From an uncultured Candidatus Saccharibacteria bacterium (GTDB lineage: Bacteria; Patescibacteriota; Minisyncoccia; Phycocordibacterales; Zambryskibacteraceae), in NCBI GenBank assembly GCA_964582295.1, contig CAZOQP010000001.1:9588-73587 (forward strand): a stretch of DNA of 64,000 nt. The letters are read 5' to 3'. The position numbers and the translations under genes were made by a program. Below are positions 1 through 64,000 of the stretch, piece after piece. Positions within the stretch are counted from its first letter, which is position 1. Every line of letters starts with the position of its first letter. The notes under the pieces were generated by a model. The model did no database searches. It was not told the origin of the DNA and worked only from the letters and a program-made list of their open reading frames with translations.

Positions 1-47
1 TCTACGGTCGCATTTTTTGTGCCACCACACTTTATCATGAGATGGCC

Positions 48-122
48 TGGTGCCGATGGGTGGAATCGAACCACCATTTTAGGCTTATGAGTCCCACGTT
101 CTAACCATTGAACTACACCGGC
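48..122 (-). tRNA. tRNA with anticodon CAU (Met or Ile2), 75 nt, CCA encoded
   Basis: The reverse complement folds as a canonical cloverleaf. Acceptor GCCGGTG/CATCGGC, U8, D-arm with GG, anticodon loop CUCAUAA, T-arm GGTGG-TTCGATT-CCACC, discriminator A, CCA. Confidence 0.85.
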
Positions 123-208
123 AAATGTCCAGAGAGTATAACTTTTTAAGGGTGAAAAATAAAGGAAACTTGAAGAGGCCCTCTCATATTGATATAGTGT
201 GCCCCTAT

Positions 209-279
209 AGCGGGGTGGAGAAGTAGTATCTCGCAAGGCTCATAACCTTGAGGCCTAGGTGCAATTCCTAGCCCCGCAA
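209..279 (+). tRNA. degenerate tRNA-like element with CAU anticodon loop (pseudo-tRNA or non-canonical tRNA)
   Basis: Folds with acceptor AGCGGGG/CCCCGCA (A1:A72 mismatch), D-stem GAGA/TCTC with a 7-nt D-loop lacking GG, anticodon stem CAAGG/CCTTG with loop CUCAUAA, and T-stem CTAGG/CCTAG with loop UGCAAUU (G at position 55). Core tertiary-contact bases are missing. Confidence 0.3.
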
Positions 280-290
280 CAAGATTAAGA

Positions 291-328
291 CACCACGAAC
301 CCGCCAAGCACTTGGCGGGTTCGTGGTG
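291..328. terminator. 18-bp perfect inverted repeat hairpin (CACCACGAACCCGCCAAG-ca-CTTGGCGGGTTCGTGGTG), likely bidirectional terminator
   Basis: Perfect palindrome with a 2-nt loop, immediately 3' of the minus-strand gene 334..1017. Flanked by A/T-rich sequence. Confidence 0.6.
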
Positions 329-333
329 ATGAA

Positions 334-1017
334 TTAAATAACTCCAAACTCTTTGAAAACAGATTCGTATAAAGAAACTATACGGCGCACTTCGTGCTGA
401 TTCAAATGCAGGGCACCTGTATCATGAGCTATGGCATTCCTCATTTTGTGTGCTTCCCAGGCAGCGTTCAAAGTATTGAAATCGGCTGGCTCCACGGCCT
501 TCAGCTTATCCCCCACTGATTGTCCGCGATAGCTCATGGCGGTAAGAAGTTCATCTAGCATTATGTCCGCCGTGATAATAGCTATCTTCCAGTCGTTCAT
601 TGTGGCTCCGCCCGCATGCTTCAGAACTTCCTCCCATTTGGTATTTTTAGCAGCAGGTGCCGAAGAGATAATGGCCGCGGGGCGGAAGACCGCATTCTGC
701 TCGCGATTGAGGACTGTTAATCGCTTCACCGTTGCATATATTCCGTATATGAAAATAATTGAAAATACGAACGCCAGAAGGCGGATAACCGGATATGCAT
801 TTTCACGGAACCATACAGAAAAGGTGCGAAGCGGAGAAAGATCTGCAAAAGAACTTGCCCCAAAGAAAATAGCTATCCTCCCCAAGAGAGCGGAAATCAC
901 AAAAAGAATAAATATCCAGACCAAAAGATCCGCTGTGAATTCCCCGAGGGTCGCGCCTCCGGTATCTTCTTTTTTAGCGTCTTTTTTCGGATCTTTTTTA
1001 TCCTTAGGATCTGCCAT
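334..1017 (-). CDS. membrane-anchored hypothetical protein with C-terminal HEPN-like Rx4H motif
   Basis: 227-aa ORF with a Lys/Asp-rich N-terminus and two hydrophobic helices. The C-terminal ~90 aa contains MRNAIAHD (Rx4H), the HEPN/DUF4145-type motif. Confidence 0.7.
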   Translation of the reverse strand: MADPKDKKDPKKDAKKEDTGGATLGEFTADLLVWIFILFVISALLGRIAIFFGASSFADLSPLRTFSVWFRENAYPVIRLLAFVFSIIFIYGIYATVKRLTVLNREQNAVFRPAAIISSAPAAKNTKWEEVLKHAGGATMNDWKIAIITADIMLDELLTAMSYRGQSVGDKLKAVEPADFNTLNAAWEAHKMRNAIAHDTGALHLNQHEVRRIVSLYESVFKEFGVI

Positions 1018-1024
1018 ATATGTA

Positions 1025-2425
1025 TTATGCTTCGCCTGCGAAAATTTTTCCTACCGAAAAAAGTATATCTTCTCTGTAATTGTCCGCCATCAATTGGAAA
1101 CCTAGAGGCAGGGAAACACCATCGCGCTCAACCGTACCCGACGGAATGGAAATAGCCGGTATTCCTGAAATGTTCGCAGGCACCGTAAAAATATCAGCAA
1201 GATACATCTCCACGGGATTACCTGTTTTTTCTCCGAGCTTGAATGCAGGCCCCGGCGTAGTTGGAGTGGCGATAGTCGAAACTTCAGCGAAAGCATTCTT
1301 GAACTCTTCTTTGATGACTTTTTGGGCAGCGAGAGCGGAGCCGTAGTATTCATCATTGTAACCAGATGAAAGCACATAGGTGCCGAGCATTATGCGCCTC
1401 TTGGCCTCGGCACCAAAACCGGCTTTCCTTGTTTCCAAATATTCCTGAAGAACAGTCTCGGCAGGAACACTCAAGCCGAAACGCACTCCGTCGTAGCGAG
1501 CAAGATTTGAAGAAGCTTCAGCCGGCATGATGATGTAATACACAGCAAGGGAAAGCGCCATGTGAGGCATCTCAATTTCTTTTATTTCAAAACCATTATC
1601 CCGGAGCCGTGCAAGAGAGCTTTCAAAATTTGCTTTAACGTCTTCTTCAAGACCGTTAGTTATTCCTTTCGGCACTCCTATAACTTTTGCAAAATCTTTT
1701 TTCCCGTCCTCGGGATAAAAAGATGTTCCATCTTCCACATCGCCGCCTTTGATACACTCAAAAATAATTTCTGCATCCGTTACGCTATTCGTAAGAGGAC
1801 CTATCTGATCTAAAGAAGAACCGAGGGCGAGCAGGCCGTATCGCGAGACTGCGCCGTATGTGGGCTTCATTCCCACCACTCCGCAAAAAGCCGCCGGCTG
1901 ACGTATGGAACCACCTGTGTCCGATCCGAGCGCGGCAATAGCTTCCCCTGCCGCCACGGCCGCCGCCGAACCGCCAGATGAACCACCTGGAACACGGGAA
2001 ACATCCAAAGGATTTTTGGTCGGGCCGTAAGCTGAATTCTCTGTGGAACTTCCCATTGCAAATTCGTCCATATTAGTGCGACCGATGAACACTACTCCTT
2101 TCTCCTCAAGTTTCCGGATAGCTGTTGCTGTGTAAGGAGAAACATACCCTTCAAGTATTTTTGAGCCAGCGGTAACTTTTTTCCCAGAAATAGACATGTT
2201 GTCTTTCACTGCTATAGGAATGCCGCGCAAAATATTTTCAGGGAGAGAATCTGCCCGTTTTGCCTGAGCGATCACATCGTCAAATACTTCAAGATATGCA
2301 TGAACACTGTCATCTTTTTCTTTTATAACATCAAGGAATTTTTGGGAAAGCTCCGCGGAGGAAATTTCTTTTTCGCGGAGTGCCCGCGCGGCCTGGCTTA
2401 TGGTTAGATGCGGATTATCTTTCAT
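1025..2425 (-). CDS. gatA: Glu-tRNA(Gln) amidotransferase subunit A
   Basis: 466 aa with amidase signature GGSSGGSAAAVAAG and KDN motif. Followed by gatC. Confidence 0.93.
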   Translation of the reverse strand: MKDNPHLTISQAARALREKEISSAELSQKFLDVIKEKDDSVHAYLEVFDDVIAQAKRADSLPENILRGIPIAVKDNMSISGKKVTAGSKILEGYVSPYTATAIRKLEEKGVVFIGRTNMDEFAMGSSTENSAYGPTKNPLDVSRVPGGSSGGSAAAVAAGEAIAALGSDTGGSIRQPAAFCGVVGMKPTYGAVSRYGLLALGSSLDQIGPLTNSVTDAEIIFECIKGGDVEDGTSFYPEDGKKDFAKVIGVPKGITNGLEEDVKANFESSLARLRDNGFEIKEIEMPHMALSLAVYYIIMPAEASSNLARYDGVRFGLSVPAETVLQEYLETRKAGFGAEAKRRIMLGTYVLSSGYNDEYYGSALAAQKVIKEEFKNAFAEVSTIATPTTPGPAFKLGEKTGNPVEMYLADIFTVPANISGIPAISIPSGTVERDGVSLPLGFQLMADNYREDILFSVGKIFAGEA

Positions 2426-2429
2426 CTTT

Positions 2430-4789
<2,360 letters not shown>

Positions 4790-4805
4790 CTATGGAGAAC
4801 GTTTT

Positions 4806-5312
4806 CTAGTAGTCCGCCTGGACAGCCCTTTCCACTCGCCTTGGGTTATTTACGTCACATGAATTGTAGCCACGCGATTCTATGTGGGTTTCCAAAACAC
4901 CTCCATTATAAGTTTTTACCACTGTCACATCCGCACAATACGGCTCGGGCTTGAATAAAATCCTGAAAGTGGAAGTTTCATCTCCGCCGACCACCATATT
5001 TTCGTTCTCCGGATTATTTTCGTCGGCATTGCATGAAATAGTAGTGGCGGTGGTGGTGGAAAAAGCGCTTCCTCCGCCTGCGGCCTTAACGTCCCAGTAA
5101 AGAGCACACTCGGCCCCCGAGTCTGCCGCGAAGAAAGCCAAGTGCGAATCACGGTTAATGGACGCCAGCTTAACCTGCTTCAGGGTAACGTTCGCAATAG
5201 CTGAAGAAACCAGCAGAAGTGTCGTGGTTATGATTATAGCCACATACAAAGTTACCCCTCTCTCCTTGGAGTTTTGTTGCGGATTATTGGTTATTTGTTT
5301 GTTGTTTCTCAT
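4806..5312 (-). CDS. PilX-like minor pilin / pilus assembly protein
   Basis: 168 aa. The N-terminus ERGVTLYVAIIITTTLLLVSSAIA resembles PilX-type hydrophobic segments. It is the last gene of the pilin block. Confidence 0.5.
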   Translation of the reverse strand: MRNNKQITNNPQQNSKERGVTLYVAIIITTTLLLVSSAIANVTLKQVKLASINRDSHLAFFAADSGAECALYWDVKAAGGGSAFSTTTATTISCNADENNPENENMVVGGDETSTFRILFKPEPYCADVTVVKTYNGGVLETHIESRGYNSCDVNNPRRVERAVQADY

Positions 5313-5887
5313 CGTTGCCAGTTGAAAAGATTCTCATGAACCACGAATTGCCGAGTGTTAACGCCTTTTGTCCACGACACGATTACAGTGAGAGCCACTT
5401 CATCAGGTGAGATCTCCTTGAACAAAAGGGATCTCCTGAACTGGGTTGTGCTCCATCCGCTTGCAAGCCCGTAAGCTCCATAGGAAACCGACTGCTGGCT
5501 AGTGTCTTGCTTCAACATGGGGCAATCCACAGCGGCGGATCCACATGGGTCAATATTTTTGTTAGGAGAATCAATGGCGCAGTAATTGCCAAAGTAACAA
5601 TCGTCGCCCGGATCACCAGAAATACCTGTAAGCCAACCTGCCTCATTCAAACTATTTTCATCGCGAAGGTTCCTTATAAATTCAACTCCTTCCTGGGCCA
5701 GATAATAAGCAGTCACTTCATCGCGGGCGGAAATAGAAAGAGAGAGGCCGTTCTGGGCCACTGAAAAAGCGGCTGTCAGAGCAAGAATGAGAATAGAAAT
5801 GGCAACCAAGGTCTCCAGGATAGTAAAACCCTCGGTCGTAGACCTATGAGCGAGACCTTTCTGATTTTTTGTAAAAAATATTTTCAT
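5309..5887 (-). CDS. type IV pseudopilin (prepilin-type N-terminal cleavage/methylation domain)
   Basis: Start moved to the internal Met (MKIFFTKNQKGLAHRSTTEGFTILETLVAISILILAL). The longer track ORF 5309..6016 would overlap the upstream pseudopilin. GFTILE prepilin motif. Confidence 0.7.
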   Translation of the reverse strand: MKIFFTKNQKGLAHRSTTEGFTILETLVAISILILALTAAFSVAQNGLSLSISARDEVTAYYLAQEGVEFIRNLRDENSLNEAGWLTGISGDPGDDCYFGNYCAIDSPNKNIDPCGSAAVDCPMLKQDTSQQSVSYGAYGLASGWSTTQFRRSLLFKEISPDEVALTVIVSWTKGVNTRQFVVHENLFNWQR

Positions 5888-5888
5888 A

Positions 5889-6446
5889 TCATTCGGTATC
5901 AAGGACTCGCTGGGAAATACTTGTTTCCAGGATAAATGTTGATTGGGTAGTCGGTTTGGAGCCAGCATAACCGCGAAGGAGAATAATGACTTTCGGCTGA
6001 AGGAATTCATTTTCAAGCACCTGTCCGGCTCCTAAAACGAAGAACTTCAAATGTTCTATGGTGATATCAGGTGCGGTCACTCCCAAAAATGTTTCGCCTC
6101 CGTCTTCCGATTTTTTAAGCTGTGAATCTTCCACAGTGTAGGCGATCTGTATACCTTCCGCAGAAAGGAAAGAAATGAAATCGCTCCCAGAAGAGCAATT
6201 TTGCGGCTCTTCTATATCCCCATCCTCGCCGCAGTGATAATTTTCTCCGAAACGTATCTCGCGGGCCATCACTTCAACAGCAAAGTTCAAATTGGTGATG
6301 ATAGCTTTGAGAGATTGCGACTTTCGATTTGCGTCAAAAATACTTGCAATAGAGCCAAGGGCGACCGTTACCAGAACGGCAAATATTCCGACCGAGATAA
6401 GTATCTCAATAAGAGTAAACCCTTTTTTTGTTACCTGTTTGGTCAT
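5889..6446 (-). CDS. type IV pseudopilin
   Basis: N-terminus MTKQVTKKGFTLIEILISVGIFAVLV is a class III prepilin signal. Confidence 0.8.
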   Translation of the reverse strand: MTKQVTKKGFTLIEILISVGIFAVLVTVALGSIASIFDANRKSQSLKAIITNLNFAVEVMAREIRFGENYHCGEDGDIEEPQNCSSGSDFISFLSAEGIQIAYTVEDSQLKKSEDGGETFLGVTAPDITIEHLKFFVLGAGQVLENEFLQPKVIILLRGYAGSKPTTQSTFILETSISQRVLDTE

Positions 6447-7079
6447 TTAAATGAGTGAGATCTGTCCCGTAGTGTACACCCTGATCTCGCGTTTATTCCC
6501 CAATGGCGAAAGGAACTCAATAAGCACACCCTCCCGGTCAGAGATACCTATCGGCTGTCCGGCAGGATTAAAGAACTGGATACGTGCCGCTGGGTCAGGA
6601 CGGATGAATGAAATGTCCACTCGTCCCACGATCGGTGCACATTCTTGTGAACCGTTCGTTTTGAGCGCACATATTCGGCTTATGACAACACCCCTTGTGA
6701 GATTCACACGCATAATACATTCGGAGCTTCCGCCAACCACACATGTAGGGCCGCCGTCATACCAGCCATTCTGCGCTCCCCTGTCTGCAAAAGAAATGTA
6801 AAAAGTTTCATCACCAGTGGATACTCTGCTTACGCTGATACCGTAAGCGGCAGAGAATTCGCTTCCGGACGGTGAAAATTCCTTAACAGCCACTCCATAG
6901 ACCTGTGACTGGCGTATTTGAAGCTCAAGGTCTCCCGCATTGGTCGCAAGCGAAAACCTGTCTATGAAATCTCCCTGATTGAAAAGGATGACCGCAAATA
7001 TAATAGCAATGATAGCGATAGAGATCATCATCTCTATAAGACTAAAGCCGCGGCTAAGATTTATTTTTTTAAAAGCCAT
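6447..7079 (-). CDS. type IV pseudopilin
   Basis: N-terminus SRGFSLIEMMISIAIIAIIFAVILF is a prepilin motif. Confidence 0.8.
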   Translation of the reverse strand: MAFKKINLSRGFSLIEMMISIAIIAIIFAVILFNQGDFIDRFSLATNAGDLELQIRQSQVYGVAVKEFSPSGSEFSAAYGISVSRVSTGDETFYISFADRGAQNGWYDGGPTCVVGGSSECIMRVNLTRGVVISRICALKTNGSQECAPIVGRVDISFIRPDPAARIQFFNPAGQPIGISDREGVLIEFLSPLGNKREIRVYTTGQISLI

Positions 7080-7902
7080 GTAAAGGAATGACAGCGCCGA
7101 GATACGCCAGGAACGAGCCCAAGAAAAGGAACGGACCGAAAGGAATTTCAGATCTCATTGTAAGGGGTTTTCCGTCTTTACTCAATGATCTTCCATAACG
7201 TCGCATTACAGAATCCGCAAAAGCGATGAGAAGGACCACCACCGCTCCTGTCCAGAAAGAAAGCGCCCATGCGGAAAATATTTTCCCAAGGCCTAGGAAA
7301 ATACCAAAAGCAAAAGCTATCTTTGCATCGCCCAAACCCATCCAGCGGCCGCGGGAAATAAGCCATAGCACAAAAAAGAATACTCCGAATATGAGTCCCC
7401 CCGAAAGATTGGAAATTATTCCTTTCCAGTCCCCCCACAAGAAAACTACGGATGAAAACGCTCCCAAGCCGGAGAGCCAATAAACCCAGGTATCCGGAAT
7501 TATAGTGTGACGCAGATCGTAAAGAACTATAGCCAGGGCGAGGGACCAGAAAAGAATGTGGATGCAAAATAAGATAAGAGGTAATAGGAAAGAGGAAATA
7601 GGTGGGATGATAAAGGAAAAATGTGCACCGATGAGAACGAACATTATACCTGTCGCTGTTTCAACAAGCGGATAAAAAAGAGGCAGAGAGGATTTGCACG
7701 TACGGCACCTTCCGCCGAGCGCCACATAAGATGCTATAGGGACGAGGTCCGTTCCCGCAAGCTTCACTCCGCAGGACGCACAGTGTGAACGCCCTCCCAA
7801 AGAGCGGCCGGTGCCGCGCCTCAACACGAAAACATTTAAGAAACTTCCGACTATACTGCCGAGAATGAAAAGAAAGACAAGTGCAAGAGGGGGCATATGC
7901 AT
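7069..7902 (-). CDS. pilD: prepilin peptidase (A24 family) with N-terminal Zn-binding CxxC...CxxC
   Basis: 277-aa polytopic membrane protein. CASCGVKL...CRTCKSSL tetracysteine motif and peptidase A24 core with conserved Asp residues. Confidence 0.88.
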   Translation of the reverse strand: MHMPPLALVFLFILGSIVGSFLNVFVLRRGTGRSLGGRSHCASCGVKLAGTDLVPIASYVALGGRCRTCKSSLPLFYPLVETATGIMFVLIGAHFSFIIPPISSFLLPLILFCIHILFWSLALAIVLYDLRHTIIPDTWVYWLSGLGAFSSVVFLWGDWKGIISNLSGGLIFGVFFFVLWLISRGRWMGLGDAKIAFAFGIFLGLGKIFSAWALSFWTGAVVVLLIAFADSVMRRYGRSLSKDGKPLTMRSEIPFGPFLFLGSFLAYLGAVIPLHGF

Positions 7903-7978
7903 ATTCTAAACCAAACTAAATCACTTGGCTTGCGCCAAGTGATTTAGTTTTCGAATAAACCCAAACAAGACGAGCTTA

Positions 7979-8449
7979 TTAGTTGTTGCAGTTAGTGGTC
8001 GCGGTCTGAAGGGCGTTCGTACGGCCAACAGAATTCCCGGTGGAATCTACGCACCAGTGGGTAAAGTTACCGTCAGACACTTTTAGAGGAACTGACACTG
8101 CCCATGCCGATCCGGATGAGTAACAACGGTTAGATGTTGAATCTCCTGCCGCTGTTTTTGCTGCGTTTATCATGCCGGAGATATTCGGGTCCTTAAAGAG
8201 GGTGCTGCTATCTGCGGGTGTCACAGAACACGCTGCCACGTTGAATGCCGCGCCGTAGCTGTTGTTTGAATCGTAGTAGAGTTCTGCCTGACCACGTACA
8301 TTCGCAAGGTTACCTTTAATGGCCGCGTTCGCACCCTTACCTCTGGCCGTATTCAAGCTTGCCAGAACGACAGAGGAAAGTACTCCTATAATCGCGATAA
8401 CAACTAGAAGTTCTATAAGGGTGAAGCCGCGGGCTTGATGTGCTTTCAT
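7979..8449 (-). CDS. pilA: major type IV pilin
   Basis: Start set at the internal Met (MKAHQARGFTLIELLVVIAIIGVLSSVVLASL). The purine-rich stretch AAGAAAGAAG lies upstream. Confidence 0.8.
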   Translation of the reverse strand: MKAHQARGFTLIELLVVIAIIGVLSSVVLASLNTARGKGANAAIKGNLANVRGQAELYYDSNNSYGAAFNVAACSVTPADSSTLFKDPNISGMINAAKTAAGDSTSNRCYSSGSAWAVSVPLKVSDGNFTHWCVDSTGNSVGRTNALQTATTNCNN

Positions 8450-8547
8450 TTCTTCTTTCTTAATATTTATTTTATAAGCCTGCACTCCAGATTATACACC
8501 CATCCTGAAGCCAAAGGGTACCTTCTGTGGATTGCCTTAAAAAGGGC

Positions 8548-9759
8548 CTAAAATCCGGCCGAGGAGGCAATGTTGTATATAGGCAGAAGAACTGATGCCA
8601 GAAGAACGCCCACACCCAAGGCAAGCATGACTATCATGACCGGCTCTATGAGGGAAACCAGCACGTCAACGGCATTATTGACCTCTCGTTCATAGAATTT
8701 GGCCATAGTGCTTAAAATGCTCCCTAATTCTCCCGTTTCCTCTCCCACCTTTATCATCTGCACCAAAATACCCGGTATTTCCTGATAGCGGGCCAAGGAT
8801 TGCGAAAGGGGGCTTCCGCTTTTAACTTCCCCCGCCGCTGTTTTCAATATCTCTTTATACACAGCATTGTCCACCACCGAGCCCGTTATCTCTATAGCTT
8901 TGAGCATGGGGATGCCGGAAGCAACCATGGTGTGCATATTGTCCGCAATGACCGAAAGATAAAGCTTGCGATATAAATTTCCAAGATAAGGAAAAGATAT
9001 TTTGAAACGATCAAAAGCAACTTTGCCTTCCGCCGTTCGCACGAAACGTATAAGAAAGAAAGTGCCGACCACTGCAAGGGCTGCCAGGAATACTCCGTAA
9101 TTCAGGAAAAAGTCCGAGGTGGCAAAAACTATTTTTGTGTAAAAAGGCAGTTCCTGTCCGGAATCTTTTATGATGACAGCGATCTTCGGAATGATAAGAG
9201 TGAACATAAGCACCATTACGCCGATGAAAACCACCACCACGAAAGAAGGGTACACGAAAGCATTCCTGGCTTTAGACATCACCTCATACGTGCGGTCCAG
9301 ATGGTCGGCCAGATATTTGAATATTTCATCTAGCTTTCCGGTCTCTTCACCGGAGCGGACCATGTTCACGTAGAAATCCGAGAATATCTTGGGGTGTTTG
9401 GCGAGAGCTTTGGAGATGGATGTGCCGCCCTGAAGATCGTCCGCTATCTCAGCCAATGCTTCTTTAAGGGTCTGGTTCTCTGACTCCGCCGCCAAAAGTT
9501 TGAAAACCCTCAAAGCCGAGACTTGAGCTTCAAAGAGGGTCGCCAACTGGCGCGAAAGGATGACGACGTCGCGGTTCGTAACACGGTTCAAAAGACCCAT
9601 GAGAAATGCGAACTGTTTTTTTTCTTCAACAGGGGTGATACGCGAAACTGTAAGGCCGCGCTTATGAAGTGATGCGATAGCGACATCAAGAGAGACAGCG
9701 TCAATTGTCCCCTCTTCGCTTTTTCCCTCCGTTGAAAGTGTTTGGTATCGGTACAACAT
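8548..9759 (-). CDS. pilC: type IV pilus inner-membrane platform protein (GspF/PilC family)
   Basis: 403 aa with two T2SS-F repeats and 3 transmembrane segments. Confidence 0.9.
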   Translation of the reverse strand: MLYRYQTLSTEGKSEEGTIDAVSLDVAIASLHKRGLTVSRITPVEEKKQFAFLMGLLNRVTNRDVVILSRQLATLFEAQVSALRVFKLLAAESENQTLKEALAEIADDLQGGTSISKALAKHPKIFSDFYVNMVRSGEETGKLDEIFKYLADHLDRTYEVMSKARNAFVYPSFVVVVFIGVMVLMFTLIIPKIAVIIKDSGQELPFYTKIVFATSDFFLNYGVFLAALAVVGTFFLIRFVRTAEGKVAFDRFKISFPYLGNLYRKLYLSVIADNMHTMVASGIPMLKAIEITGSVVDNAVYKEILKTAAGEVKSGSPLSQSLARYQEIPGILVQMIKVGEETGELGSILSTMAKFYEREVNNAVDVLVSLIEPVMIVMLALGVGVLLASVLLPIYNIASSAGF

Positions 9760-9760
9760 G

Positions 9761-10831
9761 TTACATAAGTTTCTCTAGCGAGCGCGGATCAGTTGAGAAC
9801 AGGAACGCATTCTCTGCTGTTATCTCGCCCCGCCTCACAAGGTCGGCAAGAGAGCGGTTTATATCTATCATACCGAGCTCTGAAGATGTTTCTATTACAT
9901 TATCTATCTCGTGAGTGCGGTTGTCTCTTATAAGGTTTGAAACGGCGGAATTGTTGATAAGAAGCTCGTATGCCGGCACCAATCCTCCGGAAATGCGCGG
10001 CACAAGACGCTGGGAAAAAATGCCAACAAGGCTTCCCGCAAGCTGAACACGTATCTGGTTCTGCTGGGTTGCCGGAAATGAGTCAATGATACGCTCTATG
10101 GTCTGGGATGCGGTGTTAGTGTGAAGGGTCGCCATCACATAGTGCCCCGTCTCGGCAGCAGTCACGGCAGTTGAAATAGTCTCAACATCGCGCATTTCCC
10201 CCACCATAATAACGTCCGTGTCCTGTCTGAAAACACCGCGAAGCGCCGCGTGGAAGCTTGGAGTGTCTATCTTCACTTCGCGCTGGTCAATGAGAGCTTT
10301 GTCTTCCGTGAAAATATATTCAATAGGCCACTCAATGGTGGTGACGTGCTCCATGCGCTCGTGATTAATGATGTCAATGAGAGCGGCGAGGGTAGTTGTC
10401 TTGCCGTGGCCTGCAGGGCCCACCACAAGGAAAAACCCCTGCTGCTTGCGTGCGAATTGTTCCAGAATAGGCGGAAGATTAAGCTCCGCAATGGTTCGTA
10501 TTTTTTGCGGGATAAGGCGCAAGGCAATAGAAATTTTTCCAAGCTCAAAATATGCATTGCCTCTGAAGCGCGATTTTGAAACATGCGTATATCCGAAATC
10601 CACTTCTTTCTGGTCCTTGAATTCAGTGAGATCTTTTTCTGAAAGAAGAGAGGAAAGTATTCCTTCTATTCCCTCGCGGGTAAAGGGCTGTTTTTTCACA
10701 AGCGGTATTAAAAAGCCGTCCACGCGTATAAGGGGCACTCTTCCTTCGGACAAATGGAGGTCAGAGCCGTTCTCCTTCAGGCATACGTCCACCAGTTCAT
10801 CAAATATCTGTTTTTGTTCCGGAGTTATCAT
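9761..10831 (-). CDS. pilT: twitching motility / pilus retraction ATPase
   Basis: 356 aa with Walker A GPAGHGKTTT, Asp box and His box of PilT/GspE secretion ATPases. Confidence 0.9.
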   Translation of the reverse strand: MITPEQKQIFDELVDVCLKENGSDLHLSEGRVPLIRVDGFLIPLVKKQPFTREGIEGILSSLLSEKDLTEFKDQKEVDFGYTHVSKSRFRGNAYFELGKISIALRLIPQKIRTIAELNLPPILEQFARKQQGFFLVVGPAGHGKTTTLAALIDIINHERMEHVTTIEWPIEYIFTEDKALIDQREVKIDTPSFHAALRGVFRQDTDVIMVGEMRDVETISTAVTAAETGHYVMATLHTNTASQTIERIIDSFPATQQNQIRVQLAGSLVGIFSQRLVPRISGGLVPAYELLINNSAVSNLIRDNRTHEIDNVIETSSELGMIDINRSLADLVRRGEITAENAFLFSTDPRSLEKLM

Positions 10832-11295
10832 TGTATTGGTTGTGAAATTGGAGCGGGTTCGCCAGCTGGCGGAGGTGTGGCAACTGGTGGAGGCGAGAGA
10901 GGCGCAGCTGGTGGGCTTATAAGAGTGTTAACTCTTTGCACCAAATTGGCAGGAATTGTTTCTGATTTCACCAAATAATCTTTTATCCCCGCCTCTCTCG
11001 CCCGCGCCATGGTTTCCTCTGTCGTGTCGTTGGTGAGTATGAGGATGGGCACACCGGGAAGAAGATTTTCTTTCCTCATCCTCTCCACCAGCTCCACCCC
11101 GTCAACGGCCGGCATGCGCGCGTCGGTTATCATGGCGTCGAAATGTTTCCCTGATTTTATTTTATGAAGAGCGTCGGCCGCCCCCACTCCCACTTCCACA
11201 TTGTACCCCGCTTCAGTGAAAGTTGTCTTGTAGATATCAAGAAGAAAACGGTCATCATCTACCAGAAGAACAGATTTTTTGTTTGTGTCATCCAT
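10828..11295 (-). CDS. CheY-like response regulator (receiver domain, Pro-rich C-tail), PilH-like
   Basis: 155 aa. VLLVDDD...MITDARMP receiver motifs with the phospho-acceptor Asp. Embedded between pilB and pilT. Confidence 0.8.
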   Translation of the reverse strand: MDDTNKKSVLLVDDDRFLLDIYKTTFTEAGYNVEVGVGAADALHKIKSGKHFDAMITDARMPAVDGVELVERMRKENLLPGVPILILTNDTTEETMARAREAGIKDYLVKSETIPANLVQRVNTLISPPAAPLSPPPVATPPPAGEPAPISQPIQ

Positions 11296-11314
11296 TGTGT
11301 TGGAGTAGCACCGC

Positions 11315-13090
11315 TTACAGTCCTGCTATTTCTTCAAACGGTATCTTTCCTTCAAACGCCTTGAGCATTGCATCTTCTTTCATGGTAAGGAAACCTTTGG
11401 CCCGCGCCACTTTGTATATCTCATTCTCGCCCGCGTTCGAGAGAATTAGCCCTTCCACTTCTTTATCCATCTCAAGCACTTCCATAACAGCCATACGTCC
11501 GCGGGTCCCCGTAGGACAGTCCTCCGTAGGAGATATCCCGTAAAATTCCTTCCCTATCTTTACTTTCTTTTTATATTCTTCCGGCAAGTCCTCAAACTGC
11601 TTTTCAACCATAGTTTTTATGCTTCCTTCAAGCGGAAGCTTTTTGCCGGCGCCCGGGCAAAGCGTCCTCACCAGGCGCTGTGCGATAGCAAGGTTCAATG
11701 TCGGCGGGATAAGATACTGGTCAACCCCCATGTCTATCAGACGCGGAATGACGCCCACTACATTATTAGTGTGGATAGTTGAAAGCACTAAATGGCCGGT
11801 AAGCGCCGCCTGAATGGCGAGCTGTGCGGTTTCTTTGTCTCGAATCTCTCCCACCATGATAATGTCCGGGTCTTGTCTCAAAGTAGTGCGCAAGCCTGTT
11901 GCAAATGTATATCCGATGTCGGGGCGCACCTGCGATTGGGAAACGCCCGCGATGTTGTATTCAATAGGATCTTCAAGAGAAAGCACGTTCTTGTGGTCAC
12001 GGTCCATTTCCTGAAGCATGGCGTAAAGAGTGGTGGATTTTCCGGAACCGGTCGGGCCAGAGATAAGCACCAGTCCATACGGCCTTTCTATAGCGTTCCT
12101 TATAAGCGCCAGGTTTTCTTTTGAAAGGCCCAGTTCATCCAAAGTCTTCACTCCCTTGTTCTGGTCCAAAATTCTCATCACCACTTTCTCTCCGTAATAG
12201 GCGGGAAAAGTGGAAACACGGAAATCAACCTTGCGATCGCCCAGGCGCGCCGAAAAGCGGCTGTCCTGCGGTTTTCTTTTCTCATCCAGGCGCATAGCGG
12301 AAAGTATTTTGATACGCGCCACCACCGCCATATGCACTTTGGGCGGCAGGACAAGGGAAGTATCAAGAACGCCGTCAATACGGAAACGCACCCTTACACT
12401 CTCACCCATATGCTCTATGTGGACATCCGAGGCGTTGCCGTCTATTGCGTAGCGGAGAATTGTCTGCACCATTTTTGTAACAGGCGCATCCTCCACGATA
12501 GTAGACATTCCGTTCTTATCCGTGCGTGCGATAGTGCCAGTGATGTCTTCATCCAAACTCGTGTCGGTGGCTTCCTGCGGGGTGTCCTGGCCAGACTTCG
12601 CGGCCTTTTTAGTTTCCTCGGCTATTTCCGTTTCAAGCTCGCCCAAAACTTTTGTCACTTCGCCTGAAAGACCTTTGTATTGAGTTATTATTTTTTTGAA
12701 ATCTTCTTCCGTGATAAGAAAAAGCTTGTAAGGCATTTCAAGCTTTGATGAAATGAAATTCAAAGCGTCGCGCGCCTCTATGTTATCCGGATCAACAATG
12801 CCGACCTCAAGCACTCCGTCCACAACGGCAATAGGCACGAAGCGATAATACGTGGCCGACTCTTCAGGGATAAGCTCAAGCACACTGCCTGCCACCTCCG
12901 TTGTGGAAAGATCGCGGGTGGGGATGTCCAAATACTGCCCTTTGCTTTTTAAAATCTCCTCGGCATCAATACCGCGGTTTAGAAGAACTCTTTCAACTGT
13001 TATGCCCTTCCCTTCCGCTTCTTCTTGTATAGAAGGGATATCTTTGGCCGATATTAGTTTTTTGTCGGCAAGTATTTCAAGAAAGCTCAT
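11315..13090 (-). CDS. pilB: type IV pilus assembly ATPase (GspE/PilB) with N-terminal T2SSE_N domain
   Basis: 591 aa with Walker A GPTGSGKST and secretion-ATPase motifs. Confidence 0.9.
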   Translation of the reverse strand: MSFLEILADKKLISAKDIPSIQEEAEGKGITVERVLLNRGIDAEEILKSKGQYLDIPTRDLSTTEVAGSVLELIPEESATYYRFVPIAVVDGVLEVGIVDPDNIEARDALNFISSKLEMPYKLFLITEEDFKKIITQYKGLSGEVTKVLGELETEIAEETKKAAKSGQDTPQEATDTSLDEDITGTIARTDKNGMSTIVEDAPVTKMVQTILRYAIDGNASDVHIEHMGESVRVRFRIDGVLDTSLVLPPKVHMAVVARIKILSAMRLDEKRKPQDSRFSARLGDRKVDFRVSTFPAYYGEKVVMRILDQNKGVKTLDELGLSKENLALIRNAIERPYGLVLISGPTGSGKSTTLYAMLQEMDRDHKNVLSLEDPIEYNIAGVSQSQVRPDIGYTFATGLRTTLRQDPDIIMVGEIRDKETAQLAIQAALTGHLVLSTIHTNNVVGVIPRLIDMGVDQYLIPPTLNLAIAQRLVRTLCPGAGKKLPLEGSIKTMVEKQFEDLPEEYKKKVKIGKEFYGISPTEDCPTGTRGRMAVMEVLEMDKEVEGLILSNAGENEIYKVARAKGFLTMKEDAMLKAFEGKIPFEEIAGL

Positions 13091-13098
13091 AAGCTTGA

Positions 13099-13464
13099 TT
13101 ACTGGCTGGTAGTTGTCGCGGAAGTTCCGCTTCTCGGAGCCGTAGCAGGAGCACTTGTAACAGAGCCCACATCAACACCAATTCTTTCAAAAGGATTCGG
13201 GCGGCCGAGTGCTGGGGCAGGTAAATTAACAGACCAATCGGTGAGACTCATGAAAACTTCGTCGTTAAATATGTCGGTGGTAAGGTTTATAGATTTGAGA
13301 TCGGAAAGAAGCTGAAGAAGGTCACTCCCCACCGTTTGAGCACCGATAGCATTGCCGCTCTCATCAAAAAGGGGCTCTGGGGTTTTGGAGATAAGGAGGT
13401 AGGCCGCTCCTGCTATCACGAGTATCACCACCACCCAGCCAACCATTTTTGTGTTTATATGCAT
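13099..13464 (-). CDS. small single-TM protein, possible PilP-like pilus assembly component
   Basis: One hydrophobic helix followed by a Ser/Thr/Pro-rich tail. Start chosen at the internal ATG to avoid overlap with pilO. Function inferred from position only. Confidence 0.45.
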   Translation of the reverse strand: MHINTKMVGWVVVILVIAGAAYLLISKTPEPLFDESGNAIGAQTVGSDLLQLLSDLKSINLTTDIFNDEVFMSLTDWSVNLPAPALGRPNPFERIGVDVGSVTSAPATAPRSGTSATTTSQ

Positions 13465-13465
13465 A

Positions 13466-14011
13466 TTATTCAATCCAGTAAGTTTGTATGGTGACCTCAA
13501 ACTGATAATTGCTTGATTCGGCGCCAGTAGAGTTCATGGAAACAGCTTTCACATCTACGAGCTCCAGGCTTTTTTCCATATCCCGCAGGAAAGCTACAAA
13601 ATTTTGGTAAGTGGAGACAACTCCAAAAGAAAGAGTGCTGGTGCGATATCCTTTTTTAGGTTGGTTATTGATGGTTGCGCGGCTGTCGCTCGTCTCCTCC
13701 ACCATCTTTACTCCCCGCAAAGACATGCCATGCCTGCCCGCGACCGCATCAAGGTCGGTTATCAATTTCACACTGTTGAAACCTGTAGGCATCAACAGTT
13801 CCAGACGCGCACTTTCCTGGGGCGGCATACCGGAGAGCTGGCTTTCGAGCGAATCTCGGAGAGCTTTCACTTCTTCAATGTTGGCGAGCGCCATTTTATA
13901 ATCGCTCCTCTGCTGCATCAGGTCCCGGATGTTCATATAATGCGGATTGATATAAAGATAAAAAAGTCCGACAGCGATCGCGACGAGCAAGATTGGTACA
14001 AAAGGTTTCAT
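13466..14011 (-). CDS. pilO: PilO-like pilus assembly protein
   Basis: 181 aa with an N-terminal TM helix, a coiled-coil and a C-terminal globular domain. Position follows pilN. Confidence 0.6.
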   Translation of the reverse strand: MKPFVPILLVAIAVGLFYLYINPHYMNIRDLMQQRSDYKMALANIEEVKALRDSLESQLSGMPPQESARLELLMPTGFNSVKLITDLDAVAGRHGMSLRGVKMVEETSDSRATINNQPKKGYRTSTLSFGVVSTYQNFVAFLRDMEKSLELVDVKAVSMNSTGAESSNYQFEVTIQTYWIE

Positions 14012-14012
14012 T

Positions 14013-14630
14013 TTATTGTTGCGATGGGATTATCTTGGACGAATATGAAATGGCCTCGGGCAGAAGAACGGTTTTGAAAGAGAAAATGACGGCGCCCTGC
14101 CTGTCGAGGTCTAGGTCGAAAAAATTAGGGTCTTTGAAAGTGGTCTCCTTGTTGAAAACTTCCGCCTGCTGGGCGACTGACACATATCCGATCGCCTCAC
14201 CTTTCAGAAGCACCTCTATCCCCTTGCTTCCGAGGGTAGTGAAAGAGAAATTGCTGAAGCGCAGGCTTTTTACGGTAAGGGTCTGAAGTTTTTCAAAAAA
14301 AGCAGAGAGTGCCACATGCTCCGAAAGAAGAGATTTTACAGAAGTGATACGCTCGTGGGCGCGGGTAAGCTCTGCTATTCTTTCCGGCTCTATCTCCTCG
14401 CGGGCGGCAGCAAGCGAGGTGTCCATAGAAGCGATGGTGCGATTGAGGTACCACTCCACTCCGAAAATTATGAAAGAAGCCACCACAGCAATAGTGAAAA
14501 GGGTGTTCGCAATAAAGCTCCATATTCCACCCATTTCACGCGGGCCATGTGCCGAAACCATTTTGGGCGCATTTGGTGCGGAAACTACGGGGCTTTTTGG
14601 TATGAAAGATGTCTGAAACTTTGGTTCCAT
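14013..14630 (-). CDS. pilN: PilN-like fimbrial assembly protein
   Basis: 205 aa with a single TM helix after a short cytoplasmic N-terminus and a coiled-coil periplasmic region. Downstream of pilM. Confidence 0.65.
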   Translation of the reverse strand: MEPKFQTSFIPKSPVVSAPNAPKMVSAHGPREMGGIWSFIANTLFTIAVVASFIIFGVEWYLNRTIASMDTSLAAAREEIEPERIAELTRAHERITSVKSLLSEHVALSAFFEKLQTLTVKSLRFSNFSFTTLGSKGIEVLLKGEAIGYVSVAQQAEVFNKETTFKDPNFFDLDLDRQGAVIFSFKTVLLPEAISYSSKIIPSQQ

Positions 14631-14690
14631 CTCTAATTATTATACATCCTGCAAAGTCAATATCTCTTTCATTCTCCACAAGGGCGCTCA

Positions 14691-15038
14691 TTCAACAGCA
14701 TTTTTCAAATAGCAATCGTTCGGGAGTCCCACTAAAAGAGACCACTCCGGGGCGTTTGCCCAAGTCTTAGTCTCTTTTAGTGGGACTCCCTCACTCTAAA
14801 TAACTCCAATTTGAAAAATGCTGTTGGATTCGCTTTAAGTTCTAATATTTAAGGAGCGAAGATAATACCCTTTTTCACACACGCGGGAGGTGATTTTAGA
14901 AATCAAGGAGTTGAGTAGGAAAATGGGAGTGTTTGAGGAAGCCGAAGGCTGACGAGTTGCCCATTTTACGTTATGAGACGACTATGATTTCGTAAGCACC
15001 GGAGCGGCAGCTGTTTGAAAAAGGGTGTTATCTGAGTG
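14691..15038. repeat. composite structured intergenic repeat, copy 1 (long hairpin + ~165-nt conserved core)
   Basis: Shares the core TTTTTCACACACGCGGGAGGTG.TTTTAGAAATCAAGGAGTTGAGTAGGAAAATGGGAGTGTTTGAGG...GAGTTGCCCATTTT.CGTTATGAGACGACTATGATTTCGTAA.CACCGGAGCGGCAGCTGTTTGAAAAA with copies at 39196 and 43847. Preceded by a ~134-nt hairpin (14691-14824). Confidence 0.8.
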
Positions 15039-15043
15039 ACGTC

Positions 15044-16168
15044 TTATATTATCTCCCTCAACTTCCTCAACCCCAATCCGATAGCAACCGCAAATTCAGG
15101 TCCCGTATCTTTAAGAACGTTCTCCAAAAAGGCGGGTGTTTCGGTTTTTGAAAACGGGTCACTCATCTCTACGGGCGTTTCAAAGCTTTCCTGTGCAAGG
15201 GTTGCCAATCCTTTGAGTGCCGAGCCGCCTCCCACGAAAAGTATCTTCTTTAGGTTTTTATTGTATTTGCGCTCAAAGTTTAATATCACGCGATTGGCCT
15301 CGGCAAAAATATATTCAAGCGAAAGATGCACGATGTCTTTCATATCTTTGTCGCCGCTATCTGTGAGGCCGACACTTCTTTTCATAACCTCCGCCTGATC
15401 TATCGGAAGTCCCAAAGATTTTGCAATGGCGATAGTGATGTCGTGCGAGCCGCGGTTTATAGTGTGTGAAAGCCGCACAATGCCGCGCTCCACCACATAA
15501 AGCTTGGTTGAAGCGGCGCCCATATCAAATATCATCACAGGCGCGATGGTTTCATCTAACGCCGCACGCATGGTGGAGAAAATTTCTATTTCGTAGAAAG
15601 TTGCTGAAAGCCCTGATGCCTTCACGATAGCGTCATATTTCTGGAGCACTGCATTGTGAATGGCGACCAGGAGCACATCCAAAGTTTTCTCGCGCGGCTT
15701 TGCAAGCACGGGCCCGCCTTCCGGATTGTCTTCTATCTCCACGAAATCTTTCGGGATAAGAGACCAATCAAGAGAGACTTCGGACATGGGAAGAGGGATA
15801 TACTTGCGGGCTTCTATCGGGATAAGGTTCTGAAGCTCCTTGGGGCCAACCTCCGGCACTTCAATAAGGGACATCAAGCTTGAGGAGAAAGGGATGGCAA
15901 GAGCGCATGATTTAGTGGACACATTCACTTCCTTTTCCTTCAGAAGATCGTTCAGGGCCTCTATTATTTTCTCTTTAGGAAGATTGGTGGCTTGCCCCAC
16001 GCTTCCCCCTGCATATGGACCGAGCGCCAATTCCCCGTATGTCTCAAGCACAGCCGTCTCGCCTTTTTTGCGGAGTTGCACTATCTTTATAGCTGAAGAG
16101 CCAATATCAATGCCGAGGATACTCTTTTCCTCTTTTTGAAAAATGCGGGAGAATGAAGGGAACTGCAT
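15044..16168 (-). CDS. pilM: type IV pilus assembly ATPase-like protein PilM (actin/HSP70 fold)
   Basis: 374 aa. The N-terminus ILGIDIGSSAIKIVQL matches the actin-like ATPase fold. Confidence 0.9.
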   Translation of the reverse strand: MQFPSFSRIFQKEEKSILGIDIGSSAIKIVQLRKKGETAVLETYGELALGPYAGGSVGQATNLPKEKIIEALNDLLKEKEVNVSTKSCALAIPFSSSLMSLIEVPEVGPKELQNLIPIEARKYIPLPMSEVSLDWSLIPKDFVEIEDNPEGGPVLAKPREKTLDVLLVAIHNAVLQKYDAIVKASGLSATFYEIEIFSTMRAALDETIAPVMIFDMGAASTKLYVVERGIVRLSHTINRGSHDITIAIAKSLGLPIDQAEVMKRSVGLTDSGDKDMKDIVHLSLEYIFAEANRVILNFERKYNKNLKKILFVGGGSALKGLATLAQESFETPVEMSDPFSKTETPAFLENVLKDTGPEFAVAIGLGLRKLREII

Positions 16169-16192
16169 AGGAAGTACATTATATCATCAGCC

Positions 16193-16831
16193 ATGAAAAG
16201 CTTAATTGAAAAAATACTTTCACTCATTTTTCCGAAAGGAGCAGGGGTGGAGGAGCTTGAAAAACTTTCTGCATCCGAATTGGTGCGCCTTTTGCCGCCT
16301 GGGCGCCAGGAAAATGGCATTTCTCCCCTCTTCTTATATAAAGACAGGCGTGTGAAAGCACTGGTGCACGAGATAAAACAGAATGCAAATGAAGTGCTTG
16401 CAGGAAAAGTAGCGGAGTTGATGGCTGAAAAGGTGCTTGAGTTTTTTGAAGACTCGCTTGTTTTCGGCGAGCATAAAATAGCTCTGGTGCCTGTGCCCAC
16501 ATCCGGGAAAAGGCAGGGCTCGCGCGGCTACAATCCGGCAGAAATGCTTGCACAAAAAATGGCAGCCGTGCGCCCAGACATTTTTGAGTACGCCCCAATA
16601 CTGGTGAAGATACGCGAAACGGAAAGACAGGCAAAACTTCGCAGGAAAGAGCGACTTACAAATCTTGTGGGAGCATTCAGAGCCGAACCTTTCGGCACGC
16701 CGAAAGGTTCGGCCTCCCCCGCCCTCATTATTGACGACGTCTCCACTACAGGCGCCACCATAACTGAAGCCAAGCGCGCTCTAACAGATAAAAATATCAA
16801 CGTTCACGGCACATCCGTCATCGCACGCTAA
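16193..16831 (+). CDS. comF: ComF family protein (phosphoribosyltransferase domain)
   Basis: 212 aa with PRTase motif LIIDDVSTTGATI. Adjacent to the pilus/competence cluster. Confidence 0.8.
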   Translation: MKSLIEKILSLIFPKGAGVEELEKLSASELVRLLPPGRQENGISPLFLYKDRRVKALVHEIKQNANEVLAGKVAELMAEKVLEFFEDSLVFGEHKIALVPVPTSGKRQGSRGYNPAEMLAQKMAAVRPDIFEYAPILVKIRETERQAKLRRKERLTNLVGAFRAEPFGTPKGSASPALIIDDVSTTGATITEAKRALTDKNINVHGTSVIAR

Positions 16832-16850
16832 CTTTTTTACCTCTTACCTT

Positions 16851-17366
16851 TTACCTCACCTGCGCTGTCGCCAAAGTATCCCAAATAGCACGGCGGAGTA
16901 CGGTTTCCTGTTGTTGTGTTGAGCTATCCACGGAGCATGTCGCATCGCTCGGCTCAAATATCAGATAAAAATTTTCAAATATTTTCACTTGCGGAGGCAT
17001 ACCATCTTTCGTTTTGCTTCCTTCAAGAAGGGTTACCGTGTTCCATTCCCCATTCTCGCCATTCGGTTTTGAAAGTTCGGCTTTATCAATGCGGCGAAAT
17101 ACTCCGAGAGTGCACATGGGCTCGTTCGTCTCCGGATTTGCAATAGAAACCGAAAGCGAAGTGCCACCATTTGGAACATTCTGTCTTATATATGCGAGGC
17201 CGTTCAAAGCTTCAAGTGTCGGGATAATCACCCCGAGCGCCGCAAAGCCCCCCTCTGCATTCACCACTGCCGCCTCATTTCTCACACCACCCCTCCCCAC
17301 CAGCCAGATGACAAGGATGATAACCACAATGACCGCTACCGTACCTATAAGAGTTTTTTTCTCCAT
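16851..17366 (-). CDS. hypothetical membrane-anchored protein
   Basis: 171 aa with an N-terminal TM helix. No recognisable domain. Confidence 0.55.
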   Translation of the reverse strand: MEKKTLIGTVAVIVVIILVIWLVGRGGVRNEAAVVNAEGGFAALGVIIPTLEALNGLAYIRQNVPNGGTSLSVSIANPETNEPMCTLGVFRRIDKAELSKPNGENGEWNTVTLLEGSKTKDGMPPQVKIFENFYLIFEPSDATCSVDSSTQQQETVLRRAIWDTLATAQVR

Positions 17367-17494
17367 TTTTTAATAATTAAGGGATATATACCCCGTGAGA
17401 TATGAAATACGAAGTGTCAGGTATTGATCAAAATTGGTTATCTCACGGGGTATACCCGTTGAGACGTTTCGCCCTATAGCCGCTTACATACGAA

Positions 17495-17529
17495 AAGGCC
17501 GTAAGGAAGCTCTGCTTCCTTACGGCCTT
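17495..17529 (-). terminator. rho-independent terminator
   Basis: AAGGCCGTAAGGAAGC-tct-GCTTCCTTACGGCCTT followed by a T-tract on the minus strand, 3' of gene 17552..18265. Confidence 0.7.
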
Positions 17530-17551
17530 ATTTGTTCCAGAGCAAAATGTT

Positions 17552-18265
17552 TTATCTCTTGTAGTTCCCTGAGTAGTGAAAATTGTGGGAATACTCCCAC
17601 GCGACCCTTGCCTCCTCGAGCATCCGATTGGCGTTCTTCGGGTAGTCCATCCACTGCCCGATAGCGGTGTCGTATTGACCTGTGTACCTGAATACCGCCG
17701 CAGCAAGTGCCTGCCTGAACCCTGCCGCTTCTTCTGCACCTCTCGGAGACAAAAGCTCATCTATCACGGATTCATAATCCCCAGGGCTACAGACCGCCCA
17801 CACATGGGGCCAATTCTTTGCCGCCGCCCGAAGAAGTGTCGGGCCGCCGATATCTATCTGTTCAATGCTGGGATTTCCTGCAAAATCATAAAGATTGCAG
17901 ACCACCAGGTCTATCATCTTCATGGAATGTTCCCAAGCCGCTTCCATATGCTCCACATTGGAGCGATCAGGAAGTATACCGCCGTGGATTTTATGGTGAA
18001 GCGTCTTCAAACGTCCTCCCATCATTTCAGGTAAACCCGTCACCTCTTCAATGGGAGTGTGCGGAATTCCATACTTCTCAAGCTCCCTCGCTGTGCCTCC
18101 GGTTGAGATGATTTCCCACCGGCCGATGTCTGTCAGAGCTTCGAACTTATCCAGTCCCCTTTTGTTGGTAACGGAGATAAGCGCCCGACGCCGTTCAATC
18201 GGTTCGTTCATTATCTGCCTCGCAAGTGTATTGTTAGGAAGCCACAGGTGCGGCTCCAAGAACAT
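17552..18265 (-). CDS. stand-alone IMP cyclohydrolase (PurH N-terminal MGS-like domain only)
   Basis: 237 aa matching the PurH IMPCH domain (ALISVTNKRGL...STGGTA...GGRLKTLHHKIHGGIL...NLYDF...IDIGGPTLLRAAAKN). No AICAR transformylase domain; a terminator follows. Confidence 0.75.
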   Translation of the reverse strand: MFLEPHLWLPNNTLARQIMNEPIERRRALISVTNKRGLDKFEALTDIGRWEIISTGGTARELEKYGIPHTPIEEVTGLPEMMGGRLKTLHHKIHGGILPDRSNVEHMEAAWEHSMKMIDLVVCNLYDFAGNPSIEQIDIGGPTLLRAAAKNWPHVWAVCSPGDYESVIDELLSPRGAEEAAGFRQALAAAVFRYTGQYDTAIGQWMDYPKNANRMLEEARVAWEYSHNFHYSGNYKR

Positions 18266-18300
18266 CCAGCCGCTACACTACTCGCCCCACCGAAACAGTC

Positions 18301-18333
18301 AAATACCCGCGAGAAAATCTCTCGCGGGTATTT
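18301..18333 (-). terminator. hairpin terminator
   Basis: AAATACCCGCGAGA-aaat-CTCTCGCGGGTATTT, 3' of ORF 18356..18622. Confidence 0.55.
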
Positions 18334-18355
18334 TAAAGCCAGAAAACTGCTACGG

Positions 18356-18622
18356 TCAGATAGATCCTCGAGAGTCCCAAGCACCTACACTCACTACGCG
18401 ATTCTGTTCCTGATAAGCATCCATCTTTTCACGTACTTGGTCCCAAGACGGCGCAATTACGGTATAGATTGGATTACCATCCGGCAAATCGCATTCTTCG
18501 GGATCCTCTAACTTATCCCACACCTCGGTGTAGACTCCAGTACTGTCTTCGACAATCGGTCCCGAAACCTTATACAGCCGACACCGATGATTTTGAATAC
18601 CAACCACGGCATTGTCCTGCAT
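18356..18622 (-). CDS. hypothetical small acidic protein
   Basis: 88-aa ORF downstream of the AbrB/MazE-like gene. No recognised domain. Confidence 0.45.
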   Translation of the reverse strand: MQDNAVVGIQNHRCRLYKVSGPIVEDSTGVYTEVWDKLEDPEECDLPDGNPIYTVIAPSWDQVREKMDAYQEQNRVVSVGAWDSRGSI

Positions 18623-18694
18623 GATGTCGCCTCTCCGATGAATGAGGTAAAGATCGTTCCTGCCCGCAATAATACCTTATTACGATAGATATTA

Positions 18695-18883
18695 TTATTT
18701 CTTCCTTTTCTTAGTACGAGCGTCGCGGATGATGAGTGCCCCGCCCGATTTCCTCACCTTCACCCTCTGCCTCTCCCTCCAGCCAAGGCTCTTAACCAAG
18801 TCGGCAGGCAAAGTAAGTCCAAGACTGGCCCGCCCCATCCTCGTCAGCTTCCTTGTATTTGTTTCTGTAGATTTCTTAGCCAT
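18695..18883 (-). CDS. AbrB/MazE/SpoVT-family DNA-binding protein (antitoxin-like)
   Basis: 62 aa. RMGRASLGLTLPADLVKSLGW...VKVRKSGGALIIRD matches a swapped-hairpin AbrB-type domain with a basic C-tail. Confidence 0.75.
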   Translation of the reverse strand: MAKKSTETNTRKLTRMGRASLGLTLPADLVKSLGWRERQRVKVRKSGGALIIRDARTKKRKK

Positions 18884-18915
18884 GTACGTACATATGTAAG
18901 TAGATATGTACGTAC
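18884..18915. promoter_or_regulatory. 12-bp inverted repeat GTACGTACATAT-N8-ATATGTACGTAC abutting the start codon of the AbrB-like gene (candidate operator)
   Basis: Perfect inverted repeat immediately 5' of the start codon at 18883. Confidence 0.5.
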
Positions 18916-18964
18916 ATTGTACATCAAACCTAATTTCATTCGAGTGATTACTTTAACAAAATGC

Positions 18965-19402
18965 TCATTTCTTATATAAAACAAAGAACGGTATTTCATC
19001 GATTCTTATATAGTTGAACATTTTATAATTTGCACGTCTAGCTGTTGAGGATAATTGACGCATTTTTAAATTTATTTTTGGAATAAAAGGATAGAATCTG
19101 ATTTCATGGTGTTTCTCCTTTTTATTTTTATCATCCCATTTAAAATTAGTTATAAGCGGCGGAACCATATAGCCTGATTTCATTACTTTTGAAATAATCT
19201 CCCACCCAGCACCAAAAATTATTGGCTTCGGTTTACTATTGTTTGTTTTTACTTGTGCACGAAAAAGGCATGCCTTACATTGAATATCATATAAGGGGTA
19301 ATTCTTGGGAAGCGCCATAAGTTTCTTTCCACAGTTAGGGCACGGAACAAGTTCTACAACCTCCAATTCTCCTGCATCCCCCGAATCCTTATTTTTACTC
19401 AT
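18965..19402 (-). CDS. DpnI-like PD-(D/E)XK nuclease catalytic domain (no winged-helix domain)
   Basis: 145 aa. PCPNCGKK...YDIQCKACLFRAQVK...GAGWEII...SSTARRANY parallels DpnI motifs (CPNCG, D..EFELK, APTARRAGW). QVK stands in place of ELK. Confidence 0.55.
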   Translation of the reverse strand: MSKNKDSGDAGELEVVELVPCPNCGKKLMALPKNYPLYDIQCKACLFRAQVKTNNSKPKPIIFGAGWEIISKVMKSGYMVPPLITNFKWDDKNKKEKHHEIRFYPFIPKINLKMRQLSSTARRANYKMFNYIRIDEIPFFVLYKK

Positions 19403-19467
19403 ACGAGCATTAGATCATCCAAGGTTTTATAACACAAGACTAGAAAATATTCCTAAATTAAAAATCT

Positions 19468-20205
19468 TTATTTTTGAGCAGCTATCATATCTTTAAGTTT
19501 TTCAATTGAAAGAATAATTGCCTTTTTTCGATGGATGATTCTGTGACAATTTGAGCATACGGGAACAACATTTTTCAGTGCATCCATGATTGACTGTTCA
19601 AGATTATCTTCATACGCAAAAATTGGTTTTAGATGATGAATTTCAATGAATCCTTTACCAGCAAGGCCATAGAACTCTTCAAAATTGAAATTGCAAGCTT
19701 CGCAATAAATTTTATTGTGCTTTTTGAAATGTTCTTTCGCAATCTCAATTAACTTCTTCGATCGAAATCTTGTTTTTACATGGTTAGATCTAATGAAACC
19801 TTCTTCAATAATTAGGTTAACGAAATTTTGATCAATAACTTTTTCTCTATCATTTTCAGAAAAACCATTAGTTTCTATGAAGTCAAAGCCGTCAATGTTG
19901 TCAGAAATATATTTTTTACCTAAGTCAGTTATTTTAAGTAACCCTTTATTTTTACTAATTGTATCGTAGGTTGCTAAACCTTTTTTAAATATACTTCTTT
20001 GGGAAATACCTCTATGAGAAATTATATTTCTTACTTTTTGACTAAAGCGAGTATCCTTGCGATTAGCACTCAGCTCAAGATCTTTCCCTTCTGGTTTTAA
20101 AGTTTCTGTTAGATAAATAATCAGGTTTGATGTCAAAATTCCATCCTCTTTTGACGAAAGATAGACTAACGTGGGCATTATTAAATCACTCTCACTGTAA
20201 ATCAT
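19468..20205 (-). CDS. winged-helix + HNH endonuclease
   Basis: 245 aa. The C-terminus CEACNFNF...IEIHHLKP...VCSNCHRIIH is an HNH domain. The N-terminal region resembles the DpnI C-terminal winged helix. Confidence 0.75.
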   Translation of the reverse strand: MIYSESDLIMPTLVYLSSKEDGILTSNLIIYLTETLKPEGKDLELSANRKDTRFSQKVRNIISHRGISQRSIFKKGLATYDTISKNKGLLKITDLGKKYISDNIDGFDFIETNGFSENDREKVIDQNFVNLIIEEGFIRSNHVKTRFRSKKLIEIAKEHFKKHNKIYCEACNFNFEEFYGLAGKGFIEIHHLKPIFAYEDNLEQSIMDALKNVVPVCSNCHRIIHRKKAIILSIEKLKDMIAAQK

Positions 20206-20207
20206 AT

Positions 20208-21455
20208 TTAGAAGTTATAAATTATAAGATGTTCAACCTCCCTATCATTACGACCTTTTATATTGTACAAATAAGTTTTATCGAAAGTCTTAATTTTAAT
20301 ATTTAACCTGTTTTTATATAAACCTAAAATAAATGGGGTTTTTTTGATTATCAGGATAAATTTTGCTTTTGTTTTATATAAGCAATTAGCTAATCTTTTC
20401 TGATCATTCTTATCAAAAGATTGTTTTTCGTAATCACTAAAATCTGTATCGTATGGTGGATCTAGAAAGATAAAATCTTTTGGTGATAAATCTGTTTTTT
20501 TAATTATCTCTTCAAAATCTACATTTTTAATAGAAGTATTTTTAAAAATTCTTTCTATATTCTCACTTAATATATAGTCAACTTTTTTACGAAAATCTTT
20601 TGAATTATAAGCTATGCCTCCGTAAGGAATATTAAAATGACCCTTGGAATTAAACCTAAACATTGAACCATAGCAAAATTCTCTTACAAAATAATAATTT
20701 GCAATCTTTTTTGATAAAGAAGTCGGATATCTATTTCCATTAAAATTCATCACATCCCTAAAGTGCATGTAGAAACCACTTCTAAACGCTGTTTCAATAT
20801 TCATACGTAGATCTCTGTCATCTATATTCCCTCGCTTTATTTCGATTTCCTTCACCCTCCCAAGTTTAGATATTAGGTTAGAAATGATTTGTTTTAATAG
20901 GTTCTGGTCATCAAGACAAAAACTTTTATGGAATAGTCCATTAAATTTCTTCTCCTCAGCTTTTAGGTAATTATTTACAATATTTTTTAAATTCTCCTTG
21001 GTGATTTTGTCTTTTTTGAAATCAGAATATAATTTTATTAATTTGTCCTCAAAAATATCAATATACTTTGGTATTTTTTCCCAATTATCAACGTAATCAT
21101 AAATTTCTTTTTTAAATTCTTTTTTATTTTTTTCTCCTTTTATAAATTTATAGAAAAAAACTAATTCTTCGCAGATATCGCTTACCACTGCTTCTTTGGG
21201 CTGCAATCTCAAAAAAACTGCACCGCCACCAAAAAATGGTTCTATATATCTATCAAAATCTGGGATTAAATGTTGTATGTATTTAAACTCTTCTGACTTA
21301 CCCCCCGGCCATTTAATAAGAGGCCTGGCATACACGGACTGATTTCCCAAGATGTCACCGCCATTAAAAAACCTAGATTCTTGTAGTACACTCCGATGCT
21401 TTTTATATGATGACAACGTACTCTTTTTTTTAGACCCAAAAAGAATTATCCCCAT
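20208..21455 (-). CDS. Dam-family (D12 class) N6-adenine DNA methyltransferase
   Basis: 415 aa with KWPGGK...EPFFGGGAV (AdoMet binding) and DPPY catalytic motif (FLDPPYDTDF). Confidence 0.85.
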   Translation of the reverse strand: MGIILFGSKKKSTLSSYKKHRSVLQESRFFNGGDILGNQSVYARPLIKWPGGKSEEFKYIQHLIPDFDRYIEPFFGGGAVFLRLQPKEAVVSDICEELVFFYKFIKGEKNKKEFKKEIYDYVDNWEKIPKYIDIFEDKLIKLYSDFKKDKITKENLKNIVNNYLKAEEKKFNGLFHKSFCLDDQNLLKQIISNLISKLGRVKEIEIKRGNIDDRDLRMNIETAFRSGFYMHFRDVMNFNGNRYPTSLSKKIANYYFVREFCYGSMFRFNSKGHFNIPYGGIAYNSKDFRKKVDYILSENIERIFKNTSIKNVDFEEIIKKTDLSPKDFIFLDPPYDTDFSDYEKQSFDKNDQKRLANCLYKTKAKFILIIKKTPFILGLYKNRLNIKIKTFDKTYLYNIKGRNDREVEHLIIYNF

Positions 21456-21542
21456 AGTTTAATTATATATGAAACATATCCACAAAAAGTAAGGGCTGTG
21501 GATCAATTTTAAGAACATATACCCTAAAAGTTAAGGCGGTTT

Positions 21543-21995
21543 TTGGGAATTACAACCACATATCGACTCTATGTATACAACATTATTGGTCGTCGTGGGG
21601 ATATTGTTCCGATATTAGAACCTAAAATGCAGCTCAAATTCGAGAATCTTGATAAAAGTAAACAGAAATTAAGAGCTATCTACAAAGTTCACTCAGATTG
21701 GTTTGAGGTGCTTCAACCCAAGCCTACTAAGAGTAGGAATAATGTGGATTATTCCATCCAACTCAAAAGACTCCAGCTGCAACCTGGAAGATGGCCGCGT
21801 ATGAATAAAGATTACCTTTGTTCTCCCTATCAAAATCCGCTGAAGGGTTGTTACTGCCGAAGAGATGAGGACGCTGAGGAGTGCGAAGACGAGCCAATTC
21901 ATGAGTTAATTATAGCCCTCCTTGGAGATATTCGAGAAATTCACATGGCAGTAAAGATTAGCTGCTATAATATTAACTGTGACAACATCCCATGA
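21543..21995 (+). CDS. hypothetical Cys-rich protein
   Basis: 150-aa ORF in the AT-rich island, overlapping the start of the next gene by 4 nt. No recognised domain. Confidence 0.45.
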   Translation: MGITTTYRLYVYNIIGRRGDIVPILEPKMQLKFENLDKSKQKLRAIYKVHSDWFEVLQPKPTKSRNNVDYSIQLKRLQLQPGRWPRMNKDYLCSPYQNPLKGCYCRRDEDAEECEDEPIHELIIALLGDIREIHMAVKISCYNINCDNIP

Positions 21996-22627
21996 TCATG
22001 CATAAATTAAATTCAAAAAATAAATATGCATTCACGACTGATAAGCTAATCCGCCAAGAACTGAAGAAAACGATTGAAAAGAGATATAAGGACGCGCCTG
22101 TGAGAATTATCGAGGAGTTTGGTTTAGATGATCATGCTACGCGAATTGATATTGCTGTAGTAAATGGAATTTTACATGGTTATGAAATCAAGAGTGACTT
22201 GGATACACTAGGGAGGTTGCCGAAGCAAATGAGTTCTTATAACTCTATTTTCGACCAAATAACTTTGGTTGTTGGAACCCAGCATCTTTATGATGCTTTC
22301 AATATTGTGCCAGACCATTGGGGCATCATGGTCGCTAAGATAGATGGAAAAGGCTCTGTATATTTCAATCACATACGGACAGCCTCTGAGAATACCTCCC
22401 AAGAGAAACTTCCAATAGCAAGACTTCTGTGGAGAGATGAAGCCATCCATTTACTTGAAGATATTGGTTGCGCGCGAGGATATAAGAGTAAGTCAAAAGA
22501 TTTAATTCATAGCAGAATTTCTGATCTTCTTGATCTGAATACTCTCAAAGAAAGAGTGCGCGAGACGCTACTTCTTTCTAGGACTGATTGGAGAGCTGGG
22601 ACAGTACCAGTGCTATATGGTGACTAA
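21992..22627 (+). CDS. sce7726-family-like protein with PD-(D/E)XK nuclease motif
   Basis: 211 aa. RIDIAVVNGILHGYEIKSDLDTLGRLPKQ fits a D-x12-E-I-K restriction-endonuclease-like core. Family resemblance is from memory. Confidence 0.55.
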   Translation: MIMHKLNSKNKYAFTTDKLIRQELKKTIEKRYKDAPVRIIEEFGLDDHATRIDIAVVNGILHGYEIKSDLDTLGRLPKQMSSYNSIFDQITLVVGTQHLYDAFNIVPDHWGIMVAKIDGKGSVYFNHIRTASENTSQEKLPIARLLWRDEAIHLLEDIGCARGYKSKSKDLIHSRISDLLDLNTLKERVRETLLLSRTDWRAGTVPVLYGD

Positions 22628-23759
22628 TCCCTGCTGAGATCCAGTAGGTTGCTGCACCAGTTCCCTTACCTTTATTTTTTTCATCTTTCTTAACAAGTTC
22701 CATATAGGCAGGAAAATAATCTGACTTTTCTTTTATGCGCCTGTCGCCTTCGCTGAAAGCTTCCCCATAAAAGAAGGTACTATCATTCACGAGTTGTTGC
22801 GCATGTGCCAGATACTGATCGTTTCTCTTCTTCTCGCCTCTAAATATTATCCAGTTATTCTCGTGAGTGTATTTCAGCGTTGCAGACGCTTGCATGTATC
22901 GCAGTGCCTCGCTATGCATTGGATAGCGTATCGTATAATCTCCAAAAATTGGTTCTCGCACGAGTTTCCTGCCTTTTTTTGCAGCTAACCATAACTGCCA
23001 GTCATTGCGCGCCTCCATGCATGGACTATCTTCCACTTTGAGATGCCCGACATTCACAGGAAATGATCCGCTAGCAAAGATGACTGCTCTCCAAGCACTT
23101 AGGTTATGAATTTCCTGCACGTTTGAGAACAATTCTGCATATGACGCTTTTGTAGCATCATCGAGATATTTAATATCTAGGAGTAAATCTATTTGGTTTT
23201 CTTTGATGCCGGTCTCAACAACAAAGCTTCTCAATTTTGAGTTCAGATCATCAACCTTTTTCAAATCTGATAGCGTAACTCGTATGCAGATACCAACGAT
23301 AGTGCCTTTCTTGAACTGCTGCACAATTTCGTTCGCAACTTCCTTATCATCGTTTAAGTAGACTACAGGTCTTATATCTACTCCTTTTGCGTGACAAGTT
23401 TCAGCAACCTTTTGGACGCTCTCGACCTTGAGATTTGTTGTTCCAGCTCCATCGTGGATAAGATTGAAATCAATGGTTGCGCTTAGCTTGCCACGGCATT
23501 TTTCAATCTCATCCGGAATTTCCTTCAGACGAAAGTTTTTATACTTCTGAACCACCTCGTTATGTATCTCTTCTTCCGATTTACGAACTCTGGTCTTCTT
23601 ACCTTCAATAACAACAGTTTTATCCTGTGAAACACCGGGTAATACAATTTCAAGAACAGGGAGCAGATTGGCTCTATCTTTTTCAGGAACATTCGTCAAA
23701 GCCGCGATCTCAGCAGCTCGCCATTTAAGAATTGGGCTGTATAAGTAATTTTCTTTCAT
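22578..23759 (-). CDS. sce7725-family-like (beta-protein-like) partner protein
   Basis: 393 aa. N-terminus YSPILKWRAAEIAALTNV...LPVLEIV. Convergent with, and overlapping, the sce7726-like gene. Assignment tentative. Confidence 0.5.
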   Translation of the reverse strand: MKENYLYSPILKWRAAEIAALTNVPEKDRANLLPVLEIVLPGVSQDKTVVIEGKKTRVRKSEEEIHNEVVQKYKNFRLKEIPDEIEKCRGKLSATIDFNLIHDGAGTTNLKVESVQKVAETCHAKGVDIRPVVYLNDDKEVANEIVQQFKKGTIVGICIRVTLSDLKKVDDLNSKLRSFVVETGIKENQIDLLLDIKYLDDATKASYAELFSNVQEIHNLSAWRAVIFASGSFPVNVGHLKVEDSPCMEARNDWQLWLAAKKGRKLVREPIFGDYTIRYPMHSEALRYMQASATLKYTHENNWIIFRGEKKRNDQYLAHAQQLVNDSTFFYGEAFSEGDRRIKEKSDYFPAYMELVKKDEKNKGKGTGAATYWISAGISHHIALVLSQLSNQS

Positions 23760-23764
23760 ATCAG

Positions 23765-24997
23765 TTAAGCTGAATTAAATTCAGGAAAATACTTACGAAC
23801 TTTCGCTTCGCCAACTACTTTGCTCAGACGTTTGAAATCTCTTTCAAACCGCATTCTTCCCGCGATGATAGCAACATGTACACCCAATTCCTTTGCCAAA
23901 GATGTTGCGGCAGTCTTGGATGGAATTAGTTTTGCGGGGCTAATTTCCCATTTCTCCGTAGGAACAAGTGCTTCACCGGCCAAGCTATCTGCTTCGTGCT
24001 CCATTACTCCAATATCTCTACCTTTGATTTCATCGAGTTCGTCATAAAACAACTCACTATCGTTGTTCATGTGAAGTGCAACATGAGCCAACTCGTGCAT
24101 GAGCGTAAACCAGAAGTTATCTATACGGTCGTACCTAAGTGTCAGCCCTATTATAGGATTGTCTTTATTAAGGAAGATTGCCGCTCCGTCAAGTTTCGTT
24201 TTTTTAAACTGTTTTTCAATAACCAAAATAATTCCGTTATCTAGGAGAAACTTTTGCGCCAGAATCGGCGCACCGTCCTTAACACTTAGCTTGGCGAGAT
24301 CTTTCATGAAGTTGAGATTTACCGTGCTAGATTTATATTTCTTCTGTACTTTAACTTTTTGCGCTTTATAGAGGACGCAACCAAGCCACGCCGCGAGAGC
24401 TTGTTTATTTGTTGTTGGAGAAGTTCGGTAGTTTGTTTGTCTAAGCAAAGCACCAAAGTTCAGACTTGCATGATTAAGTGGTGAGAAAAATCTAGAGACT
24501 ACAGCCATTCGACTATCTTCTTTGGGACTGGTATCGTTGAGATACCCACGACTTTTTATTTCCTTGATGACGTCTAGGTGTATGTTTTCAAAGAGATCTT
24601 CTGTCTCTTCTGCAGGCTGTATAAGCACCTTAGCAGGTATACTTAGTTCTTTTTCAAGAGTACGGATCATTTTAAGAGTTAGAGGCGTTTTTCCAGAAAA
24701 TACTTCTGACACCTTACTCTTGCTGCCAATGTAGTGAACCATGTCAGAATCTTTGAGACCCATTTGTTCCATTCTGAACTTGATAGCCTCGACAGGATCA
24801 GGGAGAGAAGAAGGAAAATGGCTCTTTTCATAATCCTCAATCAAGGTGGCTAGCAGGTGGAGTTTGTCTGCTTCAGCAGAACCATTTTTTGGATTCATCA
24901 AAATTAGGCTCTCAAGTATTGCAAGAGCTTCCTTGTGATCTGCTTCTGTTTTAATTATTTTTATTTCCATAAAATTAAGTGATTTTCCACTTTTCAT
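23765..24997 (-). CDS. HigA-like XRE-HTH antitoxin fused to ImmA/IrrE-family Zn-metallopeptidase
   Basis: 410 aa with an N-terminal HTH and a C-terminal HEXXH (HELAHVALH) COG2856-type domain. Confidence 0.75.
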   Translation of the reverse strand: MKSGKSLNFMEIKIIKTEADHKEALAILESLILMNPKNGSAEADKLHLLATLIEDYEKSHFPSSLPDPVEAIKFRMEQMGLKDSDMVHYIGSKSKVSEVFSGKTPLTLKMIRTLEKELSIPAKVLIQPAEETEDLFENIHLDVIKEIKSRGYLNDTSPKEDSRMAVVSRFFSPLNHASLNFGALLRQTNYRTSPTTNKQALAAWLGCVLYKAQKVKVQKKYKSSTVNLNFMKDLAKLSVKDGAPILAQKFLLDNGIILVIEKQFKKTKLDGAAIFLNKDNPIIGLTLRYDRIDNFWFTLMHELAHVALHMNNDSELFYDELDEIKGRDIGVMEHEADSLAGEALVPTEKWEISPAKLIPSKTAATSLAKELGVHVAIIAGRMRFERDFKRLSKVVGEAKVRKYFPEFNSA

Positions 24998-25262
24998 ATT
25001 CAGTGTGAGTGCCGATTTTCTTGACCAAAACCATCTGATTTTCGTAATCGATAATCACCCACAGCCGGTACCTGTTGCCACATATGTTAAATATCGTGCT
25101 CTTGTTTCCCACGGAGTCTGCAGTCGGGAATTTCTGCTTCAGTTCGTGAGGGGTCTTCCATGAGGCATCCTCGATTTCGCTCTCCCAGCTTTCGATCTTG
25201 CTCTTTGCGTCTGTATGCTGCCGTTTGAAGTCGTGCAGGGGTTGCTTACCTAGTAATATCAT
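24975..25262 (-). CDS. higB: HigB-family type II toxin (RelE/ParE superfamily)
   Basis: 95 aa. IFNICGNRYRLWVIIDYENQMVLVKKIGTHTEYEK matches the HigB signature. Sits upstream of, and overlaps, the HTH gene as in higBA. Confidence 0.8.
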   Translation of the reverse strand: MILLGKQPLHDFKRQHTDAKSKIESWESEIEDASWKTPHELKQKFPTADSVGNKSTIFNICGNRYRLWVIIDYENQMVLVKKIGTHTEYEKWKIT

Positions 25263-25289
25263 GGCTTGTAACGATATTTCACATTTATA

Positions 25290-25310
25290 ATTGTTCCCGA
25301 TTCAGGAACA
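25290..25310. promoter_or_regulatory. palindrome TTGTTCC-cgattca-GGAACAA upstream of higB (candidate operator)
   Basis: 7-bp inverted repeat about 30 bp upstream of the higB start. Confidence 0.35.
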
Positions 25311-25448
25311 ATACTCTATGTGATAGACTAATGCAAGCGTTTCAAAAGAAGGAAATGGTTTAGGAGATCAGTCAATACCGTTCCCTTTTTAAGTTACTAA
25401 ACTATAAACGTAAGAACCGACATTTTATGCCGGTTCAAGCATTGAAAT

Positions 25449-25617
25449 CAGGCGGAGGGGATGGGAATTTCACTGCTCGCCCCTCGGCAAGCTCGGGGCT
25501 GCGCTTTAAAACCTGCGGGTTTTAAAGTTTCCACCACGGGAAACTCCCGTTTCCCGACCTCATCGAGTCTGAGGACTCTCAGAGTCTAAACGACCCTTCC
25601 CCGGTTCAAATCCCATC
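25449..25617. repeat. hairpin-rich element built from inverted partial copies of the tRNA-Ser 3' end
   Basis: GGCGGAGGGGATGGGAATTT (5' end) and GGTTCAAATCCCATCCCC (3' end) are inverted and direct near-copies of the tRNA-Ser T-arm/acceptor. Internal perfect hairpins: CTTTAAAACC-tgcg-GGTTTTAAAG, GGGAAAC-tccc-GTTTCCC, GAGTCTGAGGACTC. Confidence 0.6.
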
Positions 25618-25663
25618 CCCATAAACAATTTTAAAATATCAAAAGATATTGAAAATTGTCTTG

Positions 25664-25752
25664 CGGAGGGGATGGGATTTGAACCCATGCGGGATGTATT
25701 AGACCCCGACGGTTTAGCAAACCGTTCCGTTAGACCGCTCCGGCACCCCTCC
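25664..25752 (-). tRNA. tRNA-Ser (anticodon GCU), class II with long variable arm, CCA not encoded
   Basis: The reverse complement reads GGAGGGGTGCCGGAGCGGTCTAACGGAACGGTTTGCTAAACCGT CGGGGTCTAATACATCCCGCATGGGTTCAAATCCCATCCCCTCCG. Anticodon loop UUGCUAA. Confidence 0.85.
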
Positions 25753-25828
25753 ATTGCTCCGCCAATTTATCACATTTTCCCCTTCTTTTCTCCTCAATTT
25801 CCATTCCAATCCCTTTCACCTCTCCCAC

Positions 25829-25876
25829 CCCACAATCTATTCCAGTATTCTCAAGAATACTGGAATAGATTGTGGG
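25829..25876. promoter_or_regulatory. 48-bp palindrome (22-bp perfect stems, loop TCAA) upstream of the ArsR-family regulator
   Basis: CCACAATCTATTCCAGTATTC-tcaa-GAATACTGGAATAGATTGTGG, about 55 bp upstream of the regulator start. Confidence 0.5.
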
Positions 25877-25930
25877 TATGATATAAAATTTATGGGTGTA
25901 AAATTTGCAGGTATAGATATAAATATACAT

Positions 25931-26200
25931 ATGAAAAATTTTAGACAACTCGAGCGATTGGTAAAAGGATTCGCCAATCACCGTAGAATCGAGATCCTCA
26001 ATCTTCTCGATAAGACTCCGGAACTTTCAGTATTTGAGGTTGCCGAAAGATTGAAGATCAACTTCAAGACTGCTTCAGAACACATCCTCCGTCTTGCTAT
26101 CGCCGGCCTGGTGGTGAAAAGAAACGAAGGAAATAACGTGCGACATGCACTTACCAACACCGGAAAATCTATTCTCAAATTCTTGAGAAGACTAGAATAG
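25931..26200 (+). CDS. ArsR/SmtB-family winged-helix transcriptional regulator
   Basis: Start set at the internal ATG (MKNFRQLERLVKGFANHRRIEILNLL...VFEVAERL...RHAL). The track ORF 25754..26200 runs through the upstream palindrome. Confidence 0.7.
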   Translation: MKNFRQLERLVKGFANHRRIEILNLLDKTPELSVFEVAERLKINFKTASEHILRLAIAGLVVKRNEGNNVRHALTNTGKSILKFLRRLE

Positions 26201-26253
26201 ATTTGGATAATAATTGTCCTGATCTTCTTATATTCATTTAGTACAATACCGCC

Positions 26254-28380
26254 ATGCTTGATGAACTCTTTCGACTGAATCCGGCTCAGAAATCCGCCCT
26301 GAAAAAACTGGGTATCACTTCCGTTGAATCTCTCCTTTACCATATCCCCACGCGCTACGCTTCTTTTGATGGGAATAATTCCATAGCGAGCGCGCGGGCA
26401 GGAGAAGATATCGCGCTCATAGTAAACATAGAAAAAATAGAGACCAAAAAAGGATTCCGCTCAAAAATACCAATGGCAACAGGGCGCGTATCAGACCCCA
26501 CAGGGAAAATGGACGTAGTGTGGCTTCGCCAGCCGTACATTGCACGCATGTATCTTGCCGGTTCCACCATAAAAATCTCTGGCAAAGTTTCGGAAAGGAA
26601 CGGAAAGATCTCAATGGTGAACCCTAAAGTGCATCCGCTCACAGGAGAAGAGAACACTCCAATCTTTAGCGGCAAAGAAGGAGAAAGTTTGACTCCTGTA
26701 TATGCGGAAAGCCGCGGAGTGACAAGCGAATGGCTGCGGAATGCGGCTATTCGTCTCATAAAAAACAAACTGCATGAAGCTATAGAAGATCCAATACCGC
26801 CGGAAATGCTTTCTCGTTTTAATCTGCCTACTTTGAAAACCGCTTTTGTGTGGGCGCACATGCCGAAAAAACACGAGCACGCAGAAGCCGCTCGCAAGCG
26901 CTTTGCATTTGAAGAAGTTTTTTTCATACAGTTGGAAAAGCAGAAAGAGCGTGCGGAATGGCAAGCCCATCAGGCATTCGTTATTGAACCGGCAGAAGAA
27001 ACAGAAAGATTCATGGAATCGTTCCCCTACTCGCTCACGGCGGGACAGAAAAAAGCTATTGCGGATATTTTCGGGGATTTTGGCTCGGGTCGGCCGATGG
27101 CGCGGCTTCTTGAAGGCGACGTCGGCTCCGGCAAGACGGCCGTGGCGGCCGCCACGGCCTACGCCACTATCCGCACCCGGCCCAAAGGGCAAACTTTCGG
27201 AGCGCTTCAGGTGGCATACATGGCGCCCACAGAAATACTGGCATCCCAGCATTTTGAATCCTTCATACAATATTTTGTGGGTTCAGGAATTCAGATAGGC
27301 CTCATTACCGGTTCCGGCTGCAGAAAATTCCCGTCCAAAATAAAACGAGACGGCTGGACGGATATTTCCAGAACACAATTATTGAAATGGGTTGAGAACG
27401 GAGAAATACCAATTCTCATAGGTACGCATGCGCTCATACAAAAATCCGTGAAATTCAAACACTTGGCATATGCTGTGGTGGACGAGCAGCACCGCTTCGG
27501 CACGCGCCAGCGCGCGGCCTTGATACAAAAAGACGGCCGCGCGCCGCATCTTCTCTCCATGACAGCCACCCCTATTCCCCGCACATTGGCTCTCACGGTG
27601 TTTGGCGATCTTGATCTCACAGTGTTAGACGAAATGCCGCCGGGACGCAAACCAATAATGACCAAAATAGTGCCGCCGGATCAAAGATTTCATGCATATG
27701 AAGAAGTACGAAAGGAATTGACAGCGGGCAGGCAGGCGTATGTAATCTGCCCGCGTATAGACGAGCCGGATCCGGACAAGGAAATGGCAGTGCAGGCAAA
27801 ATCGGTGAAAGAAGAAGCGGCACGCCTCAAGAAAGAAGTTTTTCCTGAATACGAGATAGGAATTTTGCACAGCAAGATGAAGCCCTCGGAAAAAGATGAA
27901 GTAATGAAAGAATTTTCGGAAGGGCGCATACATATTTTGGTCGCAACATCGGTTGTGGAAGTGGGAGTGAACGTTCCGAATGCCACGTCTATCATCATTG
28001 AAGGTGCAGAAAGGTTCGGCCTGGCACAGCTTCATCAGCTGCGCGGACGTGTGGTGAGAAGCACTCATCAATCACGCTGTTTCGTGTTCTCTGAAGGAAC
28101 GAGTGAAAATACTTTTAGACGTCTGAAATCTTTTGAAAAAGCCAAAAATGGTTTTGAATTGGCTGAATTTGACCTGGAAACACGCGGTGCGGGAGACCTT
28201 GCAGGCGACAAGCAGTGGGGAGTTACCGACCTCGGTATGGAAGCCCTTAAAAATATAAAGATGGTTGAAGCGGCACGGAACGAAGCCAAAACCATAATTG
28301 AAAGCGATCCGGAGCTTTCAAAACATCCATCTCTCCAATCTCACCTGTCCGGACGCCGAACTAAAATTCATTTGGAATAG
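26254..28380 (+). CDS. recG: ATP-dependent DNA helicase RecG
   Basis: 708 aa with wedge domain, Walker A GDVGSGKT, DEQH box and a C-terminal helicase domain. Confidence 0.93.
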   Translation: MLDELFRLNPAQKSALKKLGITSVESLLYHIPTRYASFDGNNSIASARAGEDIALIVNIEKIETKKGFRSKIPMATGRVSDPTGKMDVVWLRQPYIARMYLAGSTIKISGKVSERNGKISMVNPKVHPLTGEENTPIFSGKEGESLTPVYAESRGVTSEWLRNAAIRLIKNKLHEAIEDPIPPEMLSRFNLPTLKTAFVWAHMPKKHEHAEAARKRFAFEEVFFIQLEKQKERAEWQAHQAFVIEPAEETERFMESFPYSLTAGQKKAIADIFGDFGSGRPMARLLEGDVGSGKTAVAAATAYATIRTRPKGQTFGALQVAYMAPTEILASQHFESFIQYFVGSGIQIGLITGSGCRKFPSKIKRDGWTDISRTQLLKWVENGEIPILIGTHALIQKSVKFKHLAYAVVDEQHRFGTRQRAALIQKDGRAPHLLSMTATPIPRTLALTVFGDLDLTVLDEMPPGRKPIMTKIVPPDQRFHAYEEVRKELTAGRQAYVICPRIDEPDPDKEMAVQAKSVKEEAARLKKEVFPEYEIGILHSKMKPSEKDEVMKEFSEGRIHILVATSVVEVGVNVPNATSIIIEGAERFGLAQLHQLRGRVVRSTHQSRCFVFSEGTSENTFRRLKSFEKAKNGFELAEFDLETRGAGDLAGDKQWGVTDLGMEALKNIKMVEAARNEAKTIIESDPELSKHPSLQSHLSGRRTKIHLE

Positions 28381-28454
28381 TCCGCCCGCTTGGACTTGAA
28401 CCAAGGACCCTCGAGGTATAAGCTCGATGCTCTAACCAACTGAGCTACGGGCGG
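28381..28454 (-). tRNA. tRNA-Ile (anticodon UAU), CCA not encoded
   Basis: Canonical cloverleaf: CCGCCCG-TA-GCTC-AGTTGGTTA-GAGC-A-TCGAG-CTTATAC-CTCGA-GGGTC-CTTGG-TTCAAGT-CCAAG-CGGGCGG-A. Anticodon positions 34-36 are UAU. Confidence 0.8.
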
Positions 28455-28570
28455 ATGTTTGAGAAGCTTACAGCGTATATCATACCCCTTCAAGTTATAC
28501 ACAAACATACATATACCAAGTTAAAGCGGGGCTATAATGGATGAGTACCATTATTATTTATCCGTAAAAT

Positions 28571-28759
28571 ATGAAACTTCACAAGATCGCATTCGTACTT
28601 CTCATTATCGGCGGTTTGAACTGGCTCCTGGAAGCCTTCGGATACGGCATCGGAAATTATGTTTCCGGCTCCGTCTCCCAGGTTATCTACATCCTCGTCG
28701 GAGTTGCCGCTATATACGAGATCTTCTCTCACAAAGCTCGCTGCAAAGAGTGCATGTAA
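28571..28759 (+). CDS. DUF378-family small membrane protein
   Basis: 62 aa. LIIGGLNWLLEAFGYGIGNYV matches DUF378. Followed by a terminator. Confidence 0.7.
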   Translation: MKLHKIAFVLLIIGGLNWLLEAFGYGIGNYVSGSVSQVIYILVGVAAIYEIFSHKARCKECM

Positions 28760-28782
28760 TATAAGGTTTCTGTGCATAAAAT

Positions 28783-28812
28783 AAACCCGCCAGCCAGCTG
28801 GCGGGTTTGTTT
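28783..28812. terminator. rho-independent terminator AAACCCGCCAGC-ca-GCTGGCGGGTTT + T-run
   Basis: Perfect 12-bp stem followed by GTTTTAT. A near-identical hairpin recurs at 63140. Confidence 0.75.
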
Positions 28813-30854
28813 TATGCCTGATGCTCTATATCTTTTTTCTTTTTCAAAGGGATACCGTGAGCCACAAGCATTTTTTCAAATTCCTCCCTTTCAATGGTTT
28901 CTTCATCCATTAATCGCTTTGCTACAGCGGCAAGGAGCTTGCTGTGTTTTTTGAGGACTTTTTCCGCCTGCTTCAGGGCATCTCTCATTATTGCGTCCAC
29001 TTCGGAATCAACAAGAGAAGCAACTCTTTCAGAATATTCCTCTTCCACACCGCGGCCCAAAAGCATTTTGCTCGGCTCAAGCGCCTGCGCACCGACTTTT
29101 TCAGACATTCCGTATTTAGTGACCATGTCGCGTGCGATAGCCGACGACACCTGAAGATCGTTCGATGGGCCGGTGGTAATATCGCCGAATATCATTTTCT
29201 CCGCCACGTATCCGCCAAGGCCCGTCGCGATGTCATCCAAAAATTCCCGGCGAGACTGAAGCCTCCTGTCTTCAAGCGGAAGCTTCAGTGTGTAGCCGCC
29301 TGCATGGCCGCGCGCGATTATGGATATCTTATGTACTGGATCGGCATACAAGAGAACAGATGAAACAATAGCGTGCCCCGCTTCGTGATAAGCGGTTATC
29401 TCTTTTTCTTTTTTGGAAAGAAGATGGCTCTTGCGTTCTGGCCCAAGCATCACTTTTTCAATTGAGCGAATGAGATCGTACTGGGAAACTTTGGAGCGGT
29501 CTTCACGCGCCGCAAGAATAGCGGCTTCGTTCATAAGAGAGTAAAGATCAGCGCCTGAAAATCCGGGGGTGCGCTCTGCCACCACTCCCAAATTCACATC
29601 TTCCGCGAAAGGCTTGGTGCGGGAATGTATTTTTAAAATGTCTTCGCGGTCATGCCTGTCCGGCAGATCAATGATGACGCGCCTGTCGAAGCGGCCTGGG
29701 CGGAGAAGTGCAGGGTCAAGAACATCGGGCCTATTGGTAGCCGCCATGACTATCACTTTCTCATTCGGCTCAAAGCCGTCCATTTCAACCAGGATCTGAT
29801 TCAGGGTCTGCTCGCGCTCGTCGTTGCCACCTCCGAGCCCCTGCCCCCTTGCGCGCCCCACCGCATCTATTTCATCTACGAAAACAATAGCCGGCGCCGC
29901 GCGCTTGGCCATCTGGAAAAGGTCACGCACGCGAGAAGCACCAACACCCACGAACATCTCCACAAATTCAGAACCGGATATGGAAAAGAAGGCCACATTG
30001 GCTTCCCCAGCCACGGCGCGGGCCAAAAGAGTTTTACCTGTGCCGGGCGCACCCATCAATATCACACCTTTGGGAATTTGCGCGCCGATATCCAGGAATT
30101 TTTTAGGATGGCGCAGGAAATCCACGATCTCCGAAAGCTCCTGCTTGGCTTCCTTAGCTCCCGCCACGTCCTTGAAAAGCACACGTTGCTTGGTGTCGTT
30201 GGGCGCGATTATTTTGGGCTTTGACTGACCGAAAGTGAATGCCTGCATACCACCCGCTTTTGCCTGTCGAGACAAGTACCAAAAAAAGAAAACTATGAAA
30301 ATGATAGGCAATGCAATAGGCAAAATATTCGCGAACCAAAACCAAAAGCCAGACTCCCCTTTTATTTCGAGTTCAACCGCCAAAAGTTTTTCTTTTGAGA
30401 CGCCGTAATCCGCAAGGGTTTCAAGAAGCGCTGCGCTCGGCTCCTTGGTGGTCACTTTTGATGTGCCATCTGCGAATTGCGCCGTTACTTCATTGCCTTT
30501 AACTGAAACAGAAATGACATTTCCGGTTTCTATCTCGCGCGCAAGCTCGGAGAGCGAAATTTTTTGGAGAGTGGCCGAAGATGAAAAAACTCCGGAGATG
30601 GCCATGAGCAAAAGGAAGATGACGACGATGGAAAGTACGTTCGCCCAGAAGCCCCCCTTTGGAATTTTGAAATTCTTTTTTATATTTTTCGGAAAATCCT
30701 TTCGCACCATCAGGCGTATTTTTTTTCTGGAGCCTGGAGGCATCTTGGACGGACTGTTTTCACCGTCCCTGTCATTAATCTTCTCGTTGTCGGCTGGCGC
30801 ACCTTTCTGTTTTTCTTTTTTGTTCGGAGGCATAGGTATTGATACTATACCCAT
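28812..30854 (-). CDS. ftsH: ATP-dependent zinc metalloprotease FtsH
   Basis: 680 aa with AAA+ Walker [12 protein letters not shown] and HEAGH zinc motif. Lys-rich N-terminal extension and 2 TM segments. Confidence 0.95.
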
Positions 30855-31328
30855 ATGACGAAAAAAAGCACGAACTCAAACAGCCATGCAAAACCTTACG
30901 CGGAAAACCGCAAGGCGTATTTCAATTACGAAATTCTGGAGGAAATAGAAGCCGGCTTAAAGCTCCTGGGATTTGAGGCAAAGGCGGTGAGGGCGGGCAA
31001 AATATCCCTGGCGGGTTCCTATGCGGCCGTGCGCGGCGGAGAGCTCTTTCTGGTAAATGCCCGTATAGAGCCCTATCAGCCCAAAAACACCCCTCCTGAA
31101 TACGAGCCACTGCGCTCCCGTGTCCTACTCGTCTCCAAAAAAGAAGCCACCCGGCTGGCCGGTTTTGAGGCCGCCCAGGGCTTGACATTGATACCCCTCT
31201 TGGTGTATAATAAAGGAAGCGTTATCAAGCTCCGGCTAGGTGTCGCCCGTGGAAAGAAAAAGGGCGACAAGCGTCAGACAATAAAGAAGCGCGAGGCCGA
31301 ACGCGAGATGCGCAGAACATTGAAATAA
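30855..31328 (+). CDS. smpB: SsrA-binding protein
   Basis: 157-aa SmpB fold with a basic C-terminal tail (GKKKGDKRQTIKKREAEREMRRTLK). Confidence 0.9.
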   Translation: MTKKSTNSNSHAKPYAENRKAYFNYEILEEIEAGLKLLGFEAKAVRAGKISLAGSYAAVRGGELFLVNARIEPYQPKNTPPEYEPLRSRVLLVSKKEATRLAGFEAAQGLTLIPLLVYNKGSVIKLRLGVARGKKKGDKRQTIKKREAEREMRRTLK

Positions 31329-31343
31329 GAACGGTTTTCATAC

Positions 31344-31725
31344 GGGGGTGAAAGGTATCGACAAGATGCCTTCTCCGAAAGATGCGGGAGAGAGTGGAAC
31401 CTCTTTAACTTCCAAAAACCTAACTGCAAAAAACGCGGTAGCACAAGTCTCTCCGTATTTTACGGAGAATGACTTCCAGTTCGCATTCGCTCGCGCTTAA
31501 TTGCGCGACCGTGCGACAGATTACTTCACGACGCCTCTGGTGGAGTAAGCTGGCTTTATGAGGCACCTCTTCTCTTCGTGGCCCATGAGGAGAAGAAAAA
31601 CAGGGCTTGGGTAATGAGCGCTTTGTCAGTTTGTGGCTCATTACCGACAATTCAAATTGACTATCTTTCGTAGATTCATTCGGAAAAACATCTTGCACGG
31701 GATTTCAATATCCCCACCTCCACCA
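31344..31725 (+). ncRNA. ssrA: tmRNA (transfer-messenger RNA)
   Basis: Immediately 3' of smpB. The 5' end GGGGGUG pairs with the 3' end CACCUCC-A-CCA, including the G3:U70 Ala identity wobble. T-arm-like GGGAUUUCAAUAUCCC. Internal reading frame ending ...ENDFQFAFARA-TAA (about 31470-31500). Length 382 nt. Confidence 0.8.
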
Positions 31726-32313
31726 TTAACTGCTCAGACCCTCAATAGCTTCAATAACTTGAGGCAGTTCTTTTGTATTGGATTCATCATTCAAATGTGC
31801 TCCTGATTCGAGGATGATGACTTTCGAACCCAGCTTTTCTTGATAAAACTCAGCATTCTTCACATCAACAAAAGGATCATCCTTGGTAAAAATAGCCACA
31901 GACTTATGGCAAATAGTTCTGACCTTTTGAAAATCGATTGGAGTTTCGAGCCATGGTAATGCCGCCTGCCTATCTTTCTCTTCATAATCATCAAGGCCTT
32001 TCAAGGTAAGCCACCCAGCTACATACACTATTCCTCCTATCCTCGTTTCCGGCGATAAAGTTTCTAAATATCTATCAATGCTCTGGCATCCAATGCTATG
32101 ACCAATGAAATAAGTATCCTCGTCGGGCTGGCCAACCACATCCTGAATGACATTCAGTCTTCCTTCAATTGTAGGTTGTTCTCTTCCATATGCGTCTGGC
32201 ATAGTCGGAATATAAACTTCAAAACCTCTTTGTTCCAATTCTTTTTTTGCCCAAGGGAACCATCCTTCATCTGGATTTCCTGCCCATCCGTGAATGATAA
32301 AAGCTTTTTTCAT
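31726..32313 (-). CDS. alpha/beta hydrolase (YdeN/RBBP9-like serine hydrolase)
   Basis: 195 aa with GHSIG nucleophile elbow. Confidence 0.75.
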   Translation of the reverse strand: MKKAFIIHGWAGNPDEGWFPWAKKELEQRGFEVYIPTMPDAYGREQPTIEGRLNVIQDVVGQPDEDTYFIGHSIGCQSIDRYLETLSPETRIGGIVYVAGWLTLKGLDDYEEKDRQAALPWLETPIDFQKVRTICHKSVAIFTKDDPFVDVKNAEFYQEKLGSKVIILESGAHLNDESNTKELPQVIEAIEGLSS

Positions 32314-32374
32314 ATTTAGATACTAACATCAAATTTTTGAAGTATAATCAGTAAACAAGTTAACAAAATAAAAC

Positions 32375-32755
32375 ATGACAGCTATAGAAACAATTGCTCT
32401 GGTGCTAGTGATAGTGTCCGCACTCAAGATAATTTTTCTTCTTGTGCGCCCCAGTGCTTGGTTCAACACCGTCGGAAAATTATGGGCGAAGCCGGGAATC
32501 TTTACTGCGGTATCTTTAGTTTTGGGTGTAATAGTTTTGCGCTACCTTCTAGTTGAACTCACTATCGTGCAGGTATTCGCGGTCTTTGCGTTTACAGCCC
32601 TCTTCTACTGGGTTGCTCTCGCACCTTACAGACAGGAGCTTTACGATATGGCAAGAAGAAAGATGGAAAACGGAAGCATTATAAAAACAAACTGGCTCGC
32701 CACTATCATCTGGATAGTCTTGGCAGTCTGGGTTCTCAAAGAAATATTCGCTTAG
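32375..32755 (+). CDS. hypothetical membrane protein (4 TM)
   Basis: 126-aa hydrophobic ORF followed by terminator 32764-32793. Confidence 0.55.
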   Translation: MTAIETIALVLVIVSALKIIFLLVRPSAWFNTVGKLWAKPGIFTAVSLVLGVIVLRYLLVELTIVQVFAVFAFTALFYWVALAPYRQELYDMARRKMENGSIIKTNWLATIIWIVLAVWVLKEIFA

Positions 32756-32763
32756 TCATTCAC

Positions 32764-32793
32764 TAAAAACCCCACTGCATGCAGTGGGGTTTT
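32764..32793 (+). terminator. rho-independent terminator AAAAACCCCACTGCATGCAGTGGGGTTTTT
   Basis: Perfect palindrome with a T-tract. Confidence 0.75.
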
Positions 32794-32858
32794 TGCATTG
32801 CATTTCCTACTCCGCTGGGTAGGATGCATAGAGATAAAAAGCGTTTCAATCATCTGCC

Positions 32859-33161
32859 TTGGAGGTATTCATTATGAACGCCCGCAAAGTTCTTGAAGTA
32901 CTTGTGCTATACCGCTTGAAGTTTATAGACCTCGAGGTAGGCAAGATAGACTATCCTCACGCAGAGTTTCTGCCACTTCAAGGATTGCGTAATCTTGCTC
33001 TGGCCCATTGTCATGGCATGATAAGCCAGATTGAGGATTTCGTAGCCACCGACCGCATGGAGAAAGTTTTCCGCTGGCTCGGATTTATCCAAGGAGTGCT
33101 CTGGGTATTACGTGTCTATACGCTCGAAGAACTGAAGAGTCATAACCGCCCTGCTGAATAA
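32859..33161 (+). CDS. hypothetical protein
   Basis: 100-aa ORF with no recognisable domain. Confidence 0.4.
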   Translation: MEVFIMNARKVLEVLVLYRLKFIDLEVGKIDYPHAEFLPLQGLRNLALAHCHGMISQIEDFVATDRMEKVFRWLGFIQGVLWVLRVYTLEELKSHNRPAE

Positions 33162-33201
33162 GCAGGGCTTCACTTTCTCACGTACTTTCTGTCTAGAAAA
33201 C

Positions 33202-34323
33202 TTATTTAGTGCTCAAATAAACCTCGTCGAACCAGAAGTAGTCGTTCTGTTTTTTAGAATCGTTAACACCGCCCCATGTGGGGCTCAATTTATATTCTGC
33301 AATAGTCGCACCCGGTGGGAATTTAACATCTGAATAACTTCCCACAAGCACGCCATCAAGCCACCACTTTATAACGCCTTTAGTATTGTCTTCGGATATC
33401 TCTATCAGCCATTCAATGCGGTGCCAGTCGCCAAAACTTATGACACCTAAAGACATGTTCGGCTTAAGCCAACAGCGCTCATCCCCTCCGGCTGTTTTGA
33501 ATTGCAGACATACACGAAGCTCATAAGGGCCGCCTGGAGAGCCGTAGGTAGTGAGATAAATATCGCTGTTCTCGGAAAGAAAGATGAATTCCAGTTTGTT
33601 CACATTGCTTTCGTGTCCCTGCCAGCCGGCATTTGCCTTCCACCATGTGCCCATGAAAAGATTTTTCTTGCCGTCTACAGGATAAAAAGCTGTGGCCGGA
33701 GCGGAACCTCCCCCAAATCCTTGCGGATAAAGAACAGAAAAAACTTTAGAATCAGAGGCGGGAGCTGAGGGGTCGGAAGCACTCGTGCCATTGCCTTTGC
33801 TATTCCAAAGTATCCGCCAGCCATCAGAAATCGGAAGATTCTCGCCAGCAGGAATATTTGCACTAAATGTCTGAAGCGAGAGCAAAGAGTAGCCAGCCGG
33901 CTCGTTTGGCCAGGCGCTAGAAGGTTCAGGAGGTTTTGGGGGAATTACTGGCTCCGGCTCTGGTCCGGCCGGAGGCGTAGCCGAAGGTTCCGAGCTTGTC
34001 GAGGAATCAGATTCTGGTGTAGGAGCGGGCTCTGAAATTTTCGGCTGGATAACGGGTTGAGAGATAACCGTAGGTTGGATAACGGATTGAGAAACAACCT
34101 TAGGAACGGGCGAACTCGCAATTCCCACGCCGCTGTCTTTCTGTTCAACTGGTTTGGCTACTGGAGCAAGTTTTGTAACGATTTCCGGAATAACTTCTGG
34201 TTCCGGTAAAGAAGGGATAGGTTCTTCAGGGACGACTCGTGCAAACGCCGATAAAAGCGCCACGCTCATACTTATAGACACCAATGTGATGATAGAGAAC
34301 CTTGAAAACATCAAGGGCCACAT
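33202..34323 (-). CDS. secreted protein with signal anchor, Pro/Ser-rich linker and C-terminal beta-rich domain
   Basis: 373 aa with an N-terminal hydrophobic signal. PEPEVIPE...QPVIQPKISEPAPTPE repeats. C-terminal WGG-containing domain of unknown function. Confidence 0.65.
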   Translation of the reverse strand: MWPLMFSRFSIITLVSISMSVALLSAFARVVPEEPIPSLPEPEVIPEIVTKLAPVAKPVEQKDSGVGIASSPVPKVVSQSVIQPTVISQPVIQPKISEPAPTPESDSSTSSEPSATPPAGPEPEPVIPPKPPEPSSAWPNEPAGYSLLSLQTFSANIPAGENLPISDGWRILWNSKGNGTSASDPSAPASDSKVFSVLYPQGFGGGSAPATAFYPVDGKKNLFMGTWWKANAGWQGHESNVNKLEFIFLSENSDIYLTTYGSPGGPYELRVCLQFKTAGGDERCWLKPNMSLGVISFGDWHRIEWLIEISEDNTKGVIKWWLDGVLVGSYSDVKFPPGATIAEYKLSPTWGGVNDSKKQNDYFWFDEVYLSTK

Positions 34324-34358
34324 CCTACCACGGGGTGTTATCTTGACACTACCGAAAT

Positions 34359-35762
34359 TTATTTTGCTGATTTTTTAGCCAAACGGTATTCGCAAAAGGC
34401 CATGCCGGTTATAGCGCACAGGGCACCAAGGACGAAGCCGGCAAAGACATCGCTTGCATAGTGGACGCCCAGATAAACACGGCTTATGCCGATTAGAAAT
34501 ATGAGAACAGCAAAAATAATAGTGCTCCAGATCTTCACCTGCACATTCTTAACGGTGCGGATGATTATGTAAATGAGAAACCCATACAAGGCCATGGAAA
34601 GAGTGGCGTGGCCGCTCGGGAAAGAAAAAGATGTTTCTTCTACAAGCATCTGAAGCGGACGTGAACGCCCTACCAGCTGCTTGCCCAAAAGATTGAAAGC
34701 TTCAGCGAAAGCCAGAACCCCGGCAAAAGGAATGACAAGAGAAAGGTGTTTCCGCATGAAAAGATAAACGATGGCAACGGCGGCAACCGACGGCACCCAC
34801 ACTTCCCCGCCGAGATTCGTAATGAATATAAAAAATGAAGTCACTGCAGGATGGTGGAAACCGGCAGAGAAATTGAGTAGGCGCTCGTCAACGCCGGTGA
34901 CGGCCCCCAGCTTCAGCACTTTTTCGGTAACACCTGCCAAAATAAAGACCAGAGACAGGAATAACAGAATGAAAAATGTGAGAGGTAATCCGCTGAATGT
35001 ATGCCTTTTAAAACGGCCAGATACGAAAGATATTGTGCGGGGGTGGCTTGAAAACAAGCGGGATATATAAGTATTGGAGATAAATACATTTACCAAGGCA
35101 GCGCTTTTTGCATTCAGAAACCCTGTAAGCTTTTGTCGATGCTGTACTGCAACCATAAGGAGTATGATCGCCCCCACCAGAATAAGAAGCGCTACCCCTG
35201 CAAAAGGAGACCACTTTTCAATAGCTTCAAGAGATGTGCCGAAGAAATATCCGAGAGTGAGATGGAATGTAACCCATACAAAAGCACTTCCAACATTCCA
35301 AGCCTGGAAACGTCGCTTATCCATGTGGGAAATCCCCGCAATGAAAGGGATGATGGGGCGAAGAGGGCCAGTGAAGCGACCAAGAAGAATACTTTTGTCT
35401 CCGTAAGTTGAGAAGAATTTTTTGCCACGTTCAAGATTTTTCTCATTGAGCCACCTGCTGCCCGGCTTAAAGAAACGTGCGCTCTTGGTGCCGACAAAAT
35501 AACTCACACTGTCTCCTATGATGCCGCCCGCGGCCGCTGCCAAAACAAGAAGGCCGAAATTGTAGTAGCCGTGGGCGGCCAAAAACCCCGCAAAAATAAT
35601 TCCCACAGACCCCGGAATGAAGGAGCCAAAAATAATAAGGGATTCAACAAGAGCGATCAGGAATAAAGCTCCGTATCCCCATGCTCCAAGATGCGCAAGG
35701 GGCGCTGCCGTCGCAAAGATGAATTTAATGATAAGCGCCCCCAACTGTTCCATTACTTCCAA
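34359..35762 (-). CDS. DedA-family membrane protein fused to PAP2 (type 2 phosphatidic acid phosphatase) domain
   Basis: N-terminal DedA/SNARE-associated region (VESLIIFGSFIPG...GGIIGDSVSYFVG). C-terminal PAP2 motifs (PSGHA...SRVYLGVHYASDV). Confidence 0.8.
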   Translation of the reverse strand: MEVMEQLGALIIKFIFATAAPLAHLGAWGYGALFLIALVESLIIFGSFIPGSVGIIFAGFLAAHGYYNFGLLVLAAAAGGIIGDSVSYFVGTKSARFFKPGSRWLNEKNLERGKKFFSTYGDKSILLGRFTGPLRPIIPFIAGISHMDKRRFQAWNVGSAFVWVTFHLTLGYFFGTSLEAIEKWSPFAGVALLILVGAIILLMVAVQHRQKLTGFLNAKSAALVNVFISNTYISRLFSSHPRTISFVSGRFKRHTFSGLPLTFFILLFLSLVFILAGVTEKVLKLGAVTGVDERLLNFSAGFHHPAVTSFFIFITNLGGEVWVPSVAAVAIVYLFMRKHLSLVIPFAGVLAFAEAFNLLGKQLVGRSRPLQMLVEETSFSFPSGHATLSMALYGFLIYIIIRTVKNVQVKIWSTIIFAVLIFLIGISRVYLGVHYASDVFAGFVLGALCAITGMAFCEYRLAKKSAK

Positions 35763-35826
35763 TGTACGCCATCACAAGATTTATAACAATAAGAGATGTG
35801 CCGGCATTTGATACAATAGCTCTTAC

Positions 35827-36972
35827 GTGAAAACGGGCGAAAAACAAATGAGACGAACCCCCGCAGCAATATTGGCCGCCCTATTCTTCTGCGCTCTTAT
35901 TGGCCCTGCACCCCTTGCAGAGGCCCAGGAGCTTCACCAGGACCTGGTGAGCGTTTACCGAGGCACAGTGGTTGAGGTGGTATCAGAAACGACAGACCCC
36001 CTCCCCGGCACCGAGCTCATCACTACTGTTCAGGAATTGAAAATCCTCCTTAAAGAAGGCCCGCGAAAAGGCGAGATAGTTGATGTGGTCAACGATTACG
36101 CGGTTTTCAAAAAAGGCAGCCCTGTGTATGTGAATTATCTTAAAACTATTGACGGGCGCGAGATAATTTCCATCCGGGATGCCGACAGAACATTTCCCCT
36201 TTTATTATTCACGGCCCTTTTCTGTGCCGCAGTTATTTATTTCGGAGGAAAGCAGGGCTTAAGAGCGCTCATTGCCCTGATTGGCAGCATTCTTGCAATA
36301 ATTTTCATATTGGTGCCAGCGCTCCTTAAAGGCGTGCAGGTGGAAGTCATAACTTTCTTCATCGGCGCCGGCATCCTGGCCGCTGCCATCTTCATGACAC
36401 ACGGCCTCAAGCGCCTTTCGGTTGTCGCATACCTCGGCACTATTTTTTCTGTTTTCTTTACGATCATCCTTGCTCACATTGCCGTGGTAGCAACAACCCT
36501 TATGGGATTCGGTTCGGATACGAGTGTGTTCCTTAACATGGCAACATTTGGAACTATAGATGCGCGGGGTATTCTTTTAAGCGGAATTATAATCGGCGTA
36601 CTTGGAGTGCTTGACGACGTAGCTGTTACCCAGGCGGCAGTGGTGAACGAAATAAAAGCCCTTCATCCGACGCTTCCCCGCAAAGAGGTTTTCTTCCGTG
36701 CAATGAGAGTGGGGCGAGAACACGCGGGTGCACTAGTGAACACGCTTTCATTTGCCTACGCAGGTACGGCCCTTCCCCTTCTTCTTTTGTTTGCCACGGG
36801 AGATGCACCACTTCGCCTGATACTTTCCGGAGAAAATGTGGCAACTGAAATAATCCGCACACTGGTCGGCGGCATGGGTCTCATCCTCACGGTGCCTATC
36901 ACTACTTATCTTGCAGTGAAATATCTTTCAGGGAGTTCAAAAGAAGGCGCACATCACCACCATGCACACTGA
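35827..36972 (+). CDS. YibE/F-family membrane protein
   Basis: 381 aa with a signal, a periplasmic domain, a polytopic C-terminus and a His-rich tail. Confidence 0.65.
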   Translation: MKTGEKQMRRTPAAILAALFFCALIGPAPLAEAQELHQDLVSVYRGTVVEVVSETTDPLPGTELITTVQELKILLKEGPRKGEIVDVVNDYAVFKKGSPVYVNYLKTIDGREIISIRDADRTFPLLLFTALFCAAVIYFGGKQGLRALIALIGSILAIIFILVPALLKGVQVEVITFFIGAGILAAAIFMTHGLKRLSVVAYLGTIFSVFFTIILAHIAVVATTLMGFGSDTSVFLNMATFGTIDARGILLSGIIIGVLGVLDDVAVTQAAVVNEIKALHPTLPRKEVFFRAMRVGREHAGALVNTLSFAYAGTALPLLLLFATGDAPLRLILSGENVATEIIRTLVGGMGLILTVPITTYLAVKYLSGSSKEGAHHHHAH

Positions 36973-38044
36973 CTGGCAATTTTTTCTTAAATCGGACGAT
37001 GCATGGACTGCGATGAAAGACGCGTGCAGAGACGCGCAGAAAGAAATCCTGTGCGAGCAATACATATTGAGCAATGACGAGGCAGGCAAGGAATTCATAG
37101 AGATCCTCACGGAAAAGGCCAGGAGCGGCGTGGGTGTGCAAGTGATACTGGATATGGTGGGCTCGGCGCTTTACGGATTTTATTTTGACGAAACGCTCAT
37201 ATCAAAGATGCGTGATGCGGGCGTACAGCTTGTTTTTTGGAACCCGATAAAATTCTTTAGAGTGGACACGTTCTTCTCGTGGTTTTTCCGCGATCACAGG
37301 AAGCTTATGGTGGTTGACGGTTTACATGGCTTCGTGGGAGGCGTTGGCTTCCGTGCTGATATGCGCGAATGGAGGGACACGCATCTCAAGGTGGCGGGGC
37401 CAGTGGTAGAGGAAATGCGCCATGCATTTTTTGAAATGTGGGCGCTCGCGCATGAAAAGCGCTTCTTCCGCCGCTTGCACAAACGCAAATTCTTTTCACG
37501 GGGCTTCCAGTTTGTGACGAACTCGCCGTCCCTTCACAAAAGATTCCTTTACAACACCATCATTTACGAACTAGCAGCCGCCAAAGAGCGCGTACTTCTG
37601 ACCACTCCATATTTTATTCCAGACAGAAAAATGATGCGCCAGCTTCGTTTGGCCGCTCTCCGTGGAGCAAGGGTGGAAATACTGGTACCTAAAAAATCCA
37701 ATCACCCATGGGTGGACAGAGCCAGCCGTTCGGCATGGGGCAAACTTTTAAAAAGCGGAGCGCATATATATGCATATGAGGGCAATATGATACACGCCAA
37801 GTCGCTCGTGGTGGATGATGCTTTCGCGACGGTCGGCAGTTTCAATTTTGATTCACTTTCCTTCAATTTTAATTACGAGGCCAATGTAGTTTCCCACCAG
37901 CCGCTTTTCGTGGATCAGGTGGCGGCCTATTTTGAAGAAGACCGCTCAAAGGCCTCACACATCGCACTTCATGAATGGAAGAAAAGGTCTCTTAGGGAAA
38001 AAGTAGGAGAAATACTTATCGCTCCTTTCCGTCGGCTATTGTAA
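36962..38044 (+). CDS. cls: phospholipase D / cardiolipin synthase family protein
   Basis: Two HKD motifs (HRKLMVVDG, HAKSLVVDD). Confidence 0.85.
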   Translation: MHTDWQFFLKSDDAWTAMKDACRDAQKEILCEQYILSNDEAGKEFIEILTEKARSGVGVQVILDMVGSALYGFYFDETLISKMRDAGVQLVFWNPIKFFRVDTFFSWFFRDHRKLMVVDGLHGFVGGVGFRADMREWRDTHLKVAGPVVEEMRHAFFEMWALAHEKRFFRRLHKRKFFSRGFQFVTNSPSLHKRFLYNTIIYELAAAKERVLLTTPYFIPDRKMMRQLRLAALRGARVEILVPKKSNHPWVDRASRSAWGKLLKSGAHIYAYEGNMIHAKSLVVDDAFATVGSFNFDSLSFNFNYEANVVSHQPLFVDQVAAYFEEDRSKASHIALHEWKKRSLREKVGEILIAPFRRLL

Positions 38045-38087
38045 AGAGGAGAGCCTCATGTTATATAATGCATAAACAAATACGACC

Positions 38088-38612
38088 TTGAGCGAAAGAC
38101 TCCGCATTAATCATCAGATACAGGCGCCCAAACTCCGCGTCATTGGCCTCCAGGGGGAAAACTTCGGAGTACTTTCGCGTATGGATGCTTTGGCAAAAGC
38201 GGCAGAATTCGGCTCCGACCTCATAGAGATATCTCCCAACGCAGAGCCACCCATTGCAAAGGTGATGGATTACGGAAAATACCAGTATATGGAGGCAAAG
38301 AAGCACAAGAATGCCAAAGGTAAATCCCATATCACGGAAATGAAGACTGTCCAGATACGCCTCGGCACTGGAGAAAATGACCTTAGTTTGAAGGCCAAGA
38401 AAGTTTCCGAATGGATAAAGGAGGGGCACCGCGTGAAGATAGATCTTTTCCTGCCCGGCCGCGCTAAATATTTGGATGAGAAATTTTTGAGGGAAAGGAT
38501 AGAGCGCTTCCTTCTCCTAGTAACTGAAAGCTTCAATGTGACAGATACACCAAAGAAAAGCCCTAAGGGCATGACTGTGGTGGTGGAAAAGGCGGTCAAG
38601 AAAGCCGGATAG
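38088..38612 (+). CDS. infC: translation initiation factor IF-3
   Basis: 174-aa IF3 N- and C-domains with a non-ATG (TTG) start, as is common for infC. Followed by rpmI-rplT. Confidence 0.9.
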   Translation: MSERLRINHQIQAPKLRVIGLQGENFGVLSRMDALAKAAEFGSDLIEISPNAEPPIAKVMDYGKYQYMEAKKHKNAKGKSHITEMKTVQIRLGTGENDLSLKAKKVSEWIKEGHRVKIDLFLPGRAKYLDEKFLRERIERFLLLVTESFNVTDTPKKSPKGMTVVVEKAVKKAG

Positions 38613-38645
38613 ACAATCGGCCCTAAATTCGTATAATGGCTGGCT

Positions 38646-38843
38646 ATGTCCATAAAGACCAATAAGTCTTACAGCAAGCGCATAAAAGCTACCCGCAGGG
38701 GCAAGCTTGTGGCACGCCGCCCGGGCCAGGATCACTTCAATGCCAAGGAGTCACGCCGGGGCCAGCTCAATAAAAAGAGGACCGCTTCTTTCACTATTTC
38801 AAACAAAGCCGCTAGCCGATTTTTGAGGAACATCAAGAAATAA
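38646..38843 (+). CDS. rpmI: 50S ribosomal protein L35
   Basis: 65-aa basic protein in the infC-rpmI-rplT arrangement. Confidence 0.9.
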   Translation: MSIKTNKSYSKRIKATRRGKLVARRPGQDHFNAKESRRGQLNKKRTASFTISNKAASRFLRNIKK

Positions 38844-38849
38844 ACCCCC

Positions 38850-39194
38850 ATGACAAGAGTTAAAAAAGGAGTAAATGCATTAAAGACCCGTCGAAAGATC
38901 CTCAAACAGGCCAAAGGATATCGTTTTGGCCGCTCCAAAAAAGAAAGAGCTGCCTACGAAGCCCTCCTTCATGCTGGCTCTTATGCTTTTGCTCACCGAC
39001 GCGACAAAAAGAATGATTTCAGACAACTATGGATCATTCGCCTTTCCGCAGCCCTTCGTCCTCACAATATTTCATATAGCGTGTTCATAAATAAACTCAA
39101 GAAAGGTGGGGTAACTTTAGACAGAAAGGTACTTTCACAAATTGCCGCTGAATCTCCTGAAACTTTTAATTCGATTGTAGAAAAAGTTAAATAA
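38850..39194 (+). CDS. rplT: 50S ribosomal protein L20
   Basis: 114 aa (MTRVKKGVNALKTRRKILKQAKGYRFGR). Confidence 0.92.
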   Translation: MTRVKKGVNALKTRRKILKQAKGYRFGRSKKERAAYEALLHAGSYAFAHRRDKKNDFRQLWIIRLSAALRPHNISYSVFINKLKKGGVTLDRKVLSQIAAESPETFNSIVEKVK

Positions 39195-39195
39195 A

Positions 39196-39612
39196 ACGTC
39201 GCTCGGGGTATTCTCTGAAAATGGAGGCACGCACTCAGACACAAAAAGAGACCACTCCGGGGCGTGCCCCGGGTCTTAGTCTCTTTTCGTGTCTGAGTGC
39301 TTTACTCAAAAAACATTTTCAGAGAATACCCCTCGCTCCAAAATCAAAATCCACGTAGGACAGTCCTACGTGGATTTGGTAGCGGAGGGCATGACTCGCT
39401 CCTTAAGAAATAAAACTTAGAGCGAACCCAACAGCATTTTTCACACACGCGGGAGGTGGTTTTAGAAATCAAGGAGTTGAGTAGGAAAATGGGAGTGTTT
39501 GAGGAGGCGGATTGTGCCGACGAGTTGCCCATTTTGCGTTATGAGACGACTATGATTTCGTAAACACCGAAGCGGCAGCTGTTTGAAAAATGCTGTTGAG
39601 TGAGCGGTATTT
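39196..39612. repeat. composite structured intergenic repeat, copy 2 (with nested hairpin insert flanked by TCGCTC direct repeats)
   Basis: Same conserved core as copies 1 and 3 (39429-39598). The flanking helix CAACAGCATTTTT / AAAAATGCTGTTG covaries relative to the other copies. Extra hairpin AAATCCACGTAGGAC-ag-TCCTACGTGGATTT between CTCGCTC repeats. Confidence 0.8.
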
Positions 39613-41021
39613 TATAAATGATATTCTTTTCCTTTTTCTAGAACCTGGGGAGGAATGTCTAAAGTATCTTTTATGCGCTGGGCGAGGAAGCTTGCAGATT
39701 TTAGTTCTCCCATACCTATAAAAACTTTTTTGGGATGAGGAGTTAATTTTGATACAAATTCCACAAGATGGTCAGAATCTTTGTGGCCTGAAAAACCGTG
39801 AATAGAAATTATCCTGGCGCGCACTTTTATTTTCCCTGTTCCTATCATCACTTCCTTTGCCCCCTCTTCAAGCATTCTTCCCACCGTGCCCGCTGCCTGA
39901 TAGCCCATAAGAAGCACTGTGGTGTCCGGGTCCGGAAGATAACGTGCTTCGTGGGAAAGGATGCGGCCTCCCGAAGACATTCCGGAGCCCGCAAGAATTA
40001 TTTTCGGCCCGAGCACTTTTTCTATTGTGTGTGAATCGGAGACACGCGCTGTTTCTTTGAGAGTTGCGAAACGGAAAAGGCCGTCCTTTTCATTCATGCT
40101 TTGAAGCGCCCCTTCATTAAAAAGCTCGGTCATTTTTTCATATATATGCGTCACCCGGATAGCGAGAGGAGAATCTAAAAACACAGGCACGCGCGGCAGA
40201 AGGCTGGCATCCCACATTCCGTTCAAAAGCGAAAGAACTATCTGGGTACGCTCAATTGAAAAACACGGAATAAGAATAGTGCCGCCATTCTCCACGGCTT
40301 TTTCAATAGTATGTCTGAAATTGGCTTCTCTTTCCTCTATACCTTCATGGTTCCGGTCACCATATACGCTCTCCATAAGCAGAAAATCTGGACCCGGCGG
40401 GATTTCGGTATCCCGCAGAAGGAGTGACGGGGAATTACCCAGGTCTCCTGTTGCTAAAAGAGAACACTCCCCTGTAGGTGTTTTCATGTTTATCCAGTAC
40501 ATAGCTGAACCCAAGATGTGGCCAGCGTCGTACGGAACTACGGAAACGCCGGGAGCTATCTCCGTACTTTCATGATAAGAAACCGTTTGCCACAGGGAGA
40601 AAGCGCGCACAAGATGAGCTTCATTGAAAGCGGGCGGGACATTCGCTATGCGGCTTTTTTCGGCCTCAATATGCGCCGCATCCTGAAGCGATACTTCGGC
40701 AATAGCTTTGGTCTCACGGGTTGAATAAATAGTGCCGGTAAAACCTTCTTTCACAAGCTGGCCTATGCGGCCGATATGATCCAAATGCGCGTGAGTAATA
40801 AGAAGAGCACGAATTTCTTTTGCATCATATGCAAATTGCTTTCTGTTCTCCCTTTCATTCTCAGGTGTTCCCTGATGAAGACCACAATCAATAAGAATTT
40901 TTACGGGTGCACCTATTCCATCCGCAGGCGGTATACGGATCTCAAAATTAGCACCTGTAACGGTGCCGGCGCCGCCCCATGGAGAAAGTACGATGCCGGA
41001 ATTTTCTTCAGGTTTCGTCAT
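39612..41021 (-). CDS. MBL-fold metallo-hydrolase, beta-CASP ribonuclease family (RNase J/CPSF-like)
   Basis: 469 aa with HAHLDH motif, beta-CASP and RNA-specificity domains. Confidence 0.8.
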   Translation of the reverse strand: MTKPEENSGIVLSPWGGAGTVTGANFEIRIPPADGIGAPVKILIDCGLHQGTPENERENRKQFAYDAKEIRALLITHAHLDHIGRIGQLVKEGFTGTIYSTRETKAIAEVSLQDAAHIEAEKSRIANVPPAFNEAHLVRAFSLWQTVSYHESTEIAPGVSVVPYDAGHILGSAMYWINMKTPTGECSLLATGDLGNSPSLLLRDTEIPPGPDFLLMESVYGDRNHEGIEEREANFRHTIEKAVENGGTILIPCFSIERTQIVLSLLNGMWDASLLPRVPVFLDSPLAIRVTHIYEKMTELFNEGALQSMNEKDGLFRFATLKETARVSDSHTIEKVLGPKIILAGSGMSSGGRILSHEARYLPDPDTTVLLMGYQAAGTVGRMLEEGAKEVMIGTGKIKVRARIISIHGFSGHKDSDHLVEFVSKLTPHPKKVFIGMGELKSASFLAQRIKDTLDIPPQVLEKGKEYHL

Positions 41022-41374
41022 GATTGTTTAGGAGACAGAAAATAAATAGTGGCGCCAGCTGCTGCGATCGCCGTGAAAACATCATACAAAGTGTCGCTCA
41101 GGAAATTATCTGAAACAAATGTAGTGCCTGTCTGAAATTCAAATATCTCCCAGAACAAAGCAAGAAGAAGTACCACTAGAAGAGCGTAGGAGCGTTTCAA
41201 ATATACGAGTGCAAGGGCGGCAACGCCAATGCCTATGAGCGCGTGCATTAAAAAATCAGACCATTGGTATCTCCAGTACCAAAAACCATGAAGAGCGGAG
41301 CGATGAAAGACCGACGCCGCAAAAATAGAGAAAAATGAAAGGGCAAGAGCAAATGGCCGCCGGGCTGGATGCAT
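41018..41374 (-). CDS. hypothetical membrane protein
   Basis: 118 aa with 3 to 4 TM helices. Confidence 0.55.
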   Translation of the reverse strand: MHPARRPFALALSFFSIFAASVFHRSALHGFWYWRYQWSDFLMHALIGIGVAALALVYLKRSYALLVVLLLALFWEIFEFQTGTTFVSDNFLSDTLYDVFTAIAAAGATIYFLSPKQS

Positions 41375-41420
41375 GAGTTTATTCTATTATCGCACACCAT
41401 TCAAACAGAACGAAAGAATT

Positions 41421-41457
41421 CAGCCATATGGCTGAATTCTTTCGTAGGGCCGCGGCA
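41421..41457. repeat. 37-bp perfect palindrome AACGAAAGAATTCAGCCATATGGCTGAATTCTTTCGT
   Basis: Seen directly, in the 364-bp intergenic region between ndk and the membrane protein gene. Confidence 0.5.
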
Positions 41458-41738
41458 GAAATTCCCTTTGCATGAAGCAATGTGGGTTTCCGCAGCCGGG
41501 GAGCTATGTGAAGTCCGTAAAACGGAGTCAACGTGCTCGGGCAATATAGGAATCCCTGAGAATTTGGTATCCGGAAATTTCGCCAGAACGACCCTGCAAG
41601 AATTATAGACGCGCGAAAGTCCGAATACCAACAGGGATAGCGGAATACGAAACAAAATGCGATATGAAGGCAAGCTGGAGCACTAAAATAGCTCTTTATA
41701 TCAGGATTTTTTGAAATAGCTTTTTATTCCAGCACTTA

Positions 41739-42338
41739 TTACTCCAAAATCCCGTCTATGTTGACGTCGTAGAGTATCTTTTCCTGAACAAGAGTGTAAT
41801 TGATCAGTTCCGCAGGAGAAAACCATATATCTATCTCTCTTAGAGCTTCAGAAGGTTGGTCGGAACAATGGACGAGGTTTCTCACAGCCCGGCCGTCTGT
41901 GTTTGAAATGTCATATGAATCCAAAGTGAAGTCTCCGCGAATGGTACCAACATCAGATGTAGTAGGTTCCGTGCCCCCAACAAGTTTTTTTACGATAGCC
42001 ACGGACTGATTGCCTTCAACTACAAAGCCAACGATAGGACCTATCATGAAATATTTATAAAGCGCCTCCAATACGTCGCGGCCGTATTCAATGGCGGACT
42101 TTACGGGCTCCTTCCCGTCTTTTTTGAGATTTTCCACTGTACGCGACCCTACCTTTTCACACCATACGTCGTCTTTTCCATAATGTTCAACCGTTCTTGC
42201 TTTATCTGGTACGAACATTTTCATGGCAATTATCTTGAGGCCCGTTTGTTCTACGCGCTTCACTATCTCCCCTAAAAGGGAGCGCTGGATGCCGTCGTGC
42301 TTCACGGCCACGAATGTTCTTTCTTTTTTAGGATGCAT
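41739..42338 (-). CDS. ndk: nucleoside diphosphate kinase (with internal insertion)
   Basis: TFVAVKHDGIQRSLLGEIVKRVE...NLVHCSD active-site His motif. 199 aa. Confidence 0.8.
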   Translation of the reverse strand: MHPKKERTFVAVKHDGIQRSLLGEIVKRVEQTGLKIIAMKMFVPDKARTVEHYGKDDVWCEKVGSRTVENLKKDGKEPVKSAIEYGRDVLEALYKYFMIGPIVGFVVEGNQSVAIVKKLVGGTEPTTSDVGTIRGDFTLDSYDISNTDGRAVRNLVHCSDQPSEALREIDIWFSPAELINYTLVQEKILYDVNIDGILE

Positions 42339-42378
42339 AAGGCGTAAGCTTACAGCTTTTATCTTTTAGCTTCAAGCT

Positions 42379-43152
42379 TTAATGAGCAGTGAGAATAATC
42401 GGGCCATCTTTTGTAATAGCGACCGTATGCTCGAAATGAGCGGATTTGGAACCATCCGCCGTTTTATATGTGAAGCCGTCACGTGAAAGAGAAATGTGGG
42501 GCGACCCGGGAGTGAACATGGGCTCAATTGCTATAACAAGTCCTTCTACAAGCCGTGTACCTTCTCCCTTAACTCCCATGTTTGGTACATAAGGATCTTC
42601 ATGCACGGAATATCCCACACCATGCCCCGCCAAGCCCTCGCAAATATTAAAGCGGGCACGATCGGCCACTCTTTCTATAGTCGCGCCTATGTCCCCAGTG
42701 TGGTTGCCTAAAAGGGCCGCATCAATTCCTGCGTAAAGCGCGCGCTGTGTCGCGGAAATAAGCATCTCATCGTCATGGGATATTTTTCCCACTGCAACAG
42801 TGATAGCGGAATCGGTGATAAGACCTTCATGGCGGATACCGAGATCTATGGAAACAACATCCCCTTCTTTAAGTATCTTCATTTTCTCGTTCGGCACGCC
42901 GTGGACTATCTCTTCATTGACCGAAACGCAGAGAGTGGCCGGATATGCTCTCTTTGCGCCTTCCGGTTTGTAGTTCAAAAAGGCGGGCACATCGCCATAT
43001 GCCTTGATGCGCTTCATGGCATATTCATTAAGCTCATTCGCGGAAATTCCGGGCTTTATCATTTCCTTGAGCTCTTCAAGAATGAGGGCGTGTCTTTTAC
43101 CTCCTTCACGAAGGATCTGGATCTCAGAGAACGTCTTGGGTCGGATTGTCAT
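42379..43152 (-). CDS. map: methionine aminopeptidase type I
   Basis: 257 aa with pita-bread fold metal ligands (D, D, H, E, E). Follows adk as in the spc operon. Confidence 0.9.
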   Translation of the reverse strand: MTIRPKTFSEIQILREGGKRHALILEELKEMIKPGISANELNEYAMKRIKAYGDVPAFLNYKPEGAKRAYPATLCVSVNEEIVHGVPNEKMKILKEGDVVSIDLGIRHEGLITDSAITVAVGKISHDDEMLISATQRALYAGIDAALLGNHTGDIGATIERVADRARFNICEGLAGHGVGYSVHEDPYVPNMGVKGEGTRLVEGLVIAIEPMFTPGSPHISLSRDGFTYKTADGSKSAHFEHTVAITKDGPIILTAH

Positions 43153-43828
43153 CTAGATTTATCGCCTCTTCTTTAGGCGCGAGAGCAGAAGATACATAAC
43201 TGTATGAACTAACGCAAGCTGTAGGATCTTTAGGGAGAGCGGCCACCTTCGGAAGCTTGGCCATGATATCTTGCGAGACTTTTTCTATGGACTGCTCGCC
43301 ATTTATCTCAATAAAATTGAATGGCTTTTTCTCACGAAGGTAATCAACTGCCGGCATCACTTCCGTATCAAACCAGGACATCCTCAAAGATATTTCTTTA
43401 GTGTTGTCATCTGCCCGCCCGCGGCCTACCAGGCGGTCGTGGGCCCATCCCTTTGATACATTCATATAAATGACCGTTGGGTTAATGAAACCCAGGAATG
43501 GAAATAGCCCGTCCAAAACATATGCTTCGGATAACGTGCGCGGAGTGCCATCGAAAATAAGACTCTGTCCTTTCTTGTATTCATTCATGATTATGTGACC
43601 CCACGCCCCTACTGCAAGGAATGACGGCTGAAGACCGCCCGTGTCCATGACATTTTTTGCCAAGGTCGCGACGAAATTTTCCTTTTTCATGAACTCACGA
43701 AAAAAATCGCCCAGATAAACGGAAAGATAAGGAATGCCGCAACCCTCCAAATGCTTTGTGAGAAGTGACTTTTGAGTACCCTTTCCGCACCCAGAACGCC
43801 CGATAAACATGAATACTTCCGGCTGCAT
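43124..43828 (-). CDS. adk: adenylate kinase family protein
   Basis: P-loop GRSGCGKGTQ, FDGTPRT. Start set at the internal Met (MQPEVFMFIG) because the upstream part of track ORF 43124..43930 lies inside repeat copy 3. Confidence 0.7.
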   Translation of the reverse strand: MQPEVFMFIGRSGCGKGTQKSLLTKHLEGCGIPYLSVYLGDFFREFMKKENFVATLAKNVMDTGGLQPSFLAVGAWGHIIMNEYKKGQSLIFDGTPRTLSEAYVLDGLFPFLGFINPTVIYMNVSKGWAHDRLVGRGRADDNTKEISLRMSWFDTEVMPAVDYLREKKPFNFIEINGEQSIEKVSQDIMAKLPKVAALPKDPTACVSSYSYVSSALAPKEEAINLDDNPTQDVL

Positions 43829-43846
43829 AGGAATATTGTACACCCT

Positions 43847-44190
43847 AAAATGTCGCTCGGGGTGATGACGAAAAGAGTACGCATAAAAATCTGCTGATTT
43901 TTTGCTCACCCTCGCGCCGTCGCGCTGCACAGCCTCTTTTCGTCATCACCCCTCGCTCCTTAAGAGTTGGAACTTAGAGCGAAAAGTGCAGTATTTTTCA
44001 CACACGCGAGAGGTGGTTTTAGAAATCAAGGAGTTGAGTAGGAAAACGGGAGTGTTTGAGCAACACCCTAACATACGATATATCGTATGTTAGGGTGTTG
44101 CGAGTTGCCCATTTTCCGTTACGAGACGACTATGATTTCGTAACCACCGGAGCGGCAGCTGTTTGAAAAATACTGCACTTTGAGCGGTCA
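43847..44190. repeat. composite structured intergenic repeat, copy 3 (apex replaced by a 42-bp perfect palindrome)
   Basis: Core at 43986-44178. The flanking helix GTGCAGTATTTTT / AAAAATACTGCAC covaries. The apex carries CAACACCCTAACATACGATATATCGTATGTTAGGGTGTTG. Upstream hairpin GGGGTGATGACGAAAAGAG...CTCTTTTCGTCATCACCCC. Confidence 0.8.
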
Positions 44191-44193
44191 TCT

Positions 44194-45468
44194 TTAGTAT
44201 TCTCGAGCGGTAATCTGCGCGCCCAATTTTTTCACAACATCAAGAATAACTGAAACCACAATAAGGAGTGCTGTACCACCGATAGCAAGCGCTTGGAAGC
44301 CGGTCAAAGCTCGCATAACGAGAGGAAGGACAGCGATAACGCCGAGGAAGAGAGCACCAATGAGAGTGAGGCGGGTCAAGATCTTTGCAACATATTCGGA
44401 TGTGGACTGGCCCGGGCGAACTCCGGGAATGAATGCCCCGTTTTTCTGCAAATTATTAGCCATCTGATCTGGATCAAATGTAACGGCAGTGTAAAAATAT
44501 GTGAACAAAAAGATGAGAATGAAATAAGAGACGCCGTAGAACCACTGATTAGCAAGGATAATGGTACCTGTCGCAGCTATCTGCCTTATCACTTCATTTC
44601 CTGCGGTGGACAAGAAGTTGAGGATCATTTGAGGGAAAAGGAGTATGGAAAGAGCAAAGATAATTGGAATAACTCCCGCCTGGTTGATGCGAATAGGAAG
44701 ATAGGTGGACAAGCCGCCATAGACACGGTTGCCTCTCACTCTTTTTGCATAAGTTACTGGAATGGGCCGCTCGGCTTCTGTTACTACCACCACTCCGAGA
44801 ATAACTGCCACGGATGCCACCAGGAAAGCCGCGTACACAGGGATCTGTGCTGGAGTGAAGGAGATAAGAAGCTGGCCCAAGCTCTGAGGCAGAGCAGCCA
44901 CGATTCCAGCAAAGATGATGAGGGAAACACCGGAACCCACGCCGTATTCGGAAATAAGCTCTCCCAGCCACATAAGAAGAATTGAACCAGCTGTGATGAT
45001 AGCCACGTTCAGGAACATTGCTCCAGCCCCAAGCGGCTCAAGCGCACCTTGGCGGGTGAGGAGGGTAAGAAAGGCAACTCCCTGAAGGACTGCCAAAGGC
45101 ACCGTGAGTAAACGTGAATACTGTGCAAAGCGCTTGCGCCCTGCATCCCCTTCTTCCTGCATCATGGCCTTGAGTTTCGGGAAGATGATGGTCATGAGCT
45201 GCATGATGATGGAGCCGGTAATGTAAGGGCCGACGCCCAACATGATTATTGAAAGATTGGAAAGACCACCGCCTGTGAAAATGTTCAAAAGACCCAGGAA
45301 CTGGTTCTGAGCAAAGAATTCCGCCAGGCGCGAAGGATCAACACCCGGAATAGGAATGACCGAAAGCACCCGGAAAATGAACAAGATAGCGAGAACGAAA
45401 AAGATGCGCTTGCGCATCACGCTGTCTTCAAAAAGGAGTTTCAGCTTTTGGACAAATTCGTTCAACAT
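44194..45468 (-). CDS. secY: preprotein translocase subunit SecY
   Basis: 424 aa with 10 TM segments. Follows rplO. Confidence 0.95.
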   Translation of the reverse strand: MLNEFVQKLKLLFEDSVMRKRIFFVLAILFIFRVLSVIPIPGVDPSRLAEFFAQNQFLGLLNIFTGGGLSNLSIIMLGVGPYITGSIIMQLMTIIFPKLKAMMQEEGDAGRKRFAQYSRLLTVPLAVLQGVAFLTLLTRQGALEPLGAGAMFLNVAIITAGSILLMWLGELISEYGVGSGVSLIIFAGIVAALPQSLGQLLISFTPAQIPVYAAFLVASVAVILGVVVVTEAERPIPVTYAKRVRGNRVYGGLSTYLPIRINQAGVIPIIFALSILLFPQMILNFLSTAGNEVIRQIAATGTIILANQWFYGVSYFILIFLFTYFYTAVTFDPDQMANNLQKNGAFIPGVRPGQSTSEYVAKILTRLTLIGALFLGVIAVLPLVMRALTGFQALAIGGTALLIVVSVILDVVKKLGAQITAREY

Positions 45469-45472
45469 ATGC

Positions 45473-45901
45473 TTATGCTCTCACAGAACCGCCGGCCTTT
45501 TCAATGGCCTCTTTCGCTGAGGCAGAGACCTGGATGCCTTTGAGCACGAGGGCGGAGGAAAGAGTGCCGGTGCCAAGGATTTTCACACGCGGGTACATGT
45601 TACCTGTTTTTTTGATAAGACCTTTCATTTCAAGAGTGCGAGTGGTAACTTCTCCTTTCGGCATTTTCTCAAGAGTTGAAAGCGGAAGGGAAACCACACG
45701 CTTCTGAATGGTGTTGTTAAAATAGCCGCGGAGCTTAGGGAGCTTCTTGATGATATCTCGTTCCTCCGGACGCTTTTTGCGGCCTGAGCGGGCATTCTGG
45801 CCTTTAGTGCCACGACCTGCCGTTTTACCGCGCTTACCTCCGCGTCCTACGGTGCGGGACTTCAGGCGCTTGGTTTTTCTTTTTATAGTATTTAATCGCA
45901 T
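45473..45901 (-). CDS. rplO: 50S ribosomal protein L15
   Basis: 142 aa, Gly/Lys-rich. Confidence 0.9.
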   Translation of the reverse strand: MRLNTIKRKTKRLKSRTVGRGGKRGKTAGRGTKGQNARSGRKKRPEERDIIKKLPKLRGYFNNTIQKRVVSLPLSTLEKMPKGEVTTRTLEMKGLIKKTGNMYPRVKILGTGTLSSALVLKGIQVSASAKEAIEKAGGSVRA

Positions 45902-45916
45902 GGGAGTATTTGAAAA

Positions 45917-46603
45917 CTATTTTTTGGAAACTCTTTGAGCACCGGAAAGAAGGGACAACGCTTTAAGTGTGGCCTTTGAGATATTCAAAGCATTCTTTGA
46001 ACCGGAAAGGATCTTTGCATTCACTTCTTTGATGCCGGCAAGCTCAAGCACGATACGGGTCGCGGAGCCCGCAAGAATACCTCGGCCCGGAGCTGGCATT
46101 ATCTTCACGCGTGCGCTTGAATATTTAGCCGAAGTTTCGTGGGGAATGCGCATAGCTTTGGTGAGCTCCACTGTCATCAGATGCTTCTTCGCATTCCTTA
46201 CGGCCTTTTCAATGGCAATAGGGGTGTCACCCGCCTTTCCCTGTCCGATACCGACCATACCTTTTCTATTTCCTACCGCAACGATAGCGGAGAAAGAGAA
46301 GCGGCGGCCGCCAGCGACAGTACGGGACACGCGACGGATAGTGATAAGACGATGATCAAATTCGCTCTTAGGGCGGTCGTCGCGCCTGTCTTTCCTTCCA
46401 CGGCGAGGGCCGCCACGCGCACCACCTCGTGCTCCCCTTTTATCTCTCATGTCAGGAGTGAACTGCTTATCAGCCGCCGCAACAGGAGCCATAGGTGCCG
46501 CCGGCACTGGAACATCTGCAACAGGAGCTTCAGCAACTTCAATTGCTTCAGTAGCTACTGTAGTTTCTTCTGTATCTCCAATTATTTTTGTTTCGTCAGA
46601 CAT
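45917..46603 (-). CDS. rpsE: 30S ribosomal protein S5 (long N-terminal RGG/Pro-rich extension)
   Basis: S5 dsRBD and C-terminal domain (RVSRTVAGGRRFSFSAIVAVGNRKGMVGIGQGKA). 228 aa. Confidence 0.9.
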   Translation of the reverse strand: MSDETKIIGDTEETTVATEAIEVAEAPVADVPVPAAPMAPVAAADKQFTPDMRDKRGARGGARGGPRRGRKDRRDDRPKSEFDHRLITIRRVSRTVAGGRRFSFSAIVAVGNRKGMVGIGQGKAGDTPIAIEKAVRNAKKHLMTVELTKAMRIPHETSAKYSSARVKIMPAPGRGILAGSATRIVLELAGIKEVNAKILSGSKNALNISKATLKALSLLSGAQRVSKK

Positions 46604-46608
46604 GATAT

Positions 46609-46962
46609 TTAAAATGTAAGCCCGCCCTCACGTGCACCATTAGCGAATGCCTCTACCTGGCCAGTGTAAATGAAGCCGCCGCGGTCAAAAACAACCGCTT
46701 TAATACCCTTCGCAATAGCCGCTTTGGCCAAGGCATTGCCCGCCATGGCCGCGCGCTCCGTCTCATTTTTACCCTTTACGCCCTTGGTGGTAGCGGAAGC
46801 GATAGTTACTCCTGCCATATCATCTATTATCTGCGCCCAGAAAAAACGGTTGGATTTGTATATGGAAAGACGAGGACGTAAGGATGTACCAGCCACTTTG
46901 GAGCGGATGCGCGCATGGCGCCTCGTTCTCTGTGTTTGTTTTTTCTGTGAAAGGGATTTCAT
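46609..46962 (-). CDS. rplR: 50S ribosomal protein L18
   Basis: 117 aa. Confidence 0.9.
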   Translation of the reverse strand: MKSLSQKKQTQRTRRHARIRSKVAGTSLRPRLSIYKSNRFFWAQIIDDMAGVTIASATTKGVKGKNETERAAMAGNALAKAAIAKGIKAVVFDRGGFIYTGQVEAFANGAREGGLTF

Positions 46963-46981
46963 GTTTTTCTCTTTTTGGTTT

Positions 46982-47515
46982 TTACACCGATTTCTTGCCC
47001 TGCTTTCGCTTGATGACCTCGTCCGAATAACGGAAGCCCTTTCCTTTGTATGGCTCAGGCTTCTTTAGGTCACGCACGCGGGCAGCGAATTCGCCCACGG
47101 TTTCCTTATCGCTTCCGGTTATTGTCATGGTTCCCTTTTCGATCGCGACCTCAATTCCTTTCGGGATCGGCACCAAAACAGGATGGGAAAAACCCAGGGC
47201 AAGGTGAAGCGTATCATCTTTAACTTCCATCTTGTAGCCGATGCCTTCAAGAATAAGAACTTTTTTGAATTTATCATTTACACCATTCACCATGTTCCTT
47301 GTATGGGAAGCCACAGTGCCTACGAGGGACTTGGTTTCCAAATTCATAACTTTGGGTTTGAAGGAAACCGAATCACCTTCTAGGATTATCTCTATCAAAG
47401 GATTGAGAGGGCGCGATAGTTCTCCTTTGGGGCCTTTCACAGACAAAGTATTATCCGCAACCGTGAGAGTGGTGCCAGATGGAAGCTTTATTCCTTTTTT
47501 TGCGAGACGTGACAT
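46982..47515 (-). CDS. rplF: 50S ribosomal protein L6
   Basis: 177 aa. Confidence 0.9.
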   Translation of the reverse strand: MSRLAKKGIKLPSGTTLTVADNTLSVKGPKGELSRPLNPLIEIILEGDSVSFKPKVMNLETKSLVGTVASHTRNMVNGVNDKFKKVLILEGIGYKMEVKDDTLHLALGFSHPVLVPIPKGIEVAIEKGTMTITGSDKETVGEFAARVRDLKKPEPYKGKGFRYSDEVIKRKQGKKSV

Positions 47516-47542
47516 ATATTTATTTATAGTGAAATTTTTGAA

Positions 47543-47941
47543 CTACCAAATAGTGAAAAGAGCTTCGCCGCCGACCTTTTCTTTACGGGCTTCCATGTCT
47601 GTCATGAGGCCTTTAGGCGTTGAGATGACCATCATTCCGTAGCCGTTCTTTACCGGGCGCATATCGCGGGCAGATTTATACACACGGCGGGAAAGCTTTG
47701 AAACACGCTCTGCTCCGCGGATGCGAGGGCGGGAGCCGACATATGAAAGGGATACGTCAATGTAGCGAGGAATCTTACTTTCTTTGTTCTCACGGGCGGC
47801 CACAGCGGAGATGAAACCGCTCTTTTCCAAAAGATTGAGGATCTCAAGATTGAGGCGCGAATATGGCATAGAAACAGACGCCTTCTCTACGGCTCCTGCA
47901 TTTTTCAAACGTATTAGCATGTCTGCGATCTTGTCGTTCAT
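47543..47941 (-). CDS. rpsH: 30S ribosomal protein S8
   Basis: 132 aa. Confidence 0.9.
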   Translation of the reverse strand: MNDKIADMLIRLKNAGAVEKASVSMPYSRLNLEILNLLEKSGFISAVAARENKESKIPRYIDVSLSYVGSRPRIRGAERVSKLSRRVYKSARDMRPVKNGYGMMVISTPKGLMTDMEARKEKVGGEALFTIW

Positions 47942-47953
47942 TTTATTTAAAAT

Positions 47954-48139
47954 TTACCAGGATGATTTCTTTATACCGGGGATCTTTCCCTCATTGGCAA
48001 GCTCACGGAAGCAGATACGGCAGAGATCGAAATCCCTCATATAGCCGCGCTTGCGTCCGCAACGGAAACAACGGCGAACCGCCCGAGTGGAAAACTTGGG
48101 GGTTTTAAGCGACCTTGCTACAACTGATTTTTTAGCCAT
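47954..48139 (-). CDS. rpsN: 30S ribosomal protein S14 type Z (zinc-binding)
   Basis: 61 aa from the internal Met ([12 protein letters not shown]...[25 protein letters not shown]) with a CxxC...CxxC motif. Confidence 0.88.
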
Positions 48140-48265
48140 TGTTTCTAAGTTTCTAAACAAAAAAAGCTCCAAAAAGCTTCGGCTCATCCTAGCAGGGAGA
48201 GGTATCCCTGTCAACGGCTCAACCGGCTGGTTGAGCCGTCTAAAACGGCCTGGTTGAGCGGCTTT

Positions 48266-48799
48266 TTATTTCTTGAACGGAATCCCTAAAAGAGATAGGA
48301 AAGCCAGGGCTTCTTCCTTGGTCCTGGATGTGGTCACTACCGTAATGGCCATGCCGAAAACATCCTTCAATTCTTCGTCCGAGGTCTCCGGGAAAATAGT
48401 GTGCTCTTTTATTCCCATAGTGAGGTTGCCCATTTCATCTACTGCAGAAGTAGAGACGCCACGGAAGTCTTTTGTGCGGGGAAGTGCGATATGAATAAGC
48501 TTCTCAAGAAAATCATGGGCGCGGGTGCCGCGAAGAGTTACCTGAAGTCCCACGATATCTCCCTGCCTTGTCTTGAAGGTTGCGATGGACTGCTTTGCAC
48601 CACGCTCCGCAGCTTTCTGACCAGTTATCTTTGCAAGGCGATCTGCCGCCAGTTCTATCTTCTTTTTATCTTTAAAAGAGCCCACGCCCGCTGAAACCAC
48701 CACTTTGGATATCTTGGGTGTTTGCATTACGTTCTTATAGCCGAAATCCCCTTTCAGCTTTTCAAATACCTTTTTCTGATGTTCTTTTATGGTGATCAT
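48266..48799 (-). CDS. rplE: 50S ribosomal protein L5
   Basis: 177 aa. Confidence 0.9.
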   Translation of the reverse strand: MITIKEHQKKVFEKLKGDFGYKNVMQTPKISKVVVSAGVGSFKDKKKIELAADRLAKITGQKAAERGAKQSIATFKTRQGDIVGLQVTLRGTRAHDFLEKLIHIALPRTKDFRGVSTSAVDEMGNLTMGIKEHTIFPETSDEELKDVFGMAITVVTTSRTKEEALAFLSLLGIPFKK

Positions 48800-48807
48800 G
48801 GAAATAT

Positions 48808-49116
48808 TTAGGATATCTTGGCTCCGCTCTTCACGGCAGTGCGAACTTTCTTGCCTTTTTCAAAAGTGAAGCGCACACGCGTCGGCTTTTTTGTCTTCGG
48901 GTCAACGATCATGACGTTTGAAACCTGAACAGGCATGGCCTTCTCTATCTTCTGGCCTTTCTGGATGTTCTTGCCGGCGCGCTTGTGAACGATGCGCATG
49001 TTCACCCCCTCCACCAGAATTTTTCCGTCGCGCGGGAAAGACTTAACAACGGTGCCTGTTTTGCCCTTGTCCTTTCCGGAAATTATTATTACGTTGTCGC
49101 CTTTGCGGATTTTCAT
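48808..49116 (-). CDS. rplX: 50S ribosomal protein L24
   Basis: 102 aa with a KOW motif. Confidence 0.9.
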   Translation of the reverse strand: MKIRKGDNVIIISGKDKGKTGTVVKSFPRDGKILVEGVNMRIVHKRAGKNIQKGQKIEKAMPVQVSNVMIVDPKTKKPTRVRFTFEKGKKVRTAVKSGAKIS

Positions 49117-49120
49117 GTTT

Positions 49121-49492
49121 TTATACGACCTCGGGTGCGAGGGAAATTATTTTCTGGAAGCCCATTTCACCGAGCTCGCGTGGAATTGGTCCGAAAACAC
49201 GCCCCGCGATGGGCTCGTGCTTGGCTTTATCTACGAGGATAACGGCATTCTCGTCAAAGCGGATGTATGAGCCGTCTGCACGGCGAGTGGCCACTTTGGA
49301 GCGAGCCACGACACCGTAAACAACATCCTTCTTTTTCACCGGCTTTCTCGGCTCAGCTTTCTGGATGGAAAGCACCACCAGGTCCCCTATCTTTGCATAG
49401 CGCTTCTTGGAACTTCCTAGCACCTTGAAAATTCGGCCTATCTTGGCGCCTGAATTGTCTGCTATTTTCACTATGGAGCGGGGCTGTATCAT
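49121..49492 (-). CDS. rplN: 50S ribosomal protein L14
   Basis: 123 aa (MIQPRSIVKIADNSGAK). Confidence 0.92.
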   Translation of the reverse strand: MIQPRSIVKIADNSGAKIGRIFKVLGSSKKRYAKIGDLVVLSIQKAEPRKPVKKKDVVYGVVARSKVATRRADGSYIRFDENAVILVDKAKHEPIAGRVFGPIPRELGEMGFQKIISLAPEVV

Positions 49493-49496
49493 TGGA

Positions 49497-49736
49497 TTAA
49501 GAGACTACCACGAAGTGCTTATCTTTGGAAATCGGCCTTGATTCAATAATTTCCACTTTGTCGCCCACCGCTTTGGTGTTACCAGGGTCATGGGCTTTGT
49601 ATTTCTTGTCGCTTGAAATGTATTTTCCGTAGCGCGGATGCTTGCGGAAACTTTTCACGGAAACGACCACGGTATCCTTCATTTTGTTGGAGACCACTAC
49701 GCCTGCGAGTATTCTTTTTTTTGTATTTTTTTCCAT
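49497..49736 (-). CDS. rpsQ: 30S ribosomal protein S17
   Basis: 79 aa. Confidence 0.9.
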   Translation of the reverse strand: MEKNTKKRILAGVVVSNKMKDTVVVSVKSFRKHPRYGKYISSDKKYKAHDPGNTKAVGDKVEIIESRPISKDKHFVVVS

Positions 49737-49742
49737 ATATTT

Positions 49743-49934
49743 TTATTCCGCTTTCTTCATTCTCTTGTTGATCTCCGTCATAAGGCGTGCTATTTCCAGG
49801 CGATGAGTGCGGCCTTCACGCACGTTCCTGGTTTTTGAACCTTCCACTGCAAAACGGAACGAGCGAAGCGCCTCGCGCTTGTCGCGGAGATCTTTTATCA
49901 GGTCCTCATTGGTTTTTTTGGAAAAATCAGCCAT
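49743..49934 (-). CDS. rpmC: 50S ribosomal protein L29
   Basis: 63 aa. Confidence 0.88.
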   Translation of the reverse strand: MADFSKKTNEDLIKDLRDKREALRSFRFAVEGSKTRNVREGRTHRLEIARLMTEINKRMKKAE

Positions 49935-49939
49935 ATATT

Positions 49940-50359
49940 TTAGTGTCTCTCAACTATCTTGGTTTTCAAAGGAAGTTTAGTACCCCCTTTGCGCAAAGCT
50001 TCGCGCGCGATCTCCGGAGTTACTCCATCCACTTCAAAAATGATGCGCCCCGCGAGAACTGGCACCTGGTAGCCCGCGAGATCGCCCTTGCCTTTGCCCA
50101 TCTTCACCTCCGCCGGCTTCTGGGTGTAAGGCATGTCTGGGAAAACACGGATCCAGACCTTGCCGGTCTTACCAACTGCGCGCGAGATAGCTTTGCGGGC
50201 CGCCTCTATCTGATTTGATCTCACACGGTGAGGCGCCTGGGCTTTAAGACCGAACTGTCCGAAGGAGACTTCGGTTCCGCGAGTGGCCGGCCCCACCCTT
50301 TTTGGGTTGCGGCGCATAGTGTGCCATTTTCTGAATTTTACTTTTTTGGGGACTAACAT
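49940..50359 (-). CDS. rplP: 50S ribosomal protein L16
   Basis: 139 aa (MLVPKKVKFRKWH). Confidence 0.92.
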   Translation of the reverse strand: MLVPKKVKFRKWHTMRRNPKRVGPATRGTEVSFGQFGLKAQAPHRVRSNQIEAARKAISRAVGKTGKVWIRVFPDMPYTQKPAEVKMGKGKGDLAGYQVPVLAGRIIFEVDGVTPEIAREALRKGGTKLPLKTKIVERH

Positions 50360-50364
50360 GTTTT

Positions 50365-51033
50365 TTATGCTCCTTTTTTCTCAGCGAAAACTTCGCCTTT
50401 GTATATCCAAACTTTGATGCCGATGTGCCCGTACGGAAGCTTGGCTTCGTAATGAGCATAGTCGATATCCGCACGCATCGTCTGCAAAGGAATACGACCA
50501 AGCTTCCTTGTTTCCGAGCGGGCGATTGAAGAACCCGCCAGGCGTCCTGCTGCGGTTATCTTTACCCCCTTCACTTCCCGGTTGGCCATCACTTTCTCCA
50601 CCATCTGCTTCTGCACACGGCGGTAAGGCAAACGTTTTTCCAATCCTTCAGCAACCATCTGCGCCACTATCATGGCGTTTGATTCAGGAGATTTTATCTC
50701 GCGGATATCAAGCTTCACATCAATATTTCCCAAAAGGTCGCGAGATTTCAAAAGCTTCACTATCTCCTCTTTAAACTTGGTAGCTCCGTCTCCTTGGCGG
50801 CCAATAATAAGACCCGGGCGCGATGTTTCAATAATGACACGCATGGTTTTCTCGCCGCGCTCTATCTGAACATCGGCCACATACATTCCGCGCAATTTTT
50901 TCCCTATGAAATCACGTATCAGAAGATCGCCTCGGAGCATCCCCTGGAATTTTCCTTTCGGCGCGAACCAGCGGGACTTCCAATCCCTGATGATGCCTAA
51001 CCTATGTGAATATGGATGGACGGTATGCGACAT
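50365..51033 (-). CDS. rpsC: 30S ribosomal protein S3
   Basis: 222 aa with a KH domain. Confidence 0.92.
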   Translation of the reverse strand: MSHTVHPYSHRLGIIRDWKSRWFAPKGKFQGMLRGDLLIRDFIGKKLRGMYVADVQIERGEKTMRVIIETSRPGLIIGRQGDGATKFKEEIVKLLKSRDLLGNIDVKLDIREIKSPESNAMIVAQMVAEGLEKRLPYRRVQKQMVEKVMANREVKGVKITAAGRLAGSSIARSETRKLGRIPLQTMRADIDYAHYEAKLPYGHIGIKVWIYKGEVFAEKKGA

Positions 51034-51037
51034 GGTA

Positions 51038-51415
51038 TTAGCTTTTTTCCTCTAACTTTAATTTCTTGGTTTTTTTCTTTGGAGCACCGGTTGAAAGCAC
51101 GATGGTGATATGGCTTGAGCGGCGGCGCACCGGGTGAGCAGCTCCGCGGGAAGCCGGGCGGAAACGCTTTATCATGCCGCCATTGTCCACGCGCATTTCT
51201 TTTATGAAAAGATCGTCTTCAGCAAGACCCAGAGCGCGAGCATTTGAAATAGCGGATGAAATTAGCTTTCTCAAAGGCAAAGCGGGGCGCTTCACGGCAA
51301 AATCCAAAAGAGTGAGGGCTTCTTCTACTCTTTTTCCCTGAACAAGCTTGGCAACTATCCTGGTCTTTCGAGGAGTCTGCCTGTAGCCCTTAAGATATGC
51401 CGTTGCTTGTGCCAT
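51038..51415 (-). CDS. rplV: 50S ribosomal protein L22
   Basis: 125 aa. Confidence 0.9.
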   Translation of the reverse strand: MAQATAYLKGYRQTPRKTRIVAKLVQGKRVEEALTLLDFAVKRPALPLRKLISSAISNARALGLAEDDLFIKEMRVDNGGMIKRFRPASRGAAHPVRRRSSHITIVLSTGAPKKKTKKLKLEEKS

Positions 51416-51418
51416 GGT

Positions 51419-51766
51419 TTATTTTTTTACTGCTTCAGCCGGAGCTGCCTTGGATGCCTGGGCGGAAGCTATTTCAGCTTCCTTTTTCTTGGTTTCCAGT
51501 TCCTTCTGCATCTTTCCTCCGTGCTTTATGAATTTGCGGGTGGGAGAGAATTCGCCCAAGCGGTGACCCACCATATCTTCCGTAACGAAAACCTCAATGT
51601 GTTCCCGGCCGTTATGGACCCCAAAGGTGTGCCCCACCATCTCCGGAGCTATCTGGCTGTCTCTTGCCCAGGTCTTTATCACTCCGGCAGAGCCGGGCTT
51701 TTTACCCTCAATCTTCTTGAGGAGTTTTTCATATACATAGGGTCCTTTTGAGGATGAACGTGTCAT
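51419..51766 (-). CDS. rpsS: 30S ribosomal protein S19 (C-terminal Lys/Ala-rich extension)
   Basis: S19 core ([13 protein letters not shown]...[35 protein letters not shown]). 115 aa. Confidence 0.9.
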
Positions 51767-51826
51767 TTTTGACAGAAAAAAGCTCGTCAGAGCTTGGCGA
51801 AATATTATATGAATAGGAGCATAGTG

Positions 51827-52714
51827 TCAACGGGTAGGTCTATTCCTAAAAACGGAGATTTTCTCCTTCAATTTATACGCATTCCCATGTCTCAATAGCC
51901 CCAGATAAGACTGCACCGTTTCCGCCTTAACATCACCATTTTCGAGATTTTTCATCATCCTTCGCTTGGTAGTGGTTCTCAATACGCGATAATCATGAAA
52001 ATGCACCCAGCCCAGGAAATCCACACCTGAAGCCAAGGTTTTAATGAATACCTTGTCCGGATGAAGAGTGAGTTTAAGCTTCTCTCCTAGATAACATACG
52101 ATATATCGTATGTTATCTAGGAGGTTTCCTTTGTCATGGTGGAGTATTACGAAATCATCTGCATAGCGTATGTAGTGTTTTACTTTGAGCGTGTGCTTCA
52201 TGTATTGATCAAACTCGTTCATGTAGACATTTACCAGAAGCTGGGAGGTGAGGTTCCCGAGGGGCAGTCCAATGCCAGAAGCAGTGCTTGAGAAGCTTCC
52301 TATGACCTTTTGGAGAAGCCACATGGTGTCCTCATCTTTTATATGCTTGTTCAGGATTTCAATGAGTATTGAATGATCAATTGATGCGAAAAACTTGCGC
52401 ACATCGCATTTCAATATAAAACATGTGCGTGTCCTGTTGTTTGAAACTTTATATGAAAATCTTTTAAATCTCTCCATCGCCTTGTGGGTGCCTTTAAAGT
52501 TCCGGCAGGAATAGGAATCGTGTATGAATCTTTTGTCAAAGTACGGATACAAAACCCTGTATATGGCGTGGTGGAGCAGTCTGTCCCTCACGCTCGCCTT
52601 GTGGATATTCCTCGGCTTGGGGTCCGAAATGTTGAAAGCTGAATATCCTCCATGTGTATATGTTTTTCCGGCCAAATCCTGATGCAAAGAGAGTATGTTG
52701 TCCATGAGCCGCAA
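51827..52714 (-). CDS. diversity-generating retroelement reverse transcriptase
   Basis: 295 aa. RT motifs 1-7 with IRYADDFVIL (motif 5) and the DGR-specific motif 4 variant LGNLTSQ (I/LGxxxSQ, in place of QGxxxSP). No maturase or endonuclease domain. Confidence 0.85.
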   Translation of the reverse strand: MRLMDNILSLHQDLAGKTYTHGGYSAFNISDPKPRNIHKASVRDRLLHHAIYRVLYPYFDKRFIHDSYSCRNFKGTHKAMERFKRFSYKVSNNRTRTCFILKCDVRKFFASIDHSILIEILNKHIKDEDTMWLLQKVIGSFSSTASGIGLPLGNLTSQLLVNVYMNEFDQYMKHTLKVKHYIRYADDFVILHHDKGNLLDNIRYIVCYLGEKLKLTLHPDKVFIKTLASGVDFLGWVHFHDYRVLRTTTKRRMMKNLENGDVKAETVQSYLGLLRHGNAYKLKEKISVFRNRPTR

Positions 52715-52826
52715 GCCAAACTCCTGAACATCCTTTCTGTTCCGCTTGCCTCTTAAAAATTCCCTCCACGCTTCAAGGAGATTGTCTAAAGAAATGATAT
52801 CGTTATAGGTATGAGAAAACTCCCCT

Positions 52827-53213
52827 TTGAAGTCCCCCCCCCCCGCAGATTTCAGTAGTCATCTTATTCCTGTAATCATAAAGCTTAAAGACCTATATGG
52901 CCTATGGCAAGGATATTTGGCACACTTTCCGAAGTCAAAACGTTTTACACTCGGTTCCAAGCTTGATGACCTATTTTTGAGCGCCATTGAAAATTGCTTT
53001 TTAGCTAGTTACTCTTCAGGTGAAGAAAAGAACACATATGTTGACCGCTCAATCTCACGAGTGGATCTCATAAAATTATTACTTCAACTTGCATGGGAAA
53101 CTAGAGTCCTTGATACGAACAAATATTCTCATTTATCCGAAAATCTATCAGAGGTTGGGAAAATGCTTGGTGGATGGAAAAGACAACTGACAAGAAAAAC
53201 TCCCCCGCGGTGA
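52827..53213 (+). CDS. Avd-like four-helix-bundle protein (IVS-encoded protein family, DGR accessory variability determinant homolog)
   Basis: 128 aa with a TTG start. The sequence pattern ...FPKSKRFTLGSKLDDLFLSAIENCFLASYS...RVDLIKLLLQLAWETRVLD... is typical of four-helix-bundle/IVS proteins. It sits 23 bp from the TR but on the opposite strand to RT, TR and VR. Confidence 0.7.
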   Translation: MKSPPPADFSSHLIPVIIKLKDLYGLWQGYLAHFPKSKRFTLGSKLDDLFLSAIENCFLASYSSGEEKNTYVDRSISRVDLIKLLLQLAWETRVLDTNKYSHLSENLSEVGKMLGGWKRQLTRKTPPR

Positions 53214-53236
53214 TACGGGGGAGAACCATAATAGTG

Positions 53237-53365
53237 GCGCACGGCGAGGAACCGGCAACGCTCATCCCACTCGTTGTCGTTCCAGTTCAGATTGAGCTTG
53301 CGCTTAGAATCGTTCACGTCGAGATACGGAACGTTGCGATTGTCGTCCAACTGCGAGACGGAGCC
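53237..53365 (-). repeat. DGR template repeat (TR), 129 bp
   Basis: Near-identical to 53706-53834. All 14 mismatches have A in this copy (minus-strand sense) and G or T in the other. Confidence 0.85.
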
Positions 53366-53612
53366 TTGTACGACAAACCATCCATACCACCACCCATTGA
53401 ATAATCCCCGGGTTGAATCTTATTCGTGACCTTTGTGTCACATAGTTTGTCGCACCAACTTTCTCTGGTTTTTACCAAACCCGGAAACTCTCTTTCGGAA
53501 GCCGTGGCCGCCGAAACTCTCATTACTCGGGCGTGCGAACAAGTTACCCAAAGCCGTAACCGTAGGTTTTTCACTTGTCTCAATTATTGTATAGAAAAAA
53601 TTTACATATGAA

Positions 53613-53642
53613 AACTCCGTCGGACAGCTGTCCGACGGAGTT
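53613..53642 (-). terminator. 30-bp perfect palindrome AACTCCGTCGGACAG|CTGTCCGACGGAGTT + T-rich tract, 3' of the VR gene
   Basis: About 60 nt downstream of the VR end. It could also be the hairpin/cruciform element that follows DGR VRs (IMH-associated). Confidence 0.6.
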
Positions 53643-53700
53643 GTTTCCAAAGCCCAAGTACCAAGGCCAAAAACGAAGCCAAAGCTCAAGGGCCCAAGTA

Positions 53701-54309
53701 CTACTTGCGCACGGCGAGGAACCGGCAACGCTCACCCCACTCGTCGTCGCTCCAGTCCAGACTGAGCCCGCGCTCAGAATCGTCCACGTCGAGAAACGGA
53801 ACGTCGCGAAAGTCGCCCAACTGCGAGACGGAGCCGAGAGCGATAATGGGAAATCTCCGTTGAACCTCCGGAAATGTTGCTCCGAAAGCCAGAAGTTCCT
53901 CCATGGTAGCCGGGCGCATTCCCATCTTGTCGATTTCTTTCTTCACTTCATCGGTCGCAATAACACGATTTAAGTGAATGAGTTCGACGGTGGTCTCCAC
54001 CTTACCCTTACCCTTTACAGGGAAGCGCTCAGTGGTAATATCATCGTTTTTCCAATCGTACCGGCCGGATGCGATCATCTCCGCGAGCGTCATGGAATAA
54101 TCCACGACGACTTTGAGAACGAGCGGGCCCAGGCCGAGGAAATCCCGAAGCTCCCCGCGGGGTTTGTTGAAACCCGTCGCGAGAGCTTCCAGAAAATCCG
54201 GCAGGATGCCGTCGGAGACCGCTACCGCCAACTGTTCCTTGCTCACCCCTTTCTGGTCAATGAGGGTAAGGATGTGTCCCGCCTGCGGCAGTGTTGCGTT
54301 GGTGCTCAT
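53701..54309 (-). CDS. DGR variable (target) protein, VR at C-terminus
   Basis: 202 aa with no signal peptide or TM helix. The last ~43 codons are the VR (...VSQLGDFRDVPFLDVDDSERGLSLDWSDDEWGERCRFLAVRK). The TR encodes the Asn-rich template version (DDNRNVPYLDVNDSKRKLNLNWNDNEWDERCRFLAVR). Confidence 0.8.
   Translation of the reverse strand: MSTNATLPQAGHILTLIDQKGVSKEQLAVAVSDGILPDFLEALATGFNKPRGELRDFLGLGPLVLKVVVDYSMTLAEMIASGRYDWKNDDITTERFPVKGKGKVETTVELIHLNRVIATDEVKKEIDKMGMRPATMEELLAFGATFPEVQRRFPIIALGSVSQLGDFRDVPFLDVDDSERGLSLDWSDDEWGERCRFLAVRK
53706..53834 (-). repeat. DGR variable repeat (VR)
   Basis: 129 bp matching the TR except at 14 TR-adenine positions (11 A-to-G, 3 A-to-T). Confidence 0.85.
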
Positions 54310-54520
54310 AGGGTTCTCCTATGTGGCGCTACCTTTAGGGTAGCTGGTTCGCTAAATGTGCGACCTTAGTGTCGCCATAGCTTTTAATCCTCCATCTTGA
54401 AGAGCTAAAAGCTATGGCGAACAAGTAGTTCTTAAGGTTCTTTATCTTTTTCCATTATACACCTATTGACATATTTTGTCAAGTACTTCTTGGGTACCAA
54501 AAAATAGCCCTTTGTTGAGC

Positions 54521-55227
54521 TGTTTTTTACATAGGCAAGACCTATGTATAATTAAGATATGGCAATTAGAGAAATCTCCTTTGCTCCTGGATGCTATTAT
54601 CACATTTACAATCGAGGTAATAGCAAGCAGAAAATATTTCTTGATAAGAACGACTATCACCGTTTCATTAAGCTCCTTTATATTTCAAACTCACGGCAAA
54701 ACTTTGCCATCAGAAACTTTTCCAAGAAAAATATATACGACGTTGATCGCGGACAGAAACTGGTATCCATGGGAGCTTTTTGTTTAATGTCAAATCATTT
54801 CCACATTCTTTTATGCCAGCCGGAGAATGGCGACATCAGCAAGTTCATGCAAAAATTGAGCACATCTTACTCGATGTATTTTAATAAGAAATATGAACGG
54901 ACTGGCGGACTGTTTGAGAGTAAGTTCAAATCTGAATATGTAGAGACCGATCGTCATCTGAAATACCTATTTTCTTACATACACCTCAATCCATTAAAGA
55001 TCGTTGACCCGAAATGGAGAGAAAAAAGTGGGAATGATTTATCGGGGTCAATGAAATTCTTGGAAAATTACAATTTTTCTAGCTTTGATGAGTACATTGG
55101 GAAATCCCGTATTGAACAAGTTATTTTGGATAGACAGGATTTTCCAGAGTATTTCCCAGCCGAAAAAATATTTTTAGAAGAAATTACTGAATGGATTAAC
55201 TTTACATAGGCAAGACCTATGTAAGTC
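54521..55227 (+). mobile_element. IS200/IS605-family Y1 (HUH) transposase gene of RAYT/TnpA-REP type, flanked by identical subterminal hairpins
   Basis: CDS 54559..55209 (216 aa) with HIYNRGN...LMSNHFHILL (HUH) and a downstream Tyr region (YSMYFNKKYERTGGLFESKFKS). Both ends carry TTACATAGG-caaga-CCTATGTAA (54521-54547 and 55201-55227). Confidence 0.75.
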
Positions 55228-55229
55228 TG

Positions 55230-56069
55230 CTACTTTTTCCCTACCTTCCTTCGCTTCACTATGTAAACGTTTGAGTATTTCTTGGCACGGCGGGACTTCT
55301 GGCCCTTACCTGTCGGCTTGCCGTGGCGAGTGCGGGCACGACGGTGACCTCGGCCGGAGCGGCCTTCGCCTCCTCCGTGCGGATGGTCAACAGGGTTCAT
55401 GGCAGAACCACGAACGGTAGGGCGGATACCAAGCCAGCGAGAGCGTCCGGCTTTGCCGAGGTTCATCAGGCGATTTTCTGAATTGGAAACTTCTCCGACG
55501 CTTGCCCATGCATTGCTGTGTATCTTTCGCACTTCAGTTGAAGGCATTTTTATATCAACATATTCCCCGTCTTTTGCTACTACTTCCGCATAGTTTCCTC
55601 CGGAGCGAGCTACTTTCGCCTCTCCACCTTTTTTAAGCGAGATGTTGTACACAAAAGTTCCAACGGTCAGGCGGTGGAGAGGAAGACGGTTACCAGGAAT
55701 TTCCGCGGCGGTTTCTGAAGTTACAAAAGTGTCGCCAACCTTTGCTGATTTAGGCAGGAGAACGTAGCGCTTTGCGCCATCGTGGTAAAAGACGAGACCA
55801 ATGTAGCCAGAGCGGTTCGGATCGTACTCAACGCTCTTCACCACATAAGGAATATCGAATTTGTCGTATGAAAAATCAATGTCTCGGAAAAGGCGCTTGT
55901 GGCCACCACCCTTGTGCTGAACGGTAATGCGTCCGTGATGGTTGCGACCCTTATGGCGCTTGCGGCCAAAGGTGAGTTTTTTTGCAGGCTCAGAGGCAGT
56001 GGTTACCTCCTTGTACGGCAAAACCGTCATGTGCCTGCGGGATTTAGTTGTAGGTTTAAAACTTTTCAT
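55230..56069 (-). CDS. rplB: 50S ribosomal protein L2
   Basis: 279 aa. Confidence 0.93.
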   Translation of the reverse strand: MKSFKPTTKSRRHMTVLPYKEVTTASEPAKKLTFGRKRHKGRNHHGRITVQHKGGGHKRLFRDIDFSYDKFDIPYVVKSVEYDPNRSGYIGLVFYHDGAKRYVLLPKSAKVGDTFVTSETAAEIPGNRLPLHRLTVGTFVYNISLKKGGEAKVARSGGNYAEVVAKDGEYVDIKMPSTEVRKIHSNAWASVGEVSNSENRLMNLGKAGRSRWLGIRPTVRGSAMNPVDHPHGGGEGRSGRGHRRARTRHGKPTGKGQKSRRAKKYSNVYIVKRRKVGKK

Positions 56070-56071
56070 TT

Positions 56072-56389
56072 TTATACGAGTTTGAGGGTATCACCTTTTT
56101 TCAAAAACACATAAGCCTTTTTTCCGCGCGCCGTTCTGCCCCTCTTGTTCCTCACTGTCACATTTTTGGCCGGAATGCTTACCATATTTACGCGAACCGG
56201 CTTCACTTTGTACTGAGCGGCTATTGCCTGAGCAACTTCTTTTTTAGTAGCGGAAAGGGGCACATTGAAAACATGAACATTTCTTGAAGAAAGAAGGGAT
56301 GCCTTTTCCGTGATGCGCGGAGTCTTCAGGATAAAGATTTTTCTTCCTTCCTGAAGCGCGGTCCTGTTTTGTATTTTTGAAGTAGCCAT
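56072..56389 (-). CDS. rplW: 50S ribosomal protein L23
   Basis: 105 aa. Confidence 0.9.
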   Translation of the reverse strand: MATSKIQNRTALQEGRKIFILKTPRITEKASLLSSRNVHVFNVPLSATKKEVAQAIAAQYKVKPVRVNMVSIPAKNVTVRNKRGRTARGKKAYVFLKKGDTLKLV

Positions 56390-56392
56390 AAA

Positions 56393-57136
56393 TTATTTTG
56401 CGGCAGACTTACGAGCTTTCACTGTGCGCTTCTTTTTCTCAGGAGCTGCACTGTCTGTCGATTCAGAGCTAACTTTGCCGCCCATCTTTGCTTCCAGTAT
56501 GGAAAAAGTTTTCTCCGGGTCAACGAATACGAGGTATTTTGCCTTGAGAGCGGAAACAACATCCAAATTCCTAGTCTCCCCTATGGAAAGATTGCCGATA
56601 TTCCTGAGGGCTCTCTCGGTCATTTCGTTCTTCACCGGCAAAAGAACATAAGCGGCATTCTCTCTTTTGTTGCGAAGAGCAGAAGCGCGGGCACCAGTTG
56701 AAAGTGCATGCACCATGGCGATACCTTCTTTGGTTTTACCTGCCAAAGAAAAATCCTCTGTGAAAATAATTTCCTTATCCTTCACTTTTCCTGAAAGCAC
56801 AGCTACGAGTGCCGCTGTCCTCATTTTGCGATTCACTTTTCGGAAGAAATTCTTGTCGTTGCGCGGGCCGTGAGCTACACCTCCTCCAACCCATATAGGT
56901 GAGCGAGTGGAACCATGACGTGCGCGGCCTGTACCTTTCTGCTTCCAAGGCTTTTTTCCGCCTCCTCTTACCTCGCCTCGGGTTTTAGTGTGAGCGATGG
57001 CACTACGTGCGGAAGACATCATGGAACGCACCACCTGCTCCACCAAGTCGGCATTTTTCTTTACGCCGAAAAACTTGGATGGGAGTTCCACCTCACGTGA
57101 TTTCTTTCCTTCTTTTGTAAATACGTCCGCGTTCAT
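56393..57136 (-). CDS. rplD: 50S ribosomal protein L4
   Basis: 247 aa. Confidence 0.9.
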   Translation of the reverse strand: MNADVFTKEGKKSREVELPSKFFGVKKNADLVEQVVRSMMSSARSAIAHTKTRGEVRGGGKKPWKQKGTGRARHGSTRSPIWVGGGVAHGPRNDKNFFRKVNRKMRTAALVAVLSGKVKDKEIIFTEDFSLAGKTKEGIAMVHALSTGARASALRNKRENAAYVLLPVKNEMTERALRNIGNLSIGETRNLDVVSALKAKYLVFVDPEKTFSILEAKMGGKVSSESTDSAAPEKKKRTVKARKSAAK

Positions 57137-57144
57137 TTTATATT

Positions 57145-57831
57145 TTAAGATTTCTTGCTCAGGATCTTGACGAGAGTTCCTCTGCGTCCCGGCACGGCTC
57201 CTGCAAGAAGTATTTCGTTCGCTTCGGGAAGGACTTGAAGAACTTTCAGGTTATCAACCGTGACAATGGTGCCTCCCATGCGGCCGGCCATCCTTTTACC
57301 TTTAGGCACTTTGGTGCGAAGCCCGCCTCCAATAGAGCCCGGCTCACGTTCCGAGTGCTTCTGGCCGTGAGAGCGCGGGCCGCCGTGGAAGCCGTGGCGC
57401 CTTACAACACCCTGAAAGCCTTTGCCTTTAGAGGTTGCTGTGACGCGCACTATATCTCCGACCGAGAAAGTGGAAACATCAAGTGATGCACCTCTTTCAA
57501 GACCGAGCGACTCACCTGTTTTAGAGCGGAACTCGCGGAGAACTTTGAAATTTCCAAGTTCCTTTGTGTGGCCTTTGAGCGCCTTTGAGATCCTTTTTTC
57601 TTTACGCGTACCCGCACCTACCTGCACAGCCTCATATCCGTCCGAGGAAGAATTTTTCACCTGGGTTACCACCACCGGTGTAACAGAGATGATGGTGGCA
57701 GCATGAACACGGCCTTCTTCGTCGAAGACCTGTGTCATTTCTTTTTTTTCTCCAAGAATAAATTTCATATAAGTTTCTAAGTTCAAAAAGTTCCGCTCGC
57801 TTTGCGAGTTTATAAGTTCTATAAGTTTCAA
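57145..57831 (-). CDS. rplC: 50S ribosomal protein L3
   Basis: 228 aa. Confidence 0.9.
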   Translation of the reverse strand: MKLIELINSQSERNFLNLETYMKFILGEKKEMTQVFDEEGRVHAATIISVTPVVVTQVKNSSSDGYEAVQVGAGTRKEKRISKALKGHTKELGNFKVLREFRSKTGESLGLERGASLDVSTFSVGDIVRVTATSKGKGFQGVVRRHGFHGGPRSHGQKHSEREPGSIGGGLRTKVPKGKRMAGRMGGTIVTVDNLKVLQVLPEANEILLAGAVPGRRGTLVKILSKKS

Positions 57832-57854
57832 ACTTACCTAACTTATTTAACTTC

Positions 57855-58235
57855 CTAAACTATTTTCACGTCTATCATCACGCCCGAGGGCAGAGAAAGA
57901 TTAGTGAGTGATTCGATGAGCTTCGGTGTAGGGTTCAGAATATCTATCAATCGCTTGTGTATCCTCATCTCAAATTGCTCTCGCGCGTTTTTGTAGACGA
58001 AGGCCGAGCGGTTGACAGTGTATTTCTTGAACTCTGTCGGAAGAGGGATAGGACCATGCACTACTGCATCGTAGCGCTCGGCTGTATCTATGATCTGCTT
58101 CACCGAAAGGTCAAGAATCTTGTTCTCGTAAGCCCGCACTCTTATGCGCAGGCGCGAGATAGCCGGTTCTTCCTTCTTTTTGGAAGGTTTCTTGGCTTTC
58201 TCTTCCGTGTTGGTTTTTTTTGTTGACGATGCCAT
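57855..58235 (-). CDS. rpsJ: 30S ribosomal protein S10 (N-terminal Lys-rich extension)
   Basis: S10 core (RIRVRAYENKILD...). 126 aa. Confidence 0.9.
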   Translation of the reverse strand: MASSTKKTNTEEKAKKPSKKKEEPAISRLRIRVRAYENKILDLSVKQIIDTAERYDAVVHGPIPLPTEFKKYTVNRSAFVYKNAREQFEMRIHKRLIDILNPTPKLIESLTNLSLPSGVMIDVKIV

Positions 58236-58271
58236 GTAAGGAACTTTGATTTCGGTCGGGTCCTCTAGAGC

Positions 58272-59471
58272 TTAGGCAACTATTTTTGTTACCACGCCTG
58301 CACCCACCGTTTTGCCTCCTTCACGGATGGCGAAACGCATTTTATCTTCAATAGCAACTGGCGCCACGAGCTTCACTTTGAAAGTCACAGTGTCTCCAGG
58401 CATTACCATTTCAACACCTTCAGCCAAAGTAACTTCGCCTGTTACATCCGTGGTGCGGATGTAGAACTGCGGCTTGTAGCCAGTGAAGAACGGAGTGTGG
58501 CGGCCTCCCTCTTCTTTCTTGAGGATGTACACTTCCGCCTCAAAATCAGTATGAGGTTTAACAGAGCCTGTCTTTGCAAGCACCTGGCCGCGAGTGAGGT
58601 CTTCCTTGCGGGTACCGCGAAGAAGAATACCTGCGTTGTCTCCCGCCTGACCCTGCTGAAGCGATTTGTTGAACATTTCAATTCCGGTCACAGTTGTCTT
58701 GGCGGTGTCCTTAAGGCCAACGATCTCTATTTCATCACCTACCTTGAGAGTACCGCGCTCGATCCTTCCGGTTGCCACTGTGCCTCGGCCTTCAATAGAG
58801 AAGATGTCTTCGATAGGCATGAGGAACGGCTTGTCCAATTCACGCTCCGGGATCGGAATGTAGCTGTCCAAGGTGTTTACAAGCTCAAGAATTTTCTTTG
58901 CCCACTCGTCGTCATTCGTTGATGCTTCAAGGGCTTTAAGTCCTGAACCGCGGATGATAGGAGCATTCGCACCGTCGTAATTCTGCTTGGTCAAAAGCTC
59001 GCGCACTTCCTCTTCCACGAGGTCGATAAGTTCCTGATCAGGAACCATGTCGCACTTGTTTAGGAAGACGATGACTTTCGGCACACCCACCTGGCGGGCG
59101 AGCAGAATGTGCTCACGTGTCTGCGGCATCACGCCGTCCGTAGCTGCCACCACAAGGATAGCGCCGTCCATCTGAGCCGCACCAGTGATCATGTTCTTGA
59201 TGTAGTCGGCGTGGCCTGGAGCATCGATGTGAGCATAGTGCCTGTTCGGCGTCTCATACTCGTTGTGGGAAAGGGCGATAGTAATACCGCGGGCCTTTTC
59301 CTCAGGAGCCTTGTCAATGCCGTCAATGCCAACAACCTTAGCGGAGTAGCCATCTCCTTGGCGGTTCAAAACCGAAAGAATAGCCGCCGTAAGGGTGGTT
59401 TTGCCGTGGTCAACGTGGCCGATGGTGCCTACGTTCACATGCGGCTTCGAACGATCAAATTCTGCTGCCAT
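58272..59471 (-). CDS. tuf: elongation factor Tu
   Basis: 399 aa with [14 protein letters not shown] and NKCD GTPase motifs. Confidence 0.97.
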
Positions 59472-59645
59472 GGTAATTATTGGGAATAAAAGATAATAAG
59501 TTGAAGAGTACCGCGCTTTCCCTGTCGCGAGAGCGTTGACAGAGAGAACGTGCTACAGCGCCATAACGAAAAAAGCCGAAACAGGCGGTAGGGAATATCT
59601 TACGGGAGAGCCACGGAAAGTCAACCCCGAACAGACCTATAGAGC

Positions 59646-59681
59646 AAAAACCCTGTCCGCCAGCTGGCGGACAGGGTTTTT
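59646..59681. terminator. bidirectional rho-independent terminator AAAAACCCTGTCCGCCAGCTGGCGGACAGGGTTTTT
   Basis: Perfect palindrome with A/T runs on both sides, between the MscS-like gene and tuf. Confidence 0.75.
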
Positions 59682-59711
59682 GCTTTCCGGATACCAATAC
59701 CGGCTTAAGTC

Positions 59712-60404
59712 TTATTGCTGTCTGTGAGACATTTCTGAACGAGCTCTGTCAAGCCAGCGTGCCGCAGCTTCCTGACCTCCGAGCCCGAATGAAAGGCCGA
59801 ATGCCAAGGCGATAGCTACTACAACACCCATGAAGAGGGTCTGAATGATCTGCACTCCGATACCAAGCTGTGAAAGTGCGACCAAGAGACCGAAGATCCA
59901 GATGGACCAGCGAGCGAGCGTGCCGAGCATATTGGCAGAGCGAACTTCAGCCGCCCTTGCGGACGATGAAACTATTCTCTGTACAACGTCACCCAATACA
60001 CCAGCCACTAGAAGGACAAGCACTGCTACGATCACCTGAGGAAGGTAGCCCAAAACTGCCTGGGAGAGGAAAGCATTGACCTGACTAAGGCCAAGAACCT
60101 CAAAAGCAGCGATGAAGAACACCACGATAATGAACCATTTAACCAAGCCACCTACAAAGGCGCCCGAGTTCAAGTTCATGCCGCCGCGGCGCATCAAGTC
60201 CTCCGCACCGGTCTTCTTGAGGGCTTCATCAACTCTAATTGAACGGAATATCTGCCAAATTGCTTTGCCGATTACCGAACCGATAAGCCAGCCCAAGATA
60301 ACGATGATCAAGGCAACTACGAGATTCGGAAGGAATCGCGCTACGCCGAGCCATACGTCTTGAAATGACGCTGTTAAAACGTCACCCCATGTCTGAAACA
60401 TCAT
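59712..60404 (-). CDS. membrane protein with conserved TM-helix repeats (MscS-like small mechanosensitive channel family)
   Basis: 230-aa polytopic protein with repeated hydrophobic helices. Confidence 0.6.
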   Translation of the reverse strand: MMFQTWGDVLTASFQDVWLGVARFLPNLVVALIIVILGWLIGSVIGKAIWQIFRSIRVDEALKKTGAEDLMRRGGMNLNSGAFVGGLVKWFIIVVFFIAAFEVLGLSQVNAFLSQAVLGYLPQVIVAVLVLLVAGVLGDVVQRIVSSSARAAEVRSANMLGTLARWSIWIFGLLVALSQLGIGVQIIQTLFMGVVVAIALAFGLSFGLGGQEAAARWLDRARSEMSHRQQ

Positions 60405-60524
60405 ATGATTACTGTTATTGCTTTAATAATGACCTTAATTTGAGACCCTGTAATACATTATAGCCCCTGTGGAAAAGCTGGGGGACAAATGCATGGAAAA
60501 CGTGTGGATAAGCCGGGGAAAACC

Positions 60525-61157
60525 CTACTCTGCAAAAATGGCCAGTTTATTGAGGATTTTGTCGTGCTTATAGTCAAAAACGTCCCTTATAAGCTTGTCA
60601 TACATGCCGTAACGATATAAAAATTCAGGGGTTTCAAAGGCGGCATAGCGAATTTCACGGCCTAGCTTGGCCTCTATAAGCCCAACCGCTTTTTCAACAG
60701 CTGCTTTTTTCATATTGTCGGCGACCACAATGAGGTCCAGGCGCGCCTCCGTATCTTCTAGGAACATTCCCGAGATGCTTACGAGCTTCAAGGTGCCCGT
60801 TTGGGAAAGCTTGGTCACGATATCTTTCGATGGAAGGATGTTGGTGCGGTGGAAAAACTGGTTAAGGGCATCCGTAAGAGGAAAATTGGGGTGGAGCATC
60901 CACACGGTTTTTCTCACGCGCGTAGTTTTCCTTTTCCCGCCTTTTTTAACTACCAAGTCCCGGACAGCTCTCCCCCGCTTCAGGAATCCGAGCTTTTGGA
61001 GGTAATCTATCGCATTTTTAGCCCACTCCGGGTTTTCCTTCACCCTGTCGGTTATTTCTTCATGCGTCAGGGCAGTTTCCTGATTGAACAGGAAAAACTT
61101 GAGGGTCTTAACCGTTGCCGCTCCGCCAAACAGCTTTTCCAGTATTGCATCCGTCAT
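60525..61157 (-). CDS. hypothetical protein (N-terminal winged-helix-like region)
   Basis: 210 aa with no confident domain. Confidence 0.5.
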   Translation of the reverse strand: MTDAILEKLFGGAATVKTLKFFLFNQETALTHEEITDRVKENPEWAKNAIDYLQKLGFLKRGRAVRDLVVKKGGKRKTTRVRKTVWMLHPNFPLTDALNQFFHRTNILPSKDIVTKLSQTGTLKLVSISGMFLEDTEARLDLIVVADNMKKAAVEKAVGLIEAKLGREIRYAAFETPEFLYRYGMYDKLIRDVFDYKHDKILNKLAIFAE

Positions 61158-61203
61158 TGCATTTCTATACTTTGGATTGTATTCCTAAAATCAAAGAGAG
61201 CAA

Positions 61204-61243
61204 GTGCATCAAAAAACGCCCCTAGGGGCGTTTTTTGATGCAC
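61204..61243. terminator. 40-bp perfect palindrome GTGCATCAAAAAACGCCCCTAGGGGCGTTTTTTGATGCAC (bidirectional terminator 3' of rplL)
   Basis: GC-rich core stem flanked by A6/T6. Confidence 0.75.
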
Positions 61244-61257
61244 TAATGCAATATCTC

Positions 61258-61653
61258 TTATTTGAGGGTCACTTTTCCTCCTGCCTCTTCTATTCTTTTC
61301 TTCAATTCTTCCGCTTCTTCCTTTTTCATATCCGGCTTGAGGACTGCAGGTGCACCGTCCACGAGGTCTTTTGCTTCCTTGAGACCAAGAGCGAGAACTT
61401 CCTTCACAATCTTGATAACTGCGATCTTGTTTGCGCCGCCATCTGTCAATTCAACCGCGAAGGTTGATTTCTCTTCGGCCTCTGCTCCACCACCGGCTGC
61501 CGGGGCTGCCGCTACTGCCGTTGCTGATACTCCGAACTTTGTTTCAAACACTTTCACAAGCTCATTTAGATCAATGACCGACATAGCTTCTATCTCGTCC
61601 ACTATCTTTTTGAACTTTGCAGGAACTTCTGCTTTTACCTGTGTGTCTTCCAT
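61258..61653 (-). CDS. rplL: 50S ribosomal protein L7/L12
   Basis: 131 aa with an Ala-rich hinge and C-terminal domain. Confidence 0.93.
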
Positions 61654-61664
61654 GTTTTTGTTAA

Positions 61665-62150
61665 TTATTTTTTATCTGCTATCGCTTTAAGACCAATAAC
61701 CAATCGCTGTATAGGCGAATTGATGATGTTCACGAATTTGCCGTGAAGAACGGAGAGAGAAGGAATGGATGCGATATTCATCATTTCTTCCCTGTTCATG
61801 AACTTTCCTTCGAAAACTCCTCCCAAAATGGAAAGGTTCTCCGGGAATTTTTTCTGGAACTCAAAGATGTTGCGTGCCGGTGCAACCAGGTCTTCTCCGT
61901 ATGCCCATGCGACTTCTCCGGGAAGCTCGGGCTCTGTTCCTTCCACTTTTAGATCTTCAAGAGCTTTGCCCATGAGAGATTTCTTCGCAACGGTATATGA
62001 AATACCTTCACCTGTGAGGGCTCTGCGAAGATTAGTGGTATCTGCCACGTTCAAACCTTTGAAGTGCACGAACACAATAGACTTGGCTTTTTTGGCCGCA
62101 ATTTTGAGTTTCTCAAGGATCTCTCCTTTTTTTGCTTTGTTTAATGCCAT
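61665..62150 (-). CDS. rplJ: 50S ribosomal protein L10
   Basis: 161 aa. Confidence 0.9.
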
Positions 62151-62313
62151 TTTTTAGCTGTTTTGCTAAAAATAAAATCGACCTGTAAGGGCCGAATGAG
62201 AATGGGAAACATCTTTCAATGTTTCCGCCTCGGCGGGTCTTCTGTCTTTAGACCGCCCGCTGTCTTTGGCCTTACGAGGGGTACTTTACGTAAATAAATA
62301 GTAAAAAGCAATA

Positions 62314-62340
62314 GGGGCGGACGCCGTTGGCGTCCGCCCC
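62314..62340 (-). terminator. rho-independent terminator GGGGCGGACGCC-gttg-GCGTCCGCCCC
   Basis: 3' of gmk, followed by a T-rich tract on the minus strand. The region 62151-62313 is the presumptive rplJ leader. Confidence 0.7.
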
Positions 62341-62351
62341 CTGTATCACTT

Positions 62352-63062
62352 TTAGAACTCGCGAAGAAGTATTTCCACCCTTTCTGCCATCGCCTTAACA
62401 GTTAAGCGCTCTGCTCTTTCGGAATCTGCCGAAGCAACATGTGCTCCCCTGTTCCGTCTCGCTCGCTCTACACGAATGATGGCGGCGAGATCTTCCACTG
62501 CATGCTCAAGTATGTCGTTCTCAACAACATAATCGAACAGGAGGAAGGACTCAATCTCGCCACGAGCATTATTCATACGCTCTGCAAAGTCGATAACGGA
62601 TTTGCTCTCATTAAATACTTTTCCTTGCTCGACCGCTCTTTGCTTCTCGGCTGCCATACGGTCGGTCAAGCGACGCATGAGAACCCTTTTGGAGGGCGGG
62701 ATGATGAAGATACTCAATGCATCAGGGCGCTTATCCTTTACCTGCCTTTGGCCCTGCACATCGATATCAAGCAGAACATCCTTTCCTGAGGCCAGCATTT
62801 CTTCGAGTGCCTGGATACTTGTGCCATACCAGTTGCCATGCACTTCTGCCCACTCCACGAATTCACCCGCATCTTTCATTCGGATGAACTCGTCAACCCC
62901 TCGAAAGAAATAATGCACTCCCTCATCCTCATTGGGCCGTAGCAAACGCGTGGTATGGGATACACTAAAACCCAGGCAAAGCATGGAATCCATCACTCCT
63001 GTGAGAAGAGTGCCCTTACCCACACCCGAAGGACCTGAAGCAACAACTGGCATTCTATTCAT
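62352..63062 (-). CDS. gmk: guanylate kinase (C-terminal extension)
   Basis: P-loop GPSGVGKGT and guanylate kinase motifs. 236 aa. Confidence 0.88.
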   Translation of the reverse strand: MNRMPVVASGPSGVGKGTLLTGVMDSMLCLGFSVSHTTRLLRPNEDEGVHYFFRGVDEFIRMKDAGEFVEWAEVHGNWYGTSIQALEEMLASGKDVLLDIDVQGQRQVKDKRPDALSIFIIPPSKRVLMRRLTDRMAAEKQRAVEQGKVFNESKSVIDFAERMNNARGEIESFLLFDYVVENDILEHAVEDLAAIIRVERARRNRGAHVASADSERAERLTVKAMAERVEILLREF

Positions 63063-63139
63063 GTGAACTCCTGAAAGAGCGAAGATTACTAGAACTCTAG
63101 GGTGTATTCAACACAAAAATCAAAAATTAGCAAACAAAT

Positions 63140-63165
63140 AAACCCGCCAGCCGGCTGGCGGGTTT
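63140..63165. terminator. rho-independent terminator AAACCCGCCAGCC|GGCTGGCGGGTTT + T-run
   Basis: Near-identical to the 28783 hairpin. 3' of fusA. Confidence 0.75.
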
Positions 63166-63173
63166 ATTTGTTT

Positions 63174-64000
63174 TTATTTTCTGGATTCAATAATGGTCTG
63201 CGCTACGTTAGGTGGGACGATGGCATAGTGATCAAATTCCATAGTGGAAGATGCGCGGCCTTCAGTCATGGAGCGAAGGGATGTTACATATCCGAACATT
63301 TCTGAAAGAGGAACTTTAGCACGAATAACTTTCAATTCACCTCTCTCTTCCATACCTTCTATTTGTCCACGCTTGCCAGAAAGGTTGCCTGTTACATCAC
63401 CCATGAATTTCTCTGGTGTTACAACTTCTATTTTCATAATAGGTTCAAGGAGAACCGGTTTGGCTTTTTTAGCCGCTTCCTGGAAAGCTTGCGAAGCCGC
63501 TATCTTGTAAGCAATTTCAGACGAGTCCACATCGTGATAAGAACCATATAAAAGCTCGCATGAAATATCAGTCATCTTGAAGCCGGCGAGAATACCTCTG
63601 TCCATGGCCTCGCGTACACCCTTCTCCACGGCCGGAATGAATTCCTGTGGAATTACACCGCCTTTGATGGAATCAATGAATTCAAAGCCATCCTCGCGAT
63701 GCGCATTTTTAGGCACCTTTTCTTCCGGATCATATTCAGGAAGCGGCTTGATGAGGATCTTTACGTGACCGTACTGGCCCTTTCCTCCCGTCTGCTTGAT
63801 ATATTTATTTTCCACTTCAGCTTCACCTGTGATGGTTTCTTTGTATGCCACCTGGGGCGCACCCACATTTGCTTCCACGCCGAATTCTCTCTTCATACGA
63901 TCAACAATGATCTCCAAATGAAGCTCTCCCATGCCCATAATGACGGTTTCCGCTGTTTCCTGATCAGACTTGATCCTGAATGTCGGGTCTTCATCAGAAA
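63174..64000 (-). CDS. fusA: elongation factor G (C-terminal part; gene continues beyond window end)
   Basis: EF-G domains III-V ([35 protein letters not shown]...). The ORF is open to the window edge. Confidence 0.9.

Follow-up and report, generated by a model that had tools for sequence, protein, structure and literature searches.

The question raised by this locus is whether two convergent, overlapping genes and a small Cys-rich ORF beside them form an uncharacterised defence or conflict system, as a first-pass annotation of the DNA had proposed, or whether they belong to a system already described. The window referred to below is the whole 64-kb stretch of DNA that was analysed. Family memberships, folds, conserved catalytic residues and a recurrent architecture were established in the analysis, and the identity of the locus as a variant of the known defence system PD-lambda-2 is secure. 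The best explanation, held with moderate confidence, is that positions 21963-25336 hold a single four-gene anti-phage cassette working by the mechanism proposed further below. The cassette is made up of a minus-strand operon of the PD-lambda-2 type (genes A, B and C) and a plus-strand gene of the P4 cII / sce7726 type (gene D), the operon and cII each having a predicted promoter element of its own (Table 1). The three ORFs named by the annotation lie where it had placed them, and the peptides it had cited, IDIAVVNGILHGYEIKSD and YSPILKWRAAEIAAL...LPVLEIV, are found in the ORF translations. The AT-rich island that it described is also borne out: the setting is a foreign, AT-rich defence island, with a G+C content of 28-42% over 19-25 kb vs ~47% in the surrounding DNA.

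Table 1. Positions of genes and predicted elements of the locus in the window
Feature	Position	Strand	Remarks
Cys-rich ORF, 150 aa	21543-21995	+	TTG start
Extended -10 element TGCTATAAT, predicted cII promoter	21963-21971	+	21 nt 5' of cII start, inside the 150-aa ORF; -10 element proper at 21966-21971
Gene D, P4 cII / sce7726-family PD-(D/E)xK nuclease-fold protein, 211 aa	21992-22627	+	converges on the A-B-C operon
Dual-coding convergent 3'-end overlap cII/beta, 50 nt	22578-22627		some overlap in 80/80 related loci
Gene C, beta protein (P4 beta family), 393 aa	22578-23759	-	modelled TIM barrel
Gene B, Xre/HigA-like HTH (N-terminal) and ImmA/IrrE M78 metallopeptidase (C-terminal), 410 aa	23765-24997	-
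Gene A, HigB-like (RelE-fold), 95 aa	24975-25262	-	first gene of the operon; Pfam HigB_toxin 3.1e-28
Perfect palindrome TTGTTCC-N7-GGAACAA	25291-25311		5' of gene A; putative operator for the gene B HTH
Promoter-like site of the A-B-C operon: TTGCAT, 17 nt, TATTGT	25308-25336	-	proposed by analogy with relatives

The 211-aa protein belongs to the sce7726 family, as had been suggested, and scored 157.1 bits against NCBIfam sce7726_fam (NF033832) at a cut-off of 70. An identical protein (P0001) carries the precomputed database tag Pfam Phage_P4_cII (PF26915), the PADLOC 'cll' model matched at 4.6e-26, and BLASTP aligned the protein with P4 cII at 29% identity (E=1e-13). The restriction-endonuclease-like core recognised in it earlier is a PD-(D/E)xK fold in which the E...D...ExK catalytic residues are all present. 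Residues E42, D53, E65 and K67 are invariant in 58 homologues, and P4 cII retains their counterparts at 24-29% identity; judged from the sequences, this is what an active PD-(D/E)xK site would show. The 393-aa protein was rightly described as beta-protein-like, as it scored 187.5 bits against Pfam Beta_protein (PF14350; cut-off 27), with residues 7-386 covering positions 1-341 of the 342 in the profile. It also matched the PADLOC 'beta' model (1.7e-9) and aligned with P4 beta at 24% identity (E=5e-6, BLASTP). Its assignment to sce7725 did not hold: the NCBIfam model (NF033831) returned nothing for it even at E<=10, and among the betas gave a faint N-terminal match in that of an E. coli plasmid only (E=0.1, 12 bits, cut-off 60). 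A PDB profile search by sequence found no relatives of either beta or cII. For the satellite phage P4, RefSeq uses the names 'sce7726 family protein' (cII) and 'beta family protein' (beta). Ghisotti et al. 1990 is reportedly an earlier source for P4 gop-beta-cII, which DefenseFinder lists as 'Gop_beta_cll'. Rousset et al. have reported protection against lambda and P1 by P4 gop-beta-cII, and neutralisation of the toxic Gop by beta (Rousset et al., 2022; PMC9122126), and the phage gene orf184 triggers gop-beta-cII toxicity (bioRxiv 10.1101/2023.04.06.535777). The statement that the pair has no characterised function is therefore outdated, since the pair corresponds to P4 beta/cII and gop-beta-cII has been published as an anti-phage system.

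The toxin-antitoxin module that the first-pass annotation had treated as a separate neighbour corresponds to genes A and B in the operon whose gene C is beta. The three genes are adjacent on the minus strand in the order A, B, C, with a 23-nt overlap between A and B and a 5-nt gap between B and beta. All three matched PADLOC models of PD-Lambda-2: gene A the model PD-Lambda-2_A (PDLC03981; 2e-34, residues 1-93 of 94, full length), gene B PD-Lambda-2_B (PDLC03982; 4.8e-135, positions 1-398 of 402) and beta PD-Lambda-2_C (PDLC03984; 8e-37, positions 4-360 of 377). The C-terminal part of gene B matched Pfam Peptidase_M78 (2.4e-10); its HExxH motif is intact (MHELAH), and H301, E302 and H305 are invariant in the gene B alignment. 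Gene B shares 38% identity with gene B of the E. coli PD-lambda-2 type, and beta 23-25% with the E. coli PD-lambda-2-type proteins. Matches of gene B in Stx phages span its N-terminal 120 residues only and have no bearing on the identity of the locus.

Vassallo et al. have reported that PD-lambda-2 of E. coli ECOR42 protects against lambda-vir and includes a beta protein (Vassallo et al., 2022, Nat Microbiol; PMC9519451); the system is listed as 'PD-Lambda-2' by both PADLOC and DefenseFinder. In that system B alone is toxic, A neutralises B, and the beta protein is needed for defence (PMC9519451). The window resembles PD-lambda-2 in its HigB-like, Xre-HTH plus ImmA/IrrE M78 and beta genes, which are alike in order, strand and matches to the PADLOC A, B and C models, but adds a fourth gene, cII/sce7726, which converges on beta and shares 50 nt with it. 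Neither of the two E. coli PD-lambda-2-type loci examined has a cII within 3.5 kb, so cII would be dispensable for defence in the E. coli branch; the E. coli PD-lambda-2 clone carried ~390 bp of flanking DNA, too little for a full cII. Annotation pipelines would call PD-Lambda-2 at this locus, and the nuclease gene would stay outside the call as an orphan labelled 'sce7726 family protein'. P4 gop-beta-cII is similar to the window in its convergent beta/cII pair and in having a toxic module upstream of beta in one operon. However, the window has no gop and carries the HigB-like and Xre/M78 genes as the upstream module instead; a phmmer search of the window-related loci with P4 Gop gave no match, and Gop found only itself. 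In P4, unlike the window, beta and cII are 27 nt apart with a terminator between them and no overlap. Stand-alone beta/sce7726 pairs on pSTEC1024_3, phage Rac-SA53 and Rhodococcus plasmids are convergent like that of the window and overlap by 32-41 nt, but are without HigB-like or M78 genes; cII of the E. coli plasmid pSTEC1024_3 is 41% identical to cII of the window. The comparison joins two separately published systems, PD-lambda-2 and P4 gop-beta-cII, through their common beta/cII core.

The convergent overlap described by the annotation, amounting to 50 nt, recurs widely. In 80/80 cII-anchored genomes from about a dozen phyla, the cII and beta genes are convergent and overlap at their 3' ends, these being the best-matching genomes, picked for similarity to the window cII, and so not an unbiased count. 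The modal overlap length is 50 nt (38/80 loci). The tight co-distribution of the two families that had been claimed is borne out by these 80/80 loci and by 15 of the 17 plasmid beta matches, which adjoin cII. The full HigB-M78-beta-cII cassette is present in 61 of the 80 genomes, most of the remaining loci ending at contig edges, and the nearest metagenome relatives have the same four-gene cassette with a 50-nt overlap. Among the closest relatives of the window cII, which span about a dozen phyla with CPR/Patescibacteria among them, this four-gene form is seen more often than any other arrangement. What may be new is that cII converges on beta and overlaps its 3' end across relatives, mostly as HigB-M78-beta-cII. 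Within the overlap, the R-x-D/E-W-R motif of cII is encoded opposite Q-I/V-A/S-N-L, a motif of the beta C-terminus, and the information content is 1.33 bits per site vs 0.55-0.89 for the flanks.

A rival reading takes the locus as two independent selfish modules side by side, namely a HigB/HigA-like A-B addiction module and a pair of beta (antitoxin) and cII (toxin), serving to stabilise the island and not to defend against phage. Plasmids and viral contigs carry A-B pairs that have neither beta nor cII, and beta-cII pairs lacking A-B are present in Rhodococcus and metagenomes, on an E. coli plasmid and in a Rac-like phage. cII was encountered solely next to beta, as a toxin and its antitoxin would predict, while beta is also present without cII, and P4 beta has been reported to neutralise a toxin (PMC9122126). 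This reading is nevertheless unlikely: A, B and beta are tightly packed into a single operon (23-nt overlap, 5-nt gap) in 61/80 best-matching genomes, the anti-phage phenotype of A-B in E. coli needs the beta gene (PMC9519451), and both parent systems protect against phage (PMC9519451, PMC9122126).

For the single cassette, a mechanism can be proposed. In the uninfected cell, B would act at the TTCC-N7-GGAA palindrome to repress the operon, and A would keep B inactive. The full palindrome TTGTTCC-N7-GGAACAA upstream of gene A has no other perfect match within the window, and of 61 related loci, 33 have the TTCC-N7-GGAA form upstream of gene A, against an expected ~1. The -10 element of the promoter-like site runs into the left arm of the palindrome; at the corresponding position the relatives have TTGACA, about 17 nt and a TATAAT-like hexamer, followed by the palindrome. 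CapH/CapP of CBASS and ImmR/ImmA-type regulators likewise combine an Xre-type HTH and an M78 peptidase with a palindromic putative operator at the promoter, and gene B has a weak PADLOC capP match (4.4e-8). Gene B differs from them in fusing both functions in one protein, and its E. coli homologue is, unlike these regulators, itself toxic and neutralised by the HigB-like partner (PMC9519451).

On infection, beta would act as the sensor and release or license the toxic activities, leading to abortive infection. The sensor role is inferred only from the faster divergence of beta, whose median identity is 33%, while A, B and cII reach 50-52% over the same 59 loci. Its TIM-barrel fold matches are generic and name no substrate, and invariant residues form an enzyme-like group on the barrel face of the predicted model. 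In a modification-restriction scheme, beta would modify nucleic acid in the manner of a tRNA-/DNA-guanine transglycosylase and cII would cut unmodified incoming DNA. Such a scheme is very improbable, as TGT and DpdA rank no better among the fold matches than dozens of unrelated TIM barrels. TGT-family enzymes have a structural zinc site with conserved Cys/His ligands; beta has a single invariant Cys and therefore no comparable conserved ligand set. Beta also functions in E. coli PD-lambda-2-type loci without cII, and it is the fastest-evolving gene of the four, an unusual trait in a housekeeping-like modification enzyme.

In the proposed cassette, cII would be an active Mg-dependent nuclease and a second effector, and because it was found solely next to beta it probably depends on beta. 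Its predicted promoter belongs to a recurrent type: of 72 related loci, 40 have TGnTAnAWT in the 110 nt before the cII gene, vs a mean of 3.5 and a maximum of 8 in shuffled sequence. Having its own promoter, antisense to the operon, cII could instead be a non-catalytic DNA-binding regulator that tunes the A-B-beta operon. The name of the P4 cII gene comes from a cII-type (lysogeny or clear-plaque) function and suggests such a role, the C-terminal helical domain of cII (residues 139-203) would be in keeping with it, and E. coli PD-lambda-2-type loci work without cII. A purely regulatory cII is nonetheless quite improbable, since the four active-site residues are invariant in the 58 homologues and kept in P4 cII, and the putative operator motif of the operon is missing from the cII promoter region. 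An operator common to the operon and cII was likewise rejected, the TTCC-N7-GGAA palindrome lying upstream of cII in just 1/61 related loci. A further copy at 21604-21624, with 3 mismatches to the palindrome, was dismissed as chance (4 matches vs 4.07 expected).

Transcription from the cII promoter would read into the 3' end of beta and operon transcription into that of cII, and the two units may therefore be coupled by antisense or collision effects. The overlap contains no terminator-like sites and no significantly stable RNA structure (fold z-scores -0.8 to -1.5), so antisense coupling is suggested by the geometry alone. A further and tentative reading, on balance doubtful, takes beta and cII, a TIM-barrel enzyme and a PD-(D/E)xK nuclease, as an autonomous and ancient two-gene defence core, with the obligatory convergent 3' overlap as an antisense/collision switch that toggles between guarding and killing, and with swappable toxin modules. 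If so, Gop, the HigB-like and Xre/M78 genes and others would be interchangeable plug-in toxin modules. PD-lambda-2 and Gop-beta-cII would then be branches of one superfamily reaching hundreds of species, including CPR bacteria, with the three-gene E. coli PD-lambda-2 as a reduced version. The invariant nuclease active site, the enzyme-like TIM barrel, the palindrome, the cII promoter and the conserved dual-coding overlap offer experimental handles. As a tractable four-gene homologue, the cassette might shed light on the mechanism of both parent systems, including the signal sensed by beta and the target of the nuclease.

The 150-aa ORF had been put forward as a partner in the system. It does overlap the start of the sce7726-like gene translationally, its stop and the cII ATG sharing the ATGA at 21992-21995. 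Its six Cys per 150 residues all lie in the last 58, and the Cys-rich half has no homologues among 1.84 billion representative proteins. The homologues of the ORF are partial (residues ~17-72) and are all short ORFs in unrelated contexts. No related locus examined has the 150-aa ORF, which is missing in 80/80 related cII loci, and no recurrent co-directional ORF 5' of cII was found in them. With only partial homologues and a cII promoter element inside it, the ORF was rejected as a system component. In an Rfam search of 18.0-26.5 kb, a tRNA-Ser alone was above threshold. No copy of its 3' end was found near 19 kb that could mark an island border; the repeat copy of this 3' end lies merely 211 bp away.

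The three open reading frames described by the first-pass annotation were recovered at exactly the coordinates claimed by ORF calling, and the convergence and overlap of the cII and beta genes were borne out, with 50 nt common to both. The reported AT-rich island was also found, with 28–42% G+C at 19–25 kb compared with about 47% around it, and tRNA-Ser(gct) adjoins the low-G+C region. The 211-aa protein is of the sce7726 family, as proposed (NCBIfam sce7726_fam, 157 bits, cut-off 70); it matches the PADLOC 'cll' model (4.6e-26), and the identical protein and homologues carry a precomputed Pfam tag, PF26915 (Phage_P4_cII). The 393-aa protein had been assigned to sce7725, but NCBIfam sce7725_fam gave no match even at E<=10, and the protein is a full-length match to Pfam Beta_protein (187.5 bits). 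Beta and the next two minus-strand genes, B and A, just beyond the region flagged by that annotation, form a tight operon matching the PADLOC models PD-Lambda-2_B (4.8e-135, gene B), PD-Lambda-2_A (2e-34, gene A) and PD-Lambda-2_C (8e-37, beta).

Coordinates of features in and around the island (window positions)
Feature	Position	Strand	Remarks
MazE/AbrB-type ORF	18695-18883		62 aa
Overlapping palindromes and 17-nt direct repeat	18875-18917		ATGTACGTACAT motifs; after MazE/AbrB-type ORF
145-aa protein	18965-19402	-	matches only DpnI catalytic part ('Dam-replacing' family)
HNH protein	19468-20205	-	
Dam-family N6-adenine methyltransferase	20208-21455	-	~110-aa insertion
ORF A, Cys-rich	21543-21995	+	150 aa, TTG start
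Conserved core within ORF A	21615-21722		~50 codons
cII extended -10 element TGCTATAAT	21963-21971		sequence motif, inside ORF A
sce7726-like gene (cII, gene D)	21992-22627	+	211 aa
beta-like gene (gene C)	22578-23759	-	393 aa
Gene B, Xre-type HTH fused to ImmA/IrrE M78 peptidase	23765-24997	-	410 aa
Gene A, HigB-like	24975-25262	-	95 aa
Perfect palindrome upstream of gene A	25291-25311		window copy of TTCC-N7-GGAA motif
Direct repeat of tRNA-Ser 3' end	25452-25469		18 nt, 94% identical
Inverted tRNA-like 3' fragment	25579-25620		between both tRNA-Ser 3'-end copies
tRNA-Ser(gct)	25663-25752		
ORF with HTH-like part	25754-26200		
Perfect 23-nt inverted repeat	25829-25876		2-nt spacer
tRNA-Ile (predicted)	28380-28454		anticodon TAT (UAU)

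The pair had been described as without characterised function and beside a separate toxin-antitoxin module. Because of the PADLOC matches and the published work on the homologous anti-phage systems PD-lambda-2 and P4 gop-beta-cII, neither description stands, and the module's genes are A and B of the operon that holds beta. PD-lambda-2 has been validated by experiment for defence in E. coli (PMC9519451); the flanks included in its clone were only about 390 bp each. The gop-beta-cII genes of satellite phage P4 confer protection from both lambda and P1, and without beta Gop becomes toxic (PMC9122126); the toxicity of gop-beta-cII is set off by the phage gene orf184 (bioRxiv 10.1101/2023.04.06.535777). 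RefSeq annotates P4 cII as 'sce7726 family protein' and P4 beta as 'beta family protein', in a convergent orientation as in the window; by BLASTP they share 29% (E=1e-13) and 24% (E=5e-6) identity with the window proteins, respectively. Unlike the window, two E. coli PD-lambda-2-type loci showed no cII-like ORF when all frames were inspected out to 3.5 kb. In both (E. coli chromosomal stretches L169, 5796-7313, and L170, 7315-7789), the position that cII has in the window, a short way downstream of beta, is taken by a SIR2-family gene. Each protein falls in a known family, and A-B-C agrees with PD-lambda-2 in everything that sequence can test. Neither the four-gene form, nor the universal convergent overlap, nor a link between PD-lambda-2 and gop-beta-cII via a common beta/cII core was found in the literature searched.

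In the nearest metagenomic relatives, HigB, M78 and Beta converge on Phage_P4_cII with an identical 50-nt overlap. A scan with one genome per species gave at least 533 candidate stretches with relatives of the window cII, and architecture was counted in the best 80 loci, which come from Patescibacteria, Gammaproteobacteria, Planctomycetota, Omnitrophota, Acidobacteriota, Nitrospirota, Chloroflexota, Bacteroidota and further phyla. Beta converges on cII with an overlap in all 80 (mode 50 nt in 38/80, range 26–167 nt), and the A-B-beta-cII set is complete in 61. M78 occurs without detected HigB in 8/80, mostly because contigs end; 11/80 have beta-cII only, of which four are truncated and seven are the most distant members, with other genes upstream of beta. 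The four-gene layout is also annotated on rhizobial plasmids. Partial sets include A-B without beta/cII (plasmids and viral contigs), beta-cII without A-B (an E. coli plasmid, a Rac-like phage, Rhodococcus and metagenomes) and A-B-beta without cII (metagenomes, viral contigs and E. coli chromosomes). Such partial sets would suit two independent addiction modules, a reading that we consider unlikely beside the 61 complete sets; in the loci examined, beta was seen without cII and cII never without beta. Serine recombinase/resolvase-family genes lie directly upstream of cII in two related loci (L035, 6280-7893; L062, 3434-4741) and about 3.4 kb from it in a third (L007, 12142-13701), a hint that small integrative elements carry the cassette from place to place. 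On the clinical Acinetobacter pittii plasmid pNDM-AP_882 (L092, 461-13414), beta of an ImmA/IrrE-beta-sce7726 locus is apparently split by a blaNDM-1-carrying segment flanked by IS30-family elements, and only the C-terminal beta fragment overlaps the sce7726 gene.

Upstream of gene A, relatives have TTGACA spaced about 17 nt from a TATAAT-like hexamer, which is followed by a TTCC-N7-GGAA palindrome. In its strict form the palindrome occurs in 33/61 loci versus about 1 expected. This motif precedes cII in just 1/61 loci, and an extended -10 (TGnTAnAWT) does so in 40/72 versus 3.5 in shuffled sequences. Since the putative operator motif is not a feature of the region upstream of cII, which has its own -10 element, the genes form two separately controlled, convergent transcription units. 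No terminator-like site was found between the units or in the cII/beta overlap, so their 3' ends must collide; this geometry suggests that cII and operon expression may be coupled through convergent overlapping transcription.

The 50-nt overlap is coding in both directions. The cII motif R-x-D/E-W-R is antisense to the beta C-terminal motif Q-I/V-A/S-N-L, and both are conserved. Information content is 1.33 bits per site in the overlap versus 0.55–0.89 in the flanks, and at the third codon positions of cII it climbs from 0.36 to 1.5 bits within the overlap. The predicted structure of cII (pLDDT 87.8) has a canonical alpha-beta-beta-beta-alpha-beta nuclease core, after which comes a helical C-terminal domain. 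Four residues, E42, D53, E65 and K67, do not vary among 58 homologues, and P4 cII has them all. A sequence-based PDB profile search found no solved structure for either the beta or the cII family. The invariant active site and strict dependence on beta suggest that cII acts as a beta-dependent nuclease effector; a non-catalytic regulator is very unlikely beside these residues. By analogy with the E. coli homologue, B would be a toxic HTH-peptidase restrained by HigB-like A, and B may repress the operon at the palindrome. Beta, which is needed for defence in the homologue, would tie infection to activation. Over 59 complete loci, beta has a median identity of only 33.2% to its window counterpart, compared with 49.5% (cII), 51.5% (B) and 52.1% (A). 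This would fit beta as the component meeting phage factors, and the divergence, together with an enzyme-like site, would suggest a sensing role. Beta and cII might also be read as a modification-restriction pair, which we regard as slightly less probable again than a regulatory cII.

ORF A, whose end is joined to the cII start codon by an ATGA overlap, had been counted as a component of the system. It was rejected because it is absent from all 80 cII loci, where no upstream partner recurs, has partial homologues only and contains the cII promoter element. A word-based search gave only two partial homologues, and an exhaustive search through 1.84 billion representative proteins gave 40 clusters of short ORFs (58–101 aa) that match only residues about 17–72 and then stop, in unrelated genomic contexts. 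The remaining 78 residues, which hold all six Cys, have no homologue among these representatives, and ORF A is probably not real as a 150-aa protein. Its conserved core (FEPKxRLKFExLDKSIQxLRAIYKVHPEWFEVPKPKSxKGKNxVDYSI, followed by a stop in relatives) forms the C-terminal part of the 40 clusters, with unrelated N-termini, and has 85% DNA identity to 8112-8219 of stretch L002. Rfam gave no match to this core, which could represent a small gene or else a conserved non-coding or mobile element.

The three-gene module on the minus strand at 18965-21455 is very AT-rich (28–31% G+C), and its Dam-type methylase beside a DpnI-like nuclease of methyl-directed type is an odd pairing. No toxin partner was identified for the MazE/AbrB-type ORF. 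A direct repeat of the tRNA-Ser(gct) 3' end stands 211 bp off; the two copies and the inverted fragment between them resemble scars left by integration events at this tRNA. The opposite side of the island, at 19 kb, showed no matching repeat. The 23-nt inverted repeat directly precedes the HTH-like part of its ORF (residues e.g. RRIEILNLL) and could be an operator or terminator. The anticodon of the predicted tRNA-Ile is uncommon among bacteria.

Follow-up and report, generated by a model that had tools for sequence, protein, structure and literature searches.

A stack of bracketed hairpins downstream of rplT in a Patescibacteriota genome: a possible composite of REP/BIME-like modules

In the Candidate Phyla Radiation, with its very small genomes, repeat elements are considered uncommon. 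Among the repeats known from other bacteria, ERIC, Correia/NEMIS, RUP and YPAL are MITEs that fold into long RNA or DNA hairpins; these imperfect palindromes of 100-200 nt lie between genes or within operons, are co-transcribed with the neighbouring genes and show size variants that originate from internal insertions at fixed sites. The HUH/Y1 enzymes of the REP-RAYT and IS200/IS605 systems act where a short fixed sequence adjoins the base of a hairpin, with no staggered-cut duplication, and no target duplications arise from Y1 transposases of the IS200/IS605 type. REPs are defined by a 5' tetranucleotide, GT[A/G]G, directly before the palindrome (PMC3686654). By analogy, the REP, BIME and REPIN repeats appear to be the closest known kind for the modules described here. 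The reading that we favor, with a probability of roughly 45%, is that the gap between rplT and a beta-CASP gene contains a composite of REP/BIME-like hairpin modules rather than one element in which transposon footprints are nested.

The window (the whole stretch of DNA that was analyzed, 64,000 nucleotides in length) is from a genome of the Parcubacteria/Paceibacteria type and contains three copies of the composite repeat. The second fills the 417-base gap 3' of rplT (ribosomal protein L20), which is a stack of hairpin-forming repeat modules, each lying between copies of the same six-base motif. The gap and the two genes that converge on it are laid out as follows.

38850-39194, plus strand: rplT, converging on the beta-CASP/RMMBL gene
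39199-39204, plus strand: first TCGCTC bracket, equivalent to the 3' bracket GAGCGA of module A2 on the minus strand; its partner in the minimum-free-energy fold is GAGCGG at 39602
39205-39332, minus strand: hairpin module A2, 128 nt, with 19-bp perfect outer arms and a 29-nt inner arm pair
39333-39339, plus strand: TCGCTCC bracket, first copy of a 7-nt direct repeat
39340-39395, minus strand: 56-nt insert specific to copy 2, including hairpin B (39347-39377)
39396-39425, no strand: spacer hairpin P2, TCGCTCC-TTAAG...CTTA-GAGCGA, read as the two 5' brackets of head-to-head modules
39426-39600, plus strand: rod module of copy 2, closing stem CAACAGCATTTTTCA / TGAAAAATGCTGTTG
39482-39539, plus strand: apical domain of the rod, GGG-AGTGTTTGA-[hairpin]-GAGTTG-CCC, 58.4 bits with covariance model R1
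39602-39607, plus strand: 3' bracket of the rod, GAGCGG, 4 nt from the beta-CASP stop codon
39612-41021, minus strand: beta-CASP/RMMBL gene, converging on rplT, stop codon 39612-39614

An earlier note on this DNA had described TCGCTC as occurring three times in this copy and as bracketing first a long hairpin and then an extra perfect one. Both descriptions were borne out. The hexamer is found on the plus strand at 39199-39204, 39333-39338 and 39396-39401, with its complement GAGCGA at 39420-39425. The outer arms of module A2 (39205-39223 and 39314-39332; GGGGTATTCTCTGAAAATG / CATTTTCAGAGAATACCCC) are complementary at all of their 19 nt, its inner 29-nt arms lie at 39224-39252 and 39279-39307, and its conserved tip, AAAAGAGACCACTCCGGGGCGT..GTCTTAGTCTCTTTT, is common to copy 1. 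The folding energy of this module is -86.6 kcal/mol on the minus strand versus -80.0 kcal/mol on the plus strand. The arms of the extra hairpin, B (39347-39361 and 39363-39377), are likewise complementary at all 15 nt; they are as perfect as had been stated, but the loop between them is one base and not two. On the minus strand its 14 pairs are followed by TGATTTTGG, so that it reads as an intrinsic terminator, and it is present only in copy 2, the sole copy located between convergent genes. Its absence from copy 3, which had been noted before, extends to copy 1: copy 2 has exactly 63 bases more than the other two copies, namely the 56-nt insert and the second TCGCTCC. The ends of this insert are non-complementary, without terminal inverted repeats, and the palindrome is off-centre, with flanks of 7 nt versus 18 nt. 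No second copy of hairpin B was detected in the window, and none of the insert in the window or in any fetched relative.

The hairpin arms have a chance expectation of zero, and 18 perfect hairpins in the window reach an arm length of 12 bp or more, versus none in shuffled sequences. Window-wide, TCGCTC is mildly enriched (48 occurrences versus 34.8 expected; 3 of 100 shuffles reach 48). Within the 417 nt of the gap, TCGCTC/GAGCGA occurs four times versus about 0.23 expected from the window-wide rate, by our own arithmetic, and the motif coincides exactly with module boundaries in all three copies.

The two other composites are divided in the same manner.

14685-15039, no strand: composite copy 1, between pilM and a pilN-like ORF
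14685-14689: CGCTC
14690-14829: module A1
14830-14859: spacer
14860-15033: rod, with its apical domain at 14916-14971
15034-15039: GAGTGA
43853-44187, no strand: composite copy 3, between secY and adk
43853-43858: TCGCTC
43859-43952: module A3
43953-43982: spacer
43983-44181: rod
44182-44187: GAGCGG

The order bracket, hairpin A, bracket, spacer hairpin, rod of 175-200 nt and GAGCGG or GAGTGA is kept in all three composites, which are 350-420 nt long and begin 4-9 nt from stop codons. In each case a minus-strand gene (pilM, beta-CASP and secY, respectively) has its stop codon at a distance of 4-6 nt from the right end. Copies 1 and 3 are inside operons, pilM-pilN-like-pilO and secY-adk-map. 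The left part of copy 3 reads TCGCTC-GGGG[hairpin]CCCC-TCGCTCC (43853-43959), in agreement with the arrangement previously given for this site. The core of the rod is nearly invariant in the three copies, and its closing stem and apical hairpin vary yet remain paired; in copy 3 the apex is a 42-nt perfect palindrome (44060-44101). A 40-nt perfect palindrome was also observed within the ORF of a DGR reverse transcriptase, the length of which is unchanged relative to Bordetella bRT; it has 24 nt in common with the apical palindrome of rod copy 3. Two further observations bear on the favored reading in opposite directions: short-read contigs of the source sample break inside the composite, which counts for hairpin modules, and no further composite was found in the approximately 9 kb added to the left of the window, which counts against them.

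On its better-folding strand, a module has the form 5'-CTTA(G)AGCGA-[hairpin]-GAGCGR-3', both in the window genome and in at least five related Paceibacteria. Bracketed hairpins beyond the window were located in the related loci L011, L013, L017, L068 and L070. All of them keep one orientation relative to the bracket; they are sometimes in tandem, as the pair of small bracketed hairpins at 9440-9600 of L068, and usually head-to-head across a spacer. The core of the A3 type was found in six places (window copy 3, twice in L011, once in L013 and twice in L068), always in the same orientation relative to GAGCGA...GAGCG, though from species to species the module is flipped with respect to the operon. 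When 175 kb were scanned for stable hairpins with brackets, six strict matches were obtained, versus none in 10 shuffles. The hexamer also brackets the rod, on the opposite strand, and is part of a longer CTTA(G)AGCGA(G) across species and in Rheinheimera: the rod of L017 starts with CTTTAGAGCGAGCC... and has the 3' foot GGCGAGCGAC, the rod of L070 starts with CTTAGGCGAGC, and the type-A rods of Rheinheimera have the feet GTTGGAGCGAGCC (5') and TTCGAGCGG (3'). In L011, moreover, an A3 module follows GGAACTTAGAACGAA, the position taken by the rod in the window, and the secY-adk gap of L005 contains one minus/plus pair of rods. GAGCG brackets are not present in betaproteobacterial rods or in type-B Rheinheimera rods, and they are inverted in Ketobacter, which counts against a composite of hairpin modules.

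From the bracket rule it follows that the spacer hairpin would consist of the two 5' brackets of head-to-head slots, and that the three plus-strand TCGCTC of copy 2 would be the brackets of tandem minus-strand modules, B and A2. The same hexamer surrounds unrelated hairpins at the equivalent position of the paralogous copies 2 and 3. Judged by these sequence patterns, the TCGCTC (GAGCGA) of copy 2 is most simply taken as a conserved module bracket and not as a fresh target-site duplication. The idea of serial hairpin modules bounded by a CGCTC-like motif holds, with the bracket recurring in five related loci; that of a target duplicated by a staggered cut is not supported.

The modules also differ in how well their two strands fold. 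In 43 of the 45 distinct rods the motif strand folds better than its complement, by 13.4 kcal/mol on average and with more G.U pairs. For modules A1, A2 and A3 and the two modules of L011, the more stable fold is that of the opposite strand, where the bracket reads GAGCGA; this preference is small (3-9 kcal/mol) and in that respect counts against hairpin modules. The strand rule fits single-stranded DNA and RNA alike, and divergent transcription from the AT-rich spacer would yield the same rule.

The three rods of the window share an invariant internal loop, GGG-AGUGUUUGA-[variable hairpin]-GAGUUG-CCC. A search for GGGAGTGTTTGAG-N(10-40)-CGAGTTGCCC in contigs from one genome per species matched 51 stretches versus about 0.5 expected by our own arithmetic; four of these have no flanking helices and look like chance. 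The carriers included, within the Proteobacteria, several Rheinheimera species, Chromatiaceae, Ketobacter, Rubrivivax-like and other Betaproteobacteria MAGs and Oxalobacteraceae and, outside them, Saccharibacteria, Yanofskybacteria and Paceibacterota. Both helices flanking the loop covary: in 37 distinct sequences, 86.8% of cells are paired versus 66.6% in shuffles, cells with a double change number 102 versus 37, and all slid controls collapse. Covariance model R1 recovered exactly the three window rods at 53-59 bits, with the next match at 11.5 bits. In Rheinheimera-type loci its matches form head-to-head minus/plus pairs 215-270 nt apart, and some pairs, at a distance of 1.0-1.6 kb, enclose orphan ORFs, none of which has a Pfam transposase domain; these genes were therefore set aside as transposase candidates. 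AbiH and DUF2971 genes adjoin other Proteobacteria rods, and in L055 one group II intron abuts a rod. The loop matches in Betaproteobacteria MAGs are often at contig ends, and two such MAGs hold at least 14 near-identical rods, many of them also at contig ends, which counts for hairpin modules.

No Rfam 15 family matched the composites and rods of the window or of 15 rod-bearing loci, whether gathering or E-value thresholds were applied; below the threshold there were only matches to generic long-hairpin models of microRNA precursors. The loop pattern had no match in viral contigs, and neither did two rods searched with blastn against plasmids. An exact 20-mer of the rod had no match in genome contigs, and its three matches in metagenome contigs lie in ordinary sequence and were discarded as chance. 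A literature search for the loop sequence returned only unrelated primers, and one on repeats in the source bacterial group gave nothing relevant besides TIGR-Tas. Other identities for these hairpins were considered and rejected. As a small ORF, the rod offers an ATG after AAGGAG that would give 24 amino acids in copy 2 and 9 in copy 1, and it has an ACG codon there in copy 3 and a stop after five codons in L005. Hairpin A is not a degenerate rod, with only 6.9 bits under model R1, and none of K-turn, hammerhead, SRP, 6S, attC, ssoA and Frpo appears to fit the invariant loop. By its sequence and covariation, the rod belongs to a wide, uncatalogued hairpin family that reaches very distant bacteria.

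The gene order secY-adk-map-(ndk)-beta-CASP, converging on rplT-rpmI-infC, is kept in relatives, and the best non-identical matches of the beta-CASP protein, some labelled Minisyncoccia or Parcubacteria, are 60-65% identical. The beta-CASP/rplT gap is empty in four relatives (2 nt in L011, 10 in L013, 2 in L067 and 5 in L068), measures 450-470 nt in the P0002 clade (L005-L010), where it contains a homologous rod, and in L070 is occupied by an inverted rod right after the beta-CASP stop codon, the contig ending inside this rod. All three window composites have positional counterparts in a P0002-clade genome, at the pilM/pilN-like gap (L017), the rplT/beta-CASP gap and the secY/adk gap (L005), and the neighbouring protein of that species is about 65% identical. 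Old residents fit such orthologous positions better than active transposition. The earlier note had proposed that the family is, or contains, active miniature mobile DNA; current activity is not supported.

The insert polymorphism that had been suggested as a check was found, in the occupancy of this junction and between strains. There are two strain haplotypes, distinguished by the apical hairpin of one rod. In the first, the apex of both rods is a perfect palindrome of 30 nt and each rod has GAGT once; in the second, both rods have GAGTGAGT, and the palindrome is present only in the secY-adk rod. Within each haplotype the state of the GAGT indel is common to both paralogous rods, and rods resemble each other more within a genome than across orthologous sites. 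The rod haplotypes therefore reflect concerted evolution between paralogues together with polymorphism of the apical hairpin.

The RAYT-like gene of the window had been put forward as a possible source of the cognate enzyme. The ORF at 54559-55209 matches Pfam Y1_Tnp (1.4e-10) and gives 46 bits with NCBIfam REP_Tyr_transpos, below the model cut-off of 80. On either side it has a copy of TACATAGGCAAGACCTATGTA (54528 and 55203), in direct orientation on the plus strand. This hairpin is found nowhere else in the window and is unrelated to the bracketed modules. The whole, 54528-55223, looks like a small self-contained IS200-like unit with the Y1 gene between direct hairpin copies. With its own unrelated flanking hairpins, and no homologue by tblastn in the rod-bearing loci L001-L064, this gene was rejected as the enzyme of the modules. 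No IS200/IS605 TnpB, which had been the other proposal, and no other transposase or recombinase was found among the 28 window ORFs scanned against Pfam.

The likeness to REP, BIME and REPIN repeats is broad. Both are intergenic and palindromic, with a short conserved 5' motif followed by the palindrome; both occur close to stop codons, in inverted doublets around a spacer (as in REPINs) or in mosaics of alternating orientation (as in BIMEs), and persist vertically at orthologous sites, yet are homogenised within genomes. Inverted units around a spacer were seen in each of the three composites of the window as well as in L005 and in Rheinheimera-type loci. The 5' bracket of Rheinheimera, GTTGGAGCGAGC, agrees at 11 of 12 positions with the Pseudomonas REP classes PF8/PF18, GT[GA]GGAGCGAGC (PMC3686654), a sequence match that we take as a lead and not as proof. 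By contrast, the window modules are 60-200 nt long versus 20-40 nt for REPs, and they begin with CTTA-GAGCGA or CTTAAG-GAGCGA and not with GT[A/G]G; Rheinheimera rods begin with GTTG-GAGCGAGCC, with a few GTAG variants, which is analogous to the REP motif and not the same. In the window modules the motif recurs after the hairpin, and the outer stems vary from copy to copy, unlike REP palindromes, which are uniform in any one class; the rod also has an invariant internal loop common across phyla. REPs number tens to hundreds per genome, and here three composites with non-uniform outer stems were found in 64 kb plus about 9 kb. Lastly, the single-copy RAYT genes are flanked by the same REPs in inverted orientation, an arrangement that the Y1 gene of the window does not have.

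Other systems resemble the modules in part. IS200/IS605 elements and their ORF-less derivatives (PATEs) also depend for their function on hairpins of one strand, are strand- and orientation-specific, and adjoin a short fixed sequence and not staggered-cut duplications. PATEs have subterminal hairpins that match a resident IS200/IS605 copy, and they insert 3' of a fixed tetra- or pentanucleotide with no duplication. The modules, however, do not carry the hairpin of the resident Y1 unit, come with no TnpB or omega-RNA, and have one hairpin with the same fixed motif on both sides in place of distinct left-end and right-end hairpins. With ERIC, Correia, RUP and YPAL they have in common palindrome length, the intergenic or operon setting, size variants from internal insertions and co-transcription, but they conserve the interior and not the termini. 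The ends of the 56-nt insert do not match each other, rod closing stems vary between copies, no TA-type duplication or autonomous partner was found, and the window ORFs scanned include no transposase with ends matching the modules. TCGCTCC does flank the insert as a target duplication might, yet the motif also brackets other hairpins in paralogues and other species. Integron attC sites likewise conserve structure over sequence in their stems, act as a folded single strand with one strand preferred, lie directly after stop codons and are targets of group II introns (compare the rod of L055). The feet of the modules, however, read GAGCGA and GAGCGG and not RYYYAAC...GTTRRRY, their neighbours are housekeeping genes (rplT, beta-CASP, secY, adk, pilM) and not cassettes, and the interior of the rod is strongly conserved in sequence. 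TIGR stem-loop arrays, which encode the guide RNAs of Tas/Nop-domain proteins (PMC12045711), are also found in the Candidate Phyla Radiation and have variable yet consistently palindromic stems around short conserved motifs. The modules differ in being dispersed and far larger, and a TIGR-Tas link was rejected because they form no tandem array and lack both box C/D motifs and pairs of 8-12-nt spacers; no Nop-domain gene was found among the window ORFs scanned.

In the composite that we favor, two slots would face each other head-to-head across the short spacer. The left slot, on the minus strand, would be taken by hairpin A, with hairpin B in tandem in copy 2, and the right slot, on the plus strand, by the rod. 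The modules would act in single-stranded form, and the bracket would be the place where they are joined, exchanged or cleaved as single-stranded hairpins. A putative enzyme at the bracket would act in the manner of the HUH/Y1 enzymes known from REP-RAYT and IS200/IS605 systems. Gene conversion would homogenise the module cores while locus-specific outer stems drift with their pairing preserved, which would explain conserved cores beside different but perfect stems. Hairpin B may have been retained in copy 2 because it would serve as a terminator for the converging beta-CASP gene.

The alternative that survives best, and is nevertheless unlikely, is that each composite is one structured RNA of 345-417 nt, either a 3'-UTR or intergenic element or a stand-alone ncRNA, with hairpin B as a lineage-specific expansion or a terminator. 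TCGCTC and GAGCGR would then pair as two helices within a four- or five-way junction carrying hairpin A, the spacer hairpin and the rod. In the minimum-free-energy folds of all three composites the first TCGCTC is indeed paired with the 3' GAGCGG, closing a multiway junction, and the TCGCTCC beside TTAAG with GAGCGA, which counts against separate hairpin modules; the inverted brackets by themselves, however, predict this closing helix. Folding z-scores of -5 to -6, the strong covariation of the rod and a loop rich in G.A and U.U juxtapositions, typical of RNA motifs, point the same way, and the excess of G.U on one strand supports a single-stranded functional form. A single RNA does not sit well, on the other hand, with A modules and rods optimised on opposite strands, with modules that switch slot and flip together with the bracket between species, or with Proteobacteria rods that are solitary, in inverted pairs and in many near-identical copies. 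Moreover, composites 1 and 3 are in minus-strand operons, antisense to the better-folding strand of the rod, no Rfam family matches, and no sigma-70-like promoter was predicted with a consensus that may not suit this bacterial group.

It is quite improbable that no dedicated mobility is involved and that replication slippage from one short repeat to another, template switching in quasi-palindromes and ectopic conversion of paralogous repeats gave rise to the indels and perfect palindromes, the hexamer recurring simply within duplicated sequence. Paralogous rods do evolve in concert within strains, short direct repeats of the TCGCTCC type are classical end-points of slippage, and both the palindrome that the DGR reverse-transcriptase ORF partly shares with rod copy 3 and the excess of perfect hairpins over shuffles count for such an origin. 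These processes leave unexplained, however, the fixed orientation of module and bracket across species, the occupancy of one junction in opposite orientation (L070), the dispersed near-identical copies in Proteobacteria and the loop that is invariant across phyla. Finally, the model of the earlier note, hairpin MITEs mobilised by the RAYT-like enzyme at 54559 or an IS200/IS605 transposase with staggered-cut duplication of a CGCTC-like target, is very improbable: a perfect 7-nt repeat flanks an insert missing from copies 1 and 3 and a Y1 gene is 15 kb away, but the insert is a single copy with an off-centre palindrome and no terminal inverted repeats, the hexamer surrounds unrelated hairpins in copies 2 and 3 and other species and so is not made by each insertion, Y1 transposases of this type make no target duplications, and the hairpins of the Y1 gene itself are unrelated.

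Beyond a composite of REP/BIME-like modules at this one gap, it is possible, if doubtful, that the rod, with the hairpins that accompany it, stands for a hitherto undescribed class of single-strand hairpin elements with brackets, NTTR-GAGCGA-[hairpin]-GAGCGR, which has spread horizontally and has cassette-like swaps of modules at the bracket. To the same tentative degree, the loop, of 9 and 6 unpaired nt (AGUGUUUGA / GAGUUG), would be the recognition site of a widely distributed protein, which may be a new hairpin-specific recombinase or nuclease or a host RNA-binding factor. If such a class is real, the Proteobacteria rods beside AbiH, DUF2971 and orphan ORFs could delimit miniature mobile gene cassettes.

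Lying inside core operons (secY-adk and pilM-pilN) and after rplT, at 4-9 nt from stop codons, the composites must influence essential genes through mRNA processing, termination or translation. The bracket rule provides a concrete and testable grammar for the assembly of such mosaics. The invariant loop, identical from Paceibacteria to the cultivable Rheinheimera and absent from Rfam, is a handle for finding the protein that would recognise it, and this protein bears on the old question of the purpose and spread of REP-like sequences.

A complete diversity-generating retroelement (DGR) is present at 51827-54309 of the window, with the following parts.

Components of the diversity-generating retroelement
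51827-52714, minus strand: reverse transcriptase; best solved relative, the reverse transcriptase of PDB 8ub7 (8.4e-36), which we take to be the Bordetella bRT
52827-53213, plus strand: Avd-like protein (Pfam bAvd)
53229-53376: template repeat
53699-53846: variable repeat
53701-54309, minus strand: target ORF of 202 aa

Differences between the template and the variable repeat fell mainly (17 of 22) at T on the plus strand, corresponding to A on the coding strand. Downstream of the target gene's variable repeat, at a distance of about 57 nt, is a perfect palindrome of 30 nt (AACTCCGTCGGACAG/CTGTCCGACGGAGTT, 53613-53642), and this position is the usual site of the hairpin or cruciform elements associated with DGRs. 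Another perfect palindrome, of 40 nt (52084-52123), lies within the reverse-transcriptase ORF, where it encodes LLDNIRYIVCYLGE; it leaves the length unchanged with respect to Bordetella bRT. A 24-nt core, TAACATACGATATATCGTATGTTA, is common to this palindrome and to the apical one (44060-44101) of copy 3 of the rod, the 175-200-nt hairpin module with a conserved internal loop, and the same centre, TACGAT..ATCGTA, was found in the apical palindrome of the sister-species clade.

The DGR is inserted in the S10 operon together with a Y1 transposase, separating rplB from the ribosomal-protein genes that follow. This transposase belongs to a small IS200-like unit at 54528-55223, directly upstream of rplB; its 216-aa Y1/HUH ORF has the hairpin TACATAGGCAAGACCTATGTA on either side in direct orientation, and the second copy overlaps the stop codon.

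Additionally, an accessory island (19468-25876) encoding an HNH endonuclease, a D12 adenine methyltransferase, a 'Beta protein' and an IrrE-like M78 peptidase adjoins a tRNA gene (25664-25752). The 3' half of the tRNA recurs as a partial inverted copy at 25579-25620. A perfect hairpin of 23 bp occupies 25829-25876. Taken together, the gene content, the tRNA gene, its inverted partial copy and the hairpin suggest that this island is an integrated element.

A count of perfect hairpins whose arms reach 12 bp or more gave 18 in the window, versus 0 in shuffled sequences. Several perfect palindromes of 38-44 nt in the window, with no loop or almost none, form a family.

Members of the 38-44-nt palindrome family
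291-328
28774-28817
59643-59684
61203-61244
63132-63173

Most of them have the core CCCGCCAGC/GCTGGCGGG in common. Since A-runs precede them and T-runs follow, they look like bidirectional terminators. A 36-nt perfect palindrome centred on CAT/ATG (ACGAAAGAATTCAGCCAT/ATGGCTGAATTCTTTCGT, 41410-41445) was also observed in the gap between ndk and the beta-CASP gene. In every relative fetched, about 370-510 nt separate these two genes, an unusually long distance, and the gap may contain an unannotated small gene or RNA.

The interior of the composite, which joins hairpin module A, a spacer hairpin and the rod, proved to be a break point of short-read assemblies. The Logan contig from the source sample (L004) stops 27 nt past the rplT stop codon, and a contig of a relative with an inverted rod (L070, 5404-5453) stops 50 nt into a rod. 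Draft assemblies probably under-estimate the repeat copy number in these genomes.

Rods were also found beside other elements. In a betaproteobacterial MAG (L055, 84-256 and 1847-1910), a group II intron (Rfam group-II-D1D4-3, 101.8 bits) replaces most of the 5' arm of a rod and ends immediately upstream of its apical part; hairpin-seeking introns may target rods. Rheinheimera has rods paired in inverted orientation, 1.0-1.6 kb apart, with orphan ORFs of 126-257 aa between them.

Candidate rod-delimited islet loci
L014: 3697-5276
L054: 5327-7035
L040: 4518-5665
L024: 6711-8000
L020: 2782-3886

Single rods, in turn, adjoin AbiH and DUF2971 genes. Both arrangements suggest that rods delimit small islets of accessory or defence genes.

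Follow-up and report, generated by a model that had tools for sequence, protein, structure and literature searches.

What does it mean that the S10 ribosomal gene cluster of this genome is interrupted between rplB and rpsS: has an operon been broken, or does the insert occupy a place that was already open? In the window (i.e., the whole 64,000-nt stretch of DNA that was analyzed), the ORF list and Pfam matches gave the minus-strand order tuf, rpsJ, rplC, rplD, rplW, rplB, insert, rpsS, rplV, and rpsC onward. The 3,463-nt insert (51767 to 55229) is composed of a Y1/IS200-like gene with two flanking hairpins and a full DGR (target gene with VR, TR, avd, and RT). An earlier sequence-only reading had described this gene order and had named the elements of the insert (RAYT/IS200-like gene, DGR target, TR, avd, and RT) in the correct order; ORFs, Pfam matches, and Logan contigs bear it out. 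That reading did not mention the orientation of two of these elements: the Y1 ORF and avd lie on the plus strand, antiparallel to the operon, and the target gene, TR, and RT lie on the minus strand. We consider it probable that the S10 cluster is ancestrally a two-unit cluster, the permissive spacer of which here holds a Y1 element and a complete CPR-type DGR. The insert is bounded by two genes:

55230 to 56069, minus strand: rplB, which closes the upstream ribosomal unit (ORF; Pfam Ribosomal_L2_N and Ribosomal_L2_C)
51419 to 51766, minus strand: rpsS, which opens the downstream ribosomal unit, rpsS-rplV-rpsC onward to secY (Pfam S19, 2.3e-33)

The part of the insert next to rplB is the Y1 element.

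54526 to 55223, plus strand: hairpin-Y1-hairpin element, 698 nt, 35% GC
54559 to 55209, plus strand: Y1_Tnp ORF (PF01797, 41.7 bits; cut-off, 23)
54526 to 54548 and 55201 to 55223: identical 23-nt palindromic repeats, TTTACATAGGCAAGACCTATGTA, flanking the Y1 ORF

The 216-aa Y1 protein contains an HUH motif (HFH) and a YIHLNP tyrosine motif, and its score against the NCBIfam RAYT equivalog NF047646 (46.2 bits) falls below the cut-off of 80. The second hairpin, which includes the Y1 stop codon, begins 7 nt beyond the end of rplB. The window contains the 23-nt hairpin just these two times (0.02 expected). Homologous units with the same hairpin-gene-hairpin layout were found at three other loci (L022, L099, and L115), each with a different palindrome, and solo copies of the hairpin stem were detected elsewhere, in genomes L012 and L143.

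The target gene, VR, and TR of the DGR are accompanied by several candidate regulatory structures.

54454 to 54482, minus strand: promoter-like site of the target gene, a perfect TTGACA-17-TATAAT (12/12 consensus)
54372 to 54420, minus strand: 15-bp stem-loop in the target 5' leader (-30 kcal/mol, z = -7.6)
53701 to 54309, minus strand: DGR target gene, 202 aa, with an N-terminal helical part and a C-terminal C-type-lectin-like domain
53699 to 53846, minus strand: VR, occupying the 3'-terminal 49 codons of the target ORF
53613 to 53642, minus strand: GC-rich perfect 15-bp hairpin plus U-run, 57 nt after VR (-25 kcal/mol, z = -6.9)
53377 to 53612, minus strand: conserved noncoding leader 5' of TR, with a promoter-like site at 53614 to 53586
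53229 to 53376, minus strand: TR
53200 to 53223, minus strand: hairpin with a 9-bp GC stem and a T-run, adjoining TR and overlapping the 3' end of avd (-18.2 kcal/mol, z = -4.0)

TR and VR form a 148-nt pair with 85% identity, and all 14 mismatches fall at TR adenines (11 A>G and 3 A>T). The last 27 nt of VR before the divergence point are identical to TR (an IMH-like segment), and VR positions correspond to variable columns in the alignment of homologues. It is the single VR in the window. The target protein had no Pfam match, no signal peptide evident by eye, and no ribosomal domain; its structure model (pLDDT 90) matched CLec/FGE-like folds, including TvpA. Together with an Avd and an RT that carries RVT_1, YADD, and LGNLTSQ, the adenine-confined TR/VR differences and the 3' VR on a CLec scaffold identify a DGR. 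Its architecture is the CPR-type "B3"; this TR-(avd)-RT arrangement is typical of CPR DGRs (Wu et al. 2018 NAR, PMC5758913).

The flanking structures recur in related DGR loci. An equivalent TTGACA promoter precedes the target gene in L164 and L004, and the target-leader stem-loop has identical stems and a different loop in L164. The hairpin after VR, a predicted target-gene terminator and/or DGR target-recognition hairpin, has equivalents in L163, L164, and L004, as does the hairpin after TR, which probably forms the 3' end of the TR RNA and terminates transcription in both directions. The TR leader is 72 to 75% identical to those of L163 and L164, and a conserved block adjoins TR in 34 of 58 loci. 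In the mechanism that we propose, the consensus promoter would drive the 202-aa CLec-fold target, whose C-terminal VR would be rewritten. The conserved leader, TR, and terminator hairpin would make up a separate small RNA, which the RT-Avd complex would reverse-transcribe with adenine-specific errors. The cDNA would then replace VR, with the 3' IMH-like segment common to both repeats and the GC hairpin beyond VR directing the exchange. The avd and RT genes would be transcribed divergently, their 5' coding ends overlapping across a G/C homopolymer.

This homopolymer bears on whether the DGR is active at present.

52811 to 53213, plus strand: avd, opposite to TR and RT (as-assembled ORF, 52827 to 53213)
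51827 to 52862, minus strand: DGR RT (RVT_1, 7.5e-21; ORF 51827 to 52714, frame open to 52862; LGNLTSQ and YADD motifs)
52834 to 52844: C11/G11 homopolymer, inside the 52-nt head-to-head avd/RT overlap
52084 to 52123: 40-nt perfect palindrome in the RT coding sequence (-28.7 kcal/mol, z = -9.7)

The avd product matched Pfam bAvd (PF22296, 4e-13; 50 bits versus a cut-off of 40) and, below the equivalog level, NCBIfam Avd (1e-17; 64 bits; cut-off, 80). The avd ATG at 52811 is in frame only with C10, the assembled C11 leaving only a TTG at 52827, and avd homologues carry N-terminal ..PPP.. extensions. Likewise, the RT ATG at 52862 is in frame only with G10; with the assembled G11, no ATG, GTG, or TTG is available to RT upstream of its conserved domain, and the deposited RT protein (P0001) is an N-terminally shortened product of 292 aa. 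Thus, G10 gives ATG starts to both avd and RT, so that the repeat sets the frame as in a phase-variable contingency locus. Because G11 deprives RT of an in-frame start, RT-Avd expression would be off or dependent on slippage, and the element could be inactive today. The sole hint of VR heterogeneity in the population, as ongoing mutagenic retrohoming would produce, is a Logan contig (L002) that stops at 53823, within VR.

The tract is a family-wide feature. In the window, it is the only homopolymer of at least 8 bases. Among homologous loci, 66 G/C tracts were found at avd/RT junctions versus 6 elsewhere in 759 kb, and a (GT)n repeat takes the place of the homopolymer in a few loci. The avd ATG is out of frame as assembled in 46 of 64 loci, the shift required by avd equals that required by RT in all 19 testable loci, and tract lengths are biased towards one extra G. 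One pair of contigs (L135 and L136), 99.9% identical over 15.9 kb, differs only in having G10 versus G9 once the initial ~100 nt of a contig end, where other differences cluster, are set aside; in five other near-identical pairs, the tract lengths are equal. The RT has more than 8,000 Patescibacteria homologues with 60 to 74% identity, its closest being Patescibacteria RTs, and avd adjoins RT in the 80 related loci sampled, divergently in essentially all of them. Palindromy within RT is also conserved across 12 related loci, with arms that differ in sequence. We found no mention of the homopolymer at the avd/RT overlap or of the RT palindrome in the papers that could be searched.

Whether the homopolymer (or (GT)n) is a slippage switch or throttle of CPR-type DGRs, framing both proteins at once, is in our view an evenly balanced question. 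If it is, target hypermutation would be on only in a subpopulation, via DNA slippage (phase variation), or alternatively would occur only at a low level, via transcriptional slippage or +1 frameshifting on CCC-C/GGG-G; the switch would read OFF (G11) in the present genome, with G10 as ON. The same observations could be taken to mean that the DGR is a decaying, nonfunctional relic with an RT frameshifted at the homopolymer, as the missing RT start codon, the annotation of nothing but the truncated 292-aa RT, and an internal RT frameshift in the close relative L164 would suggest. We regard this as unlikely, given that the RT and avd frames are otherwise fully open and conserved and that TR, VR, the IMH-like segment, and the hairpins are intact. 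The recurrence of out-of-frame tracts and the equality of the avd and RT shifts argue for a maintained switch rather than random decay.

DGRs have reportedly been described in CPR/Patescibacteria, and the lineage represented here is found at other genomic sites: after rplE (L004), directly upstream of tuf (L120 and L162), directly upstream of rpsF-ssb-rpsR (L163), and between rpe and tkt (L164). The first three sites, and the many loci with a co-oriented host gene 0 to 30 nt after the RT stop codon, would fit a functional coupling in which the lineage favors ribosomal-protein operons, for strong growth-coupled transcription or ribosome-related diversification. The neighborhoods make such coupling quite unlikely, however. 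Ribosomal proteins account for 2 of the 25 families listed (S7 and L20) for 53 immediate downstream neighbors; with S6 of L163, the share is ~3/53 (6%), near the estimated ribosomal-gene share of a ~1-Mb CPR genome. The remaining neighbors are diverse housekeeping genes (e.g., PolA, SecA, PGK, peptidases, and transketolase). S10/spc/tuf genes lie within 10 kb in only 5 of 80 loci, versus a rough estimate of ~2 expected, and the target protein, as noted, has no ribosomal domain.

For the position of the insert, we favor an explanation that lies in the junction itself. We compared the 15 closest relatives in which both rplB and rpsS were visible; their rplB products were 59 to 71% identical, so that even the closest sampled relative was only 71% identical in L2. 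The rplB-rpsS gap measured 138 to 4,431 nt in all 15 of these Patescibacteria genomes versus about 6 to 40 nt in nonrelatives, and other ribosomal junctions in the relatives were mostly <150 nt. The gaps contained DUF5674, MazE/MazF, pyrF/E/D, DagK (three genomes), a GT2 with a deacetylase, and a PKD/CARDB protein with a Y1 gene. None of the relatives sampled had a DGR at this junction, which suggests that the DGR cargo is lineage specific. Most relatives had a terminator-like hairpin plus T-run after rplB, and most had a promoter-hairpin-T-run module before rpsS. The corresponding elements in the window are as follows:

51802 to 51830, minus strand: promoter-like site of rpsS, TTGACA-17-TAATAT or, alternatively, TTGACA-15-TATAAT
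51780 to 51795, minus strand: rpsS leader hairpin AAGCTC-tgac-GAGCTT, then TTTTC, 13 nt before the rpsS ATG and ~6 nt after the -10 box

TTGAC(A/T)-16/17-TA(G/A)TAT occupies the same relative position in at least 10 relatives, and 9 of 16 sequences have a hairpin plus T-run 11 to 30 nt ahead of the rpsS start codon, built on four or more different stems. The hairpin in the window folds weakly by itself (-6.8 kcal/mol, z = -1.0; 31 of 200 shuffles fold equally well), so that its significance comes from its conservation in relatives; the recurrence of the whole module there points to a native rpsS leader. No Rfam ribosomal leader matched. After rplB, the window has no canonical terminator, the Y1 hairpin at that place lacking a U-run, and rplB transcripts may therefore continue antisense through the Y1 gene.

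These comparisons bear on the view, taken in the sequence-only reading, that a compact operon, conserved universally, was disrupted by an insertion of a kind seldom tolerated. In its fullest form, a recent mobile insertion would have split a co-transcribed S10 operon, leaving rpsS and the genes after it to rely on read-through of the DGR or an insert-borne promoter, with the hairpin as the terminator of the insert. The short rplB-rpsS distance in most bacteria, the lack of this insert at the site in all sampled relatives, and the low GC content of the Y1 element (35% versus 49% in the flanks) would speak for it, but synteny largely refutes this view, which we judge improbable: the gap is already open in every relative, and the hairpin and promoter before rpsS, being shared with relatives, would be host features older than the insert. 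The reading had expected rplB directly followed by rpsS in related genomes and had named an ancestral and widespread arrangement as the finding that would overturn it; the split has turned out to be of that kind, and the DGR has not. It had also correctly anticipated, as an alternative to read-through, a separate promoter for rpsS and located the hairpin, which we assign to the leader and not to the insert. In tetranucleotide composition, which it proposed to examine, the insert was no outlier: 8% of random same-size segments were equally distant.

Judged from synteny, the open rplB-rpsS junction is ancestral in this family-level clade of Patescibacteria (Kaiserbacteria, Zambryskiibacteria, and Paceibacterota relatives), and we favor an S10 cluster that ancestrally consisted of two transcription units. 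Unit 1 (rpsJ to rplB) would be closed by a terminator, and unit 2 (rpsS onward) would be transcribed from a separate sigma-70-like promoter, with a brief 5' leader that contains a hairpin and U-run; these promoters and terminators, and with them the limits of the units, are predicted from consensus matches and conservation. The spacer between them would be a permissive site that gathers unrelated cargo in different genomes, here two independent items, the Y1 gene with its hairpins and the DGR. An open junction with its own terminator and promoter across the clade suggests that the insert is tolerated at this place and not disruptive.

Both insert junctions were present at 100% identity in two Logan contigs of run SRR6868922, which probably derives from the same read set as the deposited assembly: L001 (window positions 44072 to 52113) crosses the RT-to-rpsS junction, and L002 (53823 to 58835) crosses rplB, Y1, and target. 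A chimeric join of a DGR contig into the ribosomal cluster is thus scarcely credible, even with TR/VR repeats and a 40-nt palindrome as assembly break sites and Logan contigs that do end at 52113 and, inside VR, at 53823, because TR and VR have no 31-mer in common, relatives also carry cargo at the site, and no junk separates the parts, the RT stop codon (TGA) lying within the rpsS -35 hexamer and the Y1 hairpin 7 nt after the rplB stop.

Compared with known systems, the Y1 element resembles RAYT/REP and IS200 (IS200/IS605 family) in having a Y1_Tnp protein with HUH and tyrosine motifs and short palindromic hairpins that bracket the gene, and its ~700 nt match IS200. Its protein is longer than the IS200 TnpA and scores below the RAYT cut-off, and no dispersed REP family is evident within the 64 kb beyond the two flanking copies.

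The order of the Bordetella phage BPP-1 DGR is mtd-avd-TR-brt. The DGR described here shares with it RT plus Avd, TR/VR adenine mutagenesis, an IMH-like 3' segment, a GC hairpin after VR, and a CLec-fold protein, but it is chromosomal rather than phage borne, and its avd is inverted, in head-to-head overlap with RT. In addition, TR seems to be transcribed apart, as a small RNA that has a conserved 5' leader and ends in its own terminator hairpin, unlike the avd-TR-spacer-brt transcript of BPP-1. Simple-sequence contingency loci include the poly-G/C tracts of 8 to 13 in Campylobacter jejuni, Neisseria, and Haemophilus. As in these, a G/C run of 9 to 11 in coding sequence sets the frame and varies in length among related loci, and one near-identical contig pair differs only at the tract. 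Here, one tract serves two divergent overlapping genes on both strands and would govern a mutagenic retroelement, with a bias to one extra G, and it is known from assembled sequences rather than from population-level switching.

The E. coli-type S10 operon extends from rpsJ to rpsQ as one transcript with an L4-controlled leader. The order rpsJ-rplC-rplD-rplW-rplB-rpsS-rplV-rpsC onward is kept in the clade, but rpsS does not directly follow rplB in a single unit: the gap contains sequences that resemble terminators and promoters, and in the clade the two genes are separated by a terminator, cargo that varies, and a further promoter followed by a short hairpin/U-run leader. The closest counterparts of the cargo are the CPR B3 DGRs (PMC5758913), with which it shares the component order, the reverse-strand avd between TR and RT, and a small CLec-type target with a C-terminal VR and adenine-specific TR/VR differences, and from which it differs in its seat in the rplB-rpsS spacer.

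The ribosomal genes of the region all lie on the minus strand, and their order (ORFs and Pfam) is tuf, rpsJ, rplC, rplD, rplW, rplB, and then rpsS, rplV, rpsC, and so on to secY. Most cluster junctions in the window measure 5 to 39 nt, the single exception besides rplB-rpsS being rplE-rpsZ (129 nt); the rplB-rpsS junction measures 3,463 nt. The sequence-only reading had placed a diversity-generating retroelement (DGR) and a RAYT/IS200-like gene in this junction, and ORF, Pfam, and repeat analyses confirmed both the claim and its parts list, as follows.

51419-51766, minus strand: rpsS (ORF, Pfam)
51827-52714, minus strand: reverse transcriptase (RT), frame open to 52862
52827-53213, plus strand (opposite to the operon): bAvd ORF
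53229-53376, minus strand: template repeat (TR), 148 nt, 85% identical to the variable repeat (repeat search)
53699-53846, minus strand: variable repeat (VR), 148 nt
53701-54309, minus strand: DGR target ORF, 202 aa, without a Pfam match
54559-55209, plus strand (opposite to the operon): Y1_Tnp/IS200-like ORF, 216 aa (PF01797, 41.7 bits)
55230-56069, minus strand: rplB (ORF, Pfam)

Misassembly, which had been raised as a possible origin of the arrangement, is very unlikely, as both junctions were recovered at 100% identity in Logan contigs of run SRR6868922. One contig (L001) matches window positions 44072-52113, from inside RT through rpsS to secY, and the other (L002) matches 53823-58835, a stretch that leads from within VR across the target, Y1, and rplB genes as far as tuf. 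Together they cover both contested junctions, which a different assembler thus reproduces. The contigs break at a palindrome within RT and inside VR, which are expected break points. A 216-kb contig deposited at NCBI carries the same target and RT proteins. At the other end of L001, just past secY, a self-match revealed a 30-nt palindromic sequence (44060-44089).

The gap is not peculiar to this genome. In a scan with the L2 protein (one genome per species), the nearest relatives were Patescibacteria with L2 identities of 59 to 71%, labeled Kaiserbacteria, Zambryskiibacteriota, Paceibacterota, or Minisyncoccia. All 15 relatives in which both genes were visible have a rplB-rpsS gap, of 138 to 4,431 nt; this count is separate from five further relatives in which the contig ended at or near rplB or no rpsS occurred in the ~1 to 7 kb of sequence covered downstream. 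The gap is typically 6 to 40 nt in more distant CPR lineages and other phyla, and the remaining cluster junctions of the close relatives are mostly shorter than 150 nt. The sequence-only interpretation therefore holds only in part: it is right on the parts list and on a separate rpsS promoter, but the view that a tight, universally conserved operon had been disrupted, with rplB and rpsS expected to adjoin in related genomes, is not supported. The tetranucleotide profile of the insert, proposed as a further check, gave no outlier signal, so that composition neither dates nor proves an insertion.

The cargo of the gap varies between the relatives' genomes. It comprises DUF5674 with small unknown ORFs; a MazE/MazF pair; pyrF, pyrE, and pyrD with a diacylglycerol kinase (DagK, found in three genomes overall); a GT2 glycosyltransferase with a polysaccharide deacetylase; or a 1,007-aa PKD/CARDB protein with another Y1 transposase-like gene. 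Immediately 3' of rplB, most relatives have a GC hairpin followed by a T-run, resembling a rho-independent terminator. Judged from these gene orders, the clade inherited the split of the S10 cluster at rplB-rpsS from its ancestor. What looked like an alarming break in a core operon proves benign: in one clade of Patescibacteria the S10 cluster is permanently split, and accessory genes settle in the spacer, among them a toxin-antitoxin pair, metabolic genes, genes for surface proteins, Y1 transposase genes, and a DGR. Knowledge of this split is useful in annotating these genomes, in binning by marker genes, and in working out how cargo is fitted into very small genomes. Two other junctions are also recurrently open among the loci of the L2 relatives, namely, rplE-rpsZ (768 to 1,596 nt in L006, L007, L012, and L017; a whole DGR in L004) and rpsJ-rplC (802 to 1,406 nt in L005, L011, L014, and L022).

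The hairpin before rpsS lies where the sequence-only reading had placed it, and the separate rpsS promoter, which it named as an alternative to read-through, has a counterpart in a promoter-like site.

51830..51802, minus strand: promoter-like site TTGACA-17-TAATAT
51795..51780, minus strand: leader hairpin AAGCTC-tgac-GAGCTT with a T-run, 13 nt before the rpsS ATG
51780-51830: promoter and hairpin/U-run module 5' of rpsS, also present in the relatives' loci L005, L011-L014, and L016-L020

The RT stop codon (TGA) forms part of the -35 hexamer. A site of the form TTGAC(A/T)-16/17-TA(G/A)TAT precedes rpsS in at least 10 relatives, in which a short hairpin with a T-run follows ~6 nt past the site, at a distance of 11 to 30 nt from the rpsS ATG. 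AGCTC/GAGCT is a frequent stem, for which L011, L014, L017, and L019 have other complementary sequences instead; this structural conservation is based on hairpin detection in each sequence, a MAFFT alignment having set the arms out of register. Considered by itself, the window hairpin does not stand out from chance (-6.8 kcal/mol, z = -1.0). Because the window carries the same module as its relatives, the hairpin is the native rpsS leader and not a terminator brought by the insert. A 5' stabilizer and an attenuator are candidates for its role. Rfam searches (50000-57000 with E values up to 1; the whole window at the gathering threshold) detected no known ribosomal leader or DGR RNA, and the module is a candidate ribosomal-protein leader or attenuator absent from Rfam. 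The gathering-threshold search also located a tmRNA gene (31344-31725) and four tRNA genes (51-122, 209-279, 25664-25752, and 28381-28454), which are unrelated to the DGR and the rplB-rpsS gap.

A 23-nt palindromic repeat stands on either side of the Y1 gene in identical copies (54526-54548 and 55201-55223), the second of which begins 7 nt past the rplB stop and holds the Y1 stop codon. GC content is 35% in the element versus 49% in the flanking genes. The protein contains an HUH motif (HFH) and the tyrosine motif YIHLNP; it passes Pfam Y1_Tnp and falls below the NCBIfam RAYT equivalog cutoff (46 versus 80 bits). No dispersed REP copies of the hairpin occur in the 64 kb beyond the two flanking ones. 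"RAYT/IS200-like" is a fair label, and assignment to RAYT or IS200 in the strict sense is not established. The hairpin-gene-hairpin layout recurs, with a different palindrome in each case, in Y1 homologs of L022 (an L2 relative) and of two related DGR loci (L099 and L115); the L022 homolog sits in the rplB-rpsS gap, adjoining rpsS. The stem of the window hairpins, TACATAGG-N5-CCTATGTA (54529-54547 and 55204-55222), was also found solo and terminator-like immediately 3' of rplB in the relative L012 (7863-7881), and after another gene in the DGR locus L143 (4953-4971). From these occurrences, the stem may belong to a REP-like hairpin family common to CPR genomes.

All 14 differences between TR and VR fall at TR adenines (11 A>G and 3 A>T), the pattern by which the template and variable repeats of a DGR are recognized. 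A second VR or a remote target was looked for, and none was found. The following noncoding elements are conserved with respect to L163 and L164, the closest DGR relatives.

54482..54454, minus strand: consensus promoter of the target
54372-54420, minus strand: 15-bp leader stem of the target
53613-53642, minus strand: 15-bp GC hairpin 3' of VR
53223..53200, minus strand: GC hairpin with a T-run directly 3' of TR
53377-53612: noncoding TR leader, ~220 nt 5' of TR (L163, 720-960; L164, 8100-8340)

The TR leader is 72 to 75% identical to those of the closest relatives, with apparent compensatory changes, and a TR-adjoining block (GATTCAACCC..GGGTGGTGGTATGGATGG) recurs in 34 of 58 related loci. 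Its sole nearby Rfam match is a weak one to RT-7 (19 bits). The leader probably forms a structured segment of the DGR RNA. We infer that TR is transcribed separately, as a small RNA, and RT and avd from divergent promoters of their own. Within RT, a perfect 40-nt palindrome (52084-52123; -28.7 kcal/mol, z = -9.7) is kept perfect with different arms in 12 related RT genes, around the center CGATATATCG. In L164, a frameshift inside RT, close to ..DSYSCR.. (9191-9250), divides the gene into two ORFs, reflecting either decay or a sequencing error.

Related cassettes occupy different sites: L163 has its cassette immediately upstream of rpsF-ssb-rpsR, L164 between rpe and tkt, L004 after rplE, and L120 and L162 upstream of tuf. 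The cassette, from target promoter to RT stop, therefore relocates as a unit. Downstream neighbors of RT in the related DGR loci (L083-L164) include PolA, SecA, PGK, peptidases, and transketolase, and in ~17 of 59 loci the start of a co-oriented host gene lies -3 to +30 nt from the RT stop, which suggests that DGR cassettes are embedded in host operons. An enrichment of this DGR lineage beside ribosomal protein operons was not accepted: only ~3 of 53 immediate downstream neighbors are ribosomal (S7, L20, and S6), the others being diverse housekeeping genes, and S10/spc/tuf genes occur within 10 kb in 5 of 80 related loci.

The most interesting lead is a homopolymer that would gate both Avd and RT, and it is testable with existing metagenomic reads. 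The C11/G11 tract at 52834-52844, the only homopolymer of at least 8 bases in the window, lies inside the coordinates originally flagged, where avd and RT overlap head to head by 52 nt. A tract of 10 residues lets avd read from an ATG at 52811 (MRKLPFEVPPPADF...) and RT from an ATG at 52862 (MTTEICGGGDFKGEFSHTYNDIIS...). At the assembled length of 11, RT lacks any ATG, GTG, or TTG 5' of its conserved domain and avd has only a TTG; the truncated 292-aa RT of the deposited annotation agrees with this missing start. Across 759 kb of related loci, G/C runs of at least 8 number 66 at the avd/RT junction versus 6 elsewhere. Junction tracts are 6 to 15 residues long (mode, 9 to 10), and are replaced by (GT)7-10 in three loci and by three GGGTGTT repeats in one. 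Full-length Avd and RT homologs have ...PPP... and ...GGG..., respectively, near their N termini.

Of 64 nonduplicate loci, 46 have an avd ATG that is out of frame as assembled; by a tally from class counts, the frame is repaired by -1 nt in 31 and by +1 nt in 13, and 32 loci have no canonical in-frame start at all. Wherever RT, too, has to be read across the tract, RT and avd are restored by equal shifts (19/19 loci), so that both frames are maintained relative to one ON length. Three readings come into consideration: a DNA-level contingency switch, constitutive low-level rescue (by slippage in transcription or by +1 frameshifting on CCC-C/GGG-G), and systematic homopolymer miscalls. A pair of contigs of different sample origin, with 99.9% identity over 15.9 kb, differs as G10 versus G9 and otherwise only at positions grouped within the first ~100 nt, at a contig end; five further near-identical pairs have equal tract lengths. 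The bias toward one extra G fits low-level rescue. Systematic homopolymer miscalls are considered less likely in view of the reproducibility across samples. In a search for an independent assembly of the tract, an exact avd look-up gave no match and the G10-frame Avd had no homolog above 74% identity.

The tract may act on the retroelement as a switch, through phase variation or slippage. By what means cells keep a self-mutating retroelement in check is not settled, and a conserved gating tract would be a simple one; many CPR DGR genes would then be currently misannotated as truncated or missing. We found no literature linking DGRs to simple-sequence repeats, in a search that did not extend to Paul et al. 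2017.

In nearly all of 80 related metagenomic loci (RT identity, 60 to 72%), avd and RT are divergent. The component order in the window (target-VR, TR, reverse-strand avd, RT) is the B3 architecture, to which Wu et al. (2018, PMC5758913) assign 90% of the DGRs in CPR. The locus combines a DGR typical of CPR with a Y1 element, both placed in a spacer that separates two units of the ribosomal cluster throughout the clade.
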